Assembly (NCBI GenBank): GCA_044225505.1
Contig: JBGAIN010000002.1
Span: forward strand, 124,001 to 175,793
From: Limisphaerales bacterium
GTDB lineage: Bacteria; Verrucomicrobiota; Verrucomicrobiia; Limisphaerales; SIBE01
Length of the DNA: 51,793 bases
Reading direction: 5' to 3'
Both the position numbers and the translations under genes were made by a program. The notes beneath the pieces are model-generated. The model was not told the origin of the DNA. It was given only the letters and a program-made list of their open reading frames with translations, and did not search any database. Position 1 is the stretch's first letter. Each line of letters opens with the position of its first letter. Below are positions 1 through 51,793 of the stretch, piece after piece.

Positions 1-93
1 AACGCCGCATTCTTTGAGGAACCAGCGGCGCGACACCGCGGTCGGATGCGCGTGACGGAACAGTTCCGCCTGTAAGTTCGCTTGGCAATTCAT
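1..93 (-). CDS. DUF1501 domain protein, N-terminal fragment (runs off the window)
   Basis: Hand translation from ATG at 93 gives MNCQANLQAELFRHAHPTAVSRRWFLKECGV, with a Tat-like SRRWFL motif. It lies directly downstream of a PSD1/DUF1553 gene, the usual PVC arrangement. Confidence 0.75.
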   Translation of the reverse strand, partial: MNCQANLQAELFRHAHPTAVSRRWFLKECGV

Positions 94-141
94 GATCGTA
101 GGTCGGATTAGGTTAGAAATGCGGGTTCGGCGCCAAGGCGC

Positions 142-3100
142 TCATTCCTTCGTGATCGTCTCGTCCAGGTTCAGCAAGACACGCGAAAGCACGGTGTAAG
201 CCGCCAATTGAGTCGGCGTCGCGCCCGGTGGCAACGAGGCAGGCACGGCATTCTTGCCCGTCGCGAGCTCGGGCACACTCACCCACCCTTCCGCGAGGTG
301 GGCTCTTTGACGTTCCAACAAGGAGAGCAGCTCTTGGAGCTCTGTTGGATCTGGCTTGCGCCCGAGGCACCGGCGGAACGCGTAAGTAACGCGTTCCTGG
401 TCCGTCTTGCCGCCGAGCTGCAGGGTTCGGGCCGACAACGCTTGAGCACACTCCAGAAAGAGCGGTTCATTGAGCGACGTCAGGGCTTGCAATGGCGTAT
501 TCGACCGCAATCGGCGCACGCAGGAGAAATCTCCGTTGGGTGCATCGAACGTTTGCATGACCGGATAGGGCACCGATCGGAAGCGGAAGGTATAAAGGCC
601 GCGCCGATATCTGCCCGATCCTGTCTCTTCATTCCAAACTTTCGGACCGTAACTCGCGGGCGGTTGAAAGAGAAAGCCCGGGGCGGGCGGCATGACGCTG
701 GCGCCTCCGATCGTGTCATTGAGCAATCCGCTCGCCGCCAAAGCGATGTCGCGCACAATCTCCGCTTCCACCCGGAATCGTGGCCCGCGTGAGATGAGGC
801 GATTGAAGGGATCGATCTCCAGGAGTTCCGGCGTCACGCGGGACGCCTGGCGGTAAGCGGCCGATTGCACGATGAGTCGGTGCAATGATTTCACGCTCCA
901 GCCTCCTTCCATAAATTCCACCGCCAACCAGTCGAGCAGTTCAGGATGAGATGGTGCTGGGCTGCGTGTGCCAAAATCCTCTGGTGTCTCCACCAGACCC
1001 ACGCCGAAATAAGTCTGCCAAACGCGATTCACGAGCACGCGCGCCGTGGTGGGTGACCGGCGATCGACCAGCCACTTGGCCAGGGTGAGTCGCGAATCAT
1101 CCGCACCGGCTGGCAAGGAGTGCAGAAAAGCGGGCACACCCGCGCTCACTTCCGCCCCAGGTTTGAGCCAATCGCCGCGCTTAAACATATGCGTTGGGCG
1201 TTTCTCTTCCCCTGGGCCCGAACCTCGAAGAGCGAGGAGCGTCATGGTCGGCGCTCCCGACGGCCATGCCTGCCAGAGCGCCTCAATCTTGTCGTTGGCT
1301 TCTTTAAACTCTGGCGCCGTTGTCCGCCAGTAGCTGAACAAGACGTTCTTCTGCGCTTTTGTGCGCTGTTCCTTGGCTACCCCCAAGACCTGGCGCACCG
1401 CGGCCGGCAATGGATCCGCGACGGCATTGGTTGTGTCCGTGACGGACAATCGGAACCTGCCGAGATTGTGGTTTTGATTATCATCGGAGTTCCAGCCGCC
1501 GTGGGTTTGTTTGAGTTTGAAGGTGAGCACCACGCCATTGGTAAAGGCCAGCGGTTGCGCGGGCACAAAGACCGCTTTGCGCGCCTGATTACGGCGGCCA
1601 GGGCCAGCGTCGATCCCCCAGGCTGTGTCGTCTTTACCATCGATGGCATACGCCACTGGACCGTAAACCCGTTTCTTTCCGGACCGGTCGTCAAACTCCG
1701 GTTCCAATTCTTTCTCCGGATTGGCGTAATCCGCGGTCGCGCGTACGAATTTCACCTCGACTTTGTTGGTCCGGTTCGAGGCATCGACCGCCTCGACATT
1801 GAATTCGGACAGCGCGGACATGCCCCAGATCGAACGCCCCGGACCTTGGCAGGGCAAATCCGGATCGGTCATTTGCTCGAGGCGGAAAGCGCCAATCCGT
1901 TGCAGGTGGTTCGTTCCTTGAAAGATCGCCGTCCATTTGGTCGGCGCGTAGCTCGCGGCGCGAATGGACCCGTCCGAGTAATAGTAGAATCGTTCGCCGT
2001 TATCCCCGGCATTGCGACATTCCACCACGCTCCATGCGGGCTGGTCGTCGCGCACGCGCTGTTCCCACTGCTCGAGATGCTCTTCCCAATTCGGCGTCGT
2101 GTGGCGCAAGCCTTCTTCCAAGGCCTCGATCTGCCGCCGGAGGTCGGAGCGCGTTTGCAGCTCTTTCGGACTGTAAGCGATCAACGACGATTCGTGATCG
2201 TTGTTGAGATAGGCGAATAAGCGGTAGTACTCGGTCTGGGTCAACGGATCAAATTTGTGATTGTGGCATTGGGCGCATTGGATCGTTAGTCCCAGCACGG
2301 TTTTGCCAATGCAATCCATGCGGTCAAACATTCCGTCCATTCGAAACTGCTCCGGATCCACGCCTCCTTCCTCATTCCACATCGCGTTTCGCAAGAAGCC
2401 AGTGGCGACCAATTGATCCTGGGTAGGATTCGGGAGCAGATCGCCCGCCATCTGCTCGACAATGAATTGATCGTAGGGAAGGTCGCGATTCAACGCGTTG
2501 ATCACCCAATCCCGGTACTTCCAAATCAAGCGCGGTTTATCTTTTTCAAACCCGTCAGAATCGGCATAGCGCGCCGCATCCAGCCAATGCCGCCCCCAGC
2601 GTTCGCCGTAATGTTCCGATCGCAGCAGACGTTCCACCTGCCGTTCATAGGCATCCGGGCTGTTATCCAGCAGAAACTGATCGATCTCCTCCGCCGTCGG
2701 CGGCAGTCCGATCAGATCCAAGCTCAAGCGCCGCAGGAGCGTGGTGCGATCCGCTTCCGGGGCCGGTTGCAATCCCGCTTGATTGAGGCGGGCCAAGACA
2801 AACTGATCCATGGGATTGCGCGCCCAGCGAGCGTCACCCACCTTGGGCGGATGCATGCGCTCGGGAGCGGTAAATGCCCAGTGCTTTTTTGACGTTACGC
2901 TCTTGTCACCAGCCTTGGCATCGCTCGCAACTTCAGCACCAGGAGCGTCCCAGGCCAGCCCCCGGTCAATCCAAGCGCGCAGCAGGCCGATCTCCGCGGG
3001 TGAGAGCGGCGGGCGTTTGTTCGGCATTCGCGCGAGGTCTGCGCGAGTCCCCGCAACCGCTTGCACCAGCAAACTCTCCGCGCTTTTCCCGGGGACCGCC

Positions 3101-3384
3101 GCGGGGCCGGAATCTCCGCCCCGCAATAGGGCGTCGCGACTGTCCAAGCGCAGCCCAGCTCGTTGCTTTTGCGGTCCGTGACACTCGAAACATTGCTGTT
3201 CGAGCAGAGGCTGGATCTCTTTGGCGAAATCGACTGAACGATCTGCCGCGGGCGGGATGGGAACGGGCTCAGCCCTGGCCGACACGCCAGAACTCACTCC
3301 GAGAATCACCGTAGCTAAGACGAAACGAACAGCCGGACGGCCGAAAGCTGCAAGGGACCTGGTAATGGCTTGCACGAGACCCAA
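142..3384 (-). CDS. PSD1/planctomycete cytochrome c protein (PSCyt1, DUF1549, DUF1553)
   Basis: Heme motifs CFECH and CAQCHNH; HWAF, YGERWGRHWLDAARYADSDG, RFRVEAEIVRD, NTPLQAL and terminal LLNLDETITKE. The true start may be slightly downstream. Confidence 0.92.
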   Translation of the reverse strand: MGLVQAITRSLAAFGRPAVRFVLATVILGVSSGVSARAEPVPIPPAADRSVDFAKEIQPLLEQQCFECHGPQKQRAGLRLDSRDALLRGGDSGPAAVPGKSAESLLVQAVAGTRADLARMPNKRPPLSPAEIGLLRAWIDRGLAWDAPGAEVASDAKAGDKSVTSKKHWAFTAPERMHPPKVGDARWARNPMDQFVLARLNQAGLQPAPEADRTTLLRRLSLDLIGLPPTAEEIDQFLLDNSPDAYERQVERLLRSEHYGERWGRHWLDAARYADSDGFEKDKPRLIWKYRDWVINALNRDLPYDQFIVEQMAGDLLPNPTQDQLVATGFLRNAMWNEEGGVDPEQFRMDGMFDRMDCIGKTVLGLTIQCAQCHNHKFDPLTQTEYYRLFAYLNNDHESSLIAYSPKELQTRSDLRRQIEALEEGLRHTTPNWEEHLEQWEQRVRDDQPAWSVVECRNAGDNGERFYYYSDGSIRAASYAPTKWTAIFQGTNHLQRIGAFRLEQMTDPDLPCQGPGRSIWGMSALSEFNVEAVDASNRTNKVEVKFVRATADYANPEKELEPEFDDRSGKKRVYGPVAYAIDGKDDTAWGIDAGPGRRNQARKAVFVPAQPLAFTNGVVLTFKLKQTHGGWNSDDNQNHNLGRFRLSVTDTTNAVADPLPAAVRQVLGVAKEQRTKAQKNVLFSYWRTTAPEFKEANDKIEALWQAWPSGAPTMTLLALRGSGPGEEKRPTHMFKRGDWLKPGAEVSAGVPAFLHSLPAGADDSRLTLAKWLVDRRSPTTARVLVNRVWQTYFGVGLVETPEDFGTRSPAPSHPELLDWLAVEFMEGGWSVKSLHRLIVQSAAYRQASRVTPELLEIDPFNRLISRGPRFRVEAEIVRDIALAASGLLNDTIGGASVMPPAPGFLFQPPASYGPKVWNEETGSGRYRRGLYTFRFRSVPYPVMQTFDAPNGDFSCVRRLRSNTPLQALTSLNEPLFLECAQALSARTLQLGGKTDQERVTYAFRRCLGRKPDPTELQELLSLLERQRAHLAEGWVSVPELATGKNAVPASLPPGATPTQLAAYTVLSRVLLNLDETITKE

Positions 3385-3487
3385 TTATCGCTGGCTTCTT
3401 CAGCGGCGTCCACAGTCAAATTTCGGTAGGGCGGCAAGGAACGGAACTTTGAGGCGACCTTCTTCGGATTGACCGACGTTTGCGGCA

Positions 3488-3589
3488 CAAAGCTCCAGGG
3501 GGCTTGAGCACTCCAAGACGCTGGCGCGCAAAGGTTAAGCTGCTATGCTTCGCCAGATTTTGGAGTGTCGGTGGCCCTCCACCGCTTTT
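3488..3589. repeat. REP-like inverted repeat pair in intergenic region
   Basis: aaagctccagggggcttgagcactccaagacgctggcg (about 3489-3526) is an imperfect reverse complement of cgccagattttggagtgtcggtggccctccaccgcttt (3551-3588). Confidence 0.6.
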
Positions 3590-3627
3590 GTGGAGCGATC
3601 CCCTCGGACGCGGGGCAACTACAAGCT

Positions 3628-4311
3628 CTAAGGCCGACCGGCCGGATTAATGAACCGCGAGCCGTTCTCGTTGAGGAGACGTTCCACCGCTTTCCAGCGG
3701 AGCCGTTCTGGGTGGCCGTCCACAAACAAGTAGTTCGCCGTCTCCAAATGACGCCGTACCGCCACCTCCAACGGGAATCCGATCGCTGAATAATCCCCGT
3801 CCTCCGGATCGGCGAAATGGAAATGATCACTGTTGGCGTAACGGTCGGCGCATTCCGCCATAAATAATGTTGAGCTGGGTGCCGGAACGAAGGTTGTGCG
3901 CGTATAATTAAAGTTCACAGGAGCGTTTGTATCCGAGGGAAGCAGGAAATCGTTGATGGCATAACTATAAATCCTAGTTTTATGCGGATCTCGCGGGCAG
4001 CGCCACAGGTTGGTCCCGCCGGCATAAGGTTGGAGCGAGCCTACCCAGGATTGCCCCTGGTGCGCGGATCTCGGTAAGAAATCGTCATGGTCGTCCGCGT
4101 AAAGAATCGACGCGAGGCCAATCTGCTTGAGCTGACTTAAACAGGCAGTGGCCCAAGCCTGCTGTTTCGCTTTGGCCATGGCCGGAAGCAACAGACTAGC
4201 GAGAATCCCGATAATCGCGATCACCACCAACAATTCGATCAGTGTAAATCCGGTCGAAACGCGGGCCTGCCCCGCGCTCTGGGCTTCGGAGGGTCGCCTT
4301 AAAAGCGCCAC
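3628..4311 (-). CDS. Prepilin-type N-terminal cleavage/methylation and H-X9-DG domain protein
   Basis: [33 protein letters not shown] and [14 protein letters not shown]. Confidence 0.9.
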
Positions 4312-5333
4312 GAAACACCTCCATGCACCCGGTAGGTCGGCACTAACTGCAGCCCATGACTGGCGATTTCAAGAGGGATGTCCACCCCTACGTTTGCCGT
4401 CAATCGCTCGGCCCACGTAAAGTTTAGGAGCGGGCCGAGCAACCACGCAGTTCGTCCGGTGAAATCGGATTTCTGCCCCAGCAGTTTGTCTCGAGCGCTC
4501 GACTCGTAATAGGCGCTCGCTTCCAAACTTAAAGTGACCTTATCGTTGACCACGAGATACTGCCCAGGTCCGCCCGAGACCATCAGTTCATCGCCAAAGC
4601 GGAATCCAGATTCCCCTTCCGTTCGGGCGTAATATTGAAATTGTAAATTCACAAAGCTTCTCTGCCAGCGCGCATTAAGTGTCGCGCCGGCAATTCCGTC
4701 GAACGACCCGGAACCTAGCGTCAAAGCATGCTCATGCAAGCCGCTAACCGCGTGCGCCAGGGGATCGTGAGGTGTGTTCGGCGGCAAAAGCGCTTCAAAG
4801 CGCCGGGCTTGGTCCACCTCGTCCCGGATCCGGTCGGCGTCGCCCGTGGGAAACTTCACGCCGCCCATCACATTCAGGCTGACTCCCCAATCCATCGATT
4901 TCTTTCGAAAAACTGTCGCCCGACCGACCAGCGCCAAATCTCCCAAACCCACCTCCTTTCCGCGCTCGACTCGAAATATCGTGGAGGTGTCCGAATAGCG
5001 GATTTCCGATCGCTCGAAATCGTGGTAAGCGACCGGAAGATTCAGGCTCACGCCGAAACGATCGCTGAAATTATAGGTCCCCACCAGGTGGGTAATCGAT
5101 GTATTCAGGAAATCCTTCTGCGGCAGCGTGATCTCTTTACCATCCAATTGCACGGTCTGGTTGGCCGTAAACGACTCCGAGACACTCACGAGAAACCCGC
5201 TGCTAAAGCCACCGCGGGCGTCGGCCGAACTGTAAACCGCGCACAATTCACACGCCTGGACGCCGGCCAGAGACGCGACCCAAATCGCGATATACCCGAC
5301 CGCACCGACCGCAATACGTCTCAGACAAATCAT
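4299..5333 (-). CDS. Putative outer-membrane beta-barrel transporter (MetA-pathway/SphA-like) with N-terminal CxxC
   Basis: Signal peptide followed by [19 protein letters not shown] and LGSGSFD motifs; terminal VSWRF beta-signal. Confidence 0.7.
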
Positions 5334-5722
5334 GGGGTCAGGAGAAGTCGATACGTCCGATGTGAAGCTTTAAGATCGTCAACGACGACGTAATGGTTTG
5401 GAAAGGGAAACGCCGGCACAGCAAATAAAGTCGTCCACGCGGCACAGCCCCCGGCTACCTTGGCACCTCCGCAGAGCTCATCCGCGAATTGCAGCGTGTA
5501 CCCCCGCCCCGCTTCCGTGTCGAAATGAATCGTGACCTGCTGGCGATTGATCCGTTCGATATGGTCGATGCGCGGGCCTTCCGCTCCGCGGCCCCCCCAA
5601 CCACCCAGCCACGTGATCCCAAGGCAAAGGCCTCCCCGCGCCACTGCGAGGACGAACCGCCGTTGGCCAGTCGATGGATAGGTCACACTCACGAACCTTC
5701 TGTGTGAGCCACTGCCGGACAT
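5330..5722 (-). CDS. Hypothetical secreted protein
   Basis: ATGA overlap with the next gene, a hydrophobic leader, and a C-terminal GRGYTLQ...W...D...RTYRL pattern. Start is uncertain (ATG 5722 or GTG 5749). Confidence 0.6.
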   Translation of the reverse strand: MSGSGSHRRFVSVTYPSTGQRRFVLAVARGGLCLGITWLGGWGGRGAEGPRIDHIERINRQQVTIHFDTEAGRGYTLQFADELCGGAKVAGGCAAWTTLFAVPAFPFPNHYVVVDDLKASHRTYRLLLTP

Positions 5723-5790
5723 TTTGTTCCCCGGATCCTCTTCAACCACTCACAAGGCTTTGCGCTTCAGCGATTCATCCTCTCCCGGAC

Positions 5791-6151
5791 GGTCTTTCGC
5801 TGTTTTCAGCGGAATCAGATCCCGGACAAGGCAACCGTTTAAGTCTCTCGCCCGCATACCCTAGCCAAGACGGACATGCCGGAGGCATGAATGAGAATAG
5901 CTCGGACGCTTTAGCACTGAGACCCAGCGACCTATGACGATTCGCCCCGGAAGGGGCGGCCGATCCTCCGAAAACACGTTGCTTCTGGGATTCGGAGAGG
6001 TTCAACCGTCCCTGCGGGACTTTGAAATCTTCGCGCGGATTCCCGGCACTGGAAGTGCCGAGCTTATGCCACGACGTCCCTGCCGGGACGCCAAACGCCT
6101 GTCCCAGAACGGAGGGTACAGCTTCTGTTCAACCGAAAACAGCAAGGAGCC
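5791..6151. mobile_element. MITE-like non-autonomous element, 361 bp, with imperfect terminal inverted repeats and 8-bp target-site duplication
   Basis: Left end ggtctttcgctgttttcagcggaatcaga pairs with right end tctgttcaaccgaaaacagcaaggagcc. tcccggac flanks it at 5783-5790 and 6152-6159. Internal hairpins include gccccggaaggggc, gtccctgcgggac, cggcactggaagtgccg and cgtccctgccgggacg. Confidence 0.7.
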
Positions 6152-6279
6152 TCCCGGACCACTTTCCGCCAGGCAGCGAGAACCCCTCATGGACGAGAGC
6201 TATTTGCTCTCAGCCCAGTCGCTCCTCCCCACTCCTGGCCGACCCGCCGCGCGGAGCGCCTTGGAAAATCGCCGTGAGC

Positions 6280-6879
6280 TTAATGCGCGCTGGAAAAGTG
6301 ACCTTCGTACCGCAGGGACCGACGCGAAATCACCCGGACATATTCTTGCGTCCCAGGAAACGTGATGCCCGCGACAAACGCCGCGCTATTGGTTTCGGCC
6401 GCCCCCTTGTTCCAACGCAGGACATTGCTCCGCCCCGCGTTATAATCGGCTAAAGCGTAAGAGATCGGGTCGTCCGTCCGGGCGTATCGGCGGAGCAGCT
6501 TAGCGAGATACCAGGTGCCCACCGTGAGATTCGTATCAGGGTCCAATAGCGTGCCGTCGAACGACTTACGTCCGGTCTCCGCTTGCGCCCATTCCTGGGC
6601 GACCAAGGAGCGGATCTGCATCAACCCGATTTCACCAACGCGTCCCCGGGCTTTAGCGTTGAATTTGCTTTCGCGCCAGACCAACGCCTTGACTAAGGCC
6701 GGATCGACTCCATAACGCTGAGCCGCGCGCAGGATCTGCAAATCGTAGCGATGCTCTTTCCGTTGCTCGAGCCACCAGTCGAAAAGGCCGCAACCGAGAA
6801 GGAGAACGATCAAGCCGCCAATTAGACGTCGCCTGAGCGCTGAACTGGAGCTGGGCACTGGCTGCTGCGGTTGATCCAT
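6280..6879 (-). CDS. Lytic transglycosylase (SLT domain)
   Basis: N-terminal TM helix; LVWRES catalytic Glu, GLMQI, NLTVGTWYL and ADYNAG. Confidence 0.92.
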   Translation of the reverse strand: MDQPQQPVPSSSSALRRRLIGGLIVLLLGCGLFDWWLEQRKEHRYDLQILRAAQRYGVDPALVKALVWRESKFNAKARGRVGEIGLMQIRSLVAQEWAQAETGRKSFDGTLLDPDTNLTVGTWYLAKLLRRYARTDDPISYALADYNAGRSNVLRWNKGAAETNSAAFVAGITFPGTQEYVRVISRRSLRYEGHFSSAH

Positions 6880-7047
6880 TCCCGGGAGAGTTTAGGAATT
6901 CCACCAGTGCCTGGACAATCTCTTTTATTTTCGGGCGAAATCCGCTGGGTGATGATCAGTTTGACTAAATTACACAGGGACTCCAAGTGAAAGGAACGAG
7001 CATCCCCGCCGTCACGGATGGCTCGACAAGTCATGTTCATTCCATGT

Positions 7048-7102
7048 TGAACTATGGTTTCACTATCATTTCACTATGTTTGAACTATGGTTTTACTAGT
7101 AA
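7048..7102. repeat. AT-rich 11-bp tandem repeat, 5 copies
   Basis: tgaactatggt / ttcactatcat / ttcactatgtt / tgaactatggt / tttactagtaa. Confidence 0.75.
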
Positions 7103-7365
7103 ATCTTAGTGTAACCATAGAATAATCTTAATCATATCTCCATTAAAATTGGTCAGATGGGGCTGTCAGGCGGATGCAACGCGCCATGGTCCGTTGCACG
7201 AGAAACGAGTCAACGCACGAGACGAACGGACGGTTCCGCCGAAATGTCGCACAGCATGACCACAAATTGTTCCCGAACTGTGAGACATTTCCCACCCCAT
7301 GACGAAGGACACGCTCTTCATCGCACCGCACAGTTTCACGGCGTCCTTCCAGGACTTGCTTCCGC

Positions 7366-8802
7366 TTATCCCTCGCGCGCCGCGTCCGAGTTCGGATGCA
7401 GCCCGAGCTGCTTCAACTTCTCCCGGAGCGTAAAGCGCGACAATCCCAACCAACGTGCTGCCTTGGCTTGATTCCATTCGGCCCGAGTAATCGCCTGGGT
7501 CAAGATTTCACGCTCGGCTTCGCTGAGCATGCGAGCGTGGGCATCCAACAACTCGCCTTTTTGAGCGCGGGCCAGCAAGTCGGCGGCGACCACAGCAAAG
7601 GAATTCCCTGGAGCACTGGTTTCGGCCGTGCGGGCTGCCAAGGTCCGTTGGACCGCTTCCGCGTCGATGGAGAGCCCGCGGGCGCCGAGGAGCAGGCGGC
7701 GGGTGATGTTCTCGAGTTCGCGGACGTTGCCTGGCCAAGCATCCGCCTGCATCATGGCGAGGGCATCCGACGTGACGGCTGGGCTTTCCACGTCGAAGTC
7801 CGCGGCGTACTTCCGCAAGAAATAATTGACCAGCACGGGAATATCGTCGCGCCGATCGCGTAGCGGCGGAAGTTGGATGCAGACGACGTTGAGGCGGTGG
7901 AACAGGTCTTCGCGAAACTTGCCGTCGCGAATCATCTGTTCCAGGTTCCGATGAGTGGCGGCGATCATGCGCACGTCCACGGAGATAACCTCGCCGCCCC
8001 CGACTCGCTGAAAGCTTTGCTGTTGAAGAACGCGCAGGAGTTTGACCTGCGTGTTGGGGGGCAAGTCGCCAATCTCGTCCAGGAAAAGAGTGCCTGTATG
8101 GGCTTGTTCGAAGCGGCCGATCCGTCGCTGTTCAGCGCCTGTGAAAGCGCCGCGTTCGTGTCCAAACAACTCGCTTTCCAACAGGTTTTCCGGGATCGCA
8201 GCGCAATTGATGGCGATAAAAGGGGCTTTGGAGCGCTGGCTATGATGATAAATGGCGCGGGCGATGAGCTCTTTGCCAGTCCCCGTCTCGCCCCGGATAA
8301 GGACGGTCAAGGGTTTGGCCGCGACCCGTCCGATTTCCTTGCAAACGTCCTGCATCGCGCGGCTGGTTCCAATGAGAGCCGCGGCGGGGTTGCCAGGCCC
8401 GTCGGGCAGAGAGACCCGCTCCCGCATGAGGCGGCTGGCTTCGACCGCGCGGTGGAGAACCGAAATGAGCCCAGGCATTTCAAATGGCTTCTGCAAATAA
8501 TCGTAAGCGCCGTATTTGGTGGCCTCGATCGCCATCTCAATTGTTCCGTGGGCCGTCATGAGCACGACCGGGAGGCGTGGTTGTGTCGCATGCAGTTGTT
8601 TTACAAGCTCCAGTCCGCCTAACCCTGGCAAGCGGAGATCGGTCAACACGGCGTCGAATTCATCCGGGTTTGCCCGGCGCAATCCCTCGTCGCCCCGATG
8701 GCAAAGAGTGACTTTGAAGCCGTCACCTTCCAAAACGTCGCAGAGATTGGTGGCGAGACTGACATCGTCCTCGATCAATAGGATGTGCGGGGCGGAAGGC
8801 AT
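7366..8802 (-). CDS. Sigma-54-dependent NtrC-family response regulator (REC, AAA+, Fis HTH)
   Basis: LIEDD and VLTDLRLP receiver, GETGTGKE Walker A, GAFTGA, LFLDEIGD, WPGNVRELEN and NQAKAARWLGLSR. Confidence 0.95.
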   Translation of the reverse strand: MPSAPHILLIEDDVSLATNLCDVLEGDGFKVTLCHRGDEGLRRANPDEFDAVLTDLRLPGLGGLELVKQLHATQPRLPVVLMTAHGTIEMAIEATKYGAYDYLQKPFEMPGLISVLHRAVEASRLMRERVSLPDGPGNPAAALIGTSRAMQDVCKEIGRVAAKPLTVLIRGETGTGKELIARAIYHHSQRSKAPFIAINCAAIPENLLESELFGHERGAFTGAEQRRIGRFEQAHTGTLFLDEIGDLPPNTQVKLLRVLQQQSFQRVGGGEVISVDVRMIAATHRNLEQMIRDGKFREDLFHRLNVVCIQLPPLRDRRDDIPVLVNYFLRKYAADFDVESPAVTSDALAMMQADAWPGNVRELENITRRLLLGARGLSIDAEAVQRTLAARTAETSAPGNSFAVVAADLLARAQKGELLDAHARMLSEAEREILTQAITRAEWNQAKAARWLGLSRFTLREKLKQLGLHPNSDAAREG

Positions 8803-8934
8803 AGAACATCAGATTACGCAGGTCTCGCGAGAGATCGCGGCGTTCCCCGCGCCGCCCATGGAAGTGCGGTCGCGAGCCAAAGCAGGGAGTTCTTCGGCGT
8901 GCGGGAAAAGCGTCGAGACGAGCCTTGATAGGTT

Positions 8935-10251
8935 TCAGGAATAGCTCGTGGCACCAGGGCTCGCACGGTTTCCAGTCTGTGGATCTTCTTTGGGTAAAAC
9001 AACGCTGAAGGTGGTGCCCTGTCCGGGAGGGGACTGATACTCCAGGCGGCCCCCATTCTTTTCCACCAAACGGGCAGCAATAGACAATCCTAACCCGGTG
9101 CCTGTTTCTTTGGTCGAAAAGAAAGGGTCGAAGAGTCGTTTCTCGATCTCGGGCGGAATTCCCATGCCTGTGTCGCTGACATCCAGCGCCACGGCGTCCG
9201 CTTCTTGGTCCCGCAGCGTGGTCCGCAGGAGGCGAGCTCGCAACGTCACGGTCCCAGGTCCGTCAATGGCATCCGTGGCGTTGCGGACGAGATTGACCAG
9301 CACTTGCTTCAAATGGTCACGATCCGCTCGGACGCAGATGGAGGGATTCGCCTCAACGACGAGATGAACGCTTTGGTTTTCCAGAGAATTCGACATCAGG
9401 TCGTGGATCTCCGCGAAGAGATCGTCCACGTCGAGCGTATGCAATCGAGGATCGGCAGGGCGGGCAAAATTGAGAGCGTCTTGCACAATCCGTTCCAGGC
9501 GGGAGATTTCAGCGTTGATAATCTCCGTATCCTTGCGGGCGGCGGGAACCGTGCCGAGGTGTTTCTCCAAAGTGTAAAGTCGGGCTTTGAGAGAGGTAAG
9601 CGGGTTGCGGATTTCATGAGCGATTCCTGCGGTCAGAGTCCCGAGCACAGCCAGTTTCTCTTGTCTTTCGAGCAGGCGCTCGGCTTGGAGTCTCGCGCTC
9701 TCCAAACGCTGCCGTTCGGCAATTTCGGTTCTCAGCGCTGCGGTGCGTTGCTCAACCGTCTCTTCGAGCCGCTCGTTGGCGCCGCGGAGCAGAGCCGTGG
9801 CCAGGGTCAATCGGTGATACGCCTCCAGGAAAGCGGTCAGGAAATAAACCGCCACAAAGAAGACGAGGAGCAACATCAAGGCATTCCAGAAAGCGATCGC
9901 GGGACTCATCGGCGCGAACGGCGAGGTTAAATCGGTCACCAAAATCAAGGCGATGCACCAAATCGACAAGGCCATCCCGGCCTTGCGTCCCGCAATCCAA
10001 GAACCCCAGCAGATAGGAACAAGGTAGAATGCGGTGACTTCCAGTTCGAATCGCGTGGCGTAATCGCAGACACCGACCAACCCTGCGACGAGGAACGCCA
10101 CAAGGACGGCCCAAGGCCGGGGCACTTGAGCTAACGCCGCCAGCCAACCAATCCGGGGGATATCCACCTTAAGGCCAAGGTTTTCTTGGCCGGAGCCCGA
10201 GACTCCCTGGCGAGGCGACTCGATCATCGAAGCGACCTTATAGCCGACCAC
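8935..10251 (-). CDS. Membrane-bound sensor histidine kinase (partner of the NtrC-family regulator)
   Basis: Four TM segments, AHEIRNPL, NLVRNA, DTGMG, FFSTK and GTGLGL. Start is uncertain. Confidence 0.92.
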   Translation of the reverse strand: MVGYKVASMIESPRQGVSGSGQENLGLKVDIPRIGWLAALAQVPRPWAVLVAFLVAGLVGVCDYATRFELEVTAFYLVPICWGSWIAGRKAGMALSIWCIALILVTDLTSPFAPMSPAIAFWNALMLLLVFFVAVYFLTAFLEAYHRLTLATALLRGANERLEETVEQRTAALRTEIAERQRLESARLQAERLLERQEKLAVLGTLTAGIAHEIRNPLTSLKARLYTLEKHLGTVPAARKDTEIINAEISRLERIVQDALNFARPADPRLHTLDVDDLFAEIHDLMSNSLENQSVHLVVEANPSICVRADRDHLKQVLVNLVRNATDAIDGPGTVTLRARLLRTTLRDQEADAVALDVSDTGMGIPPEIEKRLFDPFFSTKETGTGLGLSIAARLVEKNGGRLEYQSPPGQGTTFSVVLPKEDPQTGNRASPGATSYS

Positions 10252-10428
10252 ATCGCCGAGACAAGCGCAGCGACAAAGAAGTGTCCGCCACGCCCCAGAG
10301 AAATTAACGAGACCAGCGCCTGAGCTGGTCAGTCGCTTATCGCCCGCCTGGCCAGGGATTTATCTCCACCGCAATCTCGGTCGAACGTTCTCAGCATTGC
10401 CCTCCACGGAAATGTGGGTGAGCGAGGA

Positions 10429-10445
10429 TTGGCATAACAGCTGCC
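10429..10445 (+). promoter_or_regulatory. Candidate sigma-54 (-24/-12) promoter
   Basis: TTGGCATAACAGCTGCC has exact GG-N10-GC spacing, lies 22 nt upstream of the receiver gene and sits next to a sigma-54 activator operon. Confidence 0.5.
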
Positions 10446-10466
10446 ACGCGTCCTCGAGTACCCACC

Positions 10467-10883
10467 GTGCAGAAGAGAATTCTAATCGCGGACGACGACG
10501 GTCTCGTGCGTGGCAGTTTGGCCGCGGTCCTGGAGTCGGAAGGCTTTGCCATTGACGAAGCGTCGGATGGCATGCAAGCGGTCTCGCTGGCGGTCGAGAA
10601 GCTCCCGGATCTCATTTTGCTCGACCTGAACATGCCAAGAATGGATGGATGGGCTGCCTTCCGCACTCTCGATCGTGTGGGTCTGCCAATCCCGGTCATC
10701 GTGATCACAGCGCGACCGCACCAATATCAGGAAGCAGTCCGGCTGGGTGTGGACGCTTTCATGGAGAAGCCGTTACATATTCCGCGGCTCGTGCAAGCCG
10801 TCCAGCAGCTCACGAGCGCGAATGGAACGGGTAATGGACGGCACAACGCGGGGTTTGTCACGCATTTGCTGGTTGGCACCTGA
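10467..10883 (+). CDS. Single-domain response regulator (receiver)
   Basis: ILIADDD, LLDLNMPRMDG, VITA and EKP. Confidence 0.92.
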   Translation: MQKRILIADDDGLVRGSLAAVLESEGFAIDEASDGMQAVSLAVEKLPDLILLDLNMPRMDGWAAFRTLDRVGLPIPVIVITARPHQYQEAVRLGVDAFMEKPLHIPRLVQAVQQLTSANGTGNGRHNAGFVTHLLVGT

Positions 10884-11091
10884 GTGGAAGCGGCGGCGGC
10901 CAAAGTTGGACGAAAGAACCGAGGTGATCAATCACTTACCTCTGAGAGATAAAGCCTTTTCCTTTCCGAACTGGAATTCGTCGTGACCCGCGCGCAACTC
11001 CTTGGGAATTCGCTTTTCTTGGAGCCGGTACGGGACCTGCCTGTCGATTCATGGAACCGCCTAGCGATGCGGTCCAGGATGGAAGTTCTGC

Positions 11092-11538
11092 TTGGCACAA
11101 GCATCTCATAGCGTTGAAGCAACGGATCAGCCTTTCGAAGACGCCGTCGTTGGGCAGGCCGTCCGCCAGGATTACCAGATCACTGACGGGGTCTACCGGC
11201 ATTTTCTGGATGCGTTTGACGATCGCAATCCCCTGCATGTGGAGGATGCGTTTGCCAGACACCGCGGCTTCGAGAGCAAGGTCATGCACGGGACAATCTT
11301 GAACGGATTCGTTTCGCATTTCATTGGCATGTGTTTTCCCGGGCGTCGGAGTCTTTTGCATTCGGTGGCGATGGAATACAAATCCCCCTGTTACCTCGGT
11401 GACATGCTCACGCTCGAAGCGAACGTCACGCAGAAGGTGGAAGCGTTGCGCATCATTCTCCTGACAATCGTCATTCGGAATGTCACACAAAGCCGCACCG
11501 CGGCCAAAGCCAAAGTGCAAGTGGGTTTCACGGGATGA
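11092..11538 (+). CDS. MaoC/PhaJ-like (R)-specific hot-dog dehydratase
   Basis: Hydratase-2 motif DRNPLH...VMHG, plus FPG and PCYLGD. Confidence 0.88.
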   Translation: MAQASHSVEATDQPFEDAVVGQAVRQDYQITDGVYRHFLDAFDDRNPLHVEDAFARHRGFESKVMHGTILNGFVSHFIGMCFPGRRSLLHSVAMEYKSPCYLGDMLTLEANVTQKVEALRIILLTIVIRNVTQSRTAAKAKVQVGFTG

Positions 11539-12254
11539 AAGGCGTGCTTGTCACCGGCGGAAGCGGCGGAATCGGAGCTGCCCTGGTGCGCCAGCTACGG
11601 ACGGCCGGGCAGCCAGTCGTCTTCACCTTCCGAAGTCACGCGGACAAAGCCAAGCAATTGGGGGAGGAGACCGGCGCTGTCGCGGTCCCCTACAACGCGG
11701 ATGACGGAGCGAGTCGAAAGGCGCTGGGCGATGCGATAAGGCAAGGAGAACTTAACGGGCTCGTTAATCTGGCGGCCAATCCGCTGCGACGACAATCGTT
11801 CTTCAAGCTCGACCCGGAAGCCCTGTGTGAGGCCATGCAACTCGACTTGATTGGCCCTGTTCAGCTGGCGCAAGCATTCGCCGCACGCTGCCGTGAGTTA
11901 AAGAAACCCGGCGCCATCGTGAACGTGTTGACGAGCGTCACGCTGGGGCTTCCGCCAGAAAAAATGTTGGGGTACGTGATGTCAAAACACGCGTTGCTCG
12001 GGGCCACGCGCGCCCTGGCGGTTGAACTCGGACCTTATGGAATCCGAGTGAACGCGGTCTCCCCTTCGATGACGCGGACGAACTACCTGGCGGATCTTCC
12101 GGAACGTTTTATTCAGATGACGGAAGAGGACTTGCCCATGCAACGTCTCGCCCTCCCCGAGGAAGTGGCCGCCAGTATTGCGTTCCTTCTGTCTGCTCAA
12201 GCCGGATACATTCAAGGGGTTAATTTGCCTGTGGCAGGAGGTGTTGCTTGTTAA
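11535..12254 (+). CDS. SDR family oxidoreductase (FabG/ketoreductase-like)
   Basis: TGGSGGIG, YVMSK (YxxxK) and IRVNAVSP; ATGA overlap with the upstream gene. Confidence 0.92.
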   Translation: MKGVLVTGGSGGIGAALVRQLRTAGQPVVFTFRSHADKAKQLGEETGAVAVPYNADDGASRKALGDAIRQGELNGLVNLAANPLRRQSFFKLDPEALCEAMQLDLIGPVQLAQAFAARCRELKKPGAIVNVLTSVTLGLPPEKMLGYVMSKHALLGATRALAVELGPYGIRVNAVSPSMTRTNYLADLPERFIQMTEEDLPMQRLALPEEVAASIAFLLSAQAGYIQGVNLPVAGGVAC

Positions 12255-14041
12255 AGAATACACGCGAATCCCTGGACTACTTCCGGCTCTTGAAACGAGC
12301 CAAACGGTTGGAACCAGGTCGAGGCGAATCGCTGAAACTCGCGGTGCTGGGCGATGTCTCGACGCAGCATTTGCTACCTCTCCTCCGAGTTCTTTTCGCG
12401 GATAACGGATATGCCGTCGAGATCTACGAAGCCGGTTACGACACCGTACAACTGGAGGCGTACGACCCGGCGTCCGGACTTTATGCTTTTGGCGCCCAAG
12501 CCATCGTTATTCTGCAGTCCACATGGAAGCTGAAGGAGATCTTTTACAGCGGCAGCGTGGACCGACCAGCTTTCAGCCGGACGAAAGCGGAAGAGATCGA
12601 GAACACGTGGAAAGCCATCCAGTCGCGCGTCCAAGTCCCAATCTTGCAGAGCAACTTTGTGACGCCGTACGAGCGGCCATTCGGCAATTTCGACCACAAG
12701 GTGCCCTCCACCTTGAGTCAGACGGTGTTGGAACTTAACCGCGAGATAAGTCAACGCGCTCGCCGGTACCCGAGTGTTTTCATCCATGATCTCGATCACT
12801 TGGCAGGATGGGTCGGACGTCGCTCGTTCCTGGACGAGAAACTCTGGGCGATGGCCAAGGCGCTGTGCGCGCTCGAATTTCTGCCTGATGTAGCGCAAAA
12901 CATCGTCGACATTGTCCTGGCCAGCCGCGGTCGGGCCGTGAAATGCGTGGTTCTTGATTTGGACAACACCCTGTGGGGTGGTGTGATTGGGGATGATGGG
13001 CTGGAAGGGATTGGCTTGGGCGACCTGGATGATGGCGGGTTCTTTCGTTCGTTCCAGCTCTACCTCAGAGAACTCGGGCGCCGAGGCATTATCTTGGCCG
13101 TTTGCAGCAAGAACGATGAGGCGGTCGCGCGCCGAGTTTTCCGAGAGCACCCTGGCATGGTCCTCAAAGAGGAGGACATCGCAGTGTTCGTGGCGAACTG
13201 GGAAGACAAGGCGTCCAACCTCCAAGGCATTCGACAGAAGCTCAACATCGGTTTCGACACCATGGTGTTTGTCGACGATAATTCGTTTGAGAGAAACCTG
13301 GTTCGACAGCTCATTCCTGAGATCATCGTGCCGGAAATGCCGGAAGACCCGGCGCTTTACGTCCGCACTCTCGCTTCGCTCAATCTCTTTGAGACCGCGT
13401 CCCACTCCACCCTGGACGAGCAACGGACAGCGCTTTACCAGGAACAGCAAAAGCGCGAGGTGGAAGCGAAGAAATATGGGAGCCTGCACGATTACCTCTC
13501 CTCCCTCCAAACGACGGCACTGCTCAGCCGGTTTCAGCCAGAGCTGCTTGGGCGCATCGCCCAACTCATCCAGCGAAGCAATCAATTCAATTTGACGACA
13601 CGCCGCTACTCGGAGGCCGAATGCGAAGCCCTCATGCGTGATTCCGAGAATTGTGTCCCCTTCGCCCTTTCGGTCCGGGACCGCTTTGGTGATTTCGGGT
13701 GGGTCAGTGTCGTGGTTCTGCGCAAGCAATCGCGCGTGTTGATCATCGATACCTTCCTGATGAGCTGCCGCGTTCTGCAACGTGGCGTCGAACAGCACGC
13801 CATGAACAAGATCGTCGCTTACGCCCGCGCCGCCGGGTTCGAGCGCATTGTCGGCCACTATCTCCCCACCGCCAAGAATGGGATGGTTCGGGAGTTTTAT
13901 GCGCAATTCGGTTTCGTGAGCGGATCGACTTCTGACGGCGGCGGCCAGGAATGGACGCTCGACCCTCACACTTACGTGCCCAAGAAACCCTTGATCGAAG
14001 AGCAATCTGGAAGTGCCCCCCTCACAGACTCCGAAGTATGA
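12248..14041 (+). CDS. fkbH: FkbH-like HAD-IIIC glyceryl transferase/phosphatase
   Basis: LDLDNTLWGG, CSKN, FVDDNSFE, RSNQFN, DRFGD and MSCRV (acyl-accepting Cys). Confidence 0.93.
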   Translation: MLKNTRESLDYFRLLKRAKRLEPGRGESLKLAVLGDVSTQHLLPLLRVLFADNGYAVEIYEAGYDTVQLEAYDPASGLYAFGAQAIVILQSTWKLKEIFYSGSVDRPAFSRTKAEEIENTWKAIQSRVQVPILQSNFVTPYERPFGNFDHKVPSTLSQTVLELNREISQRARRYPSVFIHDLDHLAGWVGRRSFLDEKLWAMAKALCALEFLPDVAQNIVDIVLASRGRAVKCVVLDLDNTLWGGVIGDDGLEGIGLGDLDDGGFFRSFQLYLRELGRRGIILAVCSKNDEAVARRVFREHPGMVLKEEDIAVFVANWEDKASNLQGIRQKLNIGFDTMVFVDDNSFERNLVRQLIPEIIVPEMPEDPALYVRTLASLNLFETASHSTLDEQRTALYQEQQKREVEAKKYGSLHDYLSSLQTTALLSRFQPELLGRIAQLIQRSNQFNLTTRRYSEAECEALMRDSENCVPFALSVRDRFGDFGWVSVVVLRKQSRVLIIDTFLMSCRVLQRGVEQHAMNKIVAYARAAGFERIVGHYLPTAKNGMVREFYAQFGFVSGSTSDGGGQEWTLDPHTYVPKKPLIEEQSGSAPLTDSEV

Positions 14042-14280
14042 CCCGAACTGAAATTCATCGACAGCTCACGGATATCTTCCGGGACGTGTTTGACAATCCC
14101 AGCTTGGAAATCACCGATGGGACCACGGCCAAAGATATCGAAGAATGGGATTCACTCAGTCATGTGAACCTGATCGTCGCGGCCGAGAAGGCCTTTAAAA
14201 TGTCGTTTACGACCAAAGAGGTCAAAGCCTTGAGCAACGTGGGCGACTTTATCAGCCTGGTGGAGAGTCGCCGCAAATAA
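14038..14280 (+). CDS. Acyl carrier protein
   Basis: 80 aa from ATG 14038 (ATGA overlap); IFRDVFD and the WDSLSH phosphopantetheine Ser motif. Confidence 0.93.
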   Translation: MTRTEIHRQLTDIFRDVFDNPSLEITDGTTAKDIEEWDSLSHVNLIVAAEKAFKMSFTTKEVKALSNVGDFISLVESRRK

Positions 14281-15732
14281 ATGTCGTTCTTCTCGCCTAA
14301 TTTCGGACCGTTCCTGATCCTTAGCCTGATCGTTTTCTACCTTGCGCCGTTAAGGTTTCGACCGTTGGTTCTGTTGGGCGCCTCCTTGGCCTTCTACGCC
14401 TGCAGCAGTCTGCCTCACTTGGGGATACTTCTTGGCATCTCCTTCCTGGTTTACCTGGCAGCCCTGCACATCGAGGGCATTCCTGCAGAGCAGCAAAAGT
14501 TCCGTTCGACAACGCTGACCCTTGCCATCCTTCTGCTGGTCCTGACGTTCTTCAAGAGCGCACCAAAGTTTATTGAGCAGGTCCCCGAAGCCTGGAACGG
14601 CGGCGCCGTCGACCTCACCGCGCTCCTTCTCGCGCCTTTAGGATTGTCCTACTACCTTTTCAAGCTGCTCGGATATCTGTTGGATGTTTACTGGGAAAAG
14701 CTGCCGGCACAACGTAACTTCGCTTCCCTGCTCCTCTACGCTTCGTTTTTCCCGCAAATCGTGAGTGGCCCTATTCAGCGGGCGGGATCATTTCTGTCGC
14801 AACAAGGGACGCTGCCGGGCGCAAGCGCGGCTGATTTCGTGGTTGGACTGCGACGAATCCTGTTTGGCGTCTTTAAGAAGGTCGTGATTGCGGACGAACT
14901 GGGGATCGTGGTCGATAGGGTTTTCGCCACGCCCGCATCCTACTCGTCCTTGGAACTGCTCGCGGCCAGTTATTGTTTCGCGTTTCAGCTCTACGCGGAT
15001 TTCTCGGGATTGACCGATATCGCACTGGGCATCGGAAAGCTGTTTGGGATCCATGGGCCGGAGAACTTTGATTTGCCTTACCTGGCACGCAACATACCGG
15101 AATTCTGGCGACGCTGGCACATGTCGTTAACCTCTTGGTTGCAGGATTACCTCTTCCTGCCGCTGCGGATGTCGCTCCGCCATTTCGGCAACGTCGGTTT
15201 AGGAACGGCGATTTTCGTCAACATGTTGGCAGTGGGGCTCTGGCACAGCCCGACTTGGACCTTCGCAGCGTTCGGAAGCCTGAATGGCGTCTACCTGGTT
15301 GTCTCGGCGTTCACGCTGAAACGCCGCAACGCCTTCTTTCAAAAGCATCCGCGGCTTCGCGCGGCACGGACCGTGGCGGGGCCGGTTTTGACGTTTCACC
15401 TGATGGTGTTCGCGTTCATCTTCGCTCGGGCGAGCAGTCTGACGGCCGCCGTAACCTACGTCCACCAACTCTTCTTCGGGTTTCTGGGACCGATTCCCGT
15501 CCTGCGGATGCACTGGGCCATTCCTGGGTTGACGCGCAACTCCCTTCTCCTTGCGGTCGCCAGCCTGGTCGCGTTGGAGACGATCGATGCGTTGGTCCGC
15601 ACCCAACGTCTTACGCTTTGGCCCATCGCGAGCCTTCCTCGGACGCTTCGCTGGGCGCTTTATTACGGCATCCTCGCGCTCATCTTGTTCGAGTCCCACG
15701 CGACCAAGGGGTTTATTTATGCGAATTTCTAG
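14281..15732 (+). CDS. MBOAT O-acyltransferase (AlgI/DltB family) with C-terminal acyl-shuttle motif
   Basis: PLGLSYY, FFPQIVSGPI, QLYADFSG, FWRRWHMSL, GLWH catalytic His; ends in FIYANF. Confidence 0.95.
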   Translation: MSFFSPNFGPFLILSLIVFYLAPLRFRPLVLLGASLAFYACSSLPHLGILLGISFLVYLAALHIEGIPAEQQKFRSTTLTLAILLLVLTFFKSAPKFIEQVPEAWNGGAVDLTALLLAPLGLSYYLFKLLGYLLDVYWEKLPAQRNFASLLLYASFFPQIVSGPIQRAGSFLSQQGTLPGASAADFVVGLRRILFGVFKKVVIADELGIVVDRVFATPASYSSLELLAASYCFAFQLYADFSGLTDIALGIGKLFGIHGPENFDLPYLARNIPEFWRRWHMSLTSWLQDYLFLPLRMSLRHFGNVGLGTAIFVNMLAVGLWHSPTWTFAAFGSLNGVYLVVSAFTLKRRNAFFQKHPRLRAARTVAGPVLTFHLMVFAFIFARASSLTAAVTYVHQLFFGFLGPIPVLRMHWAIPGLTRNSLLLAVASLVALETIDALVRTQRLTLWPIASLPRTLRWALYYGILALILFESHATKGFIYANF

Positions 15733-16837
15733 CCTGGACGACCCGCGACGTTCCACGGCTCGGTTTCTGGGACAGCTGATCCTATTCTGCCTGCCAGTCG
15801 CGTGCGCCTGGCTGCTGCTGGAATGGTTCGCCGCTGGAATTCCGAACTCGTATTCCATTAAGCGGGACCAGTTACGCCAACACGCGAGCGAGGTCGACAC
15901 GTTAATCCTCGGCCCATCCAACGGTTACTTCGGGATCGATCCGAAGGAACTCCCAGGCTCGGCGTATAATCTCGCCAACGTCGCGCAAAGCCTTTACTAC
16001 GATGATCAACTCTTACTGAAAGTTCTTCCTTCGCTGCCCAAGCTCCGACGCGTCATTGTCACGCTCCACTACGTCTCCCTGTTCACCGATTTTCACGAAG
16101 TGGAGCGCGAGTATTGGTATCAGCAAGAATGGCGAATCCCCCCGCCCCATCCCCACGAGCGACTGGACGTCCGCATGTTCAGCCCCGTCGCGTTGCGGTC
16201 GCTCGAGTCGGTTGTCGCCGAATTATTCGCCGGCTATAAACGTTTCAAGCACGGTCAACCCTTCAATCGACGAGACGATCCCCAAATCGACGAACGCGGG
16301 TTCTATCTTCCGGAAGGCTGGGGTCCAAACTATCCTCGCCCGGATTTAAGCGAAAACGAAGGGCAGCGCAACGCCCAGATCCATCATCGCTTGATGCGAC
16401 TCCGAACGGAACAGCCCAATCTGAGTTCCCTCGAGCATCTTTTGGGAACCCTTCAAGCCCATAGGATCGAAGCGATTTTGGTCCTCCCGCCGGTTTGGCG
16501 CACCTATGCGGACGCGATGAAACCAGTCTATCGGGACCGGCTCTTTGCTGAGTTGGATCGACTCAAGCAAGCGTATCATGCGGAGGTATTTTCATTCCTG
16601 ACCGCGCCGGAGTTTGGTCCGGAAGATTTTATCGATGTCCAGCACTTGAATCCCAGCGGGGCCGCGCACTTCACCAAGGTGCTGAGCCGAGCGTTGGCCG
16701 ATTCGAAGCGGCAAAGTCCGCCAGGATCGTTCTCGAGCTTGTCGCCCAATCCTTCGGCGCTTCCTGATTCCGTCAAACCCCGGGAATACACTGCGGCTCA
16801 GTCGCTTGGGTCGGCCCCCGCAGCGAAAGGCCGTTGA
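15719..16837 (+). CDS. DltD/AlgJ-like membrane-anchored SGNH-fold acyltransferase
   Basis: ATG 15719 overlaps the MBOAT end; one N-terminal TM helix, LILGPSNG (G-x-S), AYNLA and FIDVQHLN (DxxH). Confidence 0.75.
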   Translation: MRISSLDDPRRSTARFLGQLILFCLPVACAWLLLEWFAAGIPNSYSIKRDQLRQHASEVDTLILGPSNGYFGIDPKELPGSAYNLANVAQSLYYDDQLLLKVLPSLPKLRRVIVTLHYVSLFTDFHEVEREYWYQQEWRIPPPHPHERLDVRMFSPVALRSLESVVAELFAGYKRFKHGQPFNRRDDPQIDERGFYLPEGWGPNYPRPDLSENEGQRNAQIHHRLMRLRTEQPNLSSLEHLLGTLQAHRIEAILVLPPVWRTYADAMKPVYRDRLFAELDRLKQAYHAEVFSFLTAPEFGPEDFIDVQHLNPSGAAHFTKVLSRALADSKRQSPPGSFSSLSPNPSALPDSVKPREYTAAQSLGSAPAAKGR

Positions 16838-16906
16838 GCGCAAGCGACCCCCATAGAGTCCACCAAAATGATCGTCCGACGCCGTGATAGGGAACCCTTT
16901 CGAACC

Positions 16907-16926
16907 TTGGTGACGATTGTCACCAA
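16907..16926. promoter_or_regulatory. 20-bp palindrome, candidate operator (copy 1)
   Basis: TTGGTGAC-GATT-GTCACCAA; 19/20 identical to 49666-49685. Confidence 0.55.
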
Positions 16927-17088
16927 CCACAGCACCCTCCACAAGAATGACTTAGGCGAATGGAGGGTTCGGTGATCGCTCGGCGCGCTCAAGCCAAAGC
17001 TCGACCGAGACCCTGACAAAACGGTCAAGCCGCTTGCCAAGATGAAGACGTCGGCTAGTCTGTGGAAACCAGAACCCAGGAAATGACC

Positions 17089-17895
17089 ATGATGAGCACT
17101 CAACCCCTTGCCTTTGGCATCCTTTTGTTAGGAACAGTTCTCTCCACGACAGCCCAGGATTGGGCTCGAGCTAAACTCGATGCCTCGCCGCGACACCATG
17201 AGTGGGTCAAGGTGAAGCAAGGGAACCGCGAGGTGGAAAGCTTCGTGGCCTACCCGGAAATCAAAGAGAAAGCGACGGCCGTCGTGGTGATTCACGAGAA
17301 CAAGGGGTTGACCGATTGGGTGCGGACGGTGGCGGATCAACTCGCTGCCGCAGGCTACATTGCGATCGCACCGGACTTTTTATCGGGTGCTGGCCCCAAA
17401 GGAGGGAAGACAAGCGATTTTCCGAATCAAGACGCAGCCACGAAAGCCATCTATGCGCTGCCTGCAGATCAAGTGACGGCCGACCTTCGAGCGGTCACGG
17501 AGTACGTCCGCCAGTTGCCGGCAGCCAACGGCAAAGTGGCGGTCGCGGGGTTTTGCTGGGGTGGAAGCCAGAGCTTTCGCTTTGCCACCAATGCGAAGGA
17601 GCTTCAGGCAGCCTTTGTCTTTTACGGAACTGGGCCAGAGGAGCCTGCGGCCATGGAGCGGATTGCCTGTCCGGTTTACGGGTTTTACGGTGGCAACGAC
17701 GCGCGGGTGAACGCCTCGATACCGAAATCTAAGGAGTTGATGCAAAAGGCAGGCAAATCCTATGAGCCGGAGACCTACGACGGAGCTGGCCATGGGTTTA
17801 TGCGCGCGGGTGAAGAACCGAACGCGCAGGCGGCCAATCAACAGGCCCGAACGCGAGCTTGGCAACGGTGGCTGGACGCGCTGAAAAAGATTTAG
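17089..17895 (+). CDS. Dienelactone hydrolase family protein (secreted)
   Basis: Signal peptide; IHENKGL, GFCWGG nucleophile, GGND and GHGF. Confidence 0.92.
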   Translation: MMSTQPLAFGILLLGTVLSTTAQDWARAKLDASPRHHEWVKVKQGNREVESFVAYPEIKEKATAVVVIHENKGLTDWVRTVADQLAAAGYIAIAPDFLSGAGPKGGKTSDFPNQDAATKAIYALPADQVTADLRAVTEYVRQLPAANGKVAVAGFCWGGSQSFRFATNAKELQAAFVFYGTGPEEPAAMERIACPVYGFYGGNDARVNASIPKSKELMQKAGKSYEPETYDGAGHGFMRAGEEPNAQAANQQARTRAWQRWLDALKKI

Positions 17896-18857
17896 GCCAA
17901 GCCCGACGCCGTCCTGGCGCGGTCCAAAACTTTGCCAGCAACTGCCTTGGCACGGGCCGCGCCGTCCCGCAGAACCTCGTGAACGTAATCCAGGTTCGCC
18001 GCCAACTCCGCCCGCCGCGTGCGCATGGGAGCAAAAAAGGTCCAATACTGTTCAAAGAGCGCCTTCTTCAGATCACCGTAGCCAAATCCGCCTGCGCGAA
18101 GTTTCTCTTCCGTGTCCACAGCCACCGCTGGCGGAGCCACCAACTTTAGCAGTTGGATGGCGAAGTTTTTCTCTGCATCAGGCTTGGGTTCGGCGGGCGA
18201 CCGGCTGTCCATCACGATGCTCATGATCTTCTTCCGGATGGTCTTCTCATCTCCGAAAATATCGACGGTGTTGCCGTAGCTCTTGCTCATTTTCCGACCG
18301 TCGGTGCCAGGCACGACGGCGACTTCATCTCGGATTTGAGGTTCGGGGATAACAAAAATCTCGCCGTACTGTTCGTTAAATTTGATGGCAATATCCCGAG
18401 TGACCTCCACGTGCTGCTTTTGATCACGTCCCACCGGCACGAGATTGGAGTCGTAAATCAGGATATCGGCCGCCATCAGCACGGGGTAGGCGAACAGACC
18501 ATGACTGGGAGAGATGCCGTTGGCGATTTTGTCTTTGTAGCTATGGCATCGTTCTAACAATCCCATCGGGGTTACCGTGCTGAGCAGCCAGGTAAGCTCC
18601 GTCACTTCTGGAACATCAGATTGGCGAAAGAACACCGTCCGTTTAGGATCCAGGCCACAGGCGAGGAAATCGAGCGCGACATCGAGAGTGTTCTGACGGC
18701 GTTGGGCCGGATCGAACAACGACGTCATGGAGTGATAATTTGCAATAAAGTAGTAAGCGTCGCCTCGTTCCTGGAGCTCGATGGCCGGCTTCATCATTCC
18801 GAAATAGTTTCCGAGATGGAGCGTTCCAGACGGCTGGATCCCTGACAAAATTCGCAT
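17892..18857 (-). CDS. trpS: Tryptophan--tRNA ligase
   Basis: SGIQPSG, HLGN (HIGH), YPVLMAADIL, VPVGRDQKQH and KMSKS. Confidence 0.98.
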   Translation of the reverse strand: MRILSGIQPSGTLHLGNYFGMMKPAIELQERGDAYYFIANYHSMTSLFDPAQRRQNTLDVALDFLACGLDPKRTVFFRQSDVPEVTELTWLLSTVTPMGLLERCHSYKDKIANGISPSHGLFAYPVLMAADILIYDSNLVPVGRDQKQHVEVTRDIAIKFNEQYGEIFVIPEPQIRDEVAVVPGTDGRKMSKSYGNTVDIFGDEKTIRKKIMSIVMDSRSPAEPKPDAEKNFAIQLLKLVAPPAVAVDTEEKLRAGGFGYGDLKKALFEQYWTFFAPMRTRRAELAANLDYVHEVLRDGAARAKAVAGKVLDRARTASGLA

Positions 18858-18941
18858 GCACGGACGGTAACAGCTGAGCAAGACCCCTTCAAACGTTTTG
18901 CCGCTCTCGACAGCTGGAGCAAGTTGCTGCCGATGGGAGGG

Positions 18942-19919
18942 CTACGCGGCGCGCAATCGCTGCAAGGCCACTTGAATAGGCCGCTCCGCATTCAGATTTA
19001 GCTCCAGCCGCAAATACCCACCATCCTTGAGCAGATCGATGCCCGACAAGGCCGGGCAAAGCCGCACGTTGAACCCGCGCCAGTGACGCGCGTCGTGGAG
19101 CGCCATGCTCATGCGCCGGACGGAGTTTCCCAAGAAGTGAATCGCGGGCATGCCCGAGAGCAAGCGGCTCTTCCACAAAAAGAGGGAGGAATGTAAATGC
19201 CCGATAATCGTTAATTCGACTTGAGCCAATCGGGGTCGCAGCGCTTCCTCGCGCCACAGAAATGGCAAAGCGGTGGGATCATGACAAAACAGAATGACTC
19301 GACGATCGGAGGACAGAGCCTCGAAAGAGTCCTGAATTGAGCGCAGATGATGGAGACGAAGCTGCTGCCATTGCTCCCTCTCCGATGGAAGCGTCTCCGG
19401 TTCGTAGACCGGCAATGCCAACAACGACGAGGTAACGCCAATCAACCGGTAGCGCCCGATATCCCAAGTCCAAAACGGCTCAACCCCGAGGGTTGGCGTT
19501 AGTCGTGACCAACTTTGGATGCGCAATCCGCCTTGGTTCCCGAACAGACTCATTTTGCCCAATTCGTGGTCGCCCACGACGCAACGGAGGTGGCCTTGGT
19601 AACGCTCGCGAAGCTTGCCGAGGCAAAGACGAGCACTTTCAAGACAAGCATTATCGCCAAGGCCAACGAATGCGGAATCGCACGAGTAGTCTCCATTCGC
19701 GACCACGTAGTCCGCATCGCCAGCTTGCGCAATGAACTGGTCCAACAGGAGATTGTTGTCGAATGGATGCCGGCGCCAAACGTAATTCCGGTAAATCTTA
19801 ACCAGCAACCGGAGCAGAGGGTTGCGAATAATCTCGAATTCTGGAGAACCGCGCTTCTGTTCTGTAGGCCCAGCGTAATGGATGTCACTAACAACGAGAA
19901 TGGATTGCGTCGTCCGCAC
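18942..19919 (-). CDS. Metallophosphoesterase (calcineurin-like)
   Basis: SDIHY, NGDYS, GDHE, CHDP and GHLH. Confidence 0.85.
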   Translation of the reverse strand: MRTTQSILVVSDIHYAGPTEQKRGSPEFEIIRNPLLRLLVKIYRNYVWRRHPFDNNLLLDQFIAQAGDADYVVANGDYSCDSAFVGLGDNACLESARLCLGKLRERYQGHLRCVVGDHELGKMSLFGNQGGLRIQSWSRLTPTLGVEPFWTWDIGRYRLIGVTSSLLALPVYEPETLPSEREQWQQLRLHHLRSIQDSFEALSSDRRVILFCHDPTALPFLWREEALRPRLAQVELTIIGHLHSSLFLWKSRLLSGMPAIHFLGNSVRRMSMALHDARHWRGFNVRLCPALSGIDLLKDGGYLRLELNLNAERPIQVALQRLRAA

Positions 19920-20046
19920 GCGGTTCGGCTAGCCGCCGCGGCAAGAATGGCCAGGGGCAGCCGCAAGCCCAAACGACCGGGAGACTCGCCCCCTCGCAAG
20001 ATGCGACGGAAAAGGCCCGTTGGAAACAACCCTGAGCATCACTCGC

Positions 20047-21198
20047 TTAGCGTGTCATGATTTTCTCGGAAGCACCCAAGGGGAAGAGCGCACGAAATGT
20101 GGACCCTTCGTTAACGCGACTTTCCACACTCAGCTTGCCGCGATGCTCCATGATGATGCGCCGGGTGATCGCCAAGCCCAGCCCGGTCCCTTGGGGTTTA
20201 GTACTGAAAAACGGCTCGAACAAGCGGCTCAAATTTTCGGGTGGAATCCCGCTTCCGGTGTCCGTGACGGAAACTTGCAACCATTTTACGCGAGCGCCGC
20301 CTTCGACCTCCGTAAGCTCCGTGGAAACGCTGAGCTGCCCCTTCGGACTCATCGCCGCCAGGGCGTTCAAGAAAATGTTCAGGAACGCCTGCTCGAGCTG
20401 GTAATCATCGCCTTCGATGCGATCTGGACGAGCCGTGAATGAACGGCGCAACCGGATTTCTTTGGTTTCCAATTGAGGCTGAATCAAGCGCAGGGAATGA
20501 TCCAGAATCCGATGCACACTCACGGGCGCAAAGGTGGGTTTCGCCGGGCCGGAAAACTTAAGCATCTGACTCACGATGGAATCGACTCGCCGCATTTCCC
20601 GACTGACCAAGCTGGCTAGTTCGGAGTCTTTATTCCGCTGAATCAAGTCCTCGACAAAGGTCGTGATGGCGACCAGGGCGTTCTTGATCTCGTGCGCCAT
20701 ACTGGCCGACAACGTTCCGATACTCGCCAAGCGGTCCAGGCGTTGCATGTTGAACGACAACTCGTGGATCGCTGTAAGATCGTTGATAATAAAAATCGCC
20801 GTCTCGACCTCTCCGTTTGCGTTGAGGGCAAGCGATGAGCTAACTCGACAAGCGAAATCCGTCCCTTCGCGGTCTCGCAGCACTAAGCCTCGTTGCGCTG
20901 AGCTCTTTTTCTCGGCGAGAATCTGCTGGAGCGTATCCTTAAGCGGAAGCGGCAGCGATTGATAAGGACTTCCCAGAACGGTGGAAGGCTCGATGCCAGT
21001 CAAGCGTTGAGCGTGCGGATCGAACACGACCACCAAGCCTGCGGCATTGGTGGCAATGACACCGTAGGAGACCGACTCGCGAAGAAGCTCAGCTCCGCCC
21101 GCAGCATCGGTCTCCTGGGATGATCCAACCTGGTTCATTGCTTTTTCGCACCCATCTGATGCCCCGATCTCGGGGTCCACCCTCTCCCCTTCACGCAA
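20047..21198 (-). CDS. Cytoplasmic PAS-domain sensor histidine kinase
   Basis: PAS-like N-terminus, AHEIKNAL, NIFLNA, DTGSG and GTGLGL. Start may be ATG 21138. Confidence 0.92.
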   Translation of the reverse strand: MREGERVDPEIGASDGCEKAMNQVGSSQETDAAGGAELLRESVSYGVIATNAAGLVVVFDPHAQRLTGIEPSTVLGSPYQSLPLPLKDTLQQILAEKKSSAQRGLVLRDREGTDFACRVSSSLALNANGEVETAIFIINDLTAIHELSFNMQRLDRLASIGTLSASMAHEIKNALVAITTFVEDLIQRNKDSELASLVSREMRRVDSIVSQMLKFSGPAKPTFAPVSVHRILDHSLRLIQPQLETKEIRLRRSFTARPDRIEGDDYQLEQAFLNIFLNALAAMSPKGQLSVSTELTEVEGGARVKWLQVSVTDTGSGIPPENLSRLFEPFFSTKPQGTGLGLAITRRIIMEHRGKLSVESRVNEGSTFRALFPLGASEKIMTR

Positions 21199-21430
21199 AC
21201 AGAAATTTCATGAGCGTCACGGGCAACCTACCCAAGGTACATAGCGAAGATTGCCTGTATTCACAACGAAAAAGAGCTTTCCGTTCGGGATTGTCACAAA
21301 CGTCTCGTTATTGTACAATATGCCTCAGATTAGGTCGTTACCATGCTGCCAGAAGCCTGAGTAGCAAGCACATAGTTCAGGATGAGCGTTCTCAATCGAT
21401 TGGCATCCTGGAAGCTAGAGGCGTCCAGGT

Positions 21431-22315
21431 GTGAGGACCTGCTTGGAGCGTGTGACGATTGAGTCGCTAAGTGAACGCTTGGCGGGCACATTGTTTTGTC
21501 CAAGCACGAATGAAAGGTTGCCAGCGGTGCTCATTTGCCATGGCGCGGGCGACTTCAAAGAAAATTACTTCGAGTTAGCCGAGTTTCTGAGCGACCGTGG
21601 CATTGCCAGCCTGGCGCTAGACATGCATGGCCACGGCGAAAGCGGTGGCGAGCGCTTCCACGTGGGAATGCACGAATGGATCGCAGATGTCCGTGCTGGC
21701 ATCGGCTTTCTTGCTACTCACGATCGTATTGACGGTCAACGGCTGGGTGCATTTGGATTGTCGTCGGGCGGCACCGCGATTCTGGAGGCGGCACTGGTAG
21801 AACCTCGGTTGCGTGCGTTGGTCGCCCTGGACGCAACGGTACGCACTTCGATGCCGTTTAGTTTTCTAGTCTTCTTGAAGATACTGTTGCTGATCGGGAA
21901 AATGAAAAAGCAGTTCACTCAATTGGATCTACGCGTGCCCTTGGCAAGAATGATGGGGGGAATACGACTGGTCTCGGATCCTCACGTCGAAAACCGCTTG
22001 CGCTCGGACCCCAAGACTCTGCAGGCTTTCATGGCATTTCCTTTTCCAGGAGCAGCAGATTCGTTTTTTGTTAATACCATTGAGCGCGTCGGCAAGGTGA
22101 CCGCTCCGACGTTGGTGCTTTGGGGAGCAGAAGACGAACTAGACCCTCCAGAGACTGGCCGACTCTTGTATGAAGCTCTGAGTTGCCATAAGAAGCTGCG
22201 TATTGTCCCTGGAAACGGACATCTCGGTCACTTAGACCGCAACAAACAAGAGGTTTTCACGTCGACTTCCGATTGGATTCTCGAACACCTTCAATCGGAA
22301 GGAGCCTCCCGATGA
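21431..22315 (+). CDS. Alpha/beta-fold hydrolase (esterase/lysophospholipase-like)
   Basis: ICHGAG, DMHGHGES, GLSSGG nucleophile elbow, GAEDEL and GNGH. Confidence 0.9.
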   Translation: MRTCLERVTIESLSERLAGTLFCPSTNERLPAVLICHGAGDFKENYFELAEFLSDRGIASLALDMHGHGESGGERFHVGMHEWIADVRAGIGFLATHDRIDGQRLGAFGLSSGGTAILEAALVEPRLRALVALDATVRTSMPFSFLVFLKILLLIGKMKKQFTQLDLRVPLARMMGGIRLVSDPHVENRLRSDPKTLQAFMAFPFPGAADSFFVNTIERVGKVTAPTLVLWGAEDELDPPETGRLLYEALSCHKKLRIVPGNGHLGHLDRNKQEVFTSTSDWILEHLQSEGASR

Positions 22316-23463
22316 CTAGGGACAAGTACATTACTGGGGAAGCGGCGAAGGGTTTGAGCAGCGAGGAAAAGTGGCAATTGCTCTCTCCGTTCCTCAAGAA
22401 TTACGGGACCCAATCCCTTGCTTACGCCACGCTGCAACAGGGAATGGAATACTTTATCCACGAGACAGGCTACATCGCTTACAACTCAGTGGTTCATCCC
22501 GTGTTAGCGCGCAAACCCCGACGCGTTTCGCTTTCCGATCCGATATGCGCCCCGGAAGATTATCAGAGAATTATTAAGGCCTTCCTCGCGGCCGATCCTT
22601 ACGCATCGTTTGGCGTGATCTCCGAGCCGTGCGCAGAAGTGTTACGTGGAATTGGCTTCAAGGTGAATTGTCTGGGGTATGAACCCGAGATCCACATCCC
22701 CACCTACAACACCCAAGGAAATTGGAAGGAACTCGACCTCATCAAGCGAGCTCGCAATGAAGCTAAGAGAGAGGGGATTCTCATTCGAGAGGAGCCGATT
22801 GAGCGGCTCAGCAAGCCAGAACTTAACGAAATCTCCTCGCGATGGATTCAGAACAAGAAAGTCAACGACCGAGAAATTTGGATCTACGCACGCCGTCCCG
22901 TTTTTGAAACCGAACCGGATGTCCGCAAGTTCGTCGCTTTTGACAAAACCGGCTGCATTGCCGGATTTGCATTTTACGATCCAATGTACCGAGACGGCAA
23001 AGTTTTTGGCTATTCTTCCAATATCTCGAGATGCGACGAAGAGCGTTTTGGAAAACTTTCAACCGCCATCCACATGTGCGCGATTGAGCAGTTTCGGTCG
23101 GAAGGGAAGCAGGTCCTCAATCTGCTGCTTGCCCCTTTCAGTAAATTGGAAATCGGCAAATACAACGACGATTTGGGCGTCAAACTCTTCTTCCGAATTA
23201 GCGAAAGATTCGGCAACAACATTTATAACTTCAAGGGCCTTTCGTTCCATAAGTCGAAATACCGAGGTATCGAAAGGCCGCTGTATTTTGCCTCCAACAG
23301 GCTACTGCCAACCAACGACATTTACCTCGCGTTCCGGGCTGCCGATATCACCCGGAACTATTTCGCCGTCCTAGCCAAGCTCTTTGTCGGTTTCTGCTCC
23401 GCCGTATTCTCGAAAAACGACCGGGAAACCAAGCAAACGCGTCCAGTGCCTTCAAATCCATGA
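22312..23463 (+). CDS. Stand-alone DUF2156 (MprF/LPG synthase C-terminal) aminoacyl-tRNA-dependent transferase
   Basis: SDPICA, RARNEAKREG, LNLLLAPF and YNFKGLSFHKSKY resemble the MprF synthase domain; no flippase TM region; ATGA overlap at 22312. Confidence 0.8.
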   Translation: MTRDKYITGEAAKGLSSEEKWQLLSPFLKNYGTQSLAYATLQQGMEYFIHETGYIAYNSVVHPVLARKPRRVSLSDPICAPEDYQRIIKAFLAADPYASFGVISEPCAEVLRGIGFKVNCLGYEPEIHIPTYNTQGNWKELDLIKRARNEAKREGILIREEPIERLSKPELNEISSRWIQNKKVNDREIWIYARRPVFETEPDVRKFVAFDKTGCIAGFAFYDPMYRDGKVFGYSSNISRCDEERFGKLSTAIHMCAIEQFRSEGKQVLNLLLAPFSKLEIGKYNDDLGVKLFFRISERFGNNIYNFKGLSFHKSKYRGIERPLYFASNRLLPTNDIYLAFRAADITRNYFAVLAKLFVGFCSAVFSKNDRETKQTRPVPSNP

Positions 23464-24911
23464 ACCCCCCCATTTGGCGTGATCGACCTGAAAAGCGTCG
23501 ATTCGGGATGTTACTCGCATCCATTCTATCCCTCTTGCCTTCGGTTATCTGCCACGGCCAGTCGGAATCCACGGCAACTGCGTCCTCTTCTCCTGGCTGG
23601 AGTGAACGTGTAAAGCAGTTGCTAATGAGAGACTACATGCTCGGCGACTGGGGAGGTGTGCGCTCCGACCTATCACGTCGTGGTGTTGATTTTGAGTTCT
23701 ACTACGCCGGGATCGTTCCTTCAAACACCTCAGGAGGGCTCAAGCATGGCTCCGTTTACGAGGGGATTCTGATGCTCACACTCGACCTCGACTCGGAGAA
23801 ACTCGTCGGCTACGAAGGAGGGCATTTTCATGCGGGGTCGCTATGGCTCCACAGCGGCCCAAGCTTTTCTAAAAACTATGTTGGAGACTTAAACGTCGTC
23901 AGTCTCCTGGATTTCAACGACAGTTTTCGGCTCTGGGAACTTTGGTACCAGCAGCAATTCTTTGATCACAGAATATCTCTCAAATTTGGGCAGATGGCGA
24001 TCGATCGAGATTTTATTTTGCCAGAGCTTTACGGCACTCTCGGAACGATCAGTTTCCTCAATCAAACTTTCTTCTACCCGACGCTGGCATTCAACGTCTA
24101 CGATGTCCCGGGCTTTCCGACGGGCTACCATGCGCTCGGTTCGACTCCCTACGGAACTCCAGGCGTCTTACTGCGATGGGATCCTAACCCGCACTTCTAT
24201 ACCCAGGCAGCTGTTTACGACGGAAATCCAGACAGGAGTTACTCTGGCACCCGAGTCAACTTGAACAATCAAGAAGGCGCGTTAGCCTATGCCGAAGCTG
24301 GGTATCGTTTGCATCCAGGCCCGAAGGCCCAGGGTTTGCCCGGCGTCTACAAAGTCGGCGCCTTTTTCCATACGGATGACTTCGCGGACGCGGGCGACAG
24401 CACAACCGAACTGATCGGCCAAGCGATCGGACTCCCGCCATCCCGTCCCAGGAATCATTCGGGCAATTACGGTGTTTACGCCCTCGCCGAACAAATGGTC
24501 TACCGCGAACCGGGCGATCCAGAAGCTCCACGCCAGGGACTCGTCTCTTTTCTTCGTGCAGCCGCAGCGCCCGGGGACCGGAACTTGACAGAGCTTGAGC
24601 TTGCCGGAGGCTTGGTCTACACTGGCCTGATTCCAACGCGCGAGTACGACACGTTGGGGATTGCCGCTTCCTATTTGCGCGCCAGCACGAAAATCCGTGA
24701 CGCTGTCCGCGAAGCCAATGACACGTACGGAATCGGCTTGCCTCTCCCTGATTCAGAAACCGTTCTCGAAGTGAGCTACAAAGCTCAACTGGCCGCTTGG
24801 TGGACGCTGCAACCGAGCTTACAATGGGTAATTCATCCGGGTGCCCGGCTTTCCGGTGCTGCAATTCCCGATGCTTTGGTGTTCTCGATCCTGACCACGC
24901 TTCGCCTCTAA
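23460..24911 (+). CDS. OprB-family carbohydrate-selective porin
   Basis: MLGDWGGVRSDL, FRLWELWYQQ, LKFGQ, ETVLEVSY and LQPSLQWVIHPG. Confidence 0.9.
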   Translation: MNPPIWRDRPEKRRFGMLLASILSLLPSVICHGQSESTATASSSPGWSERVKQLLMRDYMLGDWGGVRSDLSRRGVDFEFYYAGIVPSNTSGGLKHGSVYEGILMLTLDLDSEKLVGYEGGHFHAGSLWLHSGPSFSKNYVGDLNVVSLLDFNDSFRLWELWYQQQFFDHRISLKFGQMAIDRDFILPELYGTLGTISFLNQTFFYPTLAFNVYDVPGFPTGYHALGSTPYGTPGVLLRWDPNPHFYTQAAVYDGNPDRSYSGTRVNLNNQEGALAYAEAGYRLHPGPKAQGLPGVYKVGAFFHTDDFADAGDSTTELIGQAIGLPPSRPRNHSGNYGVYALAEQMVYREPGDPEAPRQGLVSFLRAAAAPGDRNLTELELAGGLVYTGLIPTREYDTLGIAASYLRASTKIRDAVREANDTYGIGLPLPDSETVLEVSYKAQLAAWWTLQPSLQWVIHPGARLSGAAIPDALVFSILTTLRL

Positions 24912-25031
24912 TTAACGTTCACAAAAGGACCTCACCGGCCGCCGCAAAACGCATCACAAGGCTGAATTGAGTTTGTATGACGTCTTTGGAAGTTGTTGAG
25001 GCAAGGATCTGGACACCGTTGTTCAACCGAT

Positions 25032-26441
25032 ATGGACCATCTGACCAGTCAAGCCTGTAACGCTTCGTTTTCGATCTGCAACGGTGTCTCCCTGACCGCT
25101 CAGGTGGTGAAGCTCGGCCCATTGGCAGTCACCCTTGAAATCTTTCACCCCGAACTGGTCATTCAGAGCTCAGAAGTCCTCAACGAATTTGAGATCGTTC
25201 TCGCCGAACGCTCCATCTACAAAGGACGCGGCGTGTGTCTCGGTGTCGTGAATGTTGGTGCCCAGTGGACGTGCGAAGTCGAATTGGAGCATCCCGGGAT
25301 TCCCCCCGATGCTTTCGGCACCTCTCGGCTCGAAGACCAAATCAATGGGTTCATGGGGGTGTGGCATGATTCTTACCGAATCCTCCCTGAATACAAGATC
25401 GCCGTCGCGGATCTGCGAACATTCCTGGATGATCTCCGCCTGTGGATGGAGCAAGTAGAGCTCACGATTCGTTCGATGCCGGCCGGCGATCGTTTCCAGC
25501 GAGAACAAGAAACACTCGAAAAAATCGGACGGCCAATCCTCCCGGTGATTGATAGATTCTTCGAAACTTTCGAGTCCCTTGTGCCAAAAATCGACCCTGA
25601 GCGGCGTCCGTACTATCAGGCCTATCTTAAGCGACATCTCCATCCCTTGGTCTTGTGCTCTCCTTTTGCCTATCGGACATTCGCCAAGCCAATGGGATAT
25701 GCAGGAGATTATGAAATGGTGAACATGATCACACGCAATCCCTTTGAGGGTAGCAGCATGTTCGCAAAGCTCGTCAATTGCTGGTTCTTGGAACAGCCGC
25801 CAGCCGCTGCCCACCGCAATCGATTGCTTCATTTGAAAAGCGTTATCCTAAACGAGACCGCTCGGGTTAAAGCCTTGGGACGTGCTGCTCGCGTCTTGAA
25901 TGTGGCTTGCGGCCCCGCGGTTGAGATTCTGCGTTTCATGACGGAACACGCGGCAGCTGATCATTGTCATTTCGATCTCTTGGATTTCAACGAAGAAACT
26001 CTCTCGCAAGCTCGTAAGGCAATGGAGGAATGCCGGCGGCGCTACAGCCGTTTGACGACGTTCCACTTTATTAATCAGCCGGTCCATCAACTCATCAAAC
26101 AGTCTTCCAAGACCGTGGAACGGCCCGTCGAGAAGCAGTACGATCTCATCTACTGCGCTGGGCTTTTCGATTACCTGACAGATCCAGTCTGTCAAAGATT
26201 GACCTCGTTGCTTTACAGCTGGCTGACACCCGGTGGGTTGCTGACCCTAACCAATGTCCACCCTTCAAATCCGCTTCGCTACGGAATGGAGCATCTGTTG
26301 GACTGGCACCTCGTCTATCGAGACAAGACTCGGTTCTCCAATCTGAAGCCGATGCAGGTTAAAGCTGATGAAGTCCACGTCAGCTCAGAGATGACCGGGG
26401 TGAACCTCTTCTTCGACGTTCGACGCAATGGCTCTGTTTGA
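25032..26441 (+). CDS. Class I SAM-dependent methyltransferase, PhcB-like (3-OH fatty acid methyl ester signal synthase)
   Basis: KPMGYAGDYEMVN, AHRNR, VLNVACGPA, LLDFNEET and YDLIYCAGLFDYL; overlaps a downstream sensor kinase. The PhcB assignment is from recalled family motifs and synteny. Confidence 0.75.
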   Translation: MDHLTSQACNASFSICNGVSLTAQVVKLGPLAVTLEIFHPELVIQSSEVLNEFEIVLAERSIYKGRGVCLGVVNVGAQWTCEVELEHPGIPPDAFGTSRLEDQINGFMGVWHDSYRILPEYKIAVADLRTFLDDLRLWMEQVELTIRSMPAGDRFQREQETLEKIGRPILPVIDRFFETFESLVPKIDPERRPYYQAYLKRHLHPLVLCSPFAYRTFAKPMGYAGDYEMVNMITRNPFEGSSMFAKLVNCWFLEQPPAAAHRNRLLHLKSVILNETARVKALGRAARVLNVACGPAVEILRFMTEHAAADHCHFDLLDFNEETLSQARKAMEECRRRYSRLTTFHFINQPVHQLIKQSSKTVERPVEKQYDLIYCAGLFDYLTDPVCQRLTSLLYSWLTPGGLLTLTNVHPSNPLRYGMEHLLDWHLVYRDKTRFSNLKPMQVKADEVHVSSEMTGVNLFFDVRRNGSV

Positions 26442-29133
26442 ACAGCCGCTTCCGGACGATGCCGCGTTCCGAACGGCATGGTTCGCCCACGAGCAGCAAG
26501 AGCGGATCAATACCGGAAAGATCGCTGCTGCGTTGGTGGTTTTCTTAATGCCGGCCGGAGTGATCCTTGAGCTCTGCTACGGCCCGACCCATACGCATTT
26601 TGGATCCTTCCTACTTTCGCGTCTCCTCTGCTCTGGGTTGGCCGCTGGCATCTGGTTCTTGCTCAATACGGAGTTTGGACAACGGCACTATCGATATCTG
26701 GGCCTGCCGATTGCTTGGCTACCAGCTGCGTTCATTTGCTGGATGATCTATGTAACTGAAGGGGCCAAATCACCATACTATGCAGGGCTCAACTTGATCC
26801 TTCTGGCGGTAAGCGCGGTTGTGCATTGGAGCACTCGCGAATCCATTTTTGCCGTTGTCGGGGTCATGGGAATGTACGGTCTAAGCTGCTTCGGTGCGCG
26901 AGAAAGAGATGGTGAAATGGGCGGTTGGAGCTTTATTCTAAACCTCTATTTTATCACCCTGACCGGGATCATTGTTGTTGTTGGCAATTCCGTATTTAAC
27001 CGGCTCCGCTTGCGAGAATTCGGCCTTCGCTACCAGCTTGACCAGAACCGCCAGAAGTTGGAGGAAAGTCATGAAAAGCTCGTCGAGTTAGATCGGGTGA
27101 AGAGCCGGTTCTTCGCCAATATCAGTCATGAATTACGCACGCCGCTCACCCTTCTCTTAGCTCCGCTGGAGAGTCTGATTCACCGCGCCGGACGGTCCAT
27201 CAACGATCCGGGACACGAACTTCTGCTAACCATGCGCTCCAACGGCATGCGACTGCTGAAACTGATCAACGACCTGCTCGACTTAGTCAGGCTTGAATCC
27301 GGGCGCATGGAACTTCGCATGGAACCCCTCGAAATCAGCGAGTTCCTCAAAGGCCTGGCCAGCTCCGCTCGACAAGTAGCCAATGACAAGCGAATCCAGT
27401 TGGAGACAACCGTTGACCCTGCTCTCGGCACGGTCGCCGTTGATCGCGACAAGATGGAGAAGATCATCCTGAACCTGGTGTTCAACGCACTGAAGTTCAC
27501 CCCGGCCGGCGGAAGAGTCTCAGTCCGCGCCGAAAAGGAAGCCGAAGAAATGATCTTGACTGTCAGCGATACAGGCATGGGGATCGCCGAAAAGAACCTG
27601 CCGTTCATCTTCGACAGATTCTGGCAAGCTGACACATCTTCAAAACGGAAATATCAAGGTGTCGGGATTGGCCTGGCCCTCGTGAAGGAATTGGTGGAAT
27701 TGCATGGAGGCCAAGTCGCGGTGACCAGCGAAGAGGGAAAAGGCACGACGTTTACACTACGAATGCCTTACCGGCGCGCGGATGTGATAACGCCCTCTCC
27801 CGCGCAGCACCAGCCAGAGCCGCAAGCGGCAGAGTCTCCGGACACATCAGGCCAAGTCCGATCAGAAGAGTGGCTGGTCAATTTGTACCGACGCGCCGAA
27901 CTGTTTCCCGCGCTTACACCGGTGCAGGAGAGCTTGCGCCCGGTGGAAACGTGGAGTAACAGCAAGCGGCCGAGATTGCTCATCGCGGACGACGAGCCCG
28001 ACATGCTGCGCTTTCTGAAATCGCAGCTTGGGACCGAGTATCAGGTATTGGAAGCCGTCGATGGCCAGCAAGCCATTGAGAAAGCCTGCCAGTTTCTGCC
28101 GGATATGATCCTGCTGGACATGATGATGCCGGAGAAGGATGGGCTGCAGGCTTGTCAGGAATTGCGGGAGCGAACTCCCACTCAAAGTATCCCGATCGTG
28201 CTGCTCACCGCCCGTGCCGATGAAGAAACAAAACTGGCGGCGCTAAAAGCCGGGGCCAGTGATTTTCTGGCCAAACCATTTTCCACAACGGAATTGCATG
28301 TCCGAATCAAGAATCTCGTCGAAATGCACGAATACCAGCGCAAGCTCACCAAACAAAACCAAGTCCTGGAACGGACGATCGAACAGTTGAAAGACACGGA
28401 AAGTCAGCTAGTGGAAAGCGAAAAGATGCGATCGTTAGGCCAACTGAGCGCCGGCCTGATTCACGAGATCAACAATCCGCTTAATTTCGCCACGACCGGG
28501 CTCTATGCCTTGCGGGGTAAAGAACAGCATTTCTCGGAAACGGAACGTCCGGAGTACCTCGAAATCCTCGCGGACGTGGAAGACGGAGTGAAGCGAGTCA
28601 AGGATCTCGTCTCAAAGATGCGCGAATATTCGTATGCGGATAATAAGCATCTGGAAGAGGTCGAGGTGTCGCAAGTCGTGAATTCAGCATTGCGTTTCCT
28701 GAGCCATGAATGGAAGGATAAGGTGGATATCAAGCAGGACCTGGCCCCAGGCCAACGCATCTGCGCGAACAAAAACCGGATGACCCAGGTGCTGCTGAAT
28801 TTGTTGCAGAACTCGGTGGACGCCCTGAGCCATAAGGCGTTTGACAACGAAAAACCGAGCATCTGGATTATCGGTCGGGTCGATGCGGAGCGGAGTATGT
28901 TGACCATTCGCGATAACGGAACTGGAATCGATCCGGAGCATATGGACAAAATTTTCGATCCGTTTTTTACGACCAAGGATGTGGGGCAAGGAATGGGGTT
29001 GGGCCTGAGCATCTGCTATCGTATTGTTCAAGACTCGGGAGGTCGTATTCACGTCAAAAGCGAAGTCGGAAAGTTTTGCGAGTTCCGCCTCGAATTCCCG
29101 GTGAAGAACCCTGTGACGGCTGCGGCCGCTTGA
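26428..29133 (+). CDS. Hybrid membrane sensor kinase (TM, HisKA, HATPase, REC, HisKA, HATPase), PhcS-like
   Basis: Multi-TM sensor with SPYYAGLNL; SHELRTPL, receiver IADDE...LLDMMMP, second H-box IHEINNPL, and both G-box sets intact. Confidence 0.9.
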   Translation: MALFEQPLPDDAAFRTAWFAHEQQERINTGKIAAALVVFLMPAGVILELCYGPTHTHFGSFLLSRLLCSGLAAGIWFLLNTEFGQRHYRYLGLPIAWLPAAFICWMIYVTEGAKSPYYAGLNLILLAVSAVVHWSTRESIFAVVGVMGMYGLSCFGARERDGEMGGWSFILNLYFITLTGIIVVVGNSVFNRLRLREFGLRYQLDQNRQKLEESHEKLVELDRVKSRFFANISHELRTPLTLLLAPLESLIHRAGRSINDPGHELLLTMRSNGMRLLKLINDLLDLVRLESGRMELRMEPLEISEFLKGLASSARQVANDKRIQLETTVDPALGTVAVDRDKMEKIILNLVFNALKFTPAGGRVSVRAEKEAEEMILTVSDTGMGIAEKNLPFIFDRFWQADTSSKRKYQGVGIGLALVKELVELHGGQVAVTSEEGKGTTFTLRMPYRRADVITPSPAQHQPEPQAAESPDTSGQVRSEEWLVNLYRRAELFPALTPVQESLRPVETWSNSKRPRLLIADDEPDMLRFLKSQLGTEYQVLEAVDGQQAIEKACQFLPDMILLDMMMPEKDGLQACQELRERTPTQSIPIVLLTARADEETKLAALKAGASDFLAKPFSTTELHVRIKNLVEMHEYQRKLTKQNQVLERTIEQLKDTESQLVESEKMRSLGQLSAGLIHEINNPLNFATTGLYALRGKEQHFSETERPEYLEILADVEDGVKRVKDLVSKMREYSYADNKHLEEVEVSQVVNSALRFLSHEWKDKVDIKQDLAPGQRICANKNRMTQVLLNLLQNSVDALSHKAFDNEKPSIWIIGRVDAERSMLTIRDNGTGIDPEHMDKIFDPFFTTKDVGQGMGLGLSICYRIVQDSGGRIHVKSEVGKFCEFRLEFPVKNPVTAAAA

Positions 29134-29143
29134 AAGGAACTGT

Positions 29144-30406
29144 ATGCAAGATCTGCTGGACTACAAGAAATTCGCCGTCCTTTACGTCGACGACGAAGAA
29201 AAGTCGTTAAAGCTATTTGCGCGGGCCTTTTCAGGTTCCTTTCGCATCCTAACCGCTCCGAACGCCCAGGAAGGCCTCAAAATTCTTCAAGAACACCGCC
29301 ACGACATCGGCGTCCTGATGTCGGACGAACGCATGCCCGGAGAAAAAGGGGTCTGGTTGCTCGATCACGCCCGACAGCTGGAACCTCGGATTGTCCGAAT
29401 TCTGGCTACGGCCTACGCGGATATGGATGCCGCGATTGCCGCCGTGAACGCCGGAGCGATCTACCGTTACATCACCAAACCCTGGGATCCAGTGCAACTT
29501 GAACAAACGCTCAAGCGAAGCCTGGAGTTCTTCGTGGTACAGCGCGAACGCGATCAACTGCTTACAGAAAAGATGTCGATCTTGCACAATTTGATGATTG
29601 CGGATCGGATCGTTAGCCTTGGACTCTTGGCGGCTGGCTTGAGCCACCACATCCGAAACGCGCTAGTAGCCGTAAAAACGTTCCTGGACTTAGCTCCAGC
29701 CAAAATGCAGGAAGAAAAGAAAGAGCCGGACAAGCTTCGAAATCCCGAGTTTTGGAGAGACTATTACCGGAATGTCCAGGGGCAGATTGAGAAGATCAAT
29801 CACTTGCTCAAGGAATTGGGATCTGCTTCCGAGGATCCATCGTTTCAGTTCAATGACACCGTGAATGTGCGCGAGATTGTCAATGAGGTCATTTCCAGTT
29901 TGGCGGAACCATTTTCACAGGCAGGCATTCGCGTAGAAAACAACATCCCAGACTCTCTCCCACCGCTCAAAGTCGACAAAGCTAGGTTTTCCCGGTTGTT
30001 CGAACTGCTGCTCCGCGATGAGCTGGCGAGTTTGGCCAAAGGAAATACCGTGACGTTTTCCGGAACTGTTCCCCGGCAGAACGGAGATGAGGCATCCGAA
30101 GTTACCATTCAGATCCACGATACCGGCCCTGGACTCCCGAAAGACGCGCTCCGTTTGTTGTTCGACCCCTTCGTTGTCCGTTCGGAGAGCCCGATGGAAT
30201 ACGGGATCAATCTCATGGCGTGCTATTTCATCGTACACTATCACGGCGGAAAAATCCTCGCGGAGAGCGAGCAAGGCCAAGGGACAACCTTTACTCTGCG
30301 CCTGCGCACCAACCCGATGGTCGCACCGCCCACCCAAGAGAGTCCCGAGTTCCTGCAACGCGCGCTGCTGAACCAGACCCTCTGGCAGAAGCTGGCCGCC
30401 TCTTAG
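29144..30406 (+). CDS. Receiver plus degenerate histidine kinase (PhcR/PhcQ-like)
   Basis: YVDDE, MSDERMP and KPW receiver; SHHIRNAL H-box; N-box Asn absent (ELLLRDEL); G2 box replaced by EYGINL. Confidence 0.85.
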   Translation: MQDLLDYKKFAVLYVDDEEKSLKLFARAFSGSFRILTAPNAQEGLKILQEHRHDIGVLMSDERMPGEKGVWLLDHARQLEPRIVRILATAYADMDAAIAAVNAGAIYRYITKPWDPVQLEQTLKRSLEFFVVQRERDQLLTEKMSILHNLMIADRIVSLGLLAAGLSHHIRNALVAVKTFLDLAPAKMQEEKKEPDKLRNPEFWRDYYRNVQGQIEKINHLLKELGSASEDPSFQFNDTVNVREIVNEVISSLAEPFSQAGIRVENNIPDSLPPLKVDKARFSRLFELLLRDELASLAKGNTVTFSGTVPRQNGDEASEVTIQIHDTGPGLPKDALRLLFDPFVVRSESPMEYGINLMACYFIVHYHGGKILAESEQGQGTTFTLRLRTNPMVAPPTQESPEFLQRALLNQTLWQKLAAS

Positions 30407-30586
30407 TCAGAGAATCCCCCGCAGGTTCAAATATTCGGCCGGGTCGACTTGTCCGAAATTGCGGACAAGACGCGACGAAGTACGACCGGCCGGTCTTGTT
30501 CCCCGAACAGAATAGAGTTGTGTTCAGGGCTAAATGGCGTAAGAACATGATTCCAGAAGCGAGCGTAGCTCCTTTATCGCGAGTAA

Positions 30587-32602
30587 ATGAAAACAATTCT
30601 GGTTTTAGCGCAACACCCGGGATTGCCCGACGGGGTGAGAACCGCGCTTAATCCGGCGGAGTACCGAGTCATTCATCGGTTAGGAGTTACGGAAGCTGAA
30701 CCCCTCTTGCATCAGCGACTTGTCGATTTGTGTCTTGTCGACGTGGAAGGCGCGGAAATCCAGGCCACCTGGGCTGTTGAGAAACTGCGGCGACGCCTGC
30801 CAGCCTGCCCGATCTTCGCCTACACGAGTTCACCAAAGCCAGACTGGGAAGAAGAGGCATACCTTGCCGGCGTCCAGCATGTTCTGACCAAACCCGTTCG
30901 GCCCAGGCTGCTTATGTCGCTCTTGGAGCGGCTCTGGGCGCCAGCCCCCCGCACCTCGCCGACCGGAGCCGCCCGCCCGCAGTTCCGTGAGACGCAATCT
31001 GACCCGGAATTTAATCATCGCGAGTTCCAAGCTCTGGGGGTCCTCCGGAACTTGTCGGCAATTTTGACCCATTCACTCTGTGCCGAGGGCCTGCTAAAAC
31101 AGTTCTTACTTCTCTTACGTGAAATCGTCGGTGTCAACCGAGTCTTAATTTTCCTCAGACGCCCTTCTGCTTCCTTTGGCGGAGTAAGTGGCGAAGAAGG
31201 CCGCTGCCTCCGAGCTGCGTGTGCGATCGGTCTGTCCTCCGGGCTATTGGAACATTTCGAGTTAACGACTGATTCAGGCATCGGAGCTCACCTGTTTCGT
31301 CAGGGGCGGGTTCTGCGACGAAACAGCGATACGGCTCAAAGTGATGTCGAAATTCAGAAGGAATTTGAGGTCATGGGGACCGAGGTTGCGGTGCCGATTC
31401 TCGATCGGGAGACGTTCATGGGGGTCGCCGCCTTGGACGGTCGAGTCACGGGAGAACCTCTGACAAATTCGGAGTTGGAGTTGATTTTCCACCTATTGGA
31501 AGAAGTTGGTTTGGCCGTCAAGAATATCTGGCTACACAATCAACTCTCCTCCAACCATGAAATGATGACGGACATTTTCCGTCAATTGAGCAGCGCTTGC
31601 ATCGTCGTCAGCCGAGACTTGGCGATCCTGCACGCCAACAAAGCGGCCAAAGCGTTTCTGGCCCGTCCGGGGAGATCTCAAGGTGATTTTGAGTTTAGCG
31701 ACCTACCCCAGGTTCTTGGAGCCAAGGTGTATCAAGTGCTTCAGACAGGCACTGCCATCACGACCTTCAAATACCAGCCGCCCGACAGCCCGAATTCCCT
31801 TTTCCACATCACAATTCTGCCGTTTCAAAAGCAGGATTCGGCTCTGCCCAGTTCGGCTCTTTTGGTCGCAGAGGATCACACGCGCTCGGACCAGCTGCAG
31901 AGGCTGGAAATTGAGACCTCTAACTTGCGACTGGTCCGGACTATGGCCGACCGGCTCGCTCACGAAATCGGGAATGCCCTGGTGCCCATTTCGACGCATC
32001 AGCAACTTCTGGCCCACAGTTATCAAGATCCGGATTTTCGGGCGTCGCTCAACGCCGCGCTGTCCGACGGCGTGAAGCGCATCTCACGCTTGACCAGCCA
32101 AATGCGGTTTCTAGCTCGAGATAGCATTGTGGCCAAGGAAGCGTTTCCGCTGGAACAACTTTTGGAGGAAGCGTACGAGGAAGCGAAGAAGCATCAACCG
32201 GTTCGCACCTCGCGCATGACTTACGAGAATGGGACAGAGCCAGTCATTCTTGCGGGAGATCGTTCCGCCCTCAAACACGCGCTCACGGAAGTTCTGATCA
32301 ACGCCCTGCAGGCCAACCCTGCGGACGCCAAAATCGGCGTGCGAACGCGCTCCAACGGCAATGGCGGCGGAGAGAGCGATGTCAGCATTGAAGTCCAAGA
32401 CAATGGCCCGGGATTTGCCGCCGATTTGGTTCAGCGTGCTTCGGAACCGTTCTTCACGACGAGGAACGTTGGTCTGGGACTTGGGTTGACAGTAAGCCGA
32501 AAGATCATCGAGACTCATCAAGGGCATCTTGATGTTGGAAACTCTCCTGAGAACCACTCGGGACTTGTGCGTATCTCACTGCCGTCGTCGACTCGGCAGT
32601 AG
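30587..32602 (+). CDS. Atypical receiver, GAF, PAS histidine kinase
   Basis: Receiver lacking the acidic pair (LVLAQH), GAF-like AVPIL...GVAAL, AHEIGNAL, DNGPG and GLGLGL. Confidence 0.85.
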   Translation: MKTILVLAQHPGLPDGVRTALNPAEYRVIHRLGVTEAEPLLHQRLVDLCLVDVEGAEIQATWAVEKLRRRLPACPIFAYTSSPKPDWEEEAYLAGVQHVLTKPVRPRLLMSLLERLWAPAPRTSPTGAARPQFRETQSDPEFNHREFQALGVLRNLSAILTHSLCAEGLLKQFLLLLREIVGVNRVLIFLRRPSASFGGVSGEEGRCLRAACAIGLSSGLLEHFELTTDSGIGAHLFRQGRVLRRNSDTAQSDVEIQKEFEVMGTEVAVPILDRETFMGVAALDGRVTGEPLTNSELELIFHLLEEVGLAVKNIWLHNQLSSNHEMMTDIFRQLSSACIVVSRDLAILHANKAAKAFLARPGRSQGDFEFSDLPQVLGAKVYQVLQTGTAITTFKYQPPDSPNSLFHITILPFQKQDSALPSSALLVAEDHTRSDQLQRLEIETSNLRLVRTMADRLAHEIGNALVPISTHQQLLAHSYQDPDFRASLNAALSDGVKRISRLTSQMRFLARDSIVAKEAFPLEQLLEEAYEEAKKHQPVRTSRMTYENGTEPVILAGDRSALKHALTEVLINALQANPADAKIGVRTRSNGNGGGESDVSIEVQDNGPGFAADLVQRASEPFFTTRNVGLGLGLTVSRKIIETHQGHLDVGNSPENHSGLVRISLPSSTRQ

Positions 32603-32837
32603 CACATTACGACTGAGACCTGGCCTAGCTTCGAGGCCAGGTGAAATATCCTTGTGAGGGTCAGGGTTTTAGCCTAAACTTCCCACTTTGAGTGCGCCAT
32701 GCAAGGCGCAGCTTGTTGGTGAGGCCACGTCTTTCATTTCAGCTGGACGTCCGGACCGGTTCCAGTGGACCGGTGGAGATGCTTGCTTATTCTCAGTTTC
32801 CGTCAGCGGATCAGGAGCGCCCGATCGTGTAATCGTT

Positions 32838-34121
32838 ATGACCCTGAACACGCCCCAAAACGCAAGCCTGGACGGAGCCCTACAGCCCCTGTCGCAGCCG
32901 GCAAAACAAACTCTGTTAATTGTCGATGATGAAGAAGGTCCTCGGCAATCCATTCGCATTGTTTTCAAAGAGGACTACCAGATCTTGATGGCCGATAACG
33001 GTCCAGCCGCGATTGCCCTTGCGAAGCAGCACTCCATTGACGCCGCCGTGTTGGATATTCGCATGGCAGGAATGTCCGGAATCGAAGTTCTAAATGCCCT
33101 CAAAAGCATCGATCCCACCACGGAAGTGGTCATGTTGACAGCATACGAAACATTGGAAACAGCGCGTCAGGCACTGCGCCTCGGAGCGTGTGACTATCTC
33201 AACAAACCGTTTGATATTGCCACTCTGAGGGAAGCGGTCCGGAATGCCATGGAACGCCGGTGTATTTCCCAGCAAATCCGAACCAATAACCTGCGTCTTC
33301 GAGAGTTGCAGGTGGAGATTCAGAATCAAAAAGTCCGTGAAGAACTCGCGCGGACGCGCGGCGAGATCTACGCCAGCATCATTCATGATATCAACGGACC
33401 ACTGACAATTATCTCGGGCTTTATTGAAGTCATCAACCAGCGTATCGGTGACGCCACTCACCTGGAAGGCGACAAGCTCGATATTATCAAAGATCGACTC
33501 ACACGCATTACCAAGCAGGTCACGAGCTGCATCCAAATCTCAAACCGCTATCTGAGTTTCCTGCGAGGCTGCGCCGAAGAAAGCACGCCGGTCAGCGTCA
33601 ACCAAATCCTCAACGATCTGGGAGAACTGCTTCGCACCCACACGAGTTTGCAGAAGAATAGCCTGGTCATCCGCTCCCTGCCGGAAGATATGTCCGCGCA
33701 GATCAATGGTACAGACCTGATCCAAATCCTGCTCAATCTCGCCATCAACGCCTTCCAAAGCTCCGATCAAGCCCATCAAGTCGAGATTCGCAGTGAGAAA
33801 GTGGAAACGGCGTTGGACCTGACGCGCCTTCAAGACGGTCCCCAGGACGTCTTTGTCAATCGAGAGCAGTTTGTCAACGCGTCACCGTTGCTCGCATTCA
33901 CAGTTGCGGACAGCGGTCCTGGAGTTCCGCCGGACGTATTATCTCGCATATTCGATCCGTACTTCACAACGAAACCCGTCGGCCAAGGTACCGGACTGGG
34001 GTTATCGATCGTGAAACGTCTCGTGGAACAAGCCGGTGGCGCAATCCACCTTCATACCGAAGTGGGCCGGGGCACGAGCTTCACGATCTACTTGCCCTGC
34101 CAGCCCGCGTCGTCTTCTTGA
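32838..34121 (+). CDS. Receiver-histidine kinase hybrid
   Basis: LIVDDE, VLDIRM, KPF, IHDINGPL, NLAINA, DSGPG and GTGLGL. ATG 32838 is preferred over the longer ORF start. Confidence 0.9.
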   Translation: MTLNTPQNASLDGALQPLSQPAKQTLLIVDDEEGPRQSIRIVFKEDYQILMADNGPAAIALAKQHSIDAAVLDIRMAGMSGIEVLNALKSIDPTTEVVMLTAYETLETARQALRLGACDYLNKPFDIATLREAVRNAMERRCISQQIRTNNLRLRELQVEIQNQKVREELARTRGEIYASIIHDINGPLTIISGFIEVINQRIGDATHLEGDKLDIIKDRLTRITKQVTSCIQISNRYLSFLRGCAEESTPVSVNQILNDLGELLRTHTSLQKNSLVIRSLPEDMSAQINGTDLIQILLNLAINAFQSSDQAHQVEIRSEKVETALDLTRLQDGPQDVFVNREQFVNASPLLAFTVADSGPGVPPDVLSRIFDPYFTTKPVGQGTGLGLSIVKRLVEQAGGAIHLHTEVGRGTSFTIYLPCQPASSS

Positions 34122-34187
34122 TGGTAGTCCAGTTCGACGACGGAATCAGCTCGAACCGAGCCCTTGTTCTCCCAGGTGTTGCTCTCG

Positions 34188-35162
34188 TCAGGTTGCTAAT
34201 GGACAAATGCCACGGCCCGTCATCCGAAGTGGCCCGGCTTGATCTCGATCAGCGATCAAACTCCGCATCCCAAGGCGCAGTCCTGTAATCGAATCCAATC
34301 TTCGGGCGCCCTCCAGCAGCAATGCCGTAGAAAAGGCGTCGGTTTCTGTTGCTGACGGTAACACCACCGCTGCCAACAGAGCAGACTGGGCAGGATAGCC
34401 TGTGCGAGGATCAAGAACATGCCCAAAAACTTTGCCCCCCCATTCGAACGACTTGCCATGAATCGCCGAAACTGACATGGCCTCGTCTTTCAGCTCCACC
34501 ACCGCAGCGGGCAACTTGGCGGAATCGGCCCCGGCATCTGGCATTTCCGCACCGTGCATCGGAGGTGAATCGATCGCAACGCGCCAGGCGTCACAATCGG
34601 GTGGCACGCCGATCGCACAGACCGTGCTGGTCCCGCCATGAATCAGTCCACTGGTAATTCCGTCCTCGACCAGCGATTCACACGCCACCTCAAGAGCATA
34701 TCCTTTTCCAATCGACCCCAAATCCAGCATCATGCCCGGACGTTCGAATTGGATGGTCAATTGTTTTTCGTCCAAGTGCACAAAACGCATCCCAACAAGT
34801 GCTCGAGCCTCATCGATCTGCGCTTTCGAAGGCACTTGTCCCGTTCCTCCCATGAATCCCCAACATCGCATCAAAGGAGCAACCGTAACATCGAAAGCTC
34901 CGGCCGTTTCGAGATGAATTCGACGAGCAAGCTGGAGCAGGGCAAAGAGTCGCGGTTCGACGCGTACCGCTCGTCTCGCAGCACGGGAATTGATCGAGCA
35001 GACCTCACTGGAAGGGAGATACAAGCTCAGTTGCGCGTGAAGGCGTTCAATCTCTTGAAACGCAGTATCTGCTGCAGCGCGCAAGCGCACCGCATCATCG
35101 CCGTGCAAAACCATCTCGAATCGGGTCGCCATGGCATTGCGCGCAGCTCTGATCATTTCCAT
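34188..35162 (-). CDS. apbE: FAD:protein FMN transferase
   Basis: AMAT, GAFDVTV, LDLGSIGKGYA, HVLDPRTGYP and DAFSTA. Confidence 0.92.
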   Translation of the reverse strand: MEMIRAARNAMATRFEMVLHGDDAVRLRAAADTAFQEIERLHAQLSLYLPSSEVCSINSRAARRAVRVEPRLFALLQLARRIHLETAGAFDVTVAPLMRCWGFMGGTGQVPSKAQIDEARALVGMRFVHLDEKQLTIQFERPGMMLDLGSIGKGYALEVACESLVEDGITSGLIHGGTSTVCAIGVPPDCDAWRVAIDSPPMHGAEMPDAGADSAKLPAAVVELKDEAMSVSAIHGKSFEWGGKVFGHVLDPRTGYPAQSALLAAVVLPSATETDAFSTALLLEGARRLDSITGLRLGMRSLIADRDQAGPLRMTGRGICPLAT

Positions 35163-35169
35163 AACCAGC

Positions 35170-35212
35170 GAAAAGGAAACGGGGTTTCGAGAGCAAAGCT
35201 CGCGAAACCCCG
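35170..35212 (-). terminator. Rho-independent terminator after the Gfo/Idh/MocA gene
   Basis: 15-bp stem cggggtttcgagagc / gctcgcgaaaccccg with one mismatch, followed on the minus strand by TTTCCTTTT. Confidence 0.65.
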
Positions 35213-35235
35213 AGGAATCGACGGAATCAAACCCT

Positions 35236-36612
35236 TCAGGACAATTCCAACGTCCCGTAGGTTATCGGTGTGATTTCTTTCCCATCACCGCTCGTAATCT
35301 TACGCGTGTTCTCGTCAAACAAACAGACGGTCTTTAGACGGTCGGACATTTCGCCAAGCGAAATAACCGTTTGGACGCGAATGGCGAGATCGATGTTCGC
35401 ATTGGGCTGCTTTCCACTCCGAATACAGTCGAACCAATTCTTATGATGCACCGGGATGCTCTCCGGTGGGAAAGCTTCGCTGGTTTCCGGATCGATCTCT
35501 TCGGTAAAAGGCCGCTCCGGTTTAAGTTGCACAAGATTCCCAGCCATCGTGAGAGTGGCTTTGTGTCCCCGAATCATCTCTTGAGTCCCCACTTCATTCA
35601 CCGTGCTGCTAGTAATGTGCATCACCATCCCAGACGGGAACTCCGCGATGAGCTGAGCGATTTCGGGCGAATCCCGCAACCGCGTGTCTGGAGTCAGTTT
35701 ATCCGTCTCCACTTTACGAGTGCCGATACAAGCAACGCGGACGGGGAATTGGGGATTGCCCGTGGCGAGCATGTAAGGATGTAGTTTGTGAGGGAACAGG
35801 TCGCTGAGCAAACCCGCGCAATATGGGTAATACTTGCGCCATCGAAAGTAGTCGTCAGGGTTAAACTCCTTCTTCTTCTTGATTTGTTGTCCCATCCACA
35901 TCATCCAGTTCACATCTTCCGGAGTACACCAAGCTTGGATCTTATATTGGTTCCACTCACCCGCAGGGGTGTTCCGCATATAGGATCCCTGGCTCATGAC
36001 AACCGGACCAATTTTGTCCGCTTTGATCCACTCGGCCGCTTTATGCCATTTCAAATCGGAGCAACCCTGCGACCCTACCTGGAACACTTTTCCCGTCTTC
36101 TTTACCGTGTCATAGACCTCAAACGCTTCTCCCAAATACCGACTCATGGGTTTTTCCACGTAAATATGTTTGCCCGCGTTCATTGCGTCTACCGACACGC
36201 GTGCATGCCAGTGATCGACCGTTGCGCAGACAATCGCATCAATGTCTTTTTGCTCCAGAAGCTTGTGATAATCATCCAGTGCTGGAGCCGAACCGCCTGC
36301 AGCTTGCTTGGCTTCGTCCAAACGATGTTTCGAAACATCGCAAACGCCACCCACAGCGATGTTGTTCGCCTGCGCATTCTGCAGCATCGGTTTGAGGTGC
36401 GAATTCAACCCTTGATTTCCGAGTCCGACAAAGCCGACGACAATCCGATCGTTCGCGCCAATGACGCGACCGGTCGACGGCGCCTGAGTCTGACCGTAGA
36501 CCGGCGTTCTCAACAGACGGGTTGTCGCCGCTGCGGCCGCCACCGTTGCCGCCTTTTTGATAAAATCCCGGCGCGTGTTACGGCCGGCTTTTCCTACATT
36601 TTCATTGTCCAT
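35236..36612 (-). CDS. Tat-exported Gfo/Idh/MocA oxidoreductase
   Basis: TRRDFIK Tat motif, GFVGLGNQG, DHWH, YVEKP and FQVGSQ. Confidence 0.93.
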   Translation of the reverse strand: MDNENVGKAGRNTRRDFIKKAATVAAAAATTRLLRTPVYGQTQAPSTGRVIGANDRIVVGFVGLGNQGLNSHLKPMLQNAQANNIAVGGVCDVSKHRLDEAKQAAGGSAPALDDYHKLLEQKDIDAIVCATVDHWHARVSVDAMNAGKHIYVEKPMSRYLGEAFEVYDTVKKTGKVFQVGSQGCSDLKWHKAAEWIKADKIGPVVMSQGSYMRNTPAGEWNQYKIQAWCTPEDVNWMMWMGQQIKKKKEFNPDDYFRWRKYYPYCAGLLSDLFPHKLHPYMLATGNPQFPVRVACIGTRKVETDKLTPDTRLRDSPEIAQLIAEFPSGMVMHITSSTVNEVGTQEMIRGHKATLTMAGNLVQLKPERPFTEEIDPETSEAFPPESIPVHHKNWFDCIRSGKQPNANIDLAIRVQTVISLGEMSDRLKTVCLFDENTRKITSGDGKEITPITYGTLELS

Positions 36613-37039
36613 AAAGCAGTGCGTTTGGTCACTCTCTGCGAGGTGTTGGGGTCACGTTACTATTCTTTTTCTCTCGGTCAACCATGAACATTAGACCGAA
36701 AACCGGGACTTTTCTTCAATGATCGCCGCGTTTTCTCAGCGCTGTAAAGAATCAGCCTTCATTAGCACGCAACGTCAGTCAAAACCGATTCTATAAGTCA
36801 ACGCTCAGTCGAATCTTGATCGCTCATACTGTCATGCGTAATTCCCGGAATGGACGGATCAATCAGATCAATGGTTTCCCCGTCAGACCGGTACTTCCCT
36901 GCCCTCCAGACGCGTCAACTGGAGGTTTCCTCGTTTCCGTAGACGAACGAATCCGCTCTAAATCCGATAAAGTCAGAGTCTACCAAGTTCCTTTCGACAA
37001 ACTGCTTTCTTTTTCCGGACCCATTTCTAAAGTCAACGC

Positions 37040-38374
37040 ATGATTCCGCGGTATTCGCGCGCTGCCATGCGCAACATCTGGACAGAAGAGAATAAACTGC
37101 GCCTCTGGCTCCAGATTGAGTTACTTGCGAGTGAAGCGCTGACCCGGGAAGGCGTCGTGCCTGCAGCGGACTTCGTGAAACTCAAGGCAGGGCTCGACGC
37201 TGCCAGCGCAGATACTACCACCCTCTCCGCCCGCGCCAAAGACCTGGAAAAAACCCTGAACCATGACGTCATTGCCTTCACGACGGCCGTGGCGGAGATA
37301 ATCGGAGATCCGGCGAGCCGCTGGCTTCACTTTGGATTAACCAGCAGCGACATCATCGACACGGCGTTTGCGCTTCAGATATGCCAAAGTGCTGACCTGC
37401 TGCTCGAAGACGCCCGCCAACTTCGAGAGGTTATCGCGCGACGCGCTCGGGAATATCAGTTTACGCCGATGATCGGCAGGAGTCACGGAATTCACGCGGA
37501 ACCGACGACCTTCGGCCTCAAACTCGCACTCATGCACGATGAGTTTGGTCGAACGGCAGATCGCTTTCAACGAGGACGCGAGATCGCGGCCGTAGGGAAA
37601 CTTAGCGGAGCCGTTGGGACCAACGCTCACCTCTCTGTCGCGTTGGAAGATCATGTCTGCAGTCGACTGGGCCTGAAGCCGGCAACGATCGCCACTCAGG
37701 TGATTTCGCGAGATATCCACGCAGAATTCCAGACTATCCTGGCACTCGCAGGCGCAACCATCGAACGTTGGGCAGTTGAATTTCGCCACCTCCAACGGAC
37801 AGAAGTGCTGGAAGCCGAGGAACCGTTCACGAAGGGGCAGAAGGGAAGCAGCGCAATGCCGCACAAACGAAATCCGATCACCTGGGAACGTTTAACAGGC
37901 TTGGCCCGCATCCTTCGTGGAAACGCGATGGCCGCATTGGAAAACGTCGCTTTGTGGCATGAACGCGACATCAGCCACAGCAGTGTTGAACGAATTATCT
38001 TCCCGGATTCCTGTACCTTACTCGATTACATGTTCTCTCTGCTGATCCGCTTGATGGATGGGCTCAACGTCTACCCTGAGAACATGAAGAAGAATCTGGG
38101 CCTCAGCCTCGGCATGTGGAACTCGCAGACCGTTCTGCTGGCGCTTATCCGAAAGGGCCTCTCGCGAGAAAGGGCTTACGAACTGGTCCAGCGCAATGCC
38201 ATGCAGACTTGGAGCGTGAAGCATGCCGGACGCGACGATGCGGATTTCCTTCAGCAATTGTTGAGCGACCCTGATGTGGCTGAGGTCTTAAGCACGGCTG
38301 AACTTGAAAAACTCTGTGCGGTGGAGTTTCACACTAAAGAGGTGACCAATCGGTTCAAGAAACTGGGACTCTGA
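37040..38374 (+). CDS. purB: Adenylosuccinate lyase
   Basis: MIPRY, HDVIAF, HFGLTSSD, GRSHGIHAEPTTFG and GSSAMPHKRNP. Confidence 0.98.
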   Translation: MIPRYSRAAMRNIWTEENKLRLWLQIELLASEALTREGVVPAADFVKLKAGLDAASADTTTLSARAKDLEKTLNHDVIAFTTAVAEIIGDPASRWLHFGLTSSDIIDTAFALQICQSADLLLEDARQLREVIARRAREYQFTPMIGRSHGIHAEPTTFGLKLALMHDEFGRTADRFQRGREIAAVGKLSGAVGTNAHLSVALEDHVCSRLGLKPATIATQVISRDIHAEFQTILALAGATIERWAVEFRHLQRTEVLEAEEPFTKGQKGSSAMPHKRNPITWERLTGLARILRGNAMAALENVALWHERDISHSSVERIIFPDSCTLLDYMFSLLIRLMDGLNVYPENMKKNLGLSLGMWNSQTVLLALIRKGLSRERAYELVQRNAMQTWSVKHAGRDDADFLQQLLSDPDVAEVLSTAELEKLCAVEFHTKEVTNRFKKLGL

Positions 38375-38643
38375 CGAGCTAGCATTCTCTCACCCCGTGT
38401 CCGGTTTGGGCACCCGCCGACCCGTTGTCAACGAGACGCCTCATTCCTCTACGTTCCGCTGGGAGCCGACTAAGGCTCCGGTCGTGACGAATTCCCCGTT
38501 TTCCGGTTGAAGACAGTTCGGATCGCGGCGAAGTTTCATGTGGTTAAAGAGGAGGATGACTATGACGCAGCCGTTTCAACGAATGACAACTTTCGAGGCC
38601 CACAATCCCGAATCTGCAATCCTCTCCGAACGATTGTCCGCCG

Positions 38644-39561
38644 GTGAAATTAGCCGACGTGACTTCGTTCTCTCGGCGATTGGGGCGGTCTGGCATCGCT
38701 GTGTCCGCCATCGGCGTCGGGGGGCATCATATCGGCATCCCCAAAGAGGAAGCGGTCGGAATCCAAATCATACGCAGCGCAGTCGACCGTGGGATCAACT
38801 TTCTGGATAACTGCTGGGACTACCACAACGGGAACAGTGAAATTCGAATGGGCAAGGCACTGCGCGACGGTTACCGCGAACGAGTCTTCCTGATGACTAA
38901 AATCGATGGACGAACCAGAACCGCTGCGACCCAACAGATTGACCAGAGCCTGCAGCGTCTCCAAACTGATCGCATCGATCTCATGCAATTGCACGAAGTG
39001 ATTCGCCTGGAAGATCCAGATCGTGCCTTCGCAGAGAGAGGGGCCATGGAAGCCCTACAGGAGGCCAAGAAGAATGGTAAGATTCGCTATATCGGCTTTA
39101 CCGGACATAAAGACCCACTCGTGCACCTCCGGATGCTCGATCTGGCCAAGCAGCACGACTTTCAATTTGACGCCGTCCAGATGCCGCTGAACGTCATGGA
39201 CGCACACTTCCGCAGTTTTCAGCATCAAGTGCTTCCAGTGTTGGTCGAGCAAGGGATCGGTGTCTTGGGCATGAAACCCATGGCGAGCGGACACATCCTA
39301 AAGTCGAAGACAGCCACGGCCGTTGAATGTCTTCATTACGCGTTGAGCTTGCCCACGTCGACTGTGATCACAGGGATGGATAGCATGCAGGTGCTCGACC
39401 AGGCGTTGGATGCGGTGCGGGAATTTCAGCCTCTCAGTCAGGAGAATGTTTCCGCGTTGTTGGCGCGGACCGCTGAAGCAGCCCAATTTGGAGAATTCGA
39501 ACGTTTCAAAACCAACAACGAATTCGATGGCACGGCCCACCACCCGGAGTGGCTTGGTTAA
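38644..39561 (+). CDS. Aldo/keto reductase, possibly a frameshifted 5' end or pseudogene
   Basis: RRLGRSG...GVGGHHIG, DNCWDY, LMTK and IGFTGH. A strong RBS and a Tat-like SRRDF lie upstream in another frame. Confidence 0.85.
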   Translation: MKLADVTSFSRRLGRSGIAVSAIGVGGHHIGIPKEEAVGIQIIRSAVDRGINFLDNCWDYHNGNSEIRMGKALRDGYRERVFLMTKIDGRTRTAATQQIDQSLQRLQTDRIDLMQLHEVIRLEDPDRAFAERGAMEALQEAKKNGKIRYIGFTGHKDPLVHLRMLDLAKQHDFQFDAVQMPLNVMDAHFRSFQHQVLPVLVEQGIGVLGMKPMASGHILKSKTATAVECLHYALSLPTSTVITGMDSMQVLDQALDAVREFQPLSQENVSALLARTAEAAQFGEFERFKTNNEFDGTAHHPEWLG

Positions 39562-39999
39562 CGGATTATCCGTTGCAGGGGTTACCTGGACGAAAGTTCT
39601 GCCAAAACTGCAGGACGGACAGGGCTGCCAGACATCCAGGCGTGAGAGGAACCTGCTCTCGCGCAGGGCGGACAGAACTGCTGCGGTGTTTCCAGGCAAA
39701 CTCCACCGGCAAAACTGTCGGGTATCGGGATTTCAACCAACTGCTCGCGAAGCTGCCGACGCACTCGAGTCAAACGCCAGGCGGTGGTCCAGAGAATCAA
39801 CTCGGACCCGAGATAGGACAATAGCCTTTCAACGGCGCTGATCATGTTCATCGAAACTGCTCGACCGCTACCTTTTCCATACGAGCAACCTTAGCCTGGC
39901 TCTGACTTTGTGCTAATGAGGCGTGCTCTGAGATTGTTGTCAGCGTTTGTCTGACAAGCTCGACTTGCCGTTGGGGTCTGACGACGCTTCAATAGGCAC

Positions 40000-42240
40000 A
40001 TGCACCTGCTTTCACCGGGCTGGCGAATTCTGTCTGCCGCTCTCGCACTGACCCCTCAAGTCCTCGCGGCCGCCCAATTCCGCGCCGGGGCTTATGCAGT
40101 GGACGTTTCTCCCATTCAGTTCCCCGTGCGCGTCAACGCTATGTTTACGGAACGATCGGCAACCAATTTGAACNNNNNNNNNAATGTGAACGACACTTTG
40201 TATGCCAAATCCCTGGCGTTTGATGACGGTTCCGAGCGCATTGTGATGTGCGTCGTGGACTCGTGCATGGTTCCTCGGTCCCTCATCGATTCCGCCAAGG
40301 CCAAAGCCAGTGCCGCGACCGGACTTCCCGTCAATCACATGTTGGTTTCCTCCACCCACACTCACTCCGCCCCCTCCGCCATGGGGTGCCTCGGTAGCAG
40401 AGAAGATCCAAATTACGCAGCCCTTCTGCCGGAAAGGATTGCCAACTCGATCATCGGCGCGGTCCGCCGACTGGCCCCGGCACGCATCGCATGGGGGCAA
40501 ACCAACGACTGGGAGCACACGTTCAACCGTCGTTGGATTCGCCGGCCAGATCGAATTCTGACCGATCCTTTTGGGCAACCAACCGTCCGAGCCAATATGC
40601 ATCCTGGCCACCAGAGCCCGGACGTGGTCGGACCGAGCGGCCCGGTCGATCCACAATTGTCCGTGCTGGCAGTGCAGACCTTGGACGGCAGGCCATTAGC
40701 GCTTTTGGCGAACTATTCGATGCACTATTACGGATCGCCGCTACTTTCATCAGACTATTACGGCCGGTTCGCGAATTATGCGCGGCAACAACTGGGCGCA
40801 GACGACGCATTCGTCGCCATCATGTCGCAGGGGACCAGCGGAGACTTGATGTGGATGGACTACAGTGCACCGGCGCACGAGGTGGGGTATGACGCCTATG
40901 CGCGGCAGATTGCTCAACGAACAACCGCCCTAATCGCCACTCTTGCCTGGCAAGACACGGCTCCATTACATATGGCAGAGCAGTGCTTAGAACTTGGCTA
41001 TCGGTTGCCAGATCAACGCAGGCTAGCTTGGGCCGAACAAGTGCGCGCGGTTCTCGGAGATAAACTGCCTCAAACTCAGCCCGAGATTTATGCTCTCGAA
41101 GCCATCGCTCTGCACGAGCAACAACGCACCCAAGTTTTGGTTCAAGCACTCGCGATTGGGAATGTTGGAATCGCAGCGATTCCCAACGAAGTATTCGCCA
41201 TCACCGGTCTTAAGCTAAAACTGTGCAGCCCTCTCCCTGTCACATTTAGTATCGAATTAGCGAATGGCGCCGAAGGTTATATTCCTCCCCCAGAACAGCA
41301 CATTCTCGGGGGTTATACGACGTGGCCCGCCCGCACGGCCGGACTGGAAGCAGGCGCCGAATCGCGCATCGTTGAAACGGCCTTATCCCTCCTTGAGAAA
41401 GTTTCAGGAAAACCACGCCAAGTTCCTGTGGCGCCGAGCGGTCCCTACGCGCTCGCGGTTCTAGAAGCAAAACCAATGGCGTATTGGCGACTCGAGGAAC
41501 TGGCGCCGCCGATCGCGCACAACGCCGTGGCAAATAAATTCTATGGCGCTCTGGAAGGTCCGATGGCGTTCTACTTGCCCGGTGTCGATGGACGCCTTGG
41601 TTTTCAGCCAACGGAGCCTCTCGCGTTAAACGCCTTTTCTGGATCGCAGATCAACCGCTCTTTGCATCTGGCGGGAGGATTCATTACCGCCCAACTCCCG
41701 CTCCAGAGCTCTTTCTCGGTCGAATTCTGGATTTGGAACGGCTTGCCTTCCGACGCACGCCCGATCACCGGGATTCTCTTGGCTGAGCAACCCCAGGAGA
41801 CGCCAGCGATGGGGCCCGTCGGTCTAGGCATCGGTGGCACAGCGCAGCTCGACAGTGCTGGTTGCCTGTTTATGGGGGACTTTGGCCGGACGGAAACTTG
41901 GCGCATTGGCACACGGCGGCTCGAACGGCAGTCCTGGCACCACGTTGTTTATGTCCGTCAACGAGAGGAATTGCGCGTTTACCTGGACGGAGACCCAAAT
42001 GCCGATATCTCAACGCCAATGACTCTACCGGTTTTCGACGGGAATCGAAGTTTCTTCTTCGGAGGCTTCGAGCGAAACGGGTTTAATCTCGAAGGCAAAC
42101 TCGACGAAATCTCCATTTACGGGCGCGCCCTCTCTTCGGGTGAAATATCGTCCCACTACGCGGCAGCCGCCCTACACCGGGCGCCGACCTCCAACGAACA
42201 GAAGTCAGACCAAGCTCCGAAACTTGACTCCAAACGCTAA
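40000..42240 (+). CDS. Neutral/alkaline ceramidase-like hydrolase fused to a LamG (concanavalin A-like) domain
   Basis: STHTHSAP, ANYSMH, QGTSGD and ELANGAEGYIP; C-terminal YWRLEE, WHHVV and GKLDEISIY. Spans a 9-N gap. Confidence 0.82.
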   Translation: MHLLSPGWRILSAALALTPQVLAAAQFRAGAYAVDVSPIQFPVRVNAMFTERSATNLNXXXNVNDTLYAKSLAFDDGSERIVMCVVDSCMVPRSLIDSAKAKASAATGLPVNHMLVSSTHTHSAPSAMGCLGSREDPNYAALLPERIANSIIGAVRRLAPARIAWGQTNDWEHTFNRRWIRRPDRILTDPFGQPTVRANMHPGHQSPDVVGPSGPVDPQLSVLAVQTLDGRPLALLANYSMHYYGSPLLSSDYYGRFANYARQQLGADDAFVAIMSQGTSGDLMWMDYSAPAHEVGYDAYARQIAQRTTALIATLAWQDTAPLHMAEQCLELGYRLPDQRRLAWAEQVRAVLGDKLPQTQPEIYALEAIALHEQQRTQVLVQALAIGNVGIAAIPNEVFAITGLKLKLCSPLPVTFSIELANGAEGYIPPPEQHILGGYTTWPARTAGLEAGAESRIVETALSLLEKVSGKPRQVPVAPSGPYALAVLEAKPMAYWRLEELAPPIAHNAVANKFYGALEGPMAFYLPGVDGRLGFQPTEPLALNAFSGSQINRSLHLAGGFITAQLPLQSSFSVEFWIWNGLPSDARPITGILLAEQPQETPAMGPVGLGIGGTAQLDSAGCLFMGDFGRTETWRIGTRRLERQSWHHVVYVRQREELRVYLDGDPNADISTPMTLPVFDGNRSFFFGGFERNGFNLEGKLDEISIYGRALSSGEISSHYAAAALHRAPTSNEQKSDQAPKLDSKR
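40174..40182. other. Assembly/scaffold gap (9 N)
   Basis: Run of N flanked by near-duplicate aatttgaac and aatgtgaac. Confidence 0.95.
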
Positions 42241-42257
42241 TCAAGCAGTCTGAGGCA

Positions 42258-44309
42258 ATGAAGCCACACTTGTTGTCCTCTCGCCGAGCATTCTCCTGCT
42301 TCCGACTCGTTGAATTCCGTGGGAAGCTTCGCGTGTGGCTGGTCGCTACGGCAGTCCTAGGCAAACTCGTTAGCGCATCTCTTAGTGCCGCTCCCGCCAC
42401 CCCGGTCAGTACAGAATCACTGCTCGACGATATGACGGGAATCGCTGGAATGGCTGAGTTCCCAAGCCCGGGCTACACCGCCAAGCAGTTTTCCTCCTAC
42501 GACCGCAAGTCGAAGTCACCCAGTGAAGAGTGGTTTGCCAATGGCGACGCTGGGCAGTTCCTGCGAACAGAAACTCGTGGTCAACGCACTGAATACGTCC
42601 TGATGGACGCCGCGGGTCCCGGAGCGATCACACGGATCTGGTCCGCAAATCCTGAGGGAACCCTGCGTATCTACATCGATGAGTCCGTTACTCCAGCCTT
42701 GGAAGCTCCAATGTCCGAGCTGTTAGGTGGAAAATTTCCGGGCCTGCCTCGACCGATTGCGGGAGAATACAGCAAAGGTTGGAACCTCTATTTTCCCATT
42801 GCTTACACGAAACACTGCAAAGTGACGAGTGACCGCGGGGGATTTTACTATCACGTCAACTACCGCGCCTACGAGGCTGGGACAACTGTTCGATCGTTCA
42901 CGATGTCACAGCTGAACAGTCTCAAGCCGAAAATTTCCACCCTAGAAACGCAGCTCGCTAACCCCCGAGGAAATGAAGAAAACCTTGGCGGCGAGAGCCA
43001 GGACTTCCAGATGGAAGTTGGTCCGGGCGAGTCGGTTCAAGAATCGTTCGAAGGATCCAAGGCTTTTACACGTGCCCTCGTCAAGGTTGCCAGTCCCAAG
43101 CTGGAGATGGCATTGAGAAGCATTATTGTTCGAATTACGTTTGATGGTGAACGCTGCATCGATGCTCCCTTAGGAGACCTCTTCGGAAGTGCTCCAGGGT
43201 TGAATGCCTTCAGCACATTGCCTCTAGGAATGACGAAAGACGGCGAGATGTACTGGCATTGGTTTATGCCGTTCAGGCGCTCAGCCGTTATCGAACTTCA
43301 CAATTTTGGCTCAGAGAGCGCCACGCTCTCTGGCTCCATCGCGCTACGCGACTACGACTGGACGGAACGATCGATGCACTTCCACGCCAAATGGCGGACT
43401 GAATTTGACGTACCTACCCGCCCCATGCGCGATTGGAATTATCTTACTGCCAAAGGCCAGGGAGTATTTGCGGGCGTGAGCTTCAGCATCGACAATCCAG
43501 TTAAACAGTGGTGGGGCGAAGGGGACGAGAAAATCTATGTCGATGGTGAAAAATTCCCCAGCCACTTTGGCACCGGGACAGAAGATTACTTTGGATATGC
43601 GTGGTGCTGGCCTGCCACGTTTACTCATGCCTATCACTCTCAACCGCGGTGCGATGGCCCGGGCAACTATGGTCGAACGAGCGTCAATCGATTTCATATC
43701 CTCGATCGCATTCCGTTCAAAAGCGATTTCAAGTTTGATATGGAGCTTTGGCACTGGAATGAGACCTGCCGCGTAAATATGGCTGTCGTTGCTTATTGGT
43801 ACGCGCGTCCCGGAGCAACAGACGCATTCCCAGCCATCGAAGCCCAAGACACCCGCCTGCGTCCGATCGCTGATTATGTTGTCCCAAAAGTTTCAGGCGC
43901 GTTAGAGGGTGAGGAACTGAAAATTACCCAGGTCAAGGGAAACGCTGAACCCCAGGATTGGGATGACACAAGCAACGGCCGACATCTCTGGTGGCATGCG
44001 GGAATGAACCCCGGAGATTCTCTAGTTCTCAGTTTCCCAGCCCCAAAAACCGGCCGCTACGAAGTATTCGGACGATTTTTAACGGCCAGAGATTATGGAA
44101 TTCACCAGCTATCGATCAATGGAACTCCGGCGGGTTCGCCGCGCGATTTTTACAGCCCGGACGTCAAGCCAACCGACGAAATTAGTCTCGGGACTTTCGA
44201 TCTCCGCGAAGGCCTAAACAGTCTCAACATCACGGTGGTTGGTGCTAACGAAAAAGCTCAGAAAGCCTACATGTTTGGTTTGGACTACTTACGACTTCGA
44301 GCCAAGTAG
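42258..44309 (+). CDS. DUF2961 / glycoside hydrolase family 172 protein with C-terminal beta-sandwich domain
   Basis: QFSSYDR, GPGAITRIW, WWGEGDEKIYVDG and GTGTEDYFGYAW; signal peptide. Confidence 0.88.
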   Translation: MKPHLLSSRRAFSCFRLVEFRGKLRVWLVATAVLGKLVSASLSAAPATPVSTESLLDDMTGIAGMAEFPSPGYTAKQFSSYDRKSKSPSEEWFANGDAGQFLRTETRGQRTEYVLMDAAGPGAITRIWSANPEGTLRIYIDESVTPALEAPMSELLGGKFPGLPRPIAGEYSKGWNLYFPIAYTKHCKVTSDRGGFYYHVNYRAYEAGTTVRSFTMSQLNSLKPKISTLETQLANPRGNEENLGGESQDFQMEVGPGESVQESFEGSKAFTRALVKVASPKLEMALRSIIVRITFDGERCIDAPLGDLFGSAPGLNAFSTLPLGMTKDGEMYWHWFMPFRRSAVIELHNFGSESATLSGSIALRDYDWTERSMHFHAKWRTEFDVPTRPMRDWNYLTAKGQGVFAGVSFSIDNPVKQWWGEGDEKIYVDGEKFPSHFGTGTEDYFGYAWCWPATFTHAYHSQPRCDGPGNYGRTSVNRFHILDRIPFKSDFKFDMELWHWNETCRVNMAVVAYWYARPGATDAFPAIEAQDTRLRPIADYVVPKVSGALEGEELKITQVKGNAEPQDWDDTSNGRHLWWHAGMNPGDSLVLSFPAPKTGRYEVFGRFLTARDYGIHQLSINGTPAGSPRDFYSPDVKPTDEISLGTFDLREGLNSLNITVVGANEKAQKAYMFGLDYLRLRAK

Positions 44310-44386
44310 AACTCCCCGGGAAATCGGCTGGCGTTGCAGTTCTCAAAGCAACGCCAGCACCGGACGAGCCCCCCACAGTGGCGCCG

Positions 44387-44572
44387 TTATTTTCCAAAGA
44401 CCTTTTCCACCTCGCCGACCTTCTTCTGGACTTTCCCAGCCACTTCGTCAGCTTTTCCTTCGCGTTCGAGTTCGCGATTCGCAGTCACAACGCCAGCCGC
44501 TCTCTTTAGCTTGCCTTTGATATTCCGCGCTGCGCCTTCAACTTGATCTTGGGTGCTTTGTCGTGCTTTCAT
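44387..44572 (-). CDS. csbD: CsbD-family general stress protein
   Basis: 61 aa, DQVEG...KGKLK...G...LEREGKADEVAGKVQKKVG. Confidence 0.9.
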   Translation of the reverse strand: MKARQSTQDQVEGAARNIKGKLKRAAGVVTANRELEREGKADEVAGKVQKKVGEVEKVFGK

Positions 44573-44677
44573 GAAGGATCCTACTCAATTAAGGCACGCC
44601 GCGAAATCGAGCACCGCCCTGAAACTTGCCCGAGGGACGTCCCGATTGGGTCCGTGTGTCAGGCCAACGGGTCCGGA

Positions 44678-45676
44678 TTAGTTTCCTTTCACAATCCAAC
44701 CGACTTTGACTTCTTCCGCGCCAGCGTAGCTCGCTTTGCTGCGGTCATCCTGGACATTATCCAAAGTTACTTCCCCAGCGGCTTTTTCCTCTGTAAAAAC
44801 CACCGTTCCTTTATCGTCTTTGATCTCAACAGCTTCAAAAAGCTTTAACTTGTCGCCCGCTTTAAATCCCTGCTTGCTGCCGAGCGAAACGATCACCGTG
44901 GTCTTGTTTACAACCGCCAAGACTTTTCCTGGTGTTTGCTTGAGAGCGCTGGAAACGGCCTGGATTTCACTTTGCTGCTTCTGCACGATTTGAGCTTTGC
45001 TCTGGCTTCTCCCGGAGGCCGGTAAATCGACGTTTCCGACATCCGCAATGATCGTATTTACGGCTTTCACGGTCGCCTTCCCCAATGCGCTGTTCATAAA
45101 CTCATGGTTATCGAACCCAATGTTTCCTCCGCGCCCTCCAATATTGGCACCGATATCGAAACCGGCACCTTTTTGTGAAGCGACCGCTTGCCCGGTTTTG
45201 ATCACCCGCCGGTTGAAAACGTCAACGATCCGCCAATCGATGCGAACGTCCGATGTGGTGAGTTTGACTCCGAGATTGCCGAGATTCCCAGGAACAAACC
45301 CGCCTAAGCCGACGCCTTTTTGATTGGATCCAAACCGCGTCACTTTACCGCGAAACATGAAATCGGCGCCGGACCACCCCCCTTTTTCGACTTTTTCCTG
45401 ATCATTCACATATCCCGCCTCACCCAGCTTGATTTCATCGGCGAGTTCCTTTAGGGCGGTGGATTCCACCACTTGAAATTTGCCAATCCGGCCGAGCTCC
45501 GTAACGAGCATTTCCGCCAGCCCTTCACCCAGCGCTGGCTGCCACCCCATCACTTGAGTTGCATCTCCATCCAAGGGCGCAACAAAGATTGTTGGCACAG
45601 ACTTTTGTCCGGTGTTCTGTGCTGTAAGACTAAAGGCGAAACCTAAACTGAAGAGAACTGCTGCCACTCTTTTCAT
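44678..45676 (-). CDS. CsgG/HfaB-family secreted protein with FlgT-like C-terminal domain
   Basis: Signal peptide; GLAEMLVTEL...KFQVVE, GKVTRFG, DWRIVDV and C-terminal LGSKQGFKAGD. Confidence 0.8.
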   Translation of the reverse strand: MKRVAAVLFSLGFAFSLTAQNTGQKSVPTIFVAPLDGDATQVMGWQPALGEGLAEMLVTELGRIGKFQVVESTALKELADEIKLGEAGYVNDQEKVEKGGWSGADFMFRGKVTRFGSNQKGVGLGGFVPGNLGNLGVKLTTSDVRIDWRIVDVFNRRVIKTGQAVASQKGAGFDIGANIGGRGGNIGFDNHEFMNSALGKATVKAVNTIIADVGNVDLPASGRSQSKAQIVQKQQSEIQAVSSALKQTPGKVLAVVNKTTVIVSLGSKQGFKAGDKLKLFEAVEIKDDKGTVVFTEEKAAGEVTLDNVQDDRSKASYAGAEEVKVGWIVKGN

Positions 45677-45709
45677 AGTTCGAACATGCAAAAGCGTGAG
45701 AGACAGGTA

Positions 45710-45750
45710 AAGAATAAATGATCACCCTCGCACGAAAAGTGCGAGGGTGA
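45710..45750 (-). terminator. Intrinsic terminator-like hairpin
   Basis: Perfect 12-bp stem tcaccctcgcac / gtgcgagggtga, followed on the minus strand by TCATTTATTCTTT. Confidence 0.65.
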
Positions 45751-45782
45751 AATCAAACCGAGACTAGCCAACCACTTGACGC

Positions 45783-45908
45783 TTACTGCGCTGGCGCGTT
45801 GGTGGCCGGAGAATTGGTGCTCGCCGGCGCGGATGACATCGAATCATCCGACTTACTGCAGCCCGCTAGAAAAACCAAGAGTGGAACCAGCATTAGGATT
45901 TTTTTCAT
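45783..45908 (-). CDS. Small 41-aa lipoprotein (not in the ORF track)
   Basis: MKKILMLVPLLVFLAGCSKSDDSMSSAPASTNSPATNAPAQ; GAGGA RBS, LAGC lipobox and downstream terminator. Confidence 0.8.
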   Translation of the reverse strand: MKKILMLVPLLVFLAGCSKSDDSMSSAPASTNSPATNAPAQ

Positions 45909-46042
45909 GTTTTTATTCCTCGACCTATTGTGAGTCAAAGTCTAGCGGCGTCCGGTCGAACGTCAAGTGACGATCGCCCCGTTTCCTTCCCAAGCCTTTG
46001 CGAATACAGCAGCTGCATCGCCGGAGACTATCCTGGAGATCA

Positions 46043-48361
46043 CTAAGCTACCCGGTTCGCTCTCCCAAAAAGCAGGCGCAAGCTGTTCATGACCACCAAA
46101 ACGGTGCTTCCCTCATGTCCCACGACTCCGAGCGTTAGCGGAATATGGCCAGCCAAAGCGAAACACACCAGAAGGACGACCGTTCCCAGGGAAACCACCA
46201 AGTTTTGGCGAATGACGCGACGAGCCCGCTGGCTTAAACGGAAAGCCTCGAGAAAGTTCTCGAGTCGATCATGCATCAACACCACATCCGCCTGTTCCAA
46301 GGCCGCATCCGATCCGCGGGCACCCATTGCCACGCCGATATGCGCCGCAGCCAGGCTCGGCGCATCATTCACGCCATCACCCACCATCGCTACGCGGTCG
46401 CCGCCCTGGGTGAGCAACTGGATCGCTGCAACCTTATCCTCCGGCCTCAGCTCTGCTCGAACCTCGTCCAAGTCTAGCTGCCGCTTTAAAAATTCCGCGG
46501 ACGCTCGTCGGTCACCGGTCAAGACGACTGTCCCCAGTCCAAGATTACGCAACCGTCCGACCACTTCGCGCGCTTGAGATCGAACGTCGTCGCGCAGGAT
46601 GATTCTTCCAAGGAGATTCGTTCCCCCGAGCCAGATCTCCGAGCAACCCGTCTCAGCAGCAGCTACGCTTCCCGCAAGCGAATGAGGAAGAACCTGCGCT
46701 AACCAGTCTCTTTTACCGAGAGCAAAAGTTTCATCCCCGCGCCGCGCCCGTAGCCCTTGTCCTGTCACCGACTCAAATTGGTCGAGCGTGAGCGCTGAGA
46801 ATTGATTCTGCTTGCCGTACCGAGTGACGGCCCGAGCTAGCGGGTGCATGGAAAGACGCTCCATTGAATAGGCCAACATAGCCACGTCAGCTTCGCGTCC
46901 AGGCGGAAAGCTTTCAATTCGCTCAACCCGAAGTTCCCCAGTGGTAAGGGTGCCCGTCTTGTCCAAGGCGACTTTAGTAATCGAAGCTAGTTTCTCTACG
47001 GCCGCTCCGCCACGAAAAAGAATGCCATGTCTTGCTCCCCAGGCGATGGCTGCCAAAACCGCTGACGGGATTGAGAGAACCAAAGCGCACGGAGAAGCCA
47101 CCACCAACAAAGTCATGGTGCGATAGAAAGCGCTTTTCTGCCCACCGACCGCTTCGAAGGCTGGCAACTGAAATCCTATCCACCACACAAAAAACATGCA
47201 GCTTGAGAGCCCCAGAACCAAGTAGGTGTACCACGCTCCAAACCGGTCTGTGAATTGCTGGGATGGCGCTTTTTGGTGCTGAGCTTCTTTAATCAGCCGA
47301 ATGATCTTCTGCAGCGAGCTTTCGCTCGCCGGACGAGTCACCGTCACTTCAACAACACCCCATAAATTCAGAGTCCCGGCCAAGACAGGGTCCCCGATCG
47401 CCTTATCCACGGGAATCGCTTCACCGGTCAGGTTCGATTCGTCACTCGCTGTCTGGCCCTTGGTGATTTCCCCGTCTACCGGGAACTGAGCATCAGGTCG
47501 GATGAGCAAACGCATCCCAGCTCGGAGATCTTCAACCGGCGTGTCATGCTCGAGCCCAGCAGCATCAAGCACAGTCGCGGATTTGGGAGCATCGCGAAAT
47601 AATGCGCGAATCTCCCGTTGCGTTCGCCCCAACGCGTAGTGTTCCAACGCTCCGGAAAGGGAGAACAAAAATAAAAGCATCGCCCCTTCGCCCCAAGCAC
47701 CGATGCTAGCGCTTCCCACCGCCACCGCCAGCATCAGGAAGTGCACATCAATCGCTCGTTGCCGCAGGCGTTCCCAAACCTCCTCCGACACAAACCACGC
47801 GCCCGCCAGGTAAGCGAGGAGATAAGCGCCCAGTGACCATCGATTGGCTCCAAGCGCATATCCTACAGTCCCAAAAACGCCGCAAAGCAACGCCGCCGCC
47901 AGTTGCGCTTTCCATTCGTCGAAATGCTCAGGTTCTTCAAAAAACGGAACTTCGCGCTGCACCACTTTCGGCCAAGGCACATCCTGCCAACGCCAAAACT
48001 TTGGAGCCGTCGGACACGTGACCCTCGCGATGGTCAAGGCTCCGCCATGCCGCTCGATCTGAATCTTCTTCTCCCCGACCGGATTGAGCGGCCTCCCGCA
48101 CGATTGGCAATCTCCTGCCGCATTGGCCACACAACACAATGTCCCGGTGGCATCGCTTTCCGCCTCACGCACGGTGTCGGCAATTCTCTCGTTGAGATGA
48201 GAATTGGTCGTTCGACCGAGCGTCGCGACGGAAATCGCCTTACGTGAAACATCAATTGAAACGGCCTCCAAACCAGGTTCCTGACGAAGCGCGTCCGCCA
48301 TGGATCTTGCCAAGCAGTGCGGCTCTTGGGGGGACGGACGGATTGGATCCGGTTCGGACAT
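46043..48361 (-). CDS. Heavy-metal P1B-type ATPase (P1B-4-like, SPC motif)
   Basis: LTGE, VASPCAL, DKTGTLT, HP, GDGVNDAP and HEGST. Confidence 0.95.
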   Translation of the reverse strand: MSEPDPIRPSPQEPHCLARSMADALRQEPGLEAVSIDVSRKAISVATLGRTTNSHLNERIADTVREAESDATGTLCCVANAAGDCQSCGRPLNPVGEKKIQIERHGGALTIARVTCPTAPKFWRWQDVPWPKVVQREVPFFEEPEHFDEWKAQLAAALLCGVFGTVGYALGANRWSLGAYLLAYLAGAWFVSEEVWERLRQRAIDVHFLMLAVAVGSASIGAWGEGAMLLFLFSLSGALEHYALGRTQREIRALFRDAPKSATVLDAAGLEHDTPVEDLRAGMRLLIRPDAQFPVDGEITKGQTASDESNLTGEAIPVDKAIGDPVLAGTLNLWGVVEVTVTRPASESSLQKIIRLIKEAQHQKAPSQQFTDRFGAWYTYLVLGLSSCMFFVWWIGFQLPAFEAVGGQKSAFYRTMTLLVVASPCALVLSIPSAVLAAIAWGARHGILFRGGAAVEKLASITKVALDKTGTLTTGELRVERIESFPPGREADVAMLAYSMERLSMHPLARAVTRYGKQNQFSALTLDQFESVTGQGLRARRGDETFALGKRDWLAQVLPHSLAGSVAAAETGCSEIWLGGTNLLGRIILRDDVRSQAREVVGRLRNLGLGTVVLTGDRRASAEFLKRQLDLDEVRAELRPEDKVAAIQLLTQGGDRVAMVGDGVNDAPSLAAAHIGVAMGARGSDAALEQADVVLMHDRLENFLEAFRLSQRARRVIRQNLVVSLGTVVLLVCFALAGHIPLTLGVVGHEGSTVLVVMNSLRLLFGRANRVA

Positions 48362-48578
48362 ATGCTGGCGCCAATATCCCGTGTCGATACCGAGAAAACA
48401 AGAGGAACGTCTCGCCTCTGCAGAAACGAGGAGGGCGGGACGAAAGGGTAAGGGAAACCCTTATGGACAATACTTGTTTACGAGCGAACACGATTAGGTG
48501 TGCACCCAATTGTGAACATCGGGCGAACCGCCTAGTTTGCTGACGCCAGAGCAAATTAGGCGAAGAAGACGACAATAT

Positions 48579-49460
48579 ATGAATAATCATCACACGCTCA
48601 TCGATGCCCTTGCCAAATCGAAAGTATATCAGGAATACGAGCGCGCCTTTAGCGAAGCGACCGGACTGCCTGTCAGCCTCCGGCCTGTCGAGTCCTGGCA
48701 ACTTCCCCATCACGGCAAGCGCAATGAGAACCGCTTCTGTGCGATGATGGCCGAAAAGAGTCGTTCTTGCGCCAACTGTTTGCAAGTGCAGCAGAAACTG
48801 TCTGAAAACGCTACCCACGAAGCCTACACGACTATCTGCGACGCTGGCATGTCAGACACAGCCGTGCCGGTTCGATTAGGCGAAAAGCTCGTCGGATTTC
48901 TGCAGACTGGCCAGGTCTTTCGCAAAACACCTTCGCCCGCGCAATTTGACCGGACCGCCAAGATAATCTCCGAGTGGGGCGTGGACGCAGATGTTGCTAA
49001 GCTTCGTGATGCCTATTTTGAGACCCGAGTGTTGTCGCCAAAACAGTATGCTTCCTCGGTTCGTTTGCTCAGCATTTTTGCGGAGCACCTATCGATGGTG
49101 AGCAACCAAGTGGTTGTTCAACAACAAACTGCAGAACCTCCAGTAATTACCCGAGCAAAGCAATTTATTCTCGAGCATCAAGGGGAAGACCTGTCGTTGG
49201 GCCAGGTTGCCAAGGCGGTCAATACGAGCACGTTCTACTTCTGCAAGATGTTCAAGAAGGCGACGGGGGTGAATTTCACAGATTATCTGTCGCGTGTGCG
49301 AATCGAAAAAGCGAAGAACTTGCTGCTGAACCCCAATTTGCGAATCAGCGAAATTGCCTACGAAGTGGGATTCCAATCCTTGACCCATTTCAATCGAGTG
49401 TTTAAAAAGATCGTGGGCCAGTCGCCCACAGAGTATCGGGGTCATCTTCCGACCGCCTAA
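48579..49460 (+). CDS. AraC-family regulator with PocR ligand-binding domain
   Basis: NRFC...C..C...CDAG...AVPV...GQV sensor domain and a C-terminal double HTH (AYEVGFQSLTHFNRVFKK). Confidence 0.92.
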   Translation: MNNHHTLIDALAKSKVYQEYERAFSEATGLPVSLRPVESWQLPHHGKRNENRFCAMMAEKSRSCANCLQVQQKLSENATHEAYTTICDAGMSDTAVPVRLGEKLVGFLQTGQVFRKTPSPAQFDRTAKIISEWGVDADVAKLRDAYFETRVLSPKQYASSVRLLSIFAEHLSMVSNQVVVQQQTAEPPVITRAKQFILEHQGEDLSLGQVAKAVNTSTFYFCKMFKKATGVNFTDYLSRVRIEKAKNLLLNPNLRISEIAYEVGFQSLTHFNRVFKKIVGQSPTEYRGHLPTA

Positions 49461-49665
49461 TCGAGCGGCGAAAACGGCAAGGCAGTCGGTCCTTTTCCCG
49501 GTTAACTGAGCGGGGCCGCCTTAGAGTCACGTGACAAGGCTACGATGAGCGCCGTCGCCGCTTCAACGGACGGTTTAAATCTTCGAGGTTAGTTGAGACC
49601 AAGCACGGTTTGCCCCGGGTTTTAGGAGTCATCCCGGACAGGCGGAAGGCGGTCTTCGTTAATCG

Positions 49666-49685
49666 TTGGTGACGTTTGTCACCAA
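49666..49685. promoter_or_regulatory. 20-bp palindrome, candidate operator (copy 2)
   Basis: TTGGTGAC-GTTT-GTCACCAA. Confidence 0.55.
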
Positions 49686-49961
49686 TTTTCTAAGCTCTGT
49701 TTCACCAACCCTTTACGTCATTCTCAGAAGGCGTCTATAGGGCTAAGCAGGCCTCCCGGTCCCATCCCACGGGATATCCCAACGGTATCACTTGGCGTTC
49801 CTCGCGTTTCGCCCGAAACCGCTGGATTCGAGACCCGTCGATGAAGTAGCGGCTCTGTTGAACAGGAGATTCGAGATTGCGATCAACCCGGGTGCATGGG
49901 ATGGTTCGGGCTCGTCAAACTCTTGTGGAGAACGGGAACTGAAGCGTTTAGGATGCGACTA

Positions 49962-51725
49962 ATGACAGATTTCTCGCGCATGACCAAGGCTGAATTGATC
50001 GCTTGCCTGAAAGAGGCCGAAGTCAAAGCGACAAGTTCCCAAGCGACTTGCCCGATGGCCTCGACCTCTCCGACCGCGTTGAAGGACACAGAAGAGAGGA
50101 TGCGTGCCATTCTCGAAACAGCGGTTGAGGGCATTATCACGATTGACGAACGTGGCCTGATCGAATCGCTGAACCCGGCCGCGGAACGAGTTTTCGGTTA
50201 CAGCGCGCACGAGCTCGTTGGCCAGAACGTCAGCGTCCTAATGCCGCCACCATACCGGGAGGGGCACGACGGGTACATGGCCAACTACTTGCAGACTGGC
50301 CACGCCAAGATCATTGGGATCGGACGAGAGGTCGTCGGCCGAAGAAAGGATGGAACGGTTTTTCCGATGGACCTGGCCGTGAGCGAAGTTCGTTTGGCGA
50401 GCCGGCGACTTTTTACGGGCTTCGTGCGTGACATTTCCGAAAGGCGTCGCGCGGAGATTCGGCAGAAAGTGCATTATGCGACGGTGCGGAGCCTGGCGGA
50501 ATCAAATTCACTAGGAGAAGCTGCGCCAAGGGTCATGGAAGGGATCTGCCAGATCATGGGCTGGGATTTCGCGGAATTTTGGGGAGTGGATCGTGAGGCC
50601 AGCGTCGTTCATCAAGTGCAATCCTGGCATCCGAAGTTGGAGGAATTTTCCGAATCTGGATTCCTGTCCGCCGGGCGATCGTTGAACCGAGGGGAAGGAT
50701 TGCCAGGAAGGGTGTGGGCGACAAGCAAACCCGAATGGATTACGAGCTCTGCTTTGCTGGCGGAGGCGAGCCGACTTCCAGCTCAACTTCAGAGGGAACT
50801 TCATGGGGCGCTGGGCTTGCCAATCTTGCTTGGCACCGACGTTTTGGGCATTGTGATTTTCTTTAGTCGCGAGGCCATTGCGCCGGACAACGAGTCCCTT
50901 GCGTCGTTCACGGCGATTGGCAACCAGATCGGGCAGTTTATTGAAAGGAAACGGGCGGAAGCGAAGCTCGGAGAGCTTGCACGGACACTCGCGGAGAAGA
51001 ACAAGGAACTCGAGACGATCGTCTACGTCGCATCGCACGATTTGCGGTCGCCGCTGGTCAATATTCAAGGGTTCAGTCGCGAGCTCTCGCGGGCCTGTGA
51101 CATCGTGCGGGCGAAGTTGGCAGAAAGTCAGAGTCCAGAGTTGCGGACGCCCGAATTGGAGACACTCCTGAGCCAGGACATTCCCGAAGCAATCCAGTTT
51201 ATTCTCGCGGGGGTTAAGAAAATCGATACCTTACTGGCGGGCTTTTTGAGGTTCTCACGTTTAGGCCGCGCTGCCATCAAGATTGACCGTATCGCGATGG
51301 CTTCCCTGATCACGAGCATCATCCAAACGATGGATTTTCAGATCAAACGCGCCGGGATCACAATCGAGGTTGATTGCCTGCCCGATTGCTTGGGCGACAC
51401 CACTCAAATCAACCAAGTATTCTCGAACCTCCTCGATAACGCGATCAAGTACATAGACCCCGCTCGCCCTGGCAAGATTCAGGTGCGAGGCTGGACTGAG
51501 GGCGGCCGGGCGATCTTCGCCGTACGCGACAACGGCCGAGGTATCGCCCAGGAACACCAGTCCAAGATTTTCGAAATTTTCCACCGATTGGACCCCAGTG
51601 CGAGTGAGGGGGAAGGGTTAGGATTGACGATTGCCCAGAGGATCTTGGAAAGACAAGGGGGCCGGATTTGGGTCGAGTCGGCGCCTCAGCAAGGCAGTAC
51701 GTTTTTTGTTTCATTGCCAACCTGA
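49962..51725 (+). CDS. FixL-like PAS, GAF histidine kinase
   Basis: LMPPPYREGHDGY...IIGIGREVVGRRKDG FixL-type PAS; GEGLPGRVW GAF; SHDLRSPL, NLLDNAIKY and GEGLGL. Start is uncertain (49896, 49953 or 49962). Confidence 0.92.
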   Translation: MTDFSRMTKAELIACLKEAEVKATSSQATCPMASTSPTALKDTEERMRAILETAVEGIITIDERGLIESLNPAAERVFGYSAHELVGQNVSVLMPPPYREGHDGYMANYLQTGHAKIIGIGREVVGRRKDGTVFPMDLAVSEVRLASRRLFTGFVRDISERRRAEIRQKVHYATVRSLAESNSLGEAAPRVMEGICQIMGWDFAEFWGVDREASVVHQVQSWHPKLEEFSESGFLSAGRSLNRGEGLPGRVWATSKPEWITSSALLAEASRLPAQLQRELHGALGLPILLGTDVLGIVIFFSREAIAPDNESLASFTAIGNQIGQFIERKRAEAKLGELARTLAEKNKELETIVYVASHDLRSPLVNIQGFSRELSRACDIVRAKLAESQSPELRTPELETLLSQDIPEAIQFILAGVKKIDTLLAGFLRFSRLGRAAIKIDRIAMASLITSIIQTMDFQIKRAGITIEVDCLPDCLGDTTQINQVFSNLLDNAIKYIDPARPGKIQVRGWTEGGRAIFAVRDNGRGIAQEHQSKIFEIFHRLDPSASEGEGLGLTIAQRILERQGGRIWVESAPQQGSTFFVSLPT

Positions 51726-51747
51726 AGCTGCGTAACACACTAAGAAC

Positions 51748-51793
51748 ATGACGAAGGAAGTGGTAATCCTCATCGCTGAGGATGACGATGGAC
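51748..51793 (+). CDS. Response regulator, N-terminal fragment (runs off the window)
   Basis: MTKEVVILIAEDDDG directly after the kinase. Confidence 0.85.
   Translation, partial: MTKEVVILIAEDDDG

Follow-up and report, generated by a model that had tools for sequence, protein, structure and literature searches.

A PhcB-family methyltransferase and a PhcS-like sensor kinase in a gene cassette common across the order Limisphaerales

The locus and its distribution

Three adjacent genes on the forward strand form a compact cassette in the window, a 51,793-nucleotide stretch of the genome of a Limisphaerales bacterium (9.0 Mb, 342 contigs, 95% complete). The first gene (25032..26441) encodes a PhcB-family SAM methyltransferase, the presumed signal synthase; with the ATG at 25032 as start it has 469 aa, in a frame open from 24993. 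It overlaps by 14 bp with the second (26428..29133), which encodes a long-form PhcS-like sensor of 901 aa, and the third (gene 3; 29144..30406; 420 aa) starts 10 bp past the sensor stop codon. Pfam places a class I SAM domain at residues ~285-410 of the methyltransferase, the series HisKA, HATPase_c, Response_reg, HisKA, HATPase_c in the sensor, and Response_reg, a weak HisKA and HATPase_c in gene 3. An earlier note on this DNA had described a methyltransferase, a sensor kinase and a receiver-kinase in this order and with this overlap and spacing, and the open reading frames and Pfam matches bear it out. Its inventory of three reading frames stands, but it overlooked that the sensor contains a receiver and a second kinase, that the catalytic boxes of gene 3 are degenerate and that two receiver-kinase genes follow downstream. 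The latter are optional members by Pfam, a receiver-GAF-kinase hybrid (30587..32602) and a receiver-kinase hybrid (32688..34121, likely start 32844), both on the forward strand. Upstream, on the same strand, lie three accessory genes, encoding an alpha/beta hydrolase with a GxSxG serine (21431..22315; Pfam Hydrolase_4), a stand-alone LPG_synthase_C domain protein (22273..23463; PF09924) and an OprB-family porin (23460..24911; PF04966). Prediction of promoters and terminators gave no signal, with 4 promoter and 17 terminator sites where shuffled sequences had 6.8 and 16.1.

The cassette is common across its order and is no stray. Enzyme matches (E<=1e-10) occur in 93 of 151 genomes of the order, two of them distant catalytic-domain matches only, and in 65 of the 110 of good quality; gene 3 matches in 91 of 151 and 65 of 110, respectively, and both are nearly always present once. 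An even sample of the phylum yielded eight matching genomes in 301, including the source genome and one distant match. Forty regions, picked for long contigs and spread and not at random, were fetched for comparison. One of these (L144), with a distant enzyme only and no sensor, was set apart, which leaves 39 loci. The sensor gene directly follows the enzyme gene in all 39, and the same order is found in 35/35 short loci with a near full-length match, a set that overlaps the 39. Such recurrence argues that the adjacency is not due to chance. Gene 3 is complete in 36 of the fetched loci; 10 loci have the receiver-GAF-kinase and 16 have another receiver-kinase. No sensor was seen without its enzyme in complete loci. 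Four genomes have gene 3 without an enzyme match; two of these end at a contig edge inside the sensor gene and two have no sensor nearby.

The hydrolase, LPG_synthase_C and porin genes are a real but optional accessory, because, of the eight genomes (among 151 in the order) that have the LPG gene, seven carry it within about 3.5 kb of the methyltransferase, and because the gene is seen again in another order (L139). The hydrolase recurs beside the cassette in L119, L128, L133 and L165, and the porin accompanies the LPG gene in these four loci and in L139. The hydrolase is a candidate signal esterase or acyl-release enzyme.

The methyltransferase and its N-terminal barrel

The phcBSRQ operon of R. 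chuxiongensis (L109) served as reference, standing in for R. solanacearum. Ralstonia, Cupriavidus, Paraburkholderia and Oxalobacteraceae loci were among the matches listed in a scan of named genomes, of which the best 80 rows all lay near the Paraburkholderia query and did not include R. solanacearum. The reference operon was checked by the landmarks PhcB R22, PhcS H230 and PhcQ R154, which are named in PMC6989110 and PMC11960443, and its gene lengths agree to within a few residues with those in PMC8578825.

Relatedness of the methyltransferase to PhcB, on which the earlier note had staked its proposal beforehand, was found over the full length (37.5% identity over 456 aa, E 5e-109), and the 469-aa protein is the only match to Ralstonia PhcB in the source genome, reciprocally so. 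In a quick tree, which has long branches and a midpoint root and so gives no donor or order of events, it groups with PhcB and away from a PilZ-intact clade (support 89). Among the matches listed, 43 of 120 homologues carry the JGI name for PhcB, and five of 120 close homologues have Verrucomicrobia or Limisphaerales names, in agreement with the note's placement of the host as a probable verrucomicrobium. The PhcB family at large comprises 1615 clusters at E<=1e-30, and named members of this wider family include Verrucomicrobium, Hyphomicrobium and one planctomycete MAG; in the Verrucomicrobium spinosum homologue (WP_009961516.1) the enzyme is fused to a receiver.

The predicted structure (pLDDT 90.4) consists of a barrel, a helical insert and the methyltransferase domain. 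PhcB itself has no solved structure; the closest solved folds of the last domain are generic methyltransferases (3ocj, Z 19.7), and a sequence search of the PDB gave a single weak match (E 0.4). Around the active site, KPxGYAGDY, HxxR, CAGLFDY, TN and W are invariant or nearly so over 141 sequences, including Ralstonia and Cupriavidus PhcB. PhcB uses the cognate fatty acids to produce its signals, according to PMC7912708, citing Ujita 2019; at only ~37% identity, transfer of this substrate to the present enzyme is unsafe.

Two alternatives concern what the enzyme methylates. It might act on another small acid or a polyketide, so that the cassette would make a diffusible self-signal of other chemistry in an otherwise phc-like circuit. 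The catalytic parts diverge within the order (mean distance 0.84), distant homologues of the catalytic domain (H4, H5) sit within polyketide synthases, and in three of the 39 loci (L141-L143) a reducing type I polyketide synthase (KS-AT-DH-ER-KR-ACP) without a thioesterase lies 60-80 bp upstream of the enzyme gene. This neighbour points to an acyl substrate, and the near-invariance of the active-site residues, PhcB of both genera included, speaks against a different chemistry, which we consider quite unlikely. Alternatively, the enzyme might methylate a protein, for instance the sensor itself, in the fashion of CheR. Tight coupling of the two genes and weak CheR Pfam matches in some homologues could be taken that way, but these matches fall short of the cut-off and overlap with the generic SAM-binding fold, and the homologue of known activity works on fatty acids (PMC7912708); protein methylation thus appears highly improbable.

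Residues ~6-100 of the methyltransferase (25047..25331) are predicted to form a PilZ-fold barrel. When residues 1-105 were folded alone, the best 8 of 48,161 chains were PilZ domains (Z 9.0-10.8), among them MrkH (Z 10.8, rmsd 2.8, 97 aligned) and Alg44 (Z 9.9, rmsd 2.5, 87 aligned). In addition, a homologue (P0256) has a Pfam PilZ match over the corresponding region. Foldseek returned nothing for the N-domain at E<=0.001, although PilZ domains headed its list, and a PDB search with the N-domain profile gave four chance matches. Since sequence searches gave only such weak or chance matches, the assignment to PilZ is based on fold and on transitive Pfam evidence.

In PilZ domains, c-di-GMP is bound by the motifs RxxxR and D/NxSxxG. 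Neither is present in this barrel. The domain begins at its first strand, without the RxxxR loop, and the second motif is found in none of 52 aligned PhcB-type N-domains; of 130 more distantly related representatives, 10 carry it, one being probably a mis-registered fragment. The barrel shares its six strands with PilZ domains such as those of MrkH, Alg44, YcgR and PP4397, while the c-di-GMP motifs are missing both here and in Ralstonia PhcB and distant PhcB relatives such as P0235 retain both. Elsewhere in the source genome, GGDEF and PilZ domains are each matched a single time. The barrel of this methyltransferase is unlikely to be a c-di-GMP site. Residue R22 of Ralstonia PhcB maps to the second strand of the barrel, and the R22C substitution, described in PMC6989110 as lying outside known domains, reduces signal output. 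The barrel may thus be a regulatory docking site. For the known system this means that PhcB would carry a degenerate PilZ barrel holding R22, which is testable. The searched literature, which does not cover most subscription journals, contained no report of a PilZ fold in PhcB or of the present cassette.

The sensor and gene 3

The sensor consists of a membrane domain followed by kinase 1 (H234), a receiver (D564) and kinase 2 (H679). Hydropathy analysis revealed five clear membrane peaks between residues 27 and 191, and a sixth helix may lie near residues 115-133. Residues 1-190 of PhcS have a single match in the source genome, the 901-aa sensor (38% identity over 115 aa, E 4e-11), and this kinship of the membrane domains, fixed in advance as a point on which the proposal could fail, is what was found. 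The PhcS kinase finds its best match in kinase 2 (33%). The earlier note's view of a phcS-type membrane kinase thus holds for the membrane domain, while the plain single-kinase layout gives way to a membrane-kinase-receiver-kinase arrangement. Of 39 Verrucomicrobiota sensors, 80% or more have G44, R65, M106, S115, Y118, G120 and L123, as do 6/6 Burkholderiales PhcS. The source sensor lacks the D-x-x-Y pair kept by most relatives, having E48 and G52 in its place, which counts against the self-signalling reading set out below. No Pfam family covers the membrane domain, and the same is true of Ralstonia PhcS. A MASE8-like identity, drawn from ESM Atlas clusters, was rejected, as it is flagged there as probably the wrong family.

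Among the 39 loci, 31 have the long-form sensor (one broken, one frameshifted) and eight a short PhcS-like form. Both His, the Asp and the N and G boxes are retained in 31/31 long sensors.

Gene 3 consists of a receiver (D61), a signalling helix and a degenerate kinase core. Taken by the earlier note for PhcR, it proved nearer to PhcQ (36-43% identity, against 29% to PhcR), a likeness that lies in the receiver and signalling helix, where R155 aligns opposite PhcQ R154. Its C-terminus, on the other hand, has a 97% profile match to the PhcR kinase core and none to the PhcQ tail. That the PhcQ C-terminus is itself a decayed kinase core found no support in profile comparison (P 0.3). In a tree of the first 160 residues (42 rows, with 17 of the 37 gene-3 orthologues and without L119_RK5), PhcR and PhcQ form one clade (96/93) with gene 3 outside it; gene 3 falls within a larger group opposed to one outgroup family. 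This tree rules out one-to-one orthology with either PhcR or PhcQ, and gene 3 is best read, from these alignments, as a co-orthologue of both. It would follow for the known system, and can be tested, that PhcR and PhcQ arose as paralogues from a single receiver-kinase.

The receiver Asp is present in all 37 gene-3 orthologues and the H-box His in 35, and 36 have His or Tyr at the next position. Asp (in 30) or Glu (in seven) replaces the N-box Asn, and in the G2 box the middle Gly alone is left. The source gene retains H168 and has lost its N and G2 boxes. By established histidine kinase motifs, gene 3 is probably an inactive kinase core, i.e. a pseudokinase.

Output, related systems and a putative signalling circuit

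The query for the phc output regulator was a 347-aa LysR protein of the L109 genome, whose gene is about 16 kb away from phcB and which we take to be PhcA by its length, tail and position (length and tail after PMC8578825 and PMC13320629). Its best match in the 95% complete source genome has only 25% identity, and no orthologue was found with it. Across the order the same query matched 3 of 151 genomes at E<=1e-20, with 26-28% identity. The absence of PhcA from the window, as reported in the earlier note, thus extends to the genome. Beside the cassette, the fetched loci share no recurrent DNA-binding regulator, and the cassette itself has no DNA-binding output.

The closest known system is phcBSRQ-PhcA of the Ralstonia solanacearum complex, Cupriavidus and Paraburkholderia, which uses 3-OH PAME or 3-OH MAME. 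Searches of the literature, in which most subscription journals were not covered, found no description of phc signalling outside Ralstonia, Cupriavidus and Paraburkholderia. Gene order is the same in both, with a full-length PhcB-family enzyme, a PhcS-type membrane domain directly downstream, a PhcS-like kinase and a receiver of the PhcR/PhcQ family. In contrast to phcBSRQ, the sensor here has an additional kinase-receiver module (901 against 442 aa), one receiver-pseudokinase replaces PhcR plus PhcQ, further receiver-kinases are present, no PhcA orthologue was found and the hydrolase/LPG-synthase-C/porin trio is added. The cassette resembles phc in enzyme and sensor domain, and lies outside phcBSRQ-PhcA by its sensor layout, receiver genes and output.

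A second likeness is to LvrA-LvrB of pathogenic Leptospira, in which, as here, a kinase-receiver-kinase protein is followed by a receiver-kinase, without a DNA-binding domain (PMC5863495). LvrA is the top NCBIfam match of the sensor (residues 202-891), but the scores of the two proteins are far under the cut-offs (326.7 of 1200 and 60.1 of 500 bits). LvrA senses through a soluble PAS domain and is not reported to have a synthase gene, whereas the sensor here has a membrane domain; LvrB is there an active kinase, whereas gene 3 lacks N and G2 boxes.

On balance, we consider it probable that the cassette is a phc-type self-signalling circuit, in which a self-made fatty-acid methyl ester is read by a kinase cascade. 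By analogy with Ralstonia PhcB, the substrate of the methyltransferase would be a fatty acid or hydroxy fatty acid, whose carboxyl group would receive a methyl from SAM. The neutral ester would leave the cell, accumulate with cell density and bind the PhcS-type membrane domain. Kinase 1 (H234) would then set the phosphorylation state of the internal receiver (D564), which would switch kinase 2 (H679) in the manner of LvrB and other receiver-controlled kinases. Phosphate would presumably flow from kinase 2 to D61 of gene 3, the sites being intact. The gene-3 protein, which probably does not autophosphorylate, could act as a phosphorylation-switched binding partner or a His relay, filling the role that Burkholderiales divide between PhcR and PhcQ. 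The output would be other than PhcA and, in some genomes, would be passed to further receiver-kinases. In Leptospira, it was the first kinase of LvrA and not the second that phosphorylated LvrB in vitro (PMC5863495), so the order of the relay may differ here.

The same evidence has to be weighed for a cell-autonomous monitor of lipids, in which the methylated acyl metabolite would stay in the producer's membrane and the sensor would read fatty-acid flux or membrane state and not cell density. The homology of enzyme and sensor fits this equally, as do the single copy in most of the order, the constant company of sensor and enzyme in complete loci and the accessory hydrolase with its lipid-transferase-like neighbour; near-core retention would equally suit a housekeeping membrane sensor. 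Against it, the only characterised members produce a released signal, as far as the phc reports go, and the linked porin would suggest traffic across the outer membrane. Moreover, the mean distances of sensor and enzyme (1.06 and 0.84) exceed that of the kinases (0.69), and faster divergence is expected of signal dialects. We therefore regard such a monitor as unlikely.

For the methyl-ester circuit, co-variation was compared over 33 loci. With the kinases controlled, the membrane domain co-varies with the catalytic part of the enzyme at a partial r of 0.27 (22/2000 permutations), a weak association whose significance the permutation test overstates among kin. The membrane domain against its own kinase 2 gave 0.01, and kinase 2 against gene 3 gave 0.79. 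This pattern echoes an earlier finding that PhcB and PhcS divide by signal type and PhcR and PhcQ track lineage (PMC8578825).

If the circuit operates as proposed, a lineage common in the environment possesses such a signalling system, there may be ester signals that are new, and neighbours in soil may have a signal class in common with a crop pathogen. A wider picture, offered tentatively and with more doubt than confidence, is that fatty-acid methyl-ester signalling is how cells ordinarily communicate in a large order of Verrucomicrobiota that is mostly uncultured. The long sensor and single receiver-pseudokinase would be the older form, and the Ralstonia operon a derived one, shaped by loss of a kinase-receiver module, by a receiver duplication that gave PhcR and PhcQ, and by connection to PhcA. 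The synthase would descend from a c-di-GMP-gated PilZ enzyme whose barrel now serves as an allosteric or docking domain. Signal production in Ralstonia requires PhcQ (PMC6989110), and a surviving barrel of this kind would explain the drop in signal with R22C as well as a possible feedback of PhcQ on PhcB.

In the quick enzyme tree, short-form sensors are interspersed among long ones. Repeated loss of the kinase 1-receiver module would account for this pattern but is not proved by it. In L141-L143, gene 3 has undergone a separate duplication, and one of the copies is kinase-less.

Plasmid-borne, additional and incomplete phc cassettes

A conjugative plasmid of Paraburkholderia graminis, pPHS1_P, carries phcB, phcS and phcQ together with a truncated phcR (locus L001:9968-14343), and a phc cassette can therefore be mobile. 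Full-length phcB matches in named genomes (loci L050-L116, among the matches listed) came from many Janthinobacterium, Duganella and Pseudoduganella genomes and from one Methylotenera, and the phcBSRQ gene order is present in L050 and L088. None of these genera is mentioned as a phc host in the phc literature consulted.

Orthologues of the third cassette gene, which encodes a receiver and a degenerate kinase core, also occur with neither the methyltransferase nor the sensor nearby (L161:8793-9941 and L162:4851-6011). The cassette in L167 is a decaying copy, in which the long sensor (L167:1036-3053) has an internal deletion and the third gene is absent.

Among PhcB homologues, the P0208 cluster (Verrucomicrobium spinosum WP_009961516.1) has a fused N-terminal receiver domain, and P0235, P0265 and P0269 have one or two additional PilZ domains.

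Genes surrounding the cassette in the window

Upstream of the cassette lie a divergent PAS kinase and a metallophosphoesterase (18942-21198, reverse strand), found in this position in 10 and 8 of 40 loci, respectively, counting the window's own; their recurrence may be plain synteny. A hydrolase, a stand-alone LPG_synthase_C gene, which encodes a lone aminoacyl-transferase-type domain, and an OprB porin (21431-24911) form a trio that only a minority of the genomes have alongside their cassette; in L119 its orientation is reversed.

A short-chain dehydrogenase, an FkbH-like protein, an MBOAT acyltransferase and an uncharacterised 428-aa gene (11535-16837) likely form an envelope acylation cluster. 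The window also holds a sigma-54 response regulator with its own kinase (7366-10251, reverse strand) and a PAS-GAF kinase (49896-51725, forward strand).

Polyketide synthases beside the methyltransferase

In three genomes from a taxonomic order other than the window's, a thioesterase-less reducing type I polyketide synthase of about 2090 aa lies immediately upstream of the PhcB homologue (L141:8281-15888, reverse strand; L142:1549-7824 and L143:1531-7791, both forward). Pfam domains of the synthase were computed for L142 and L143. Three receiver genes follow the sensor in all three loci.
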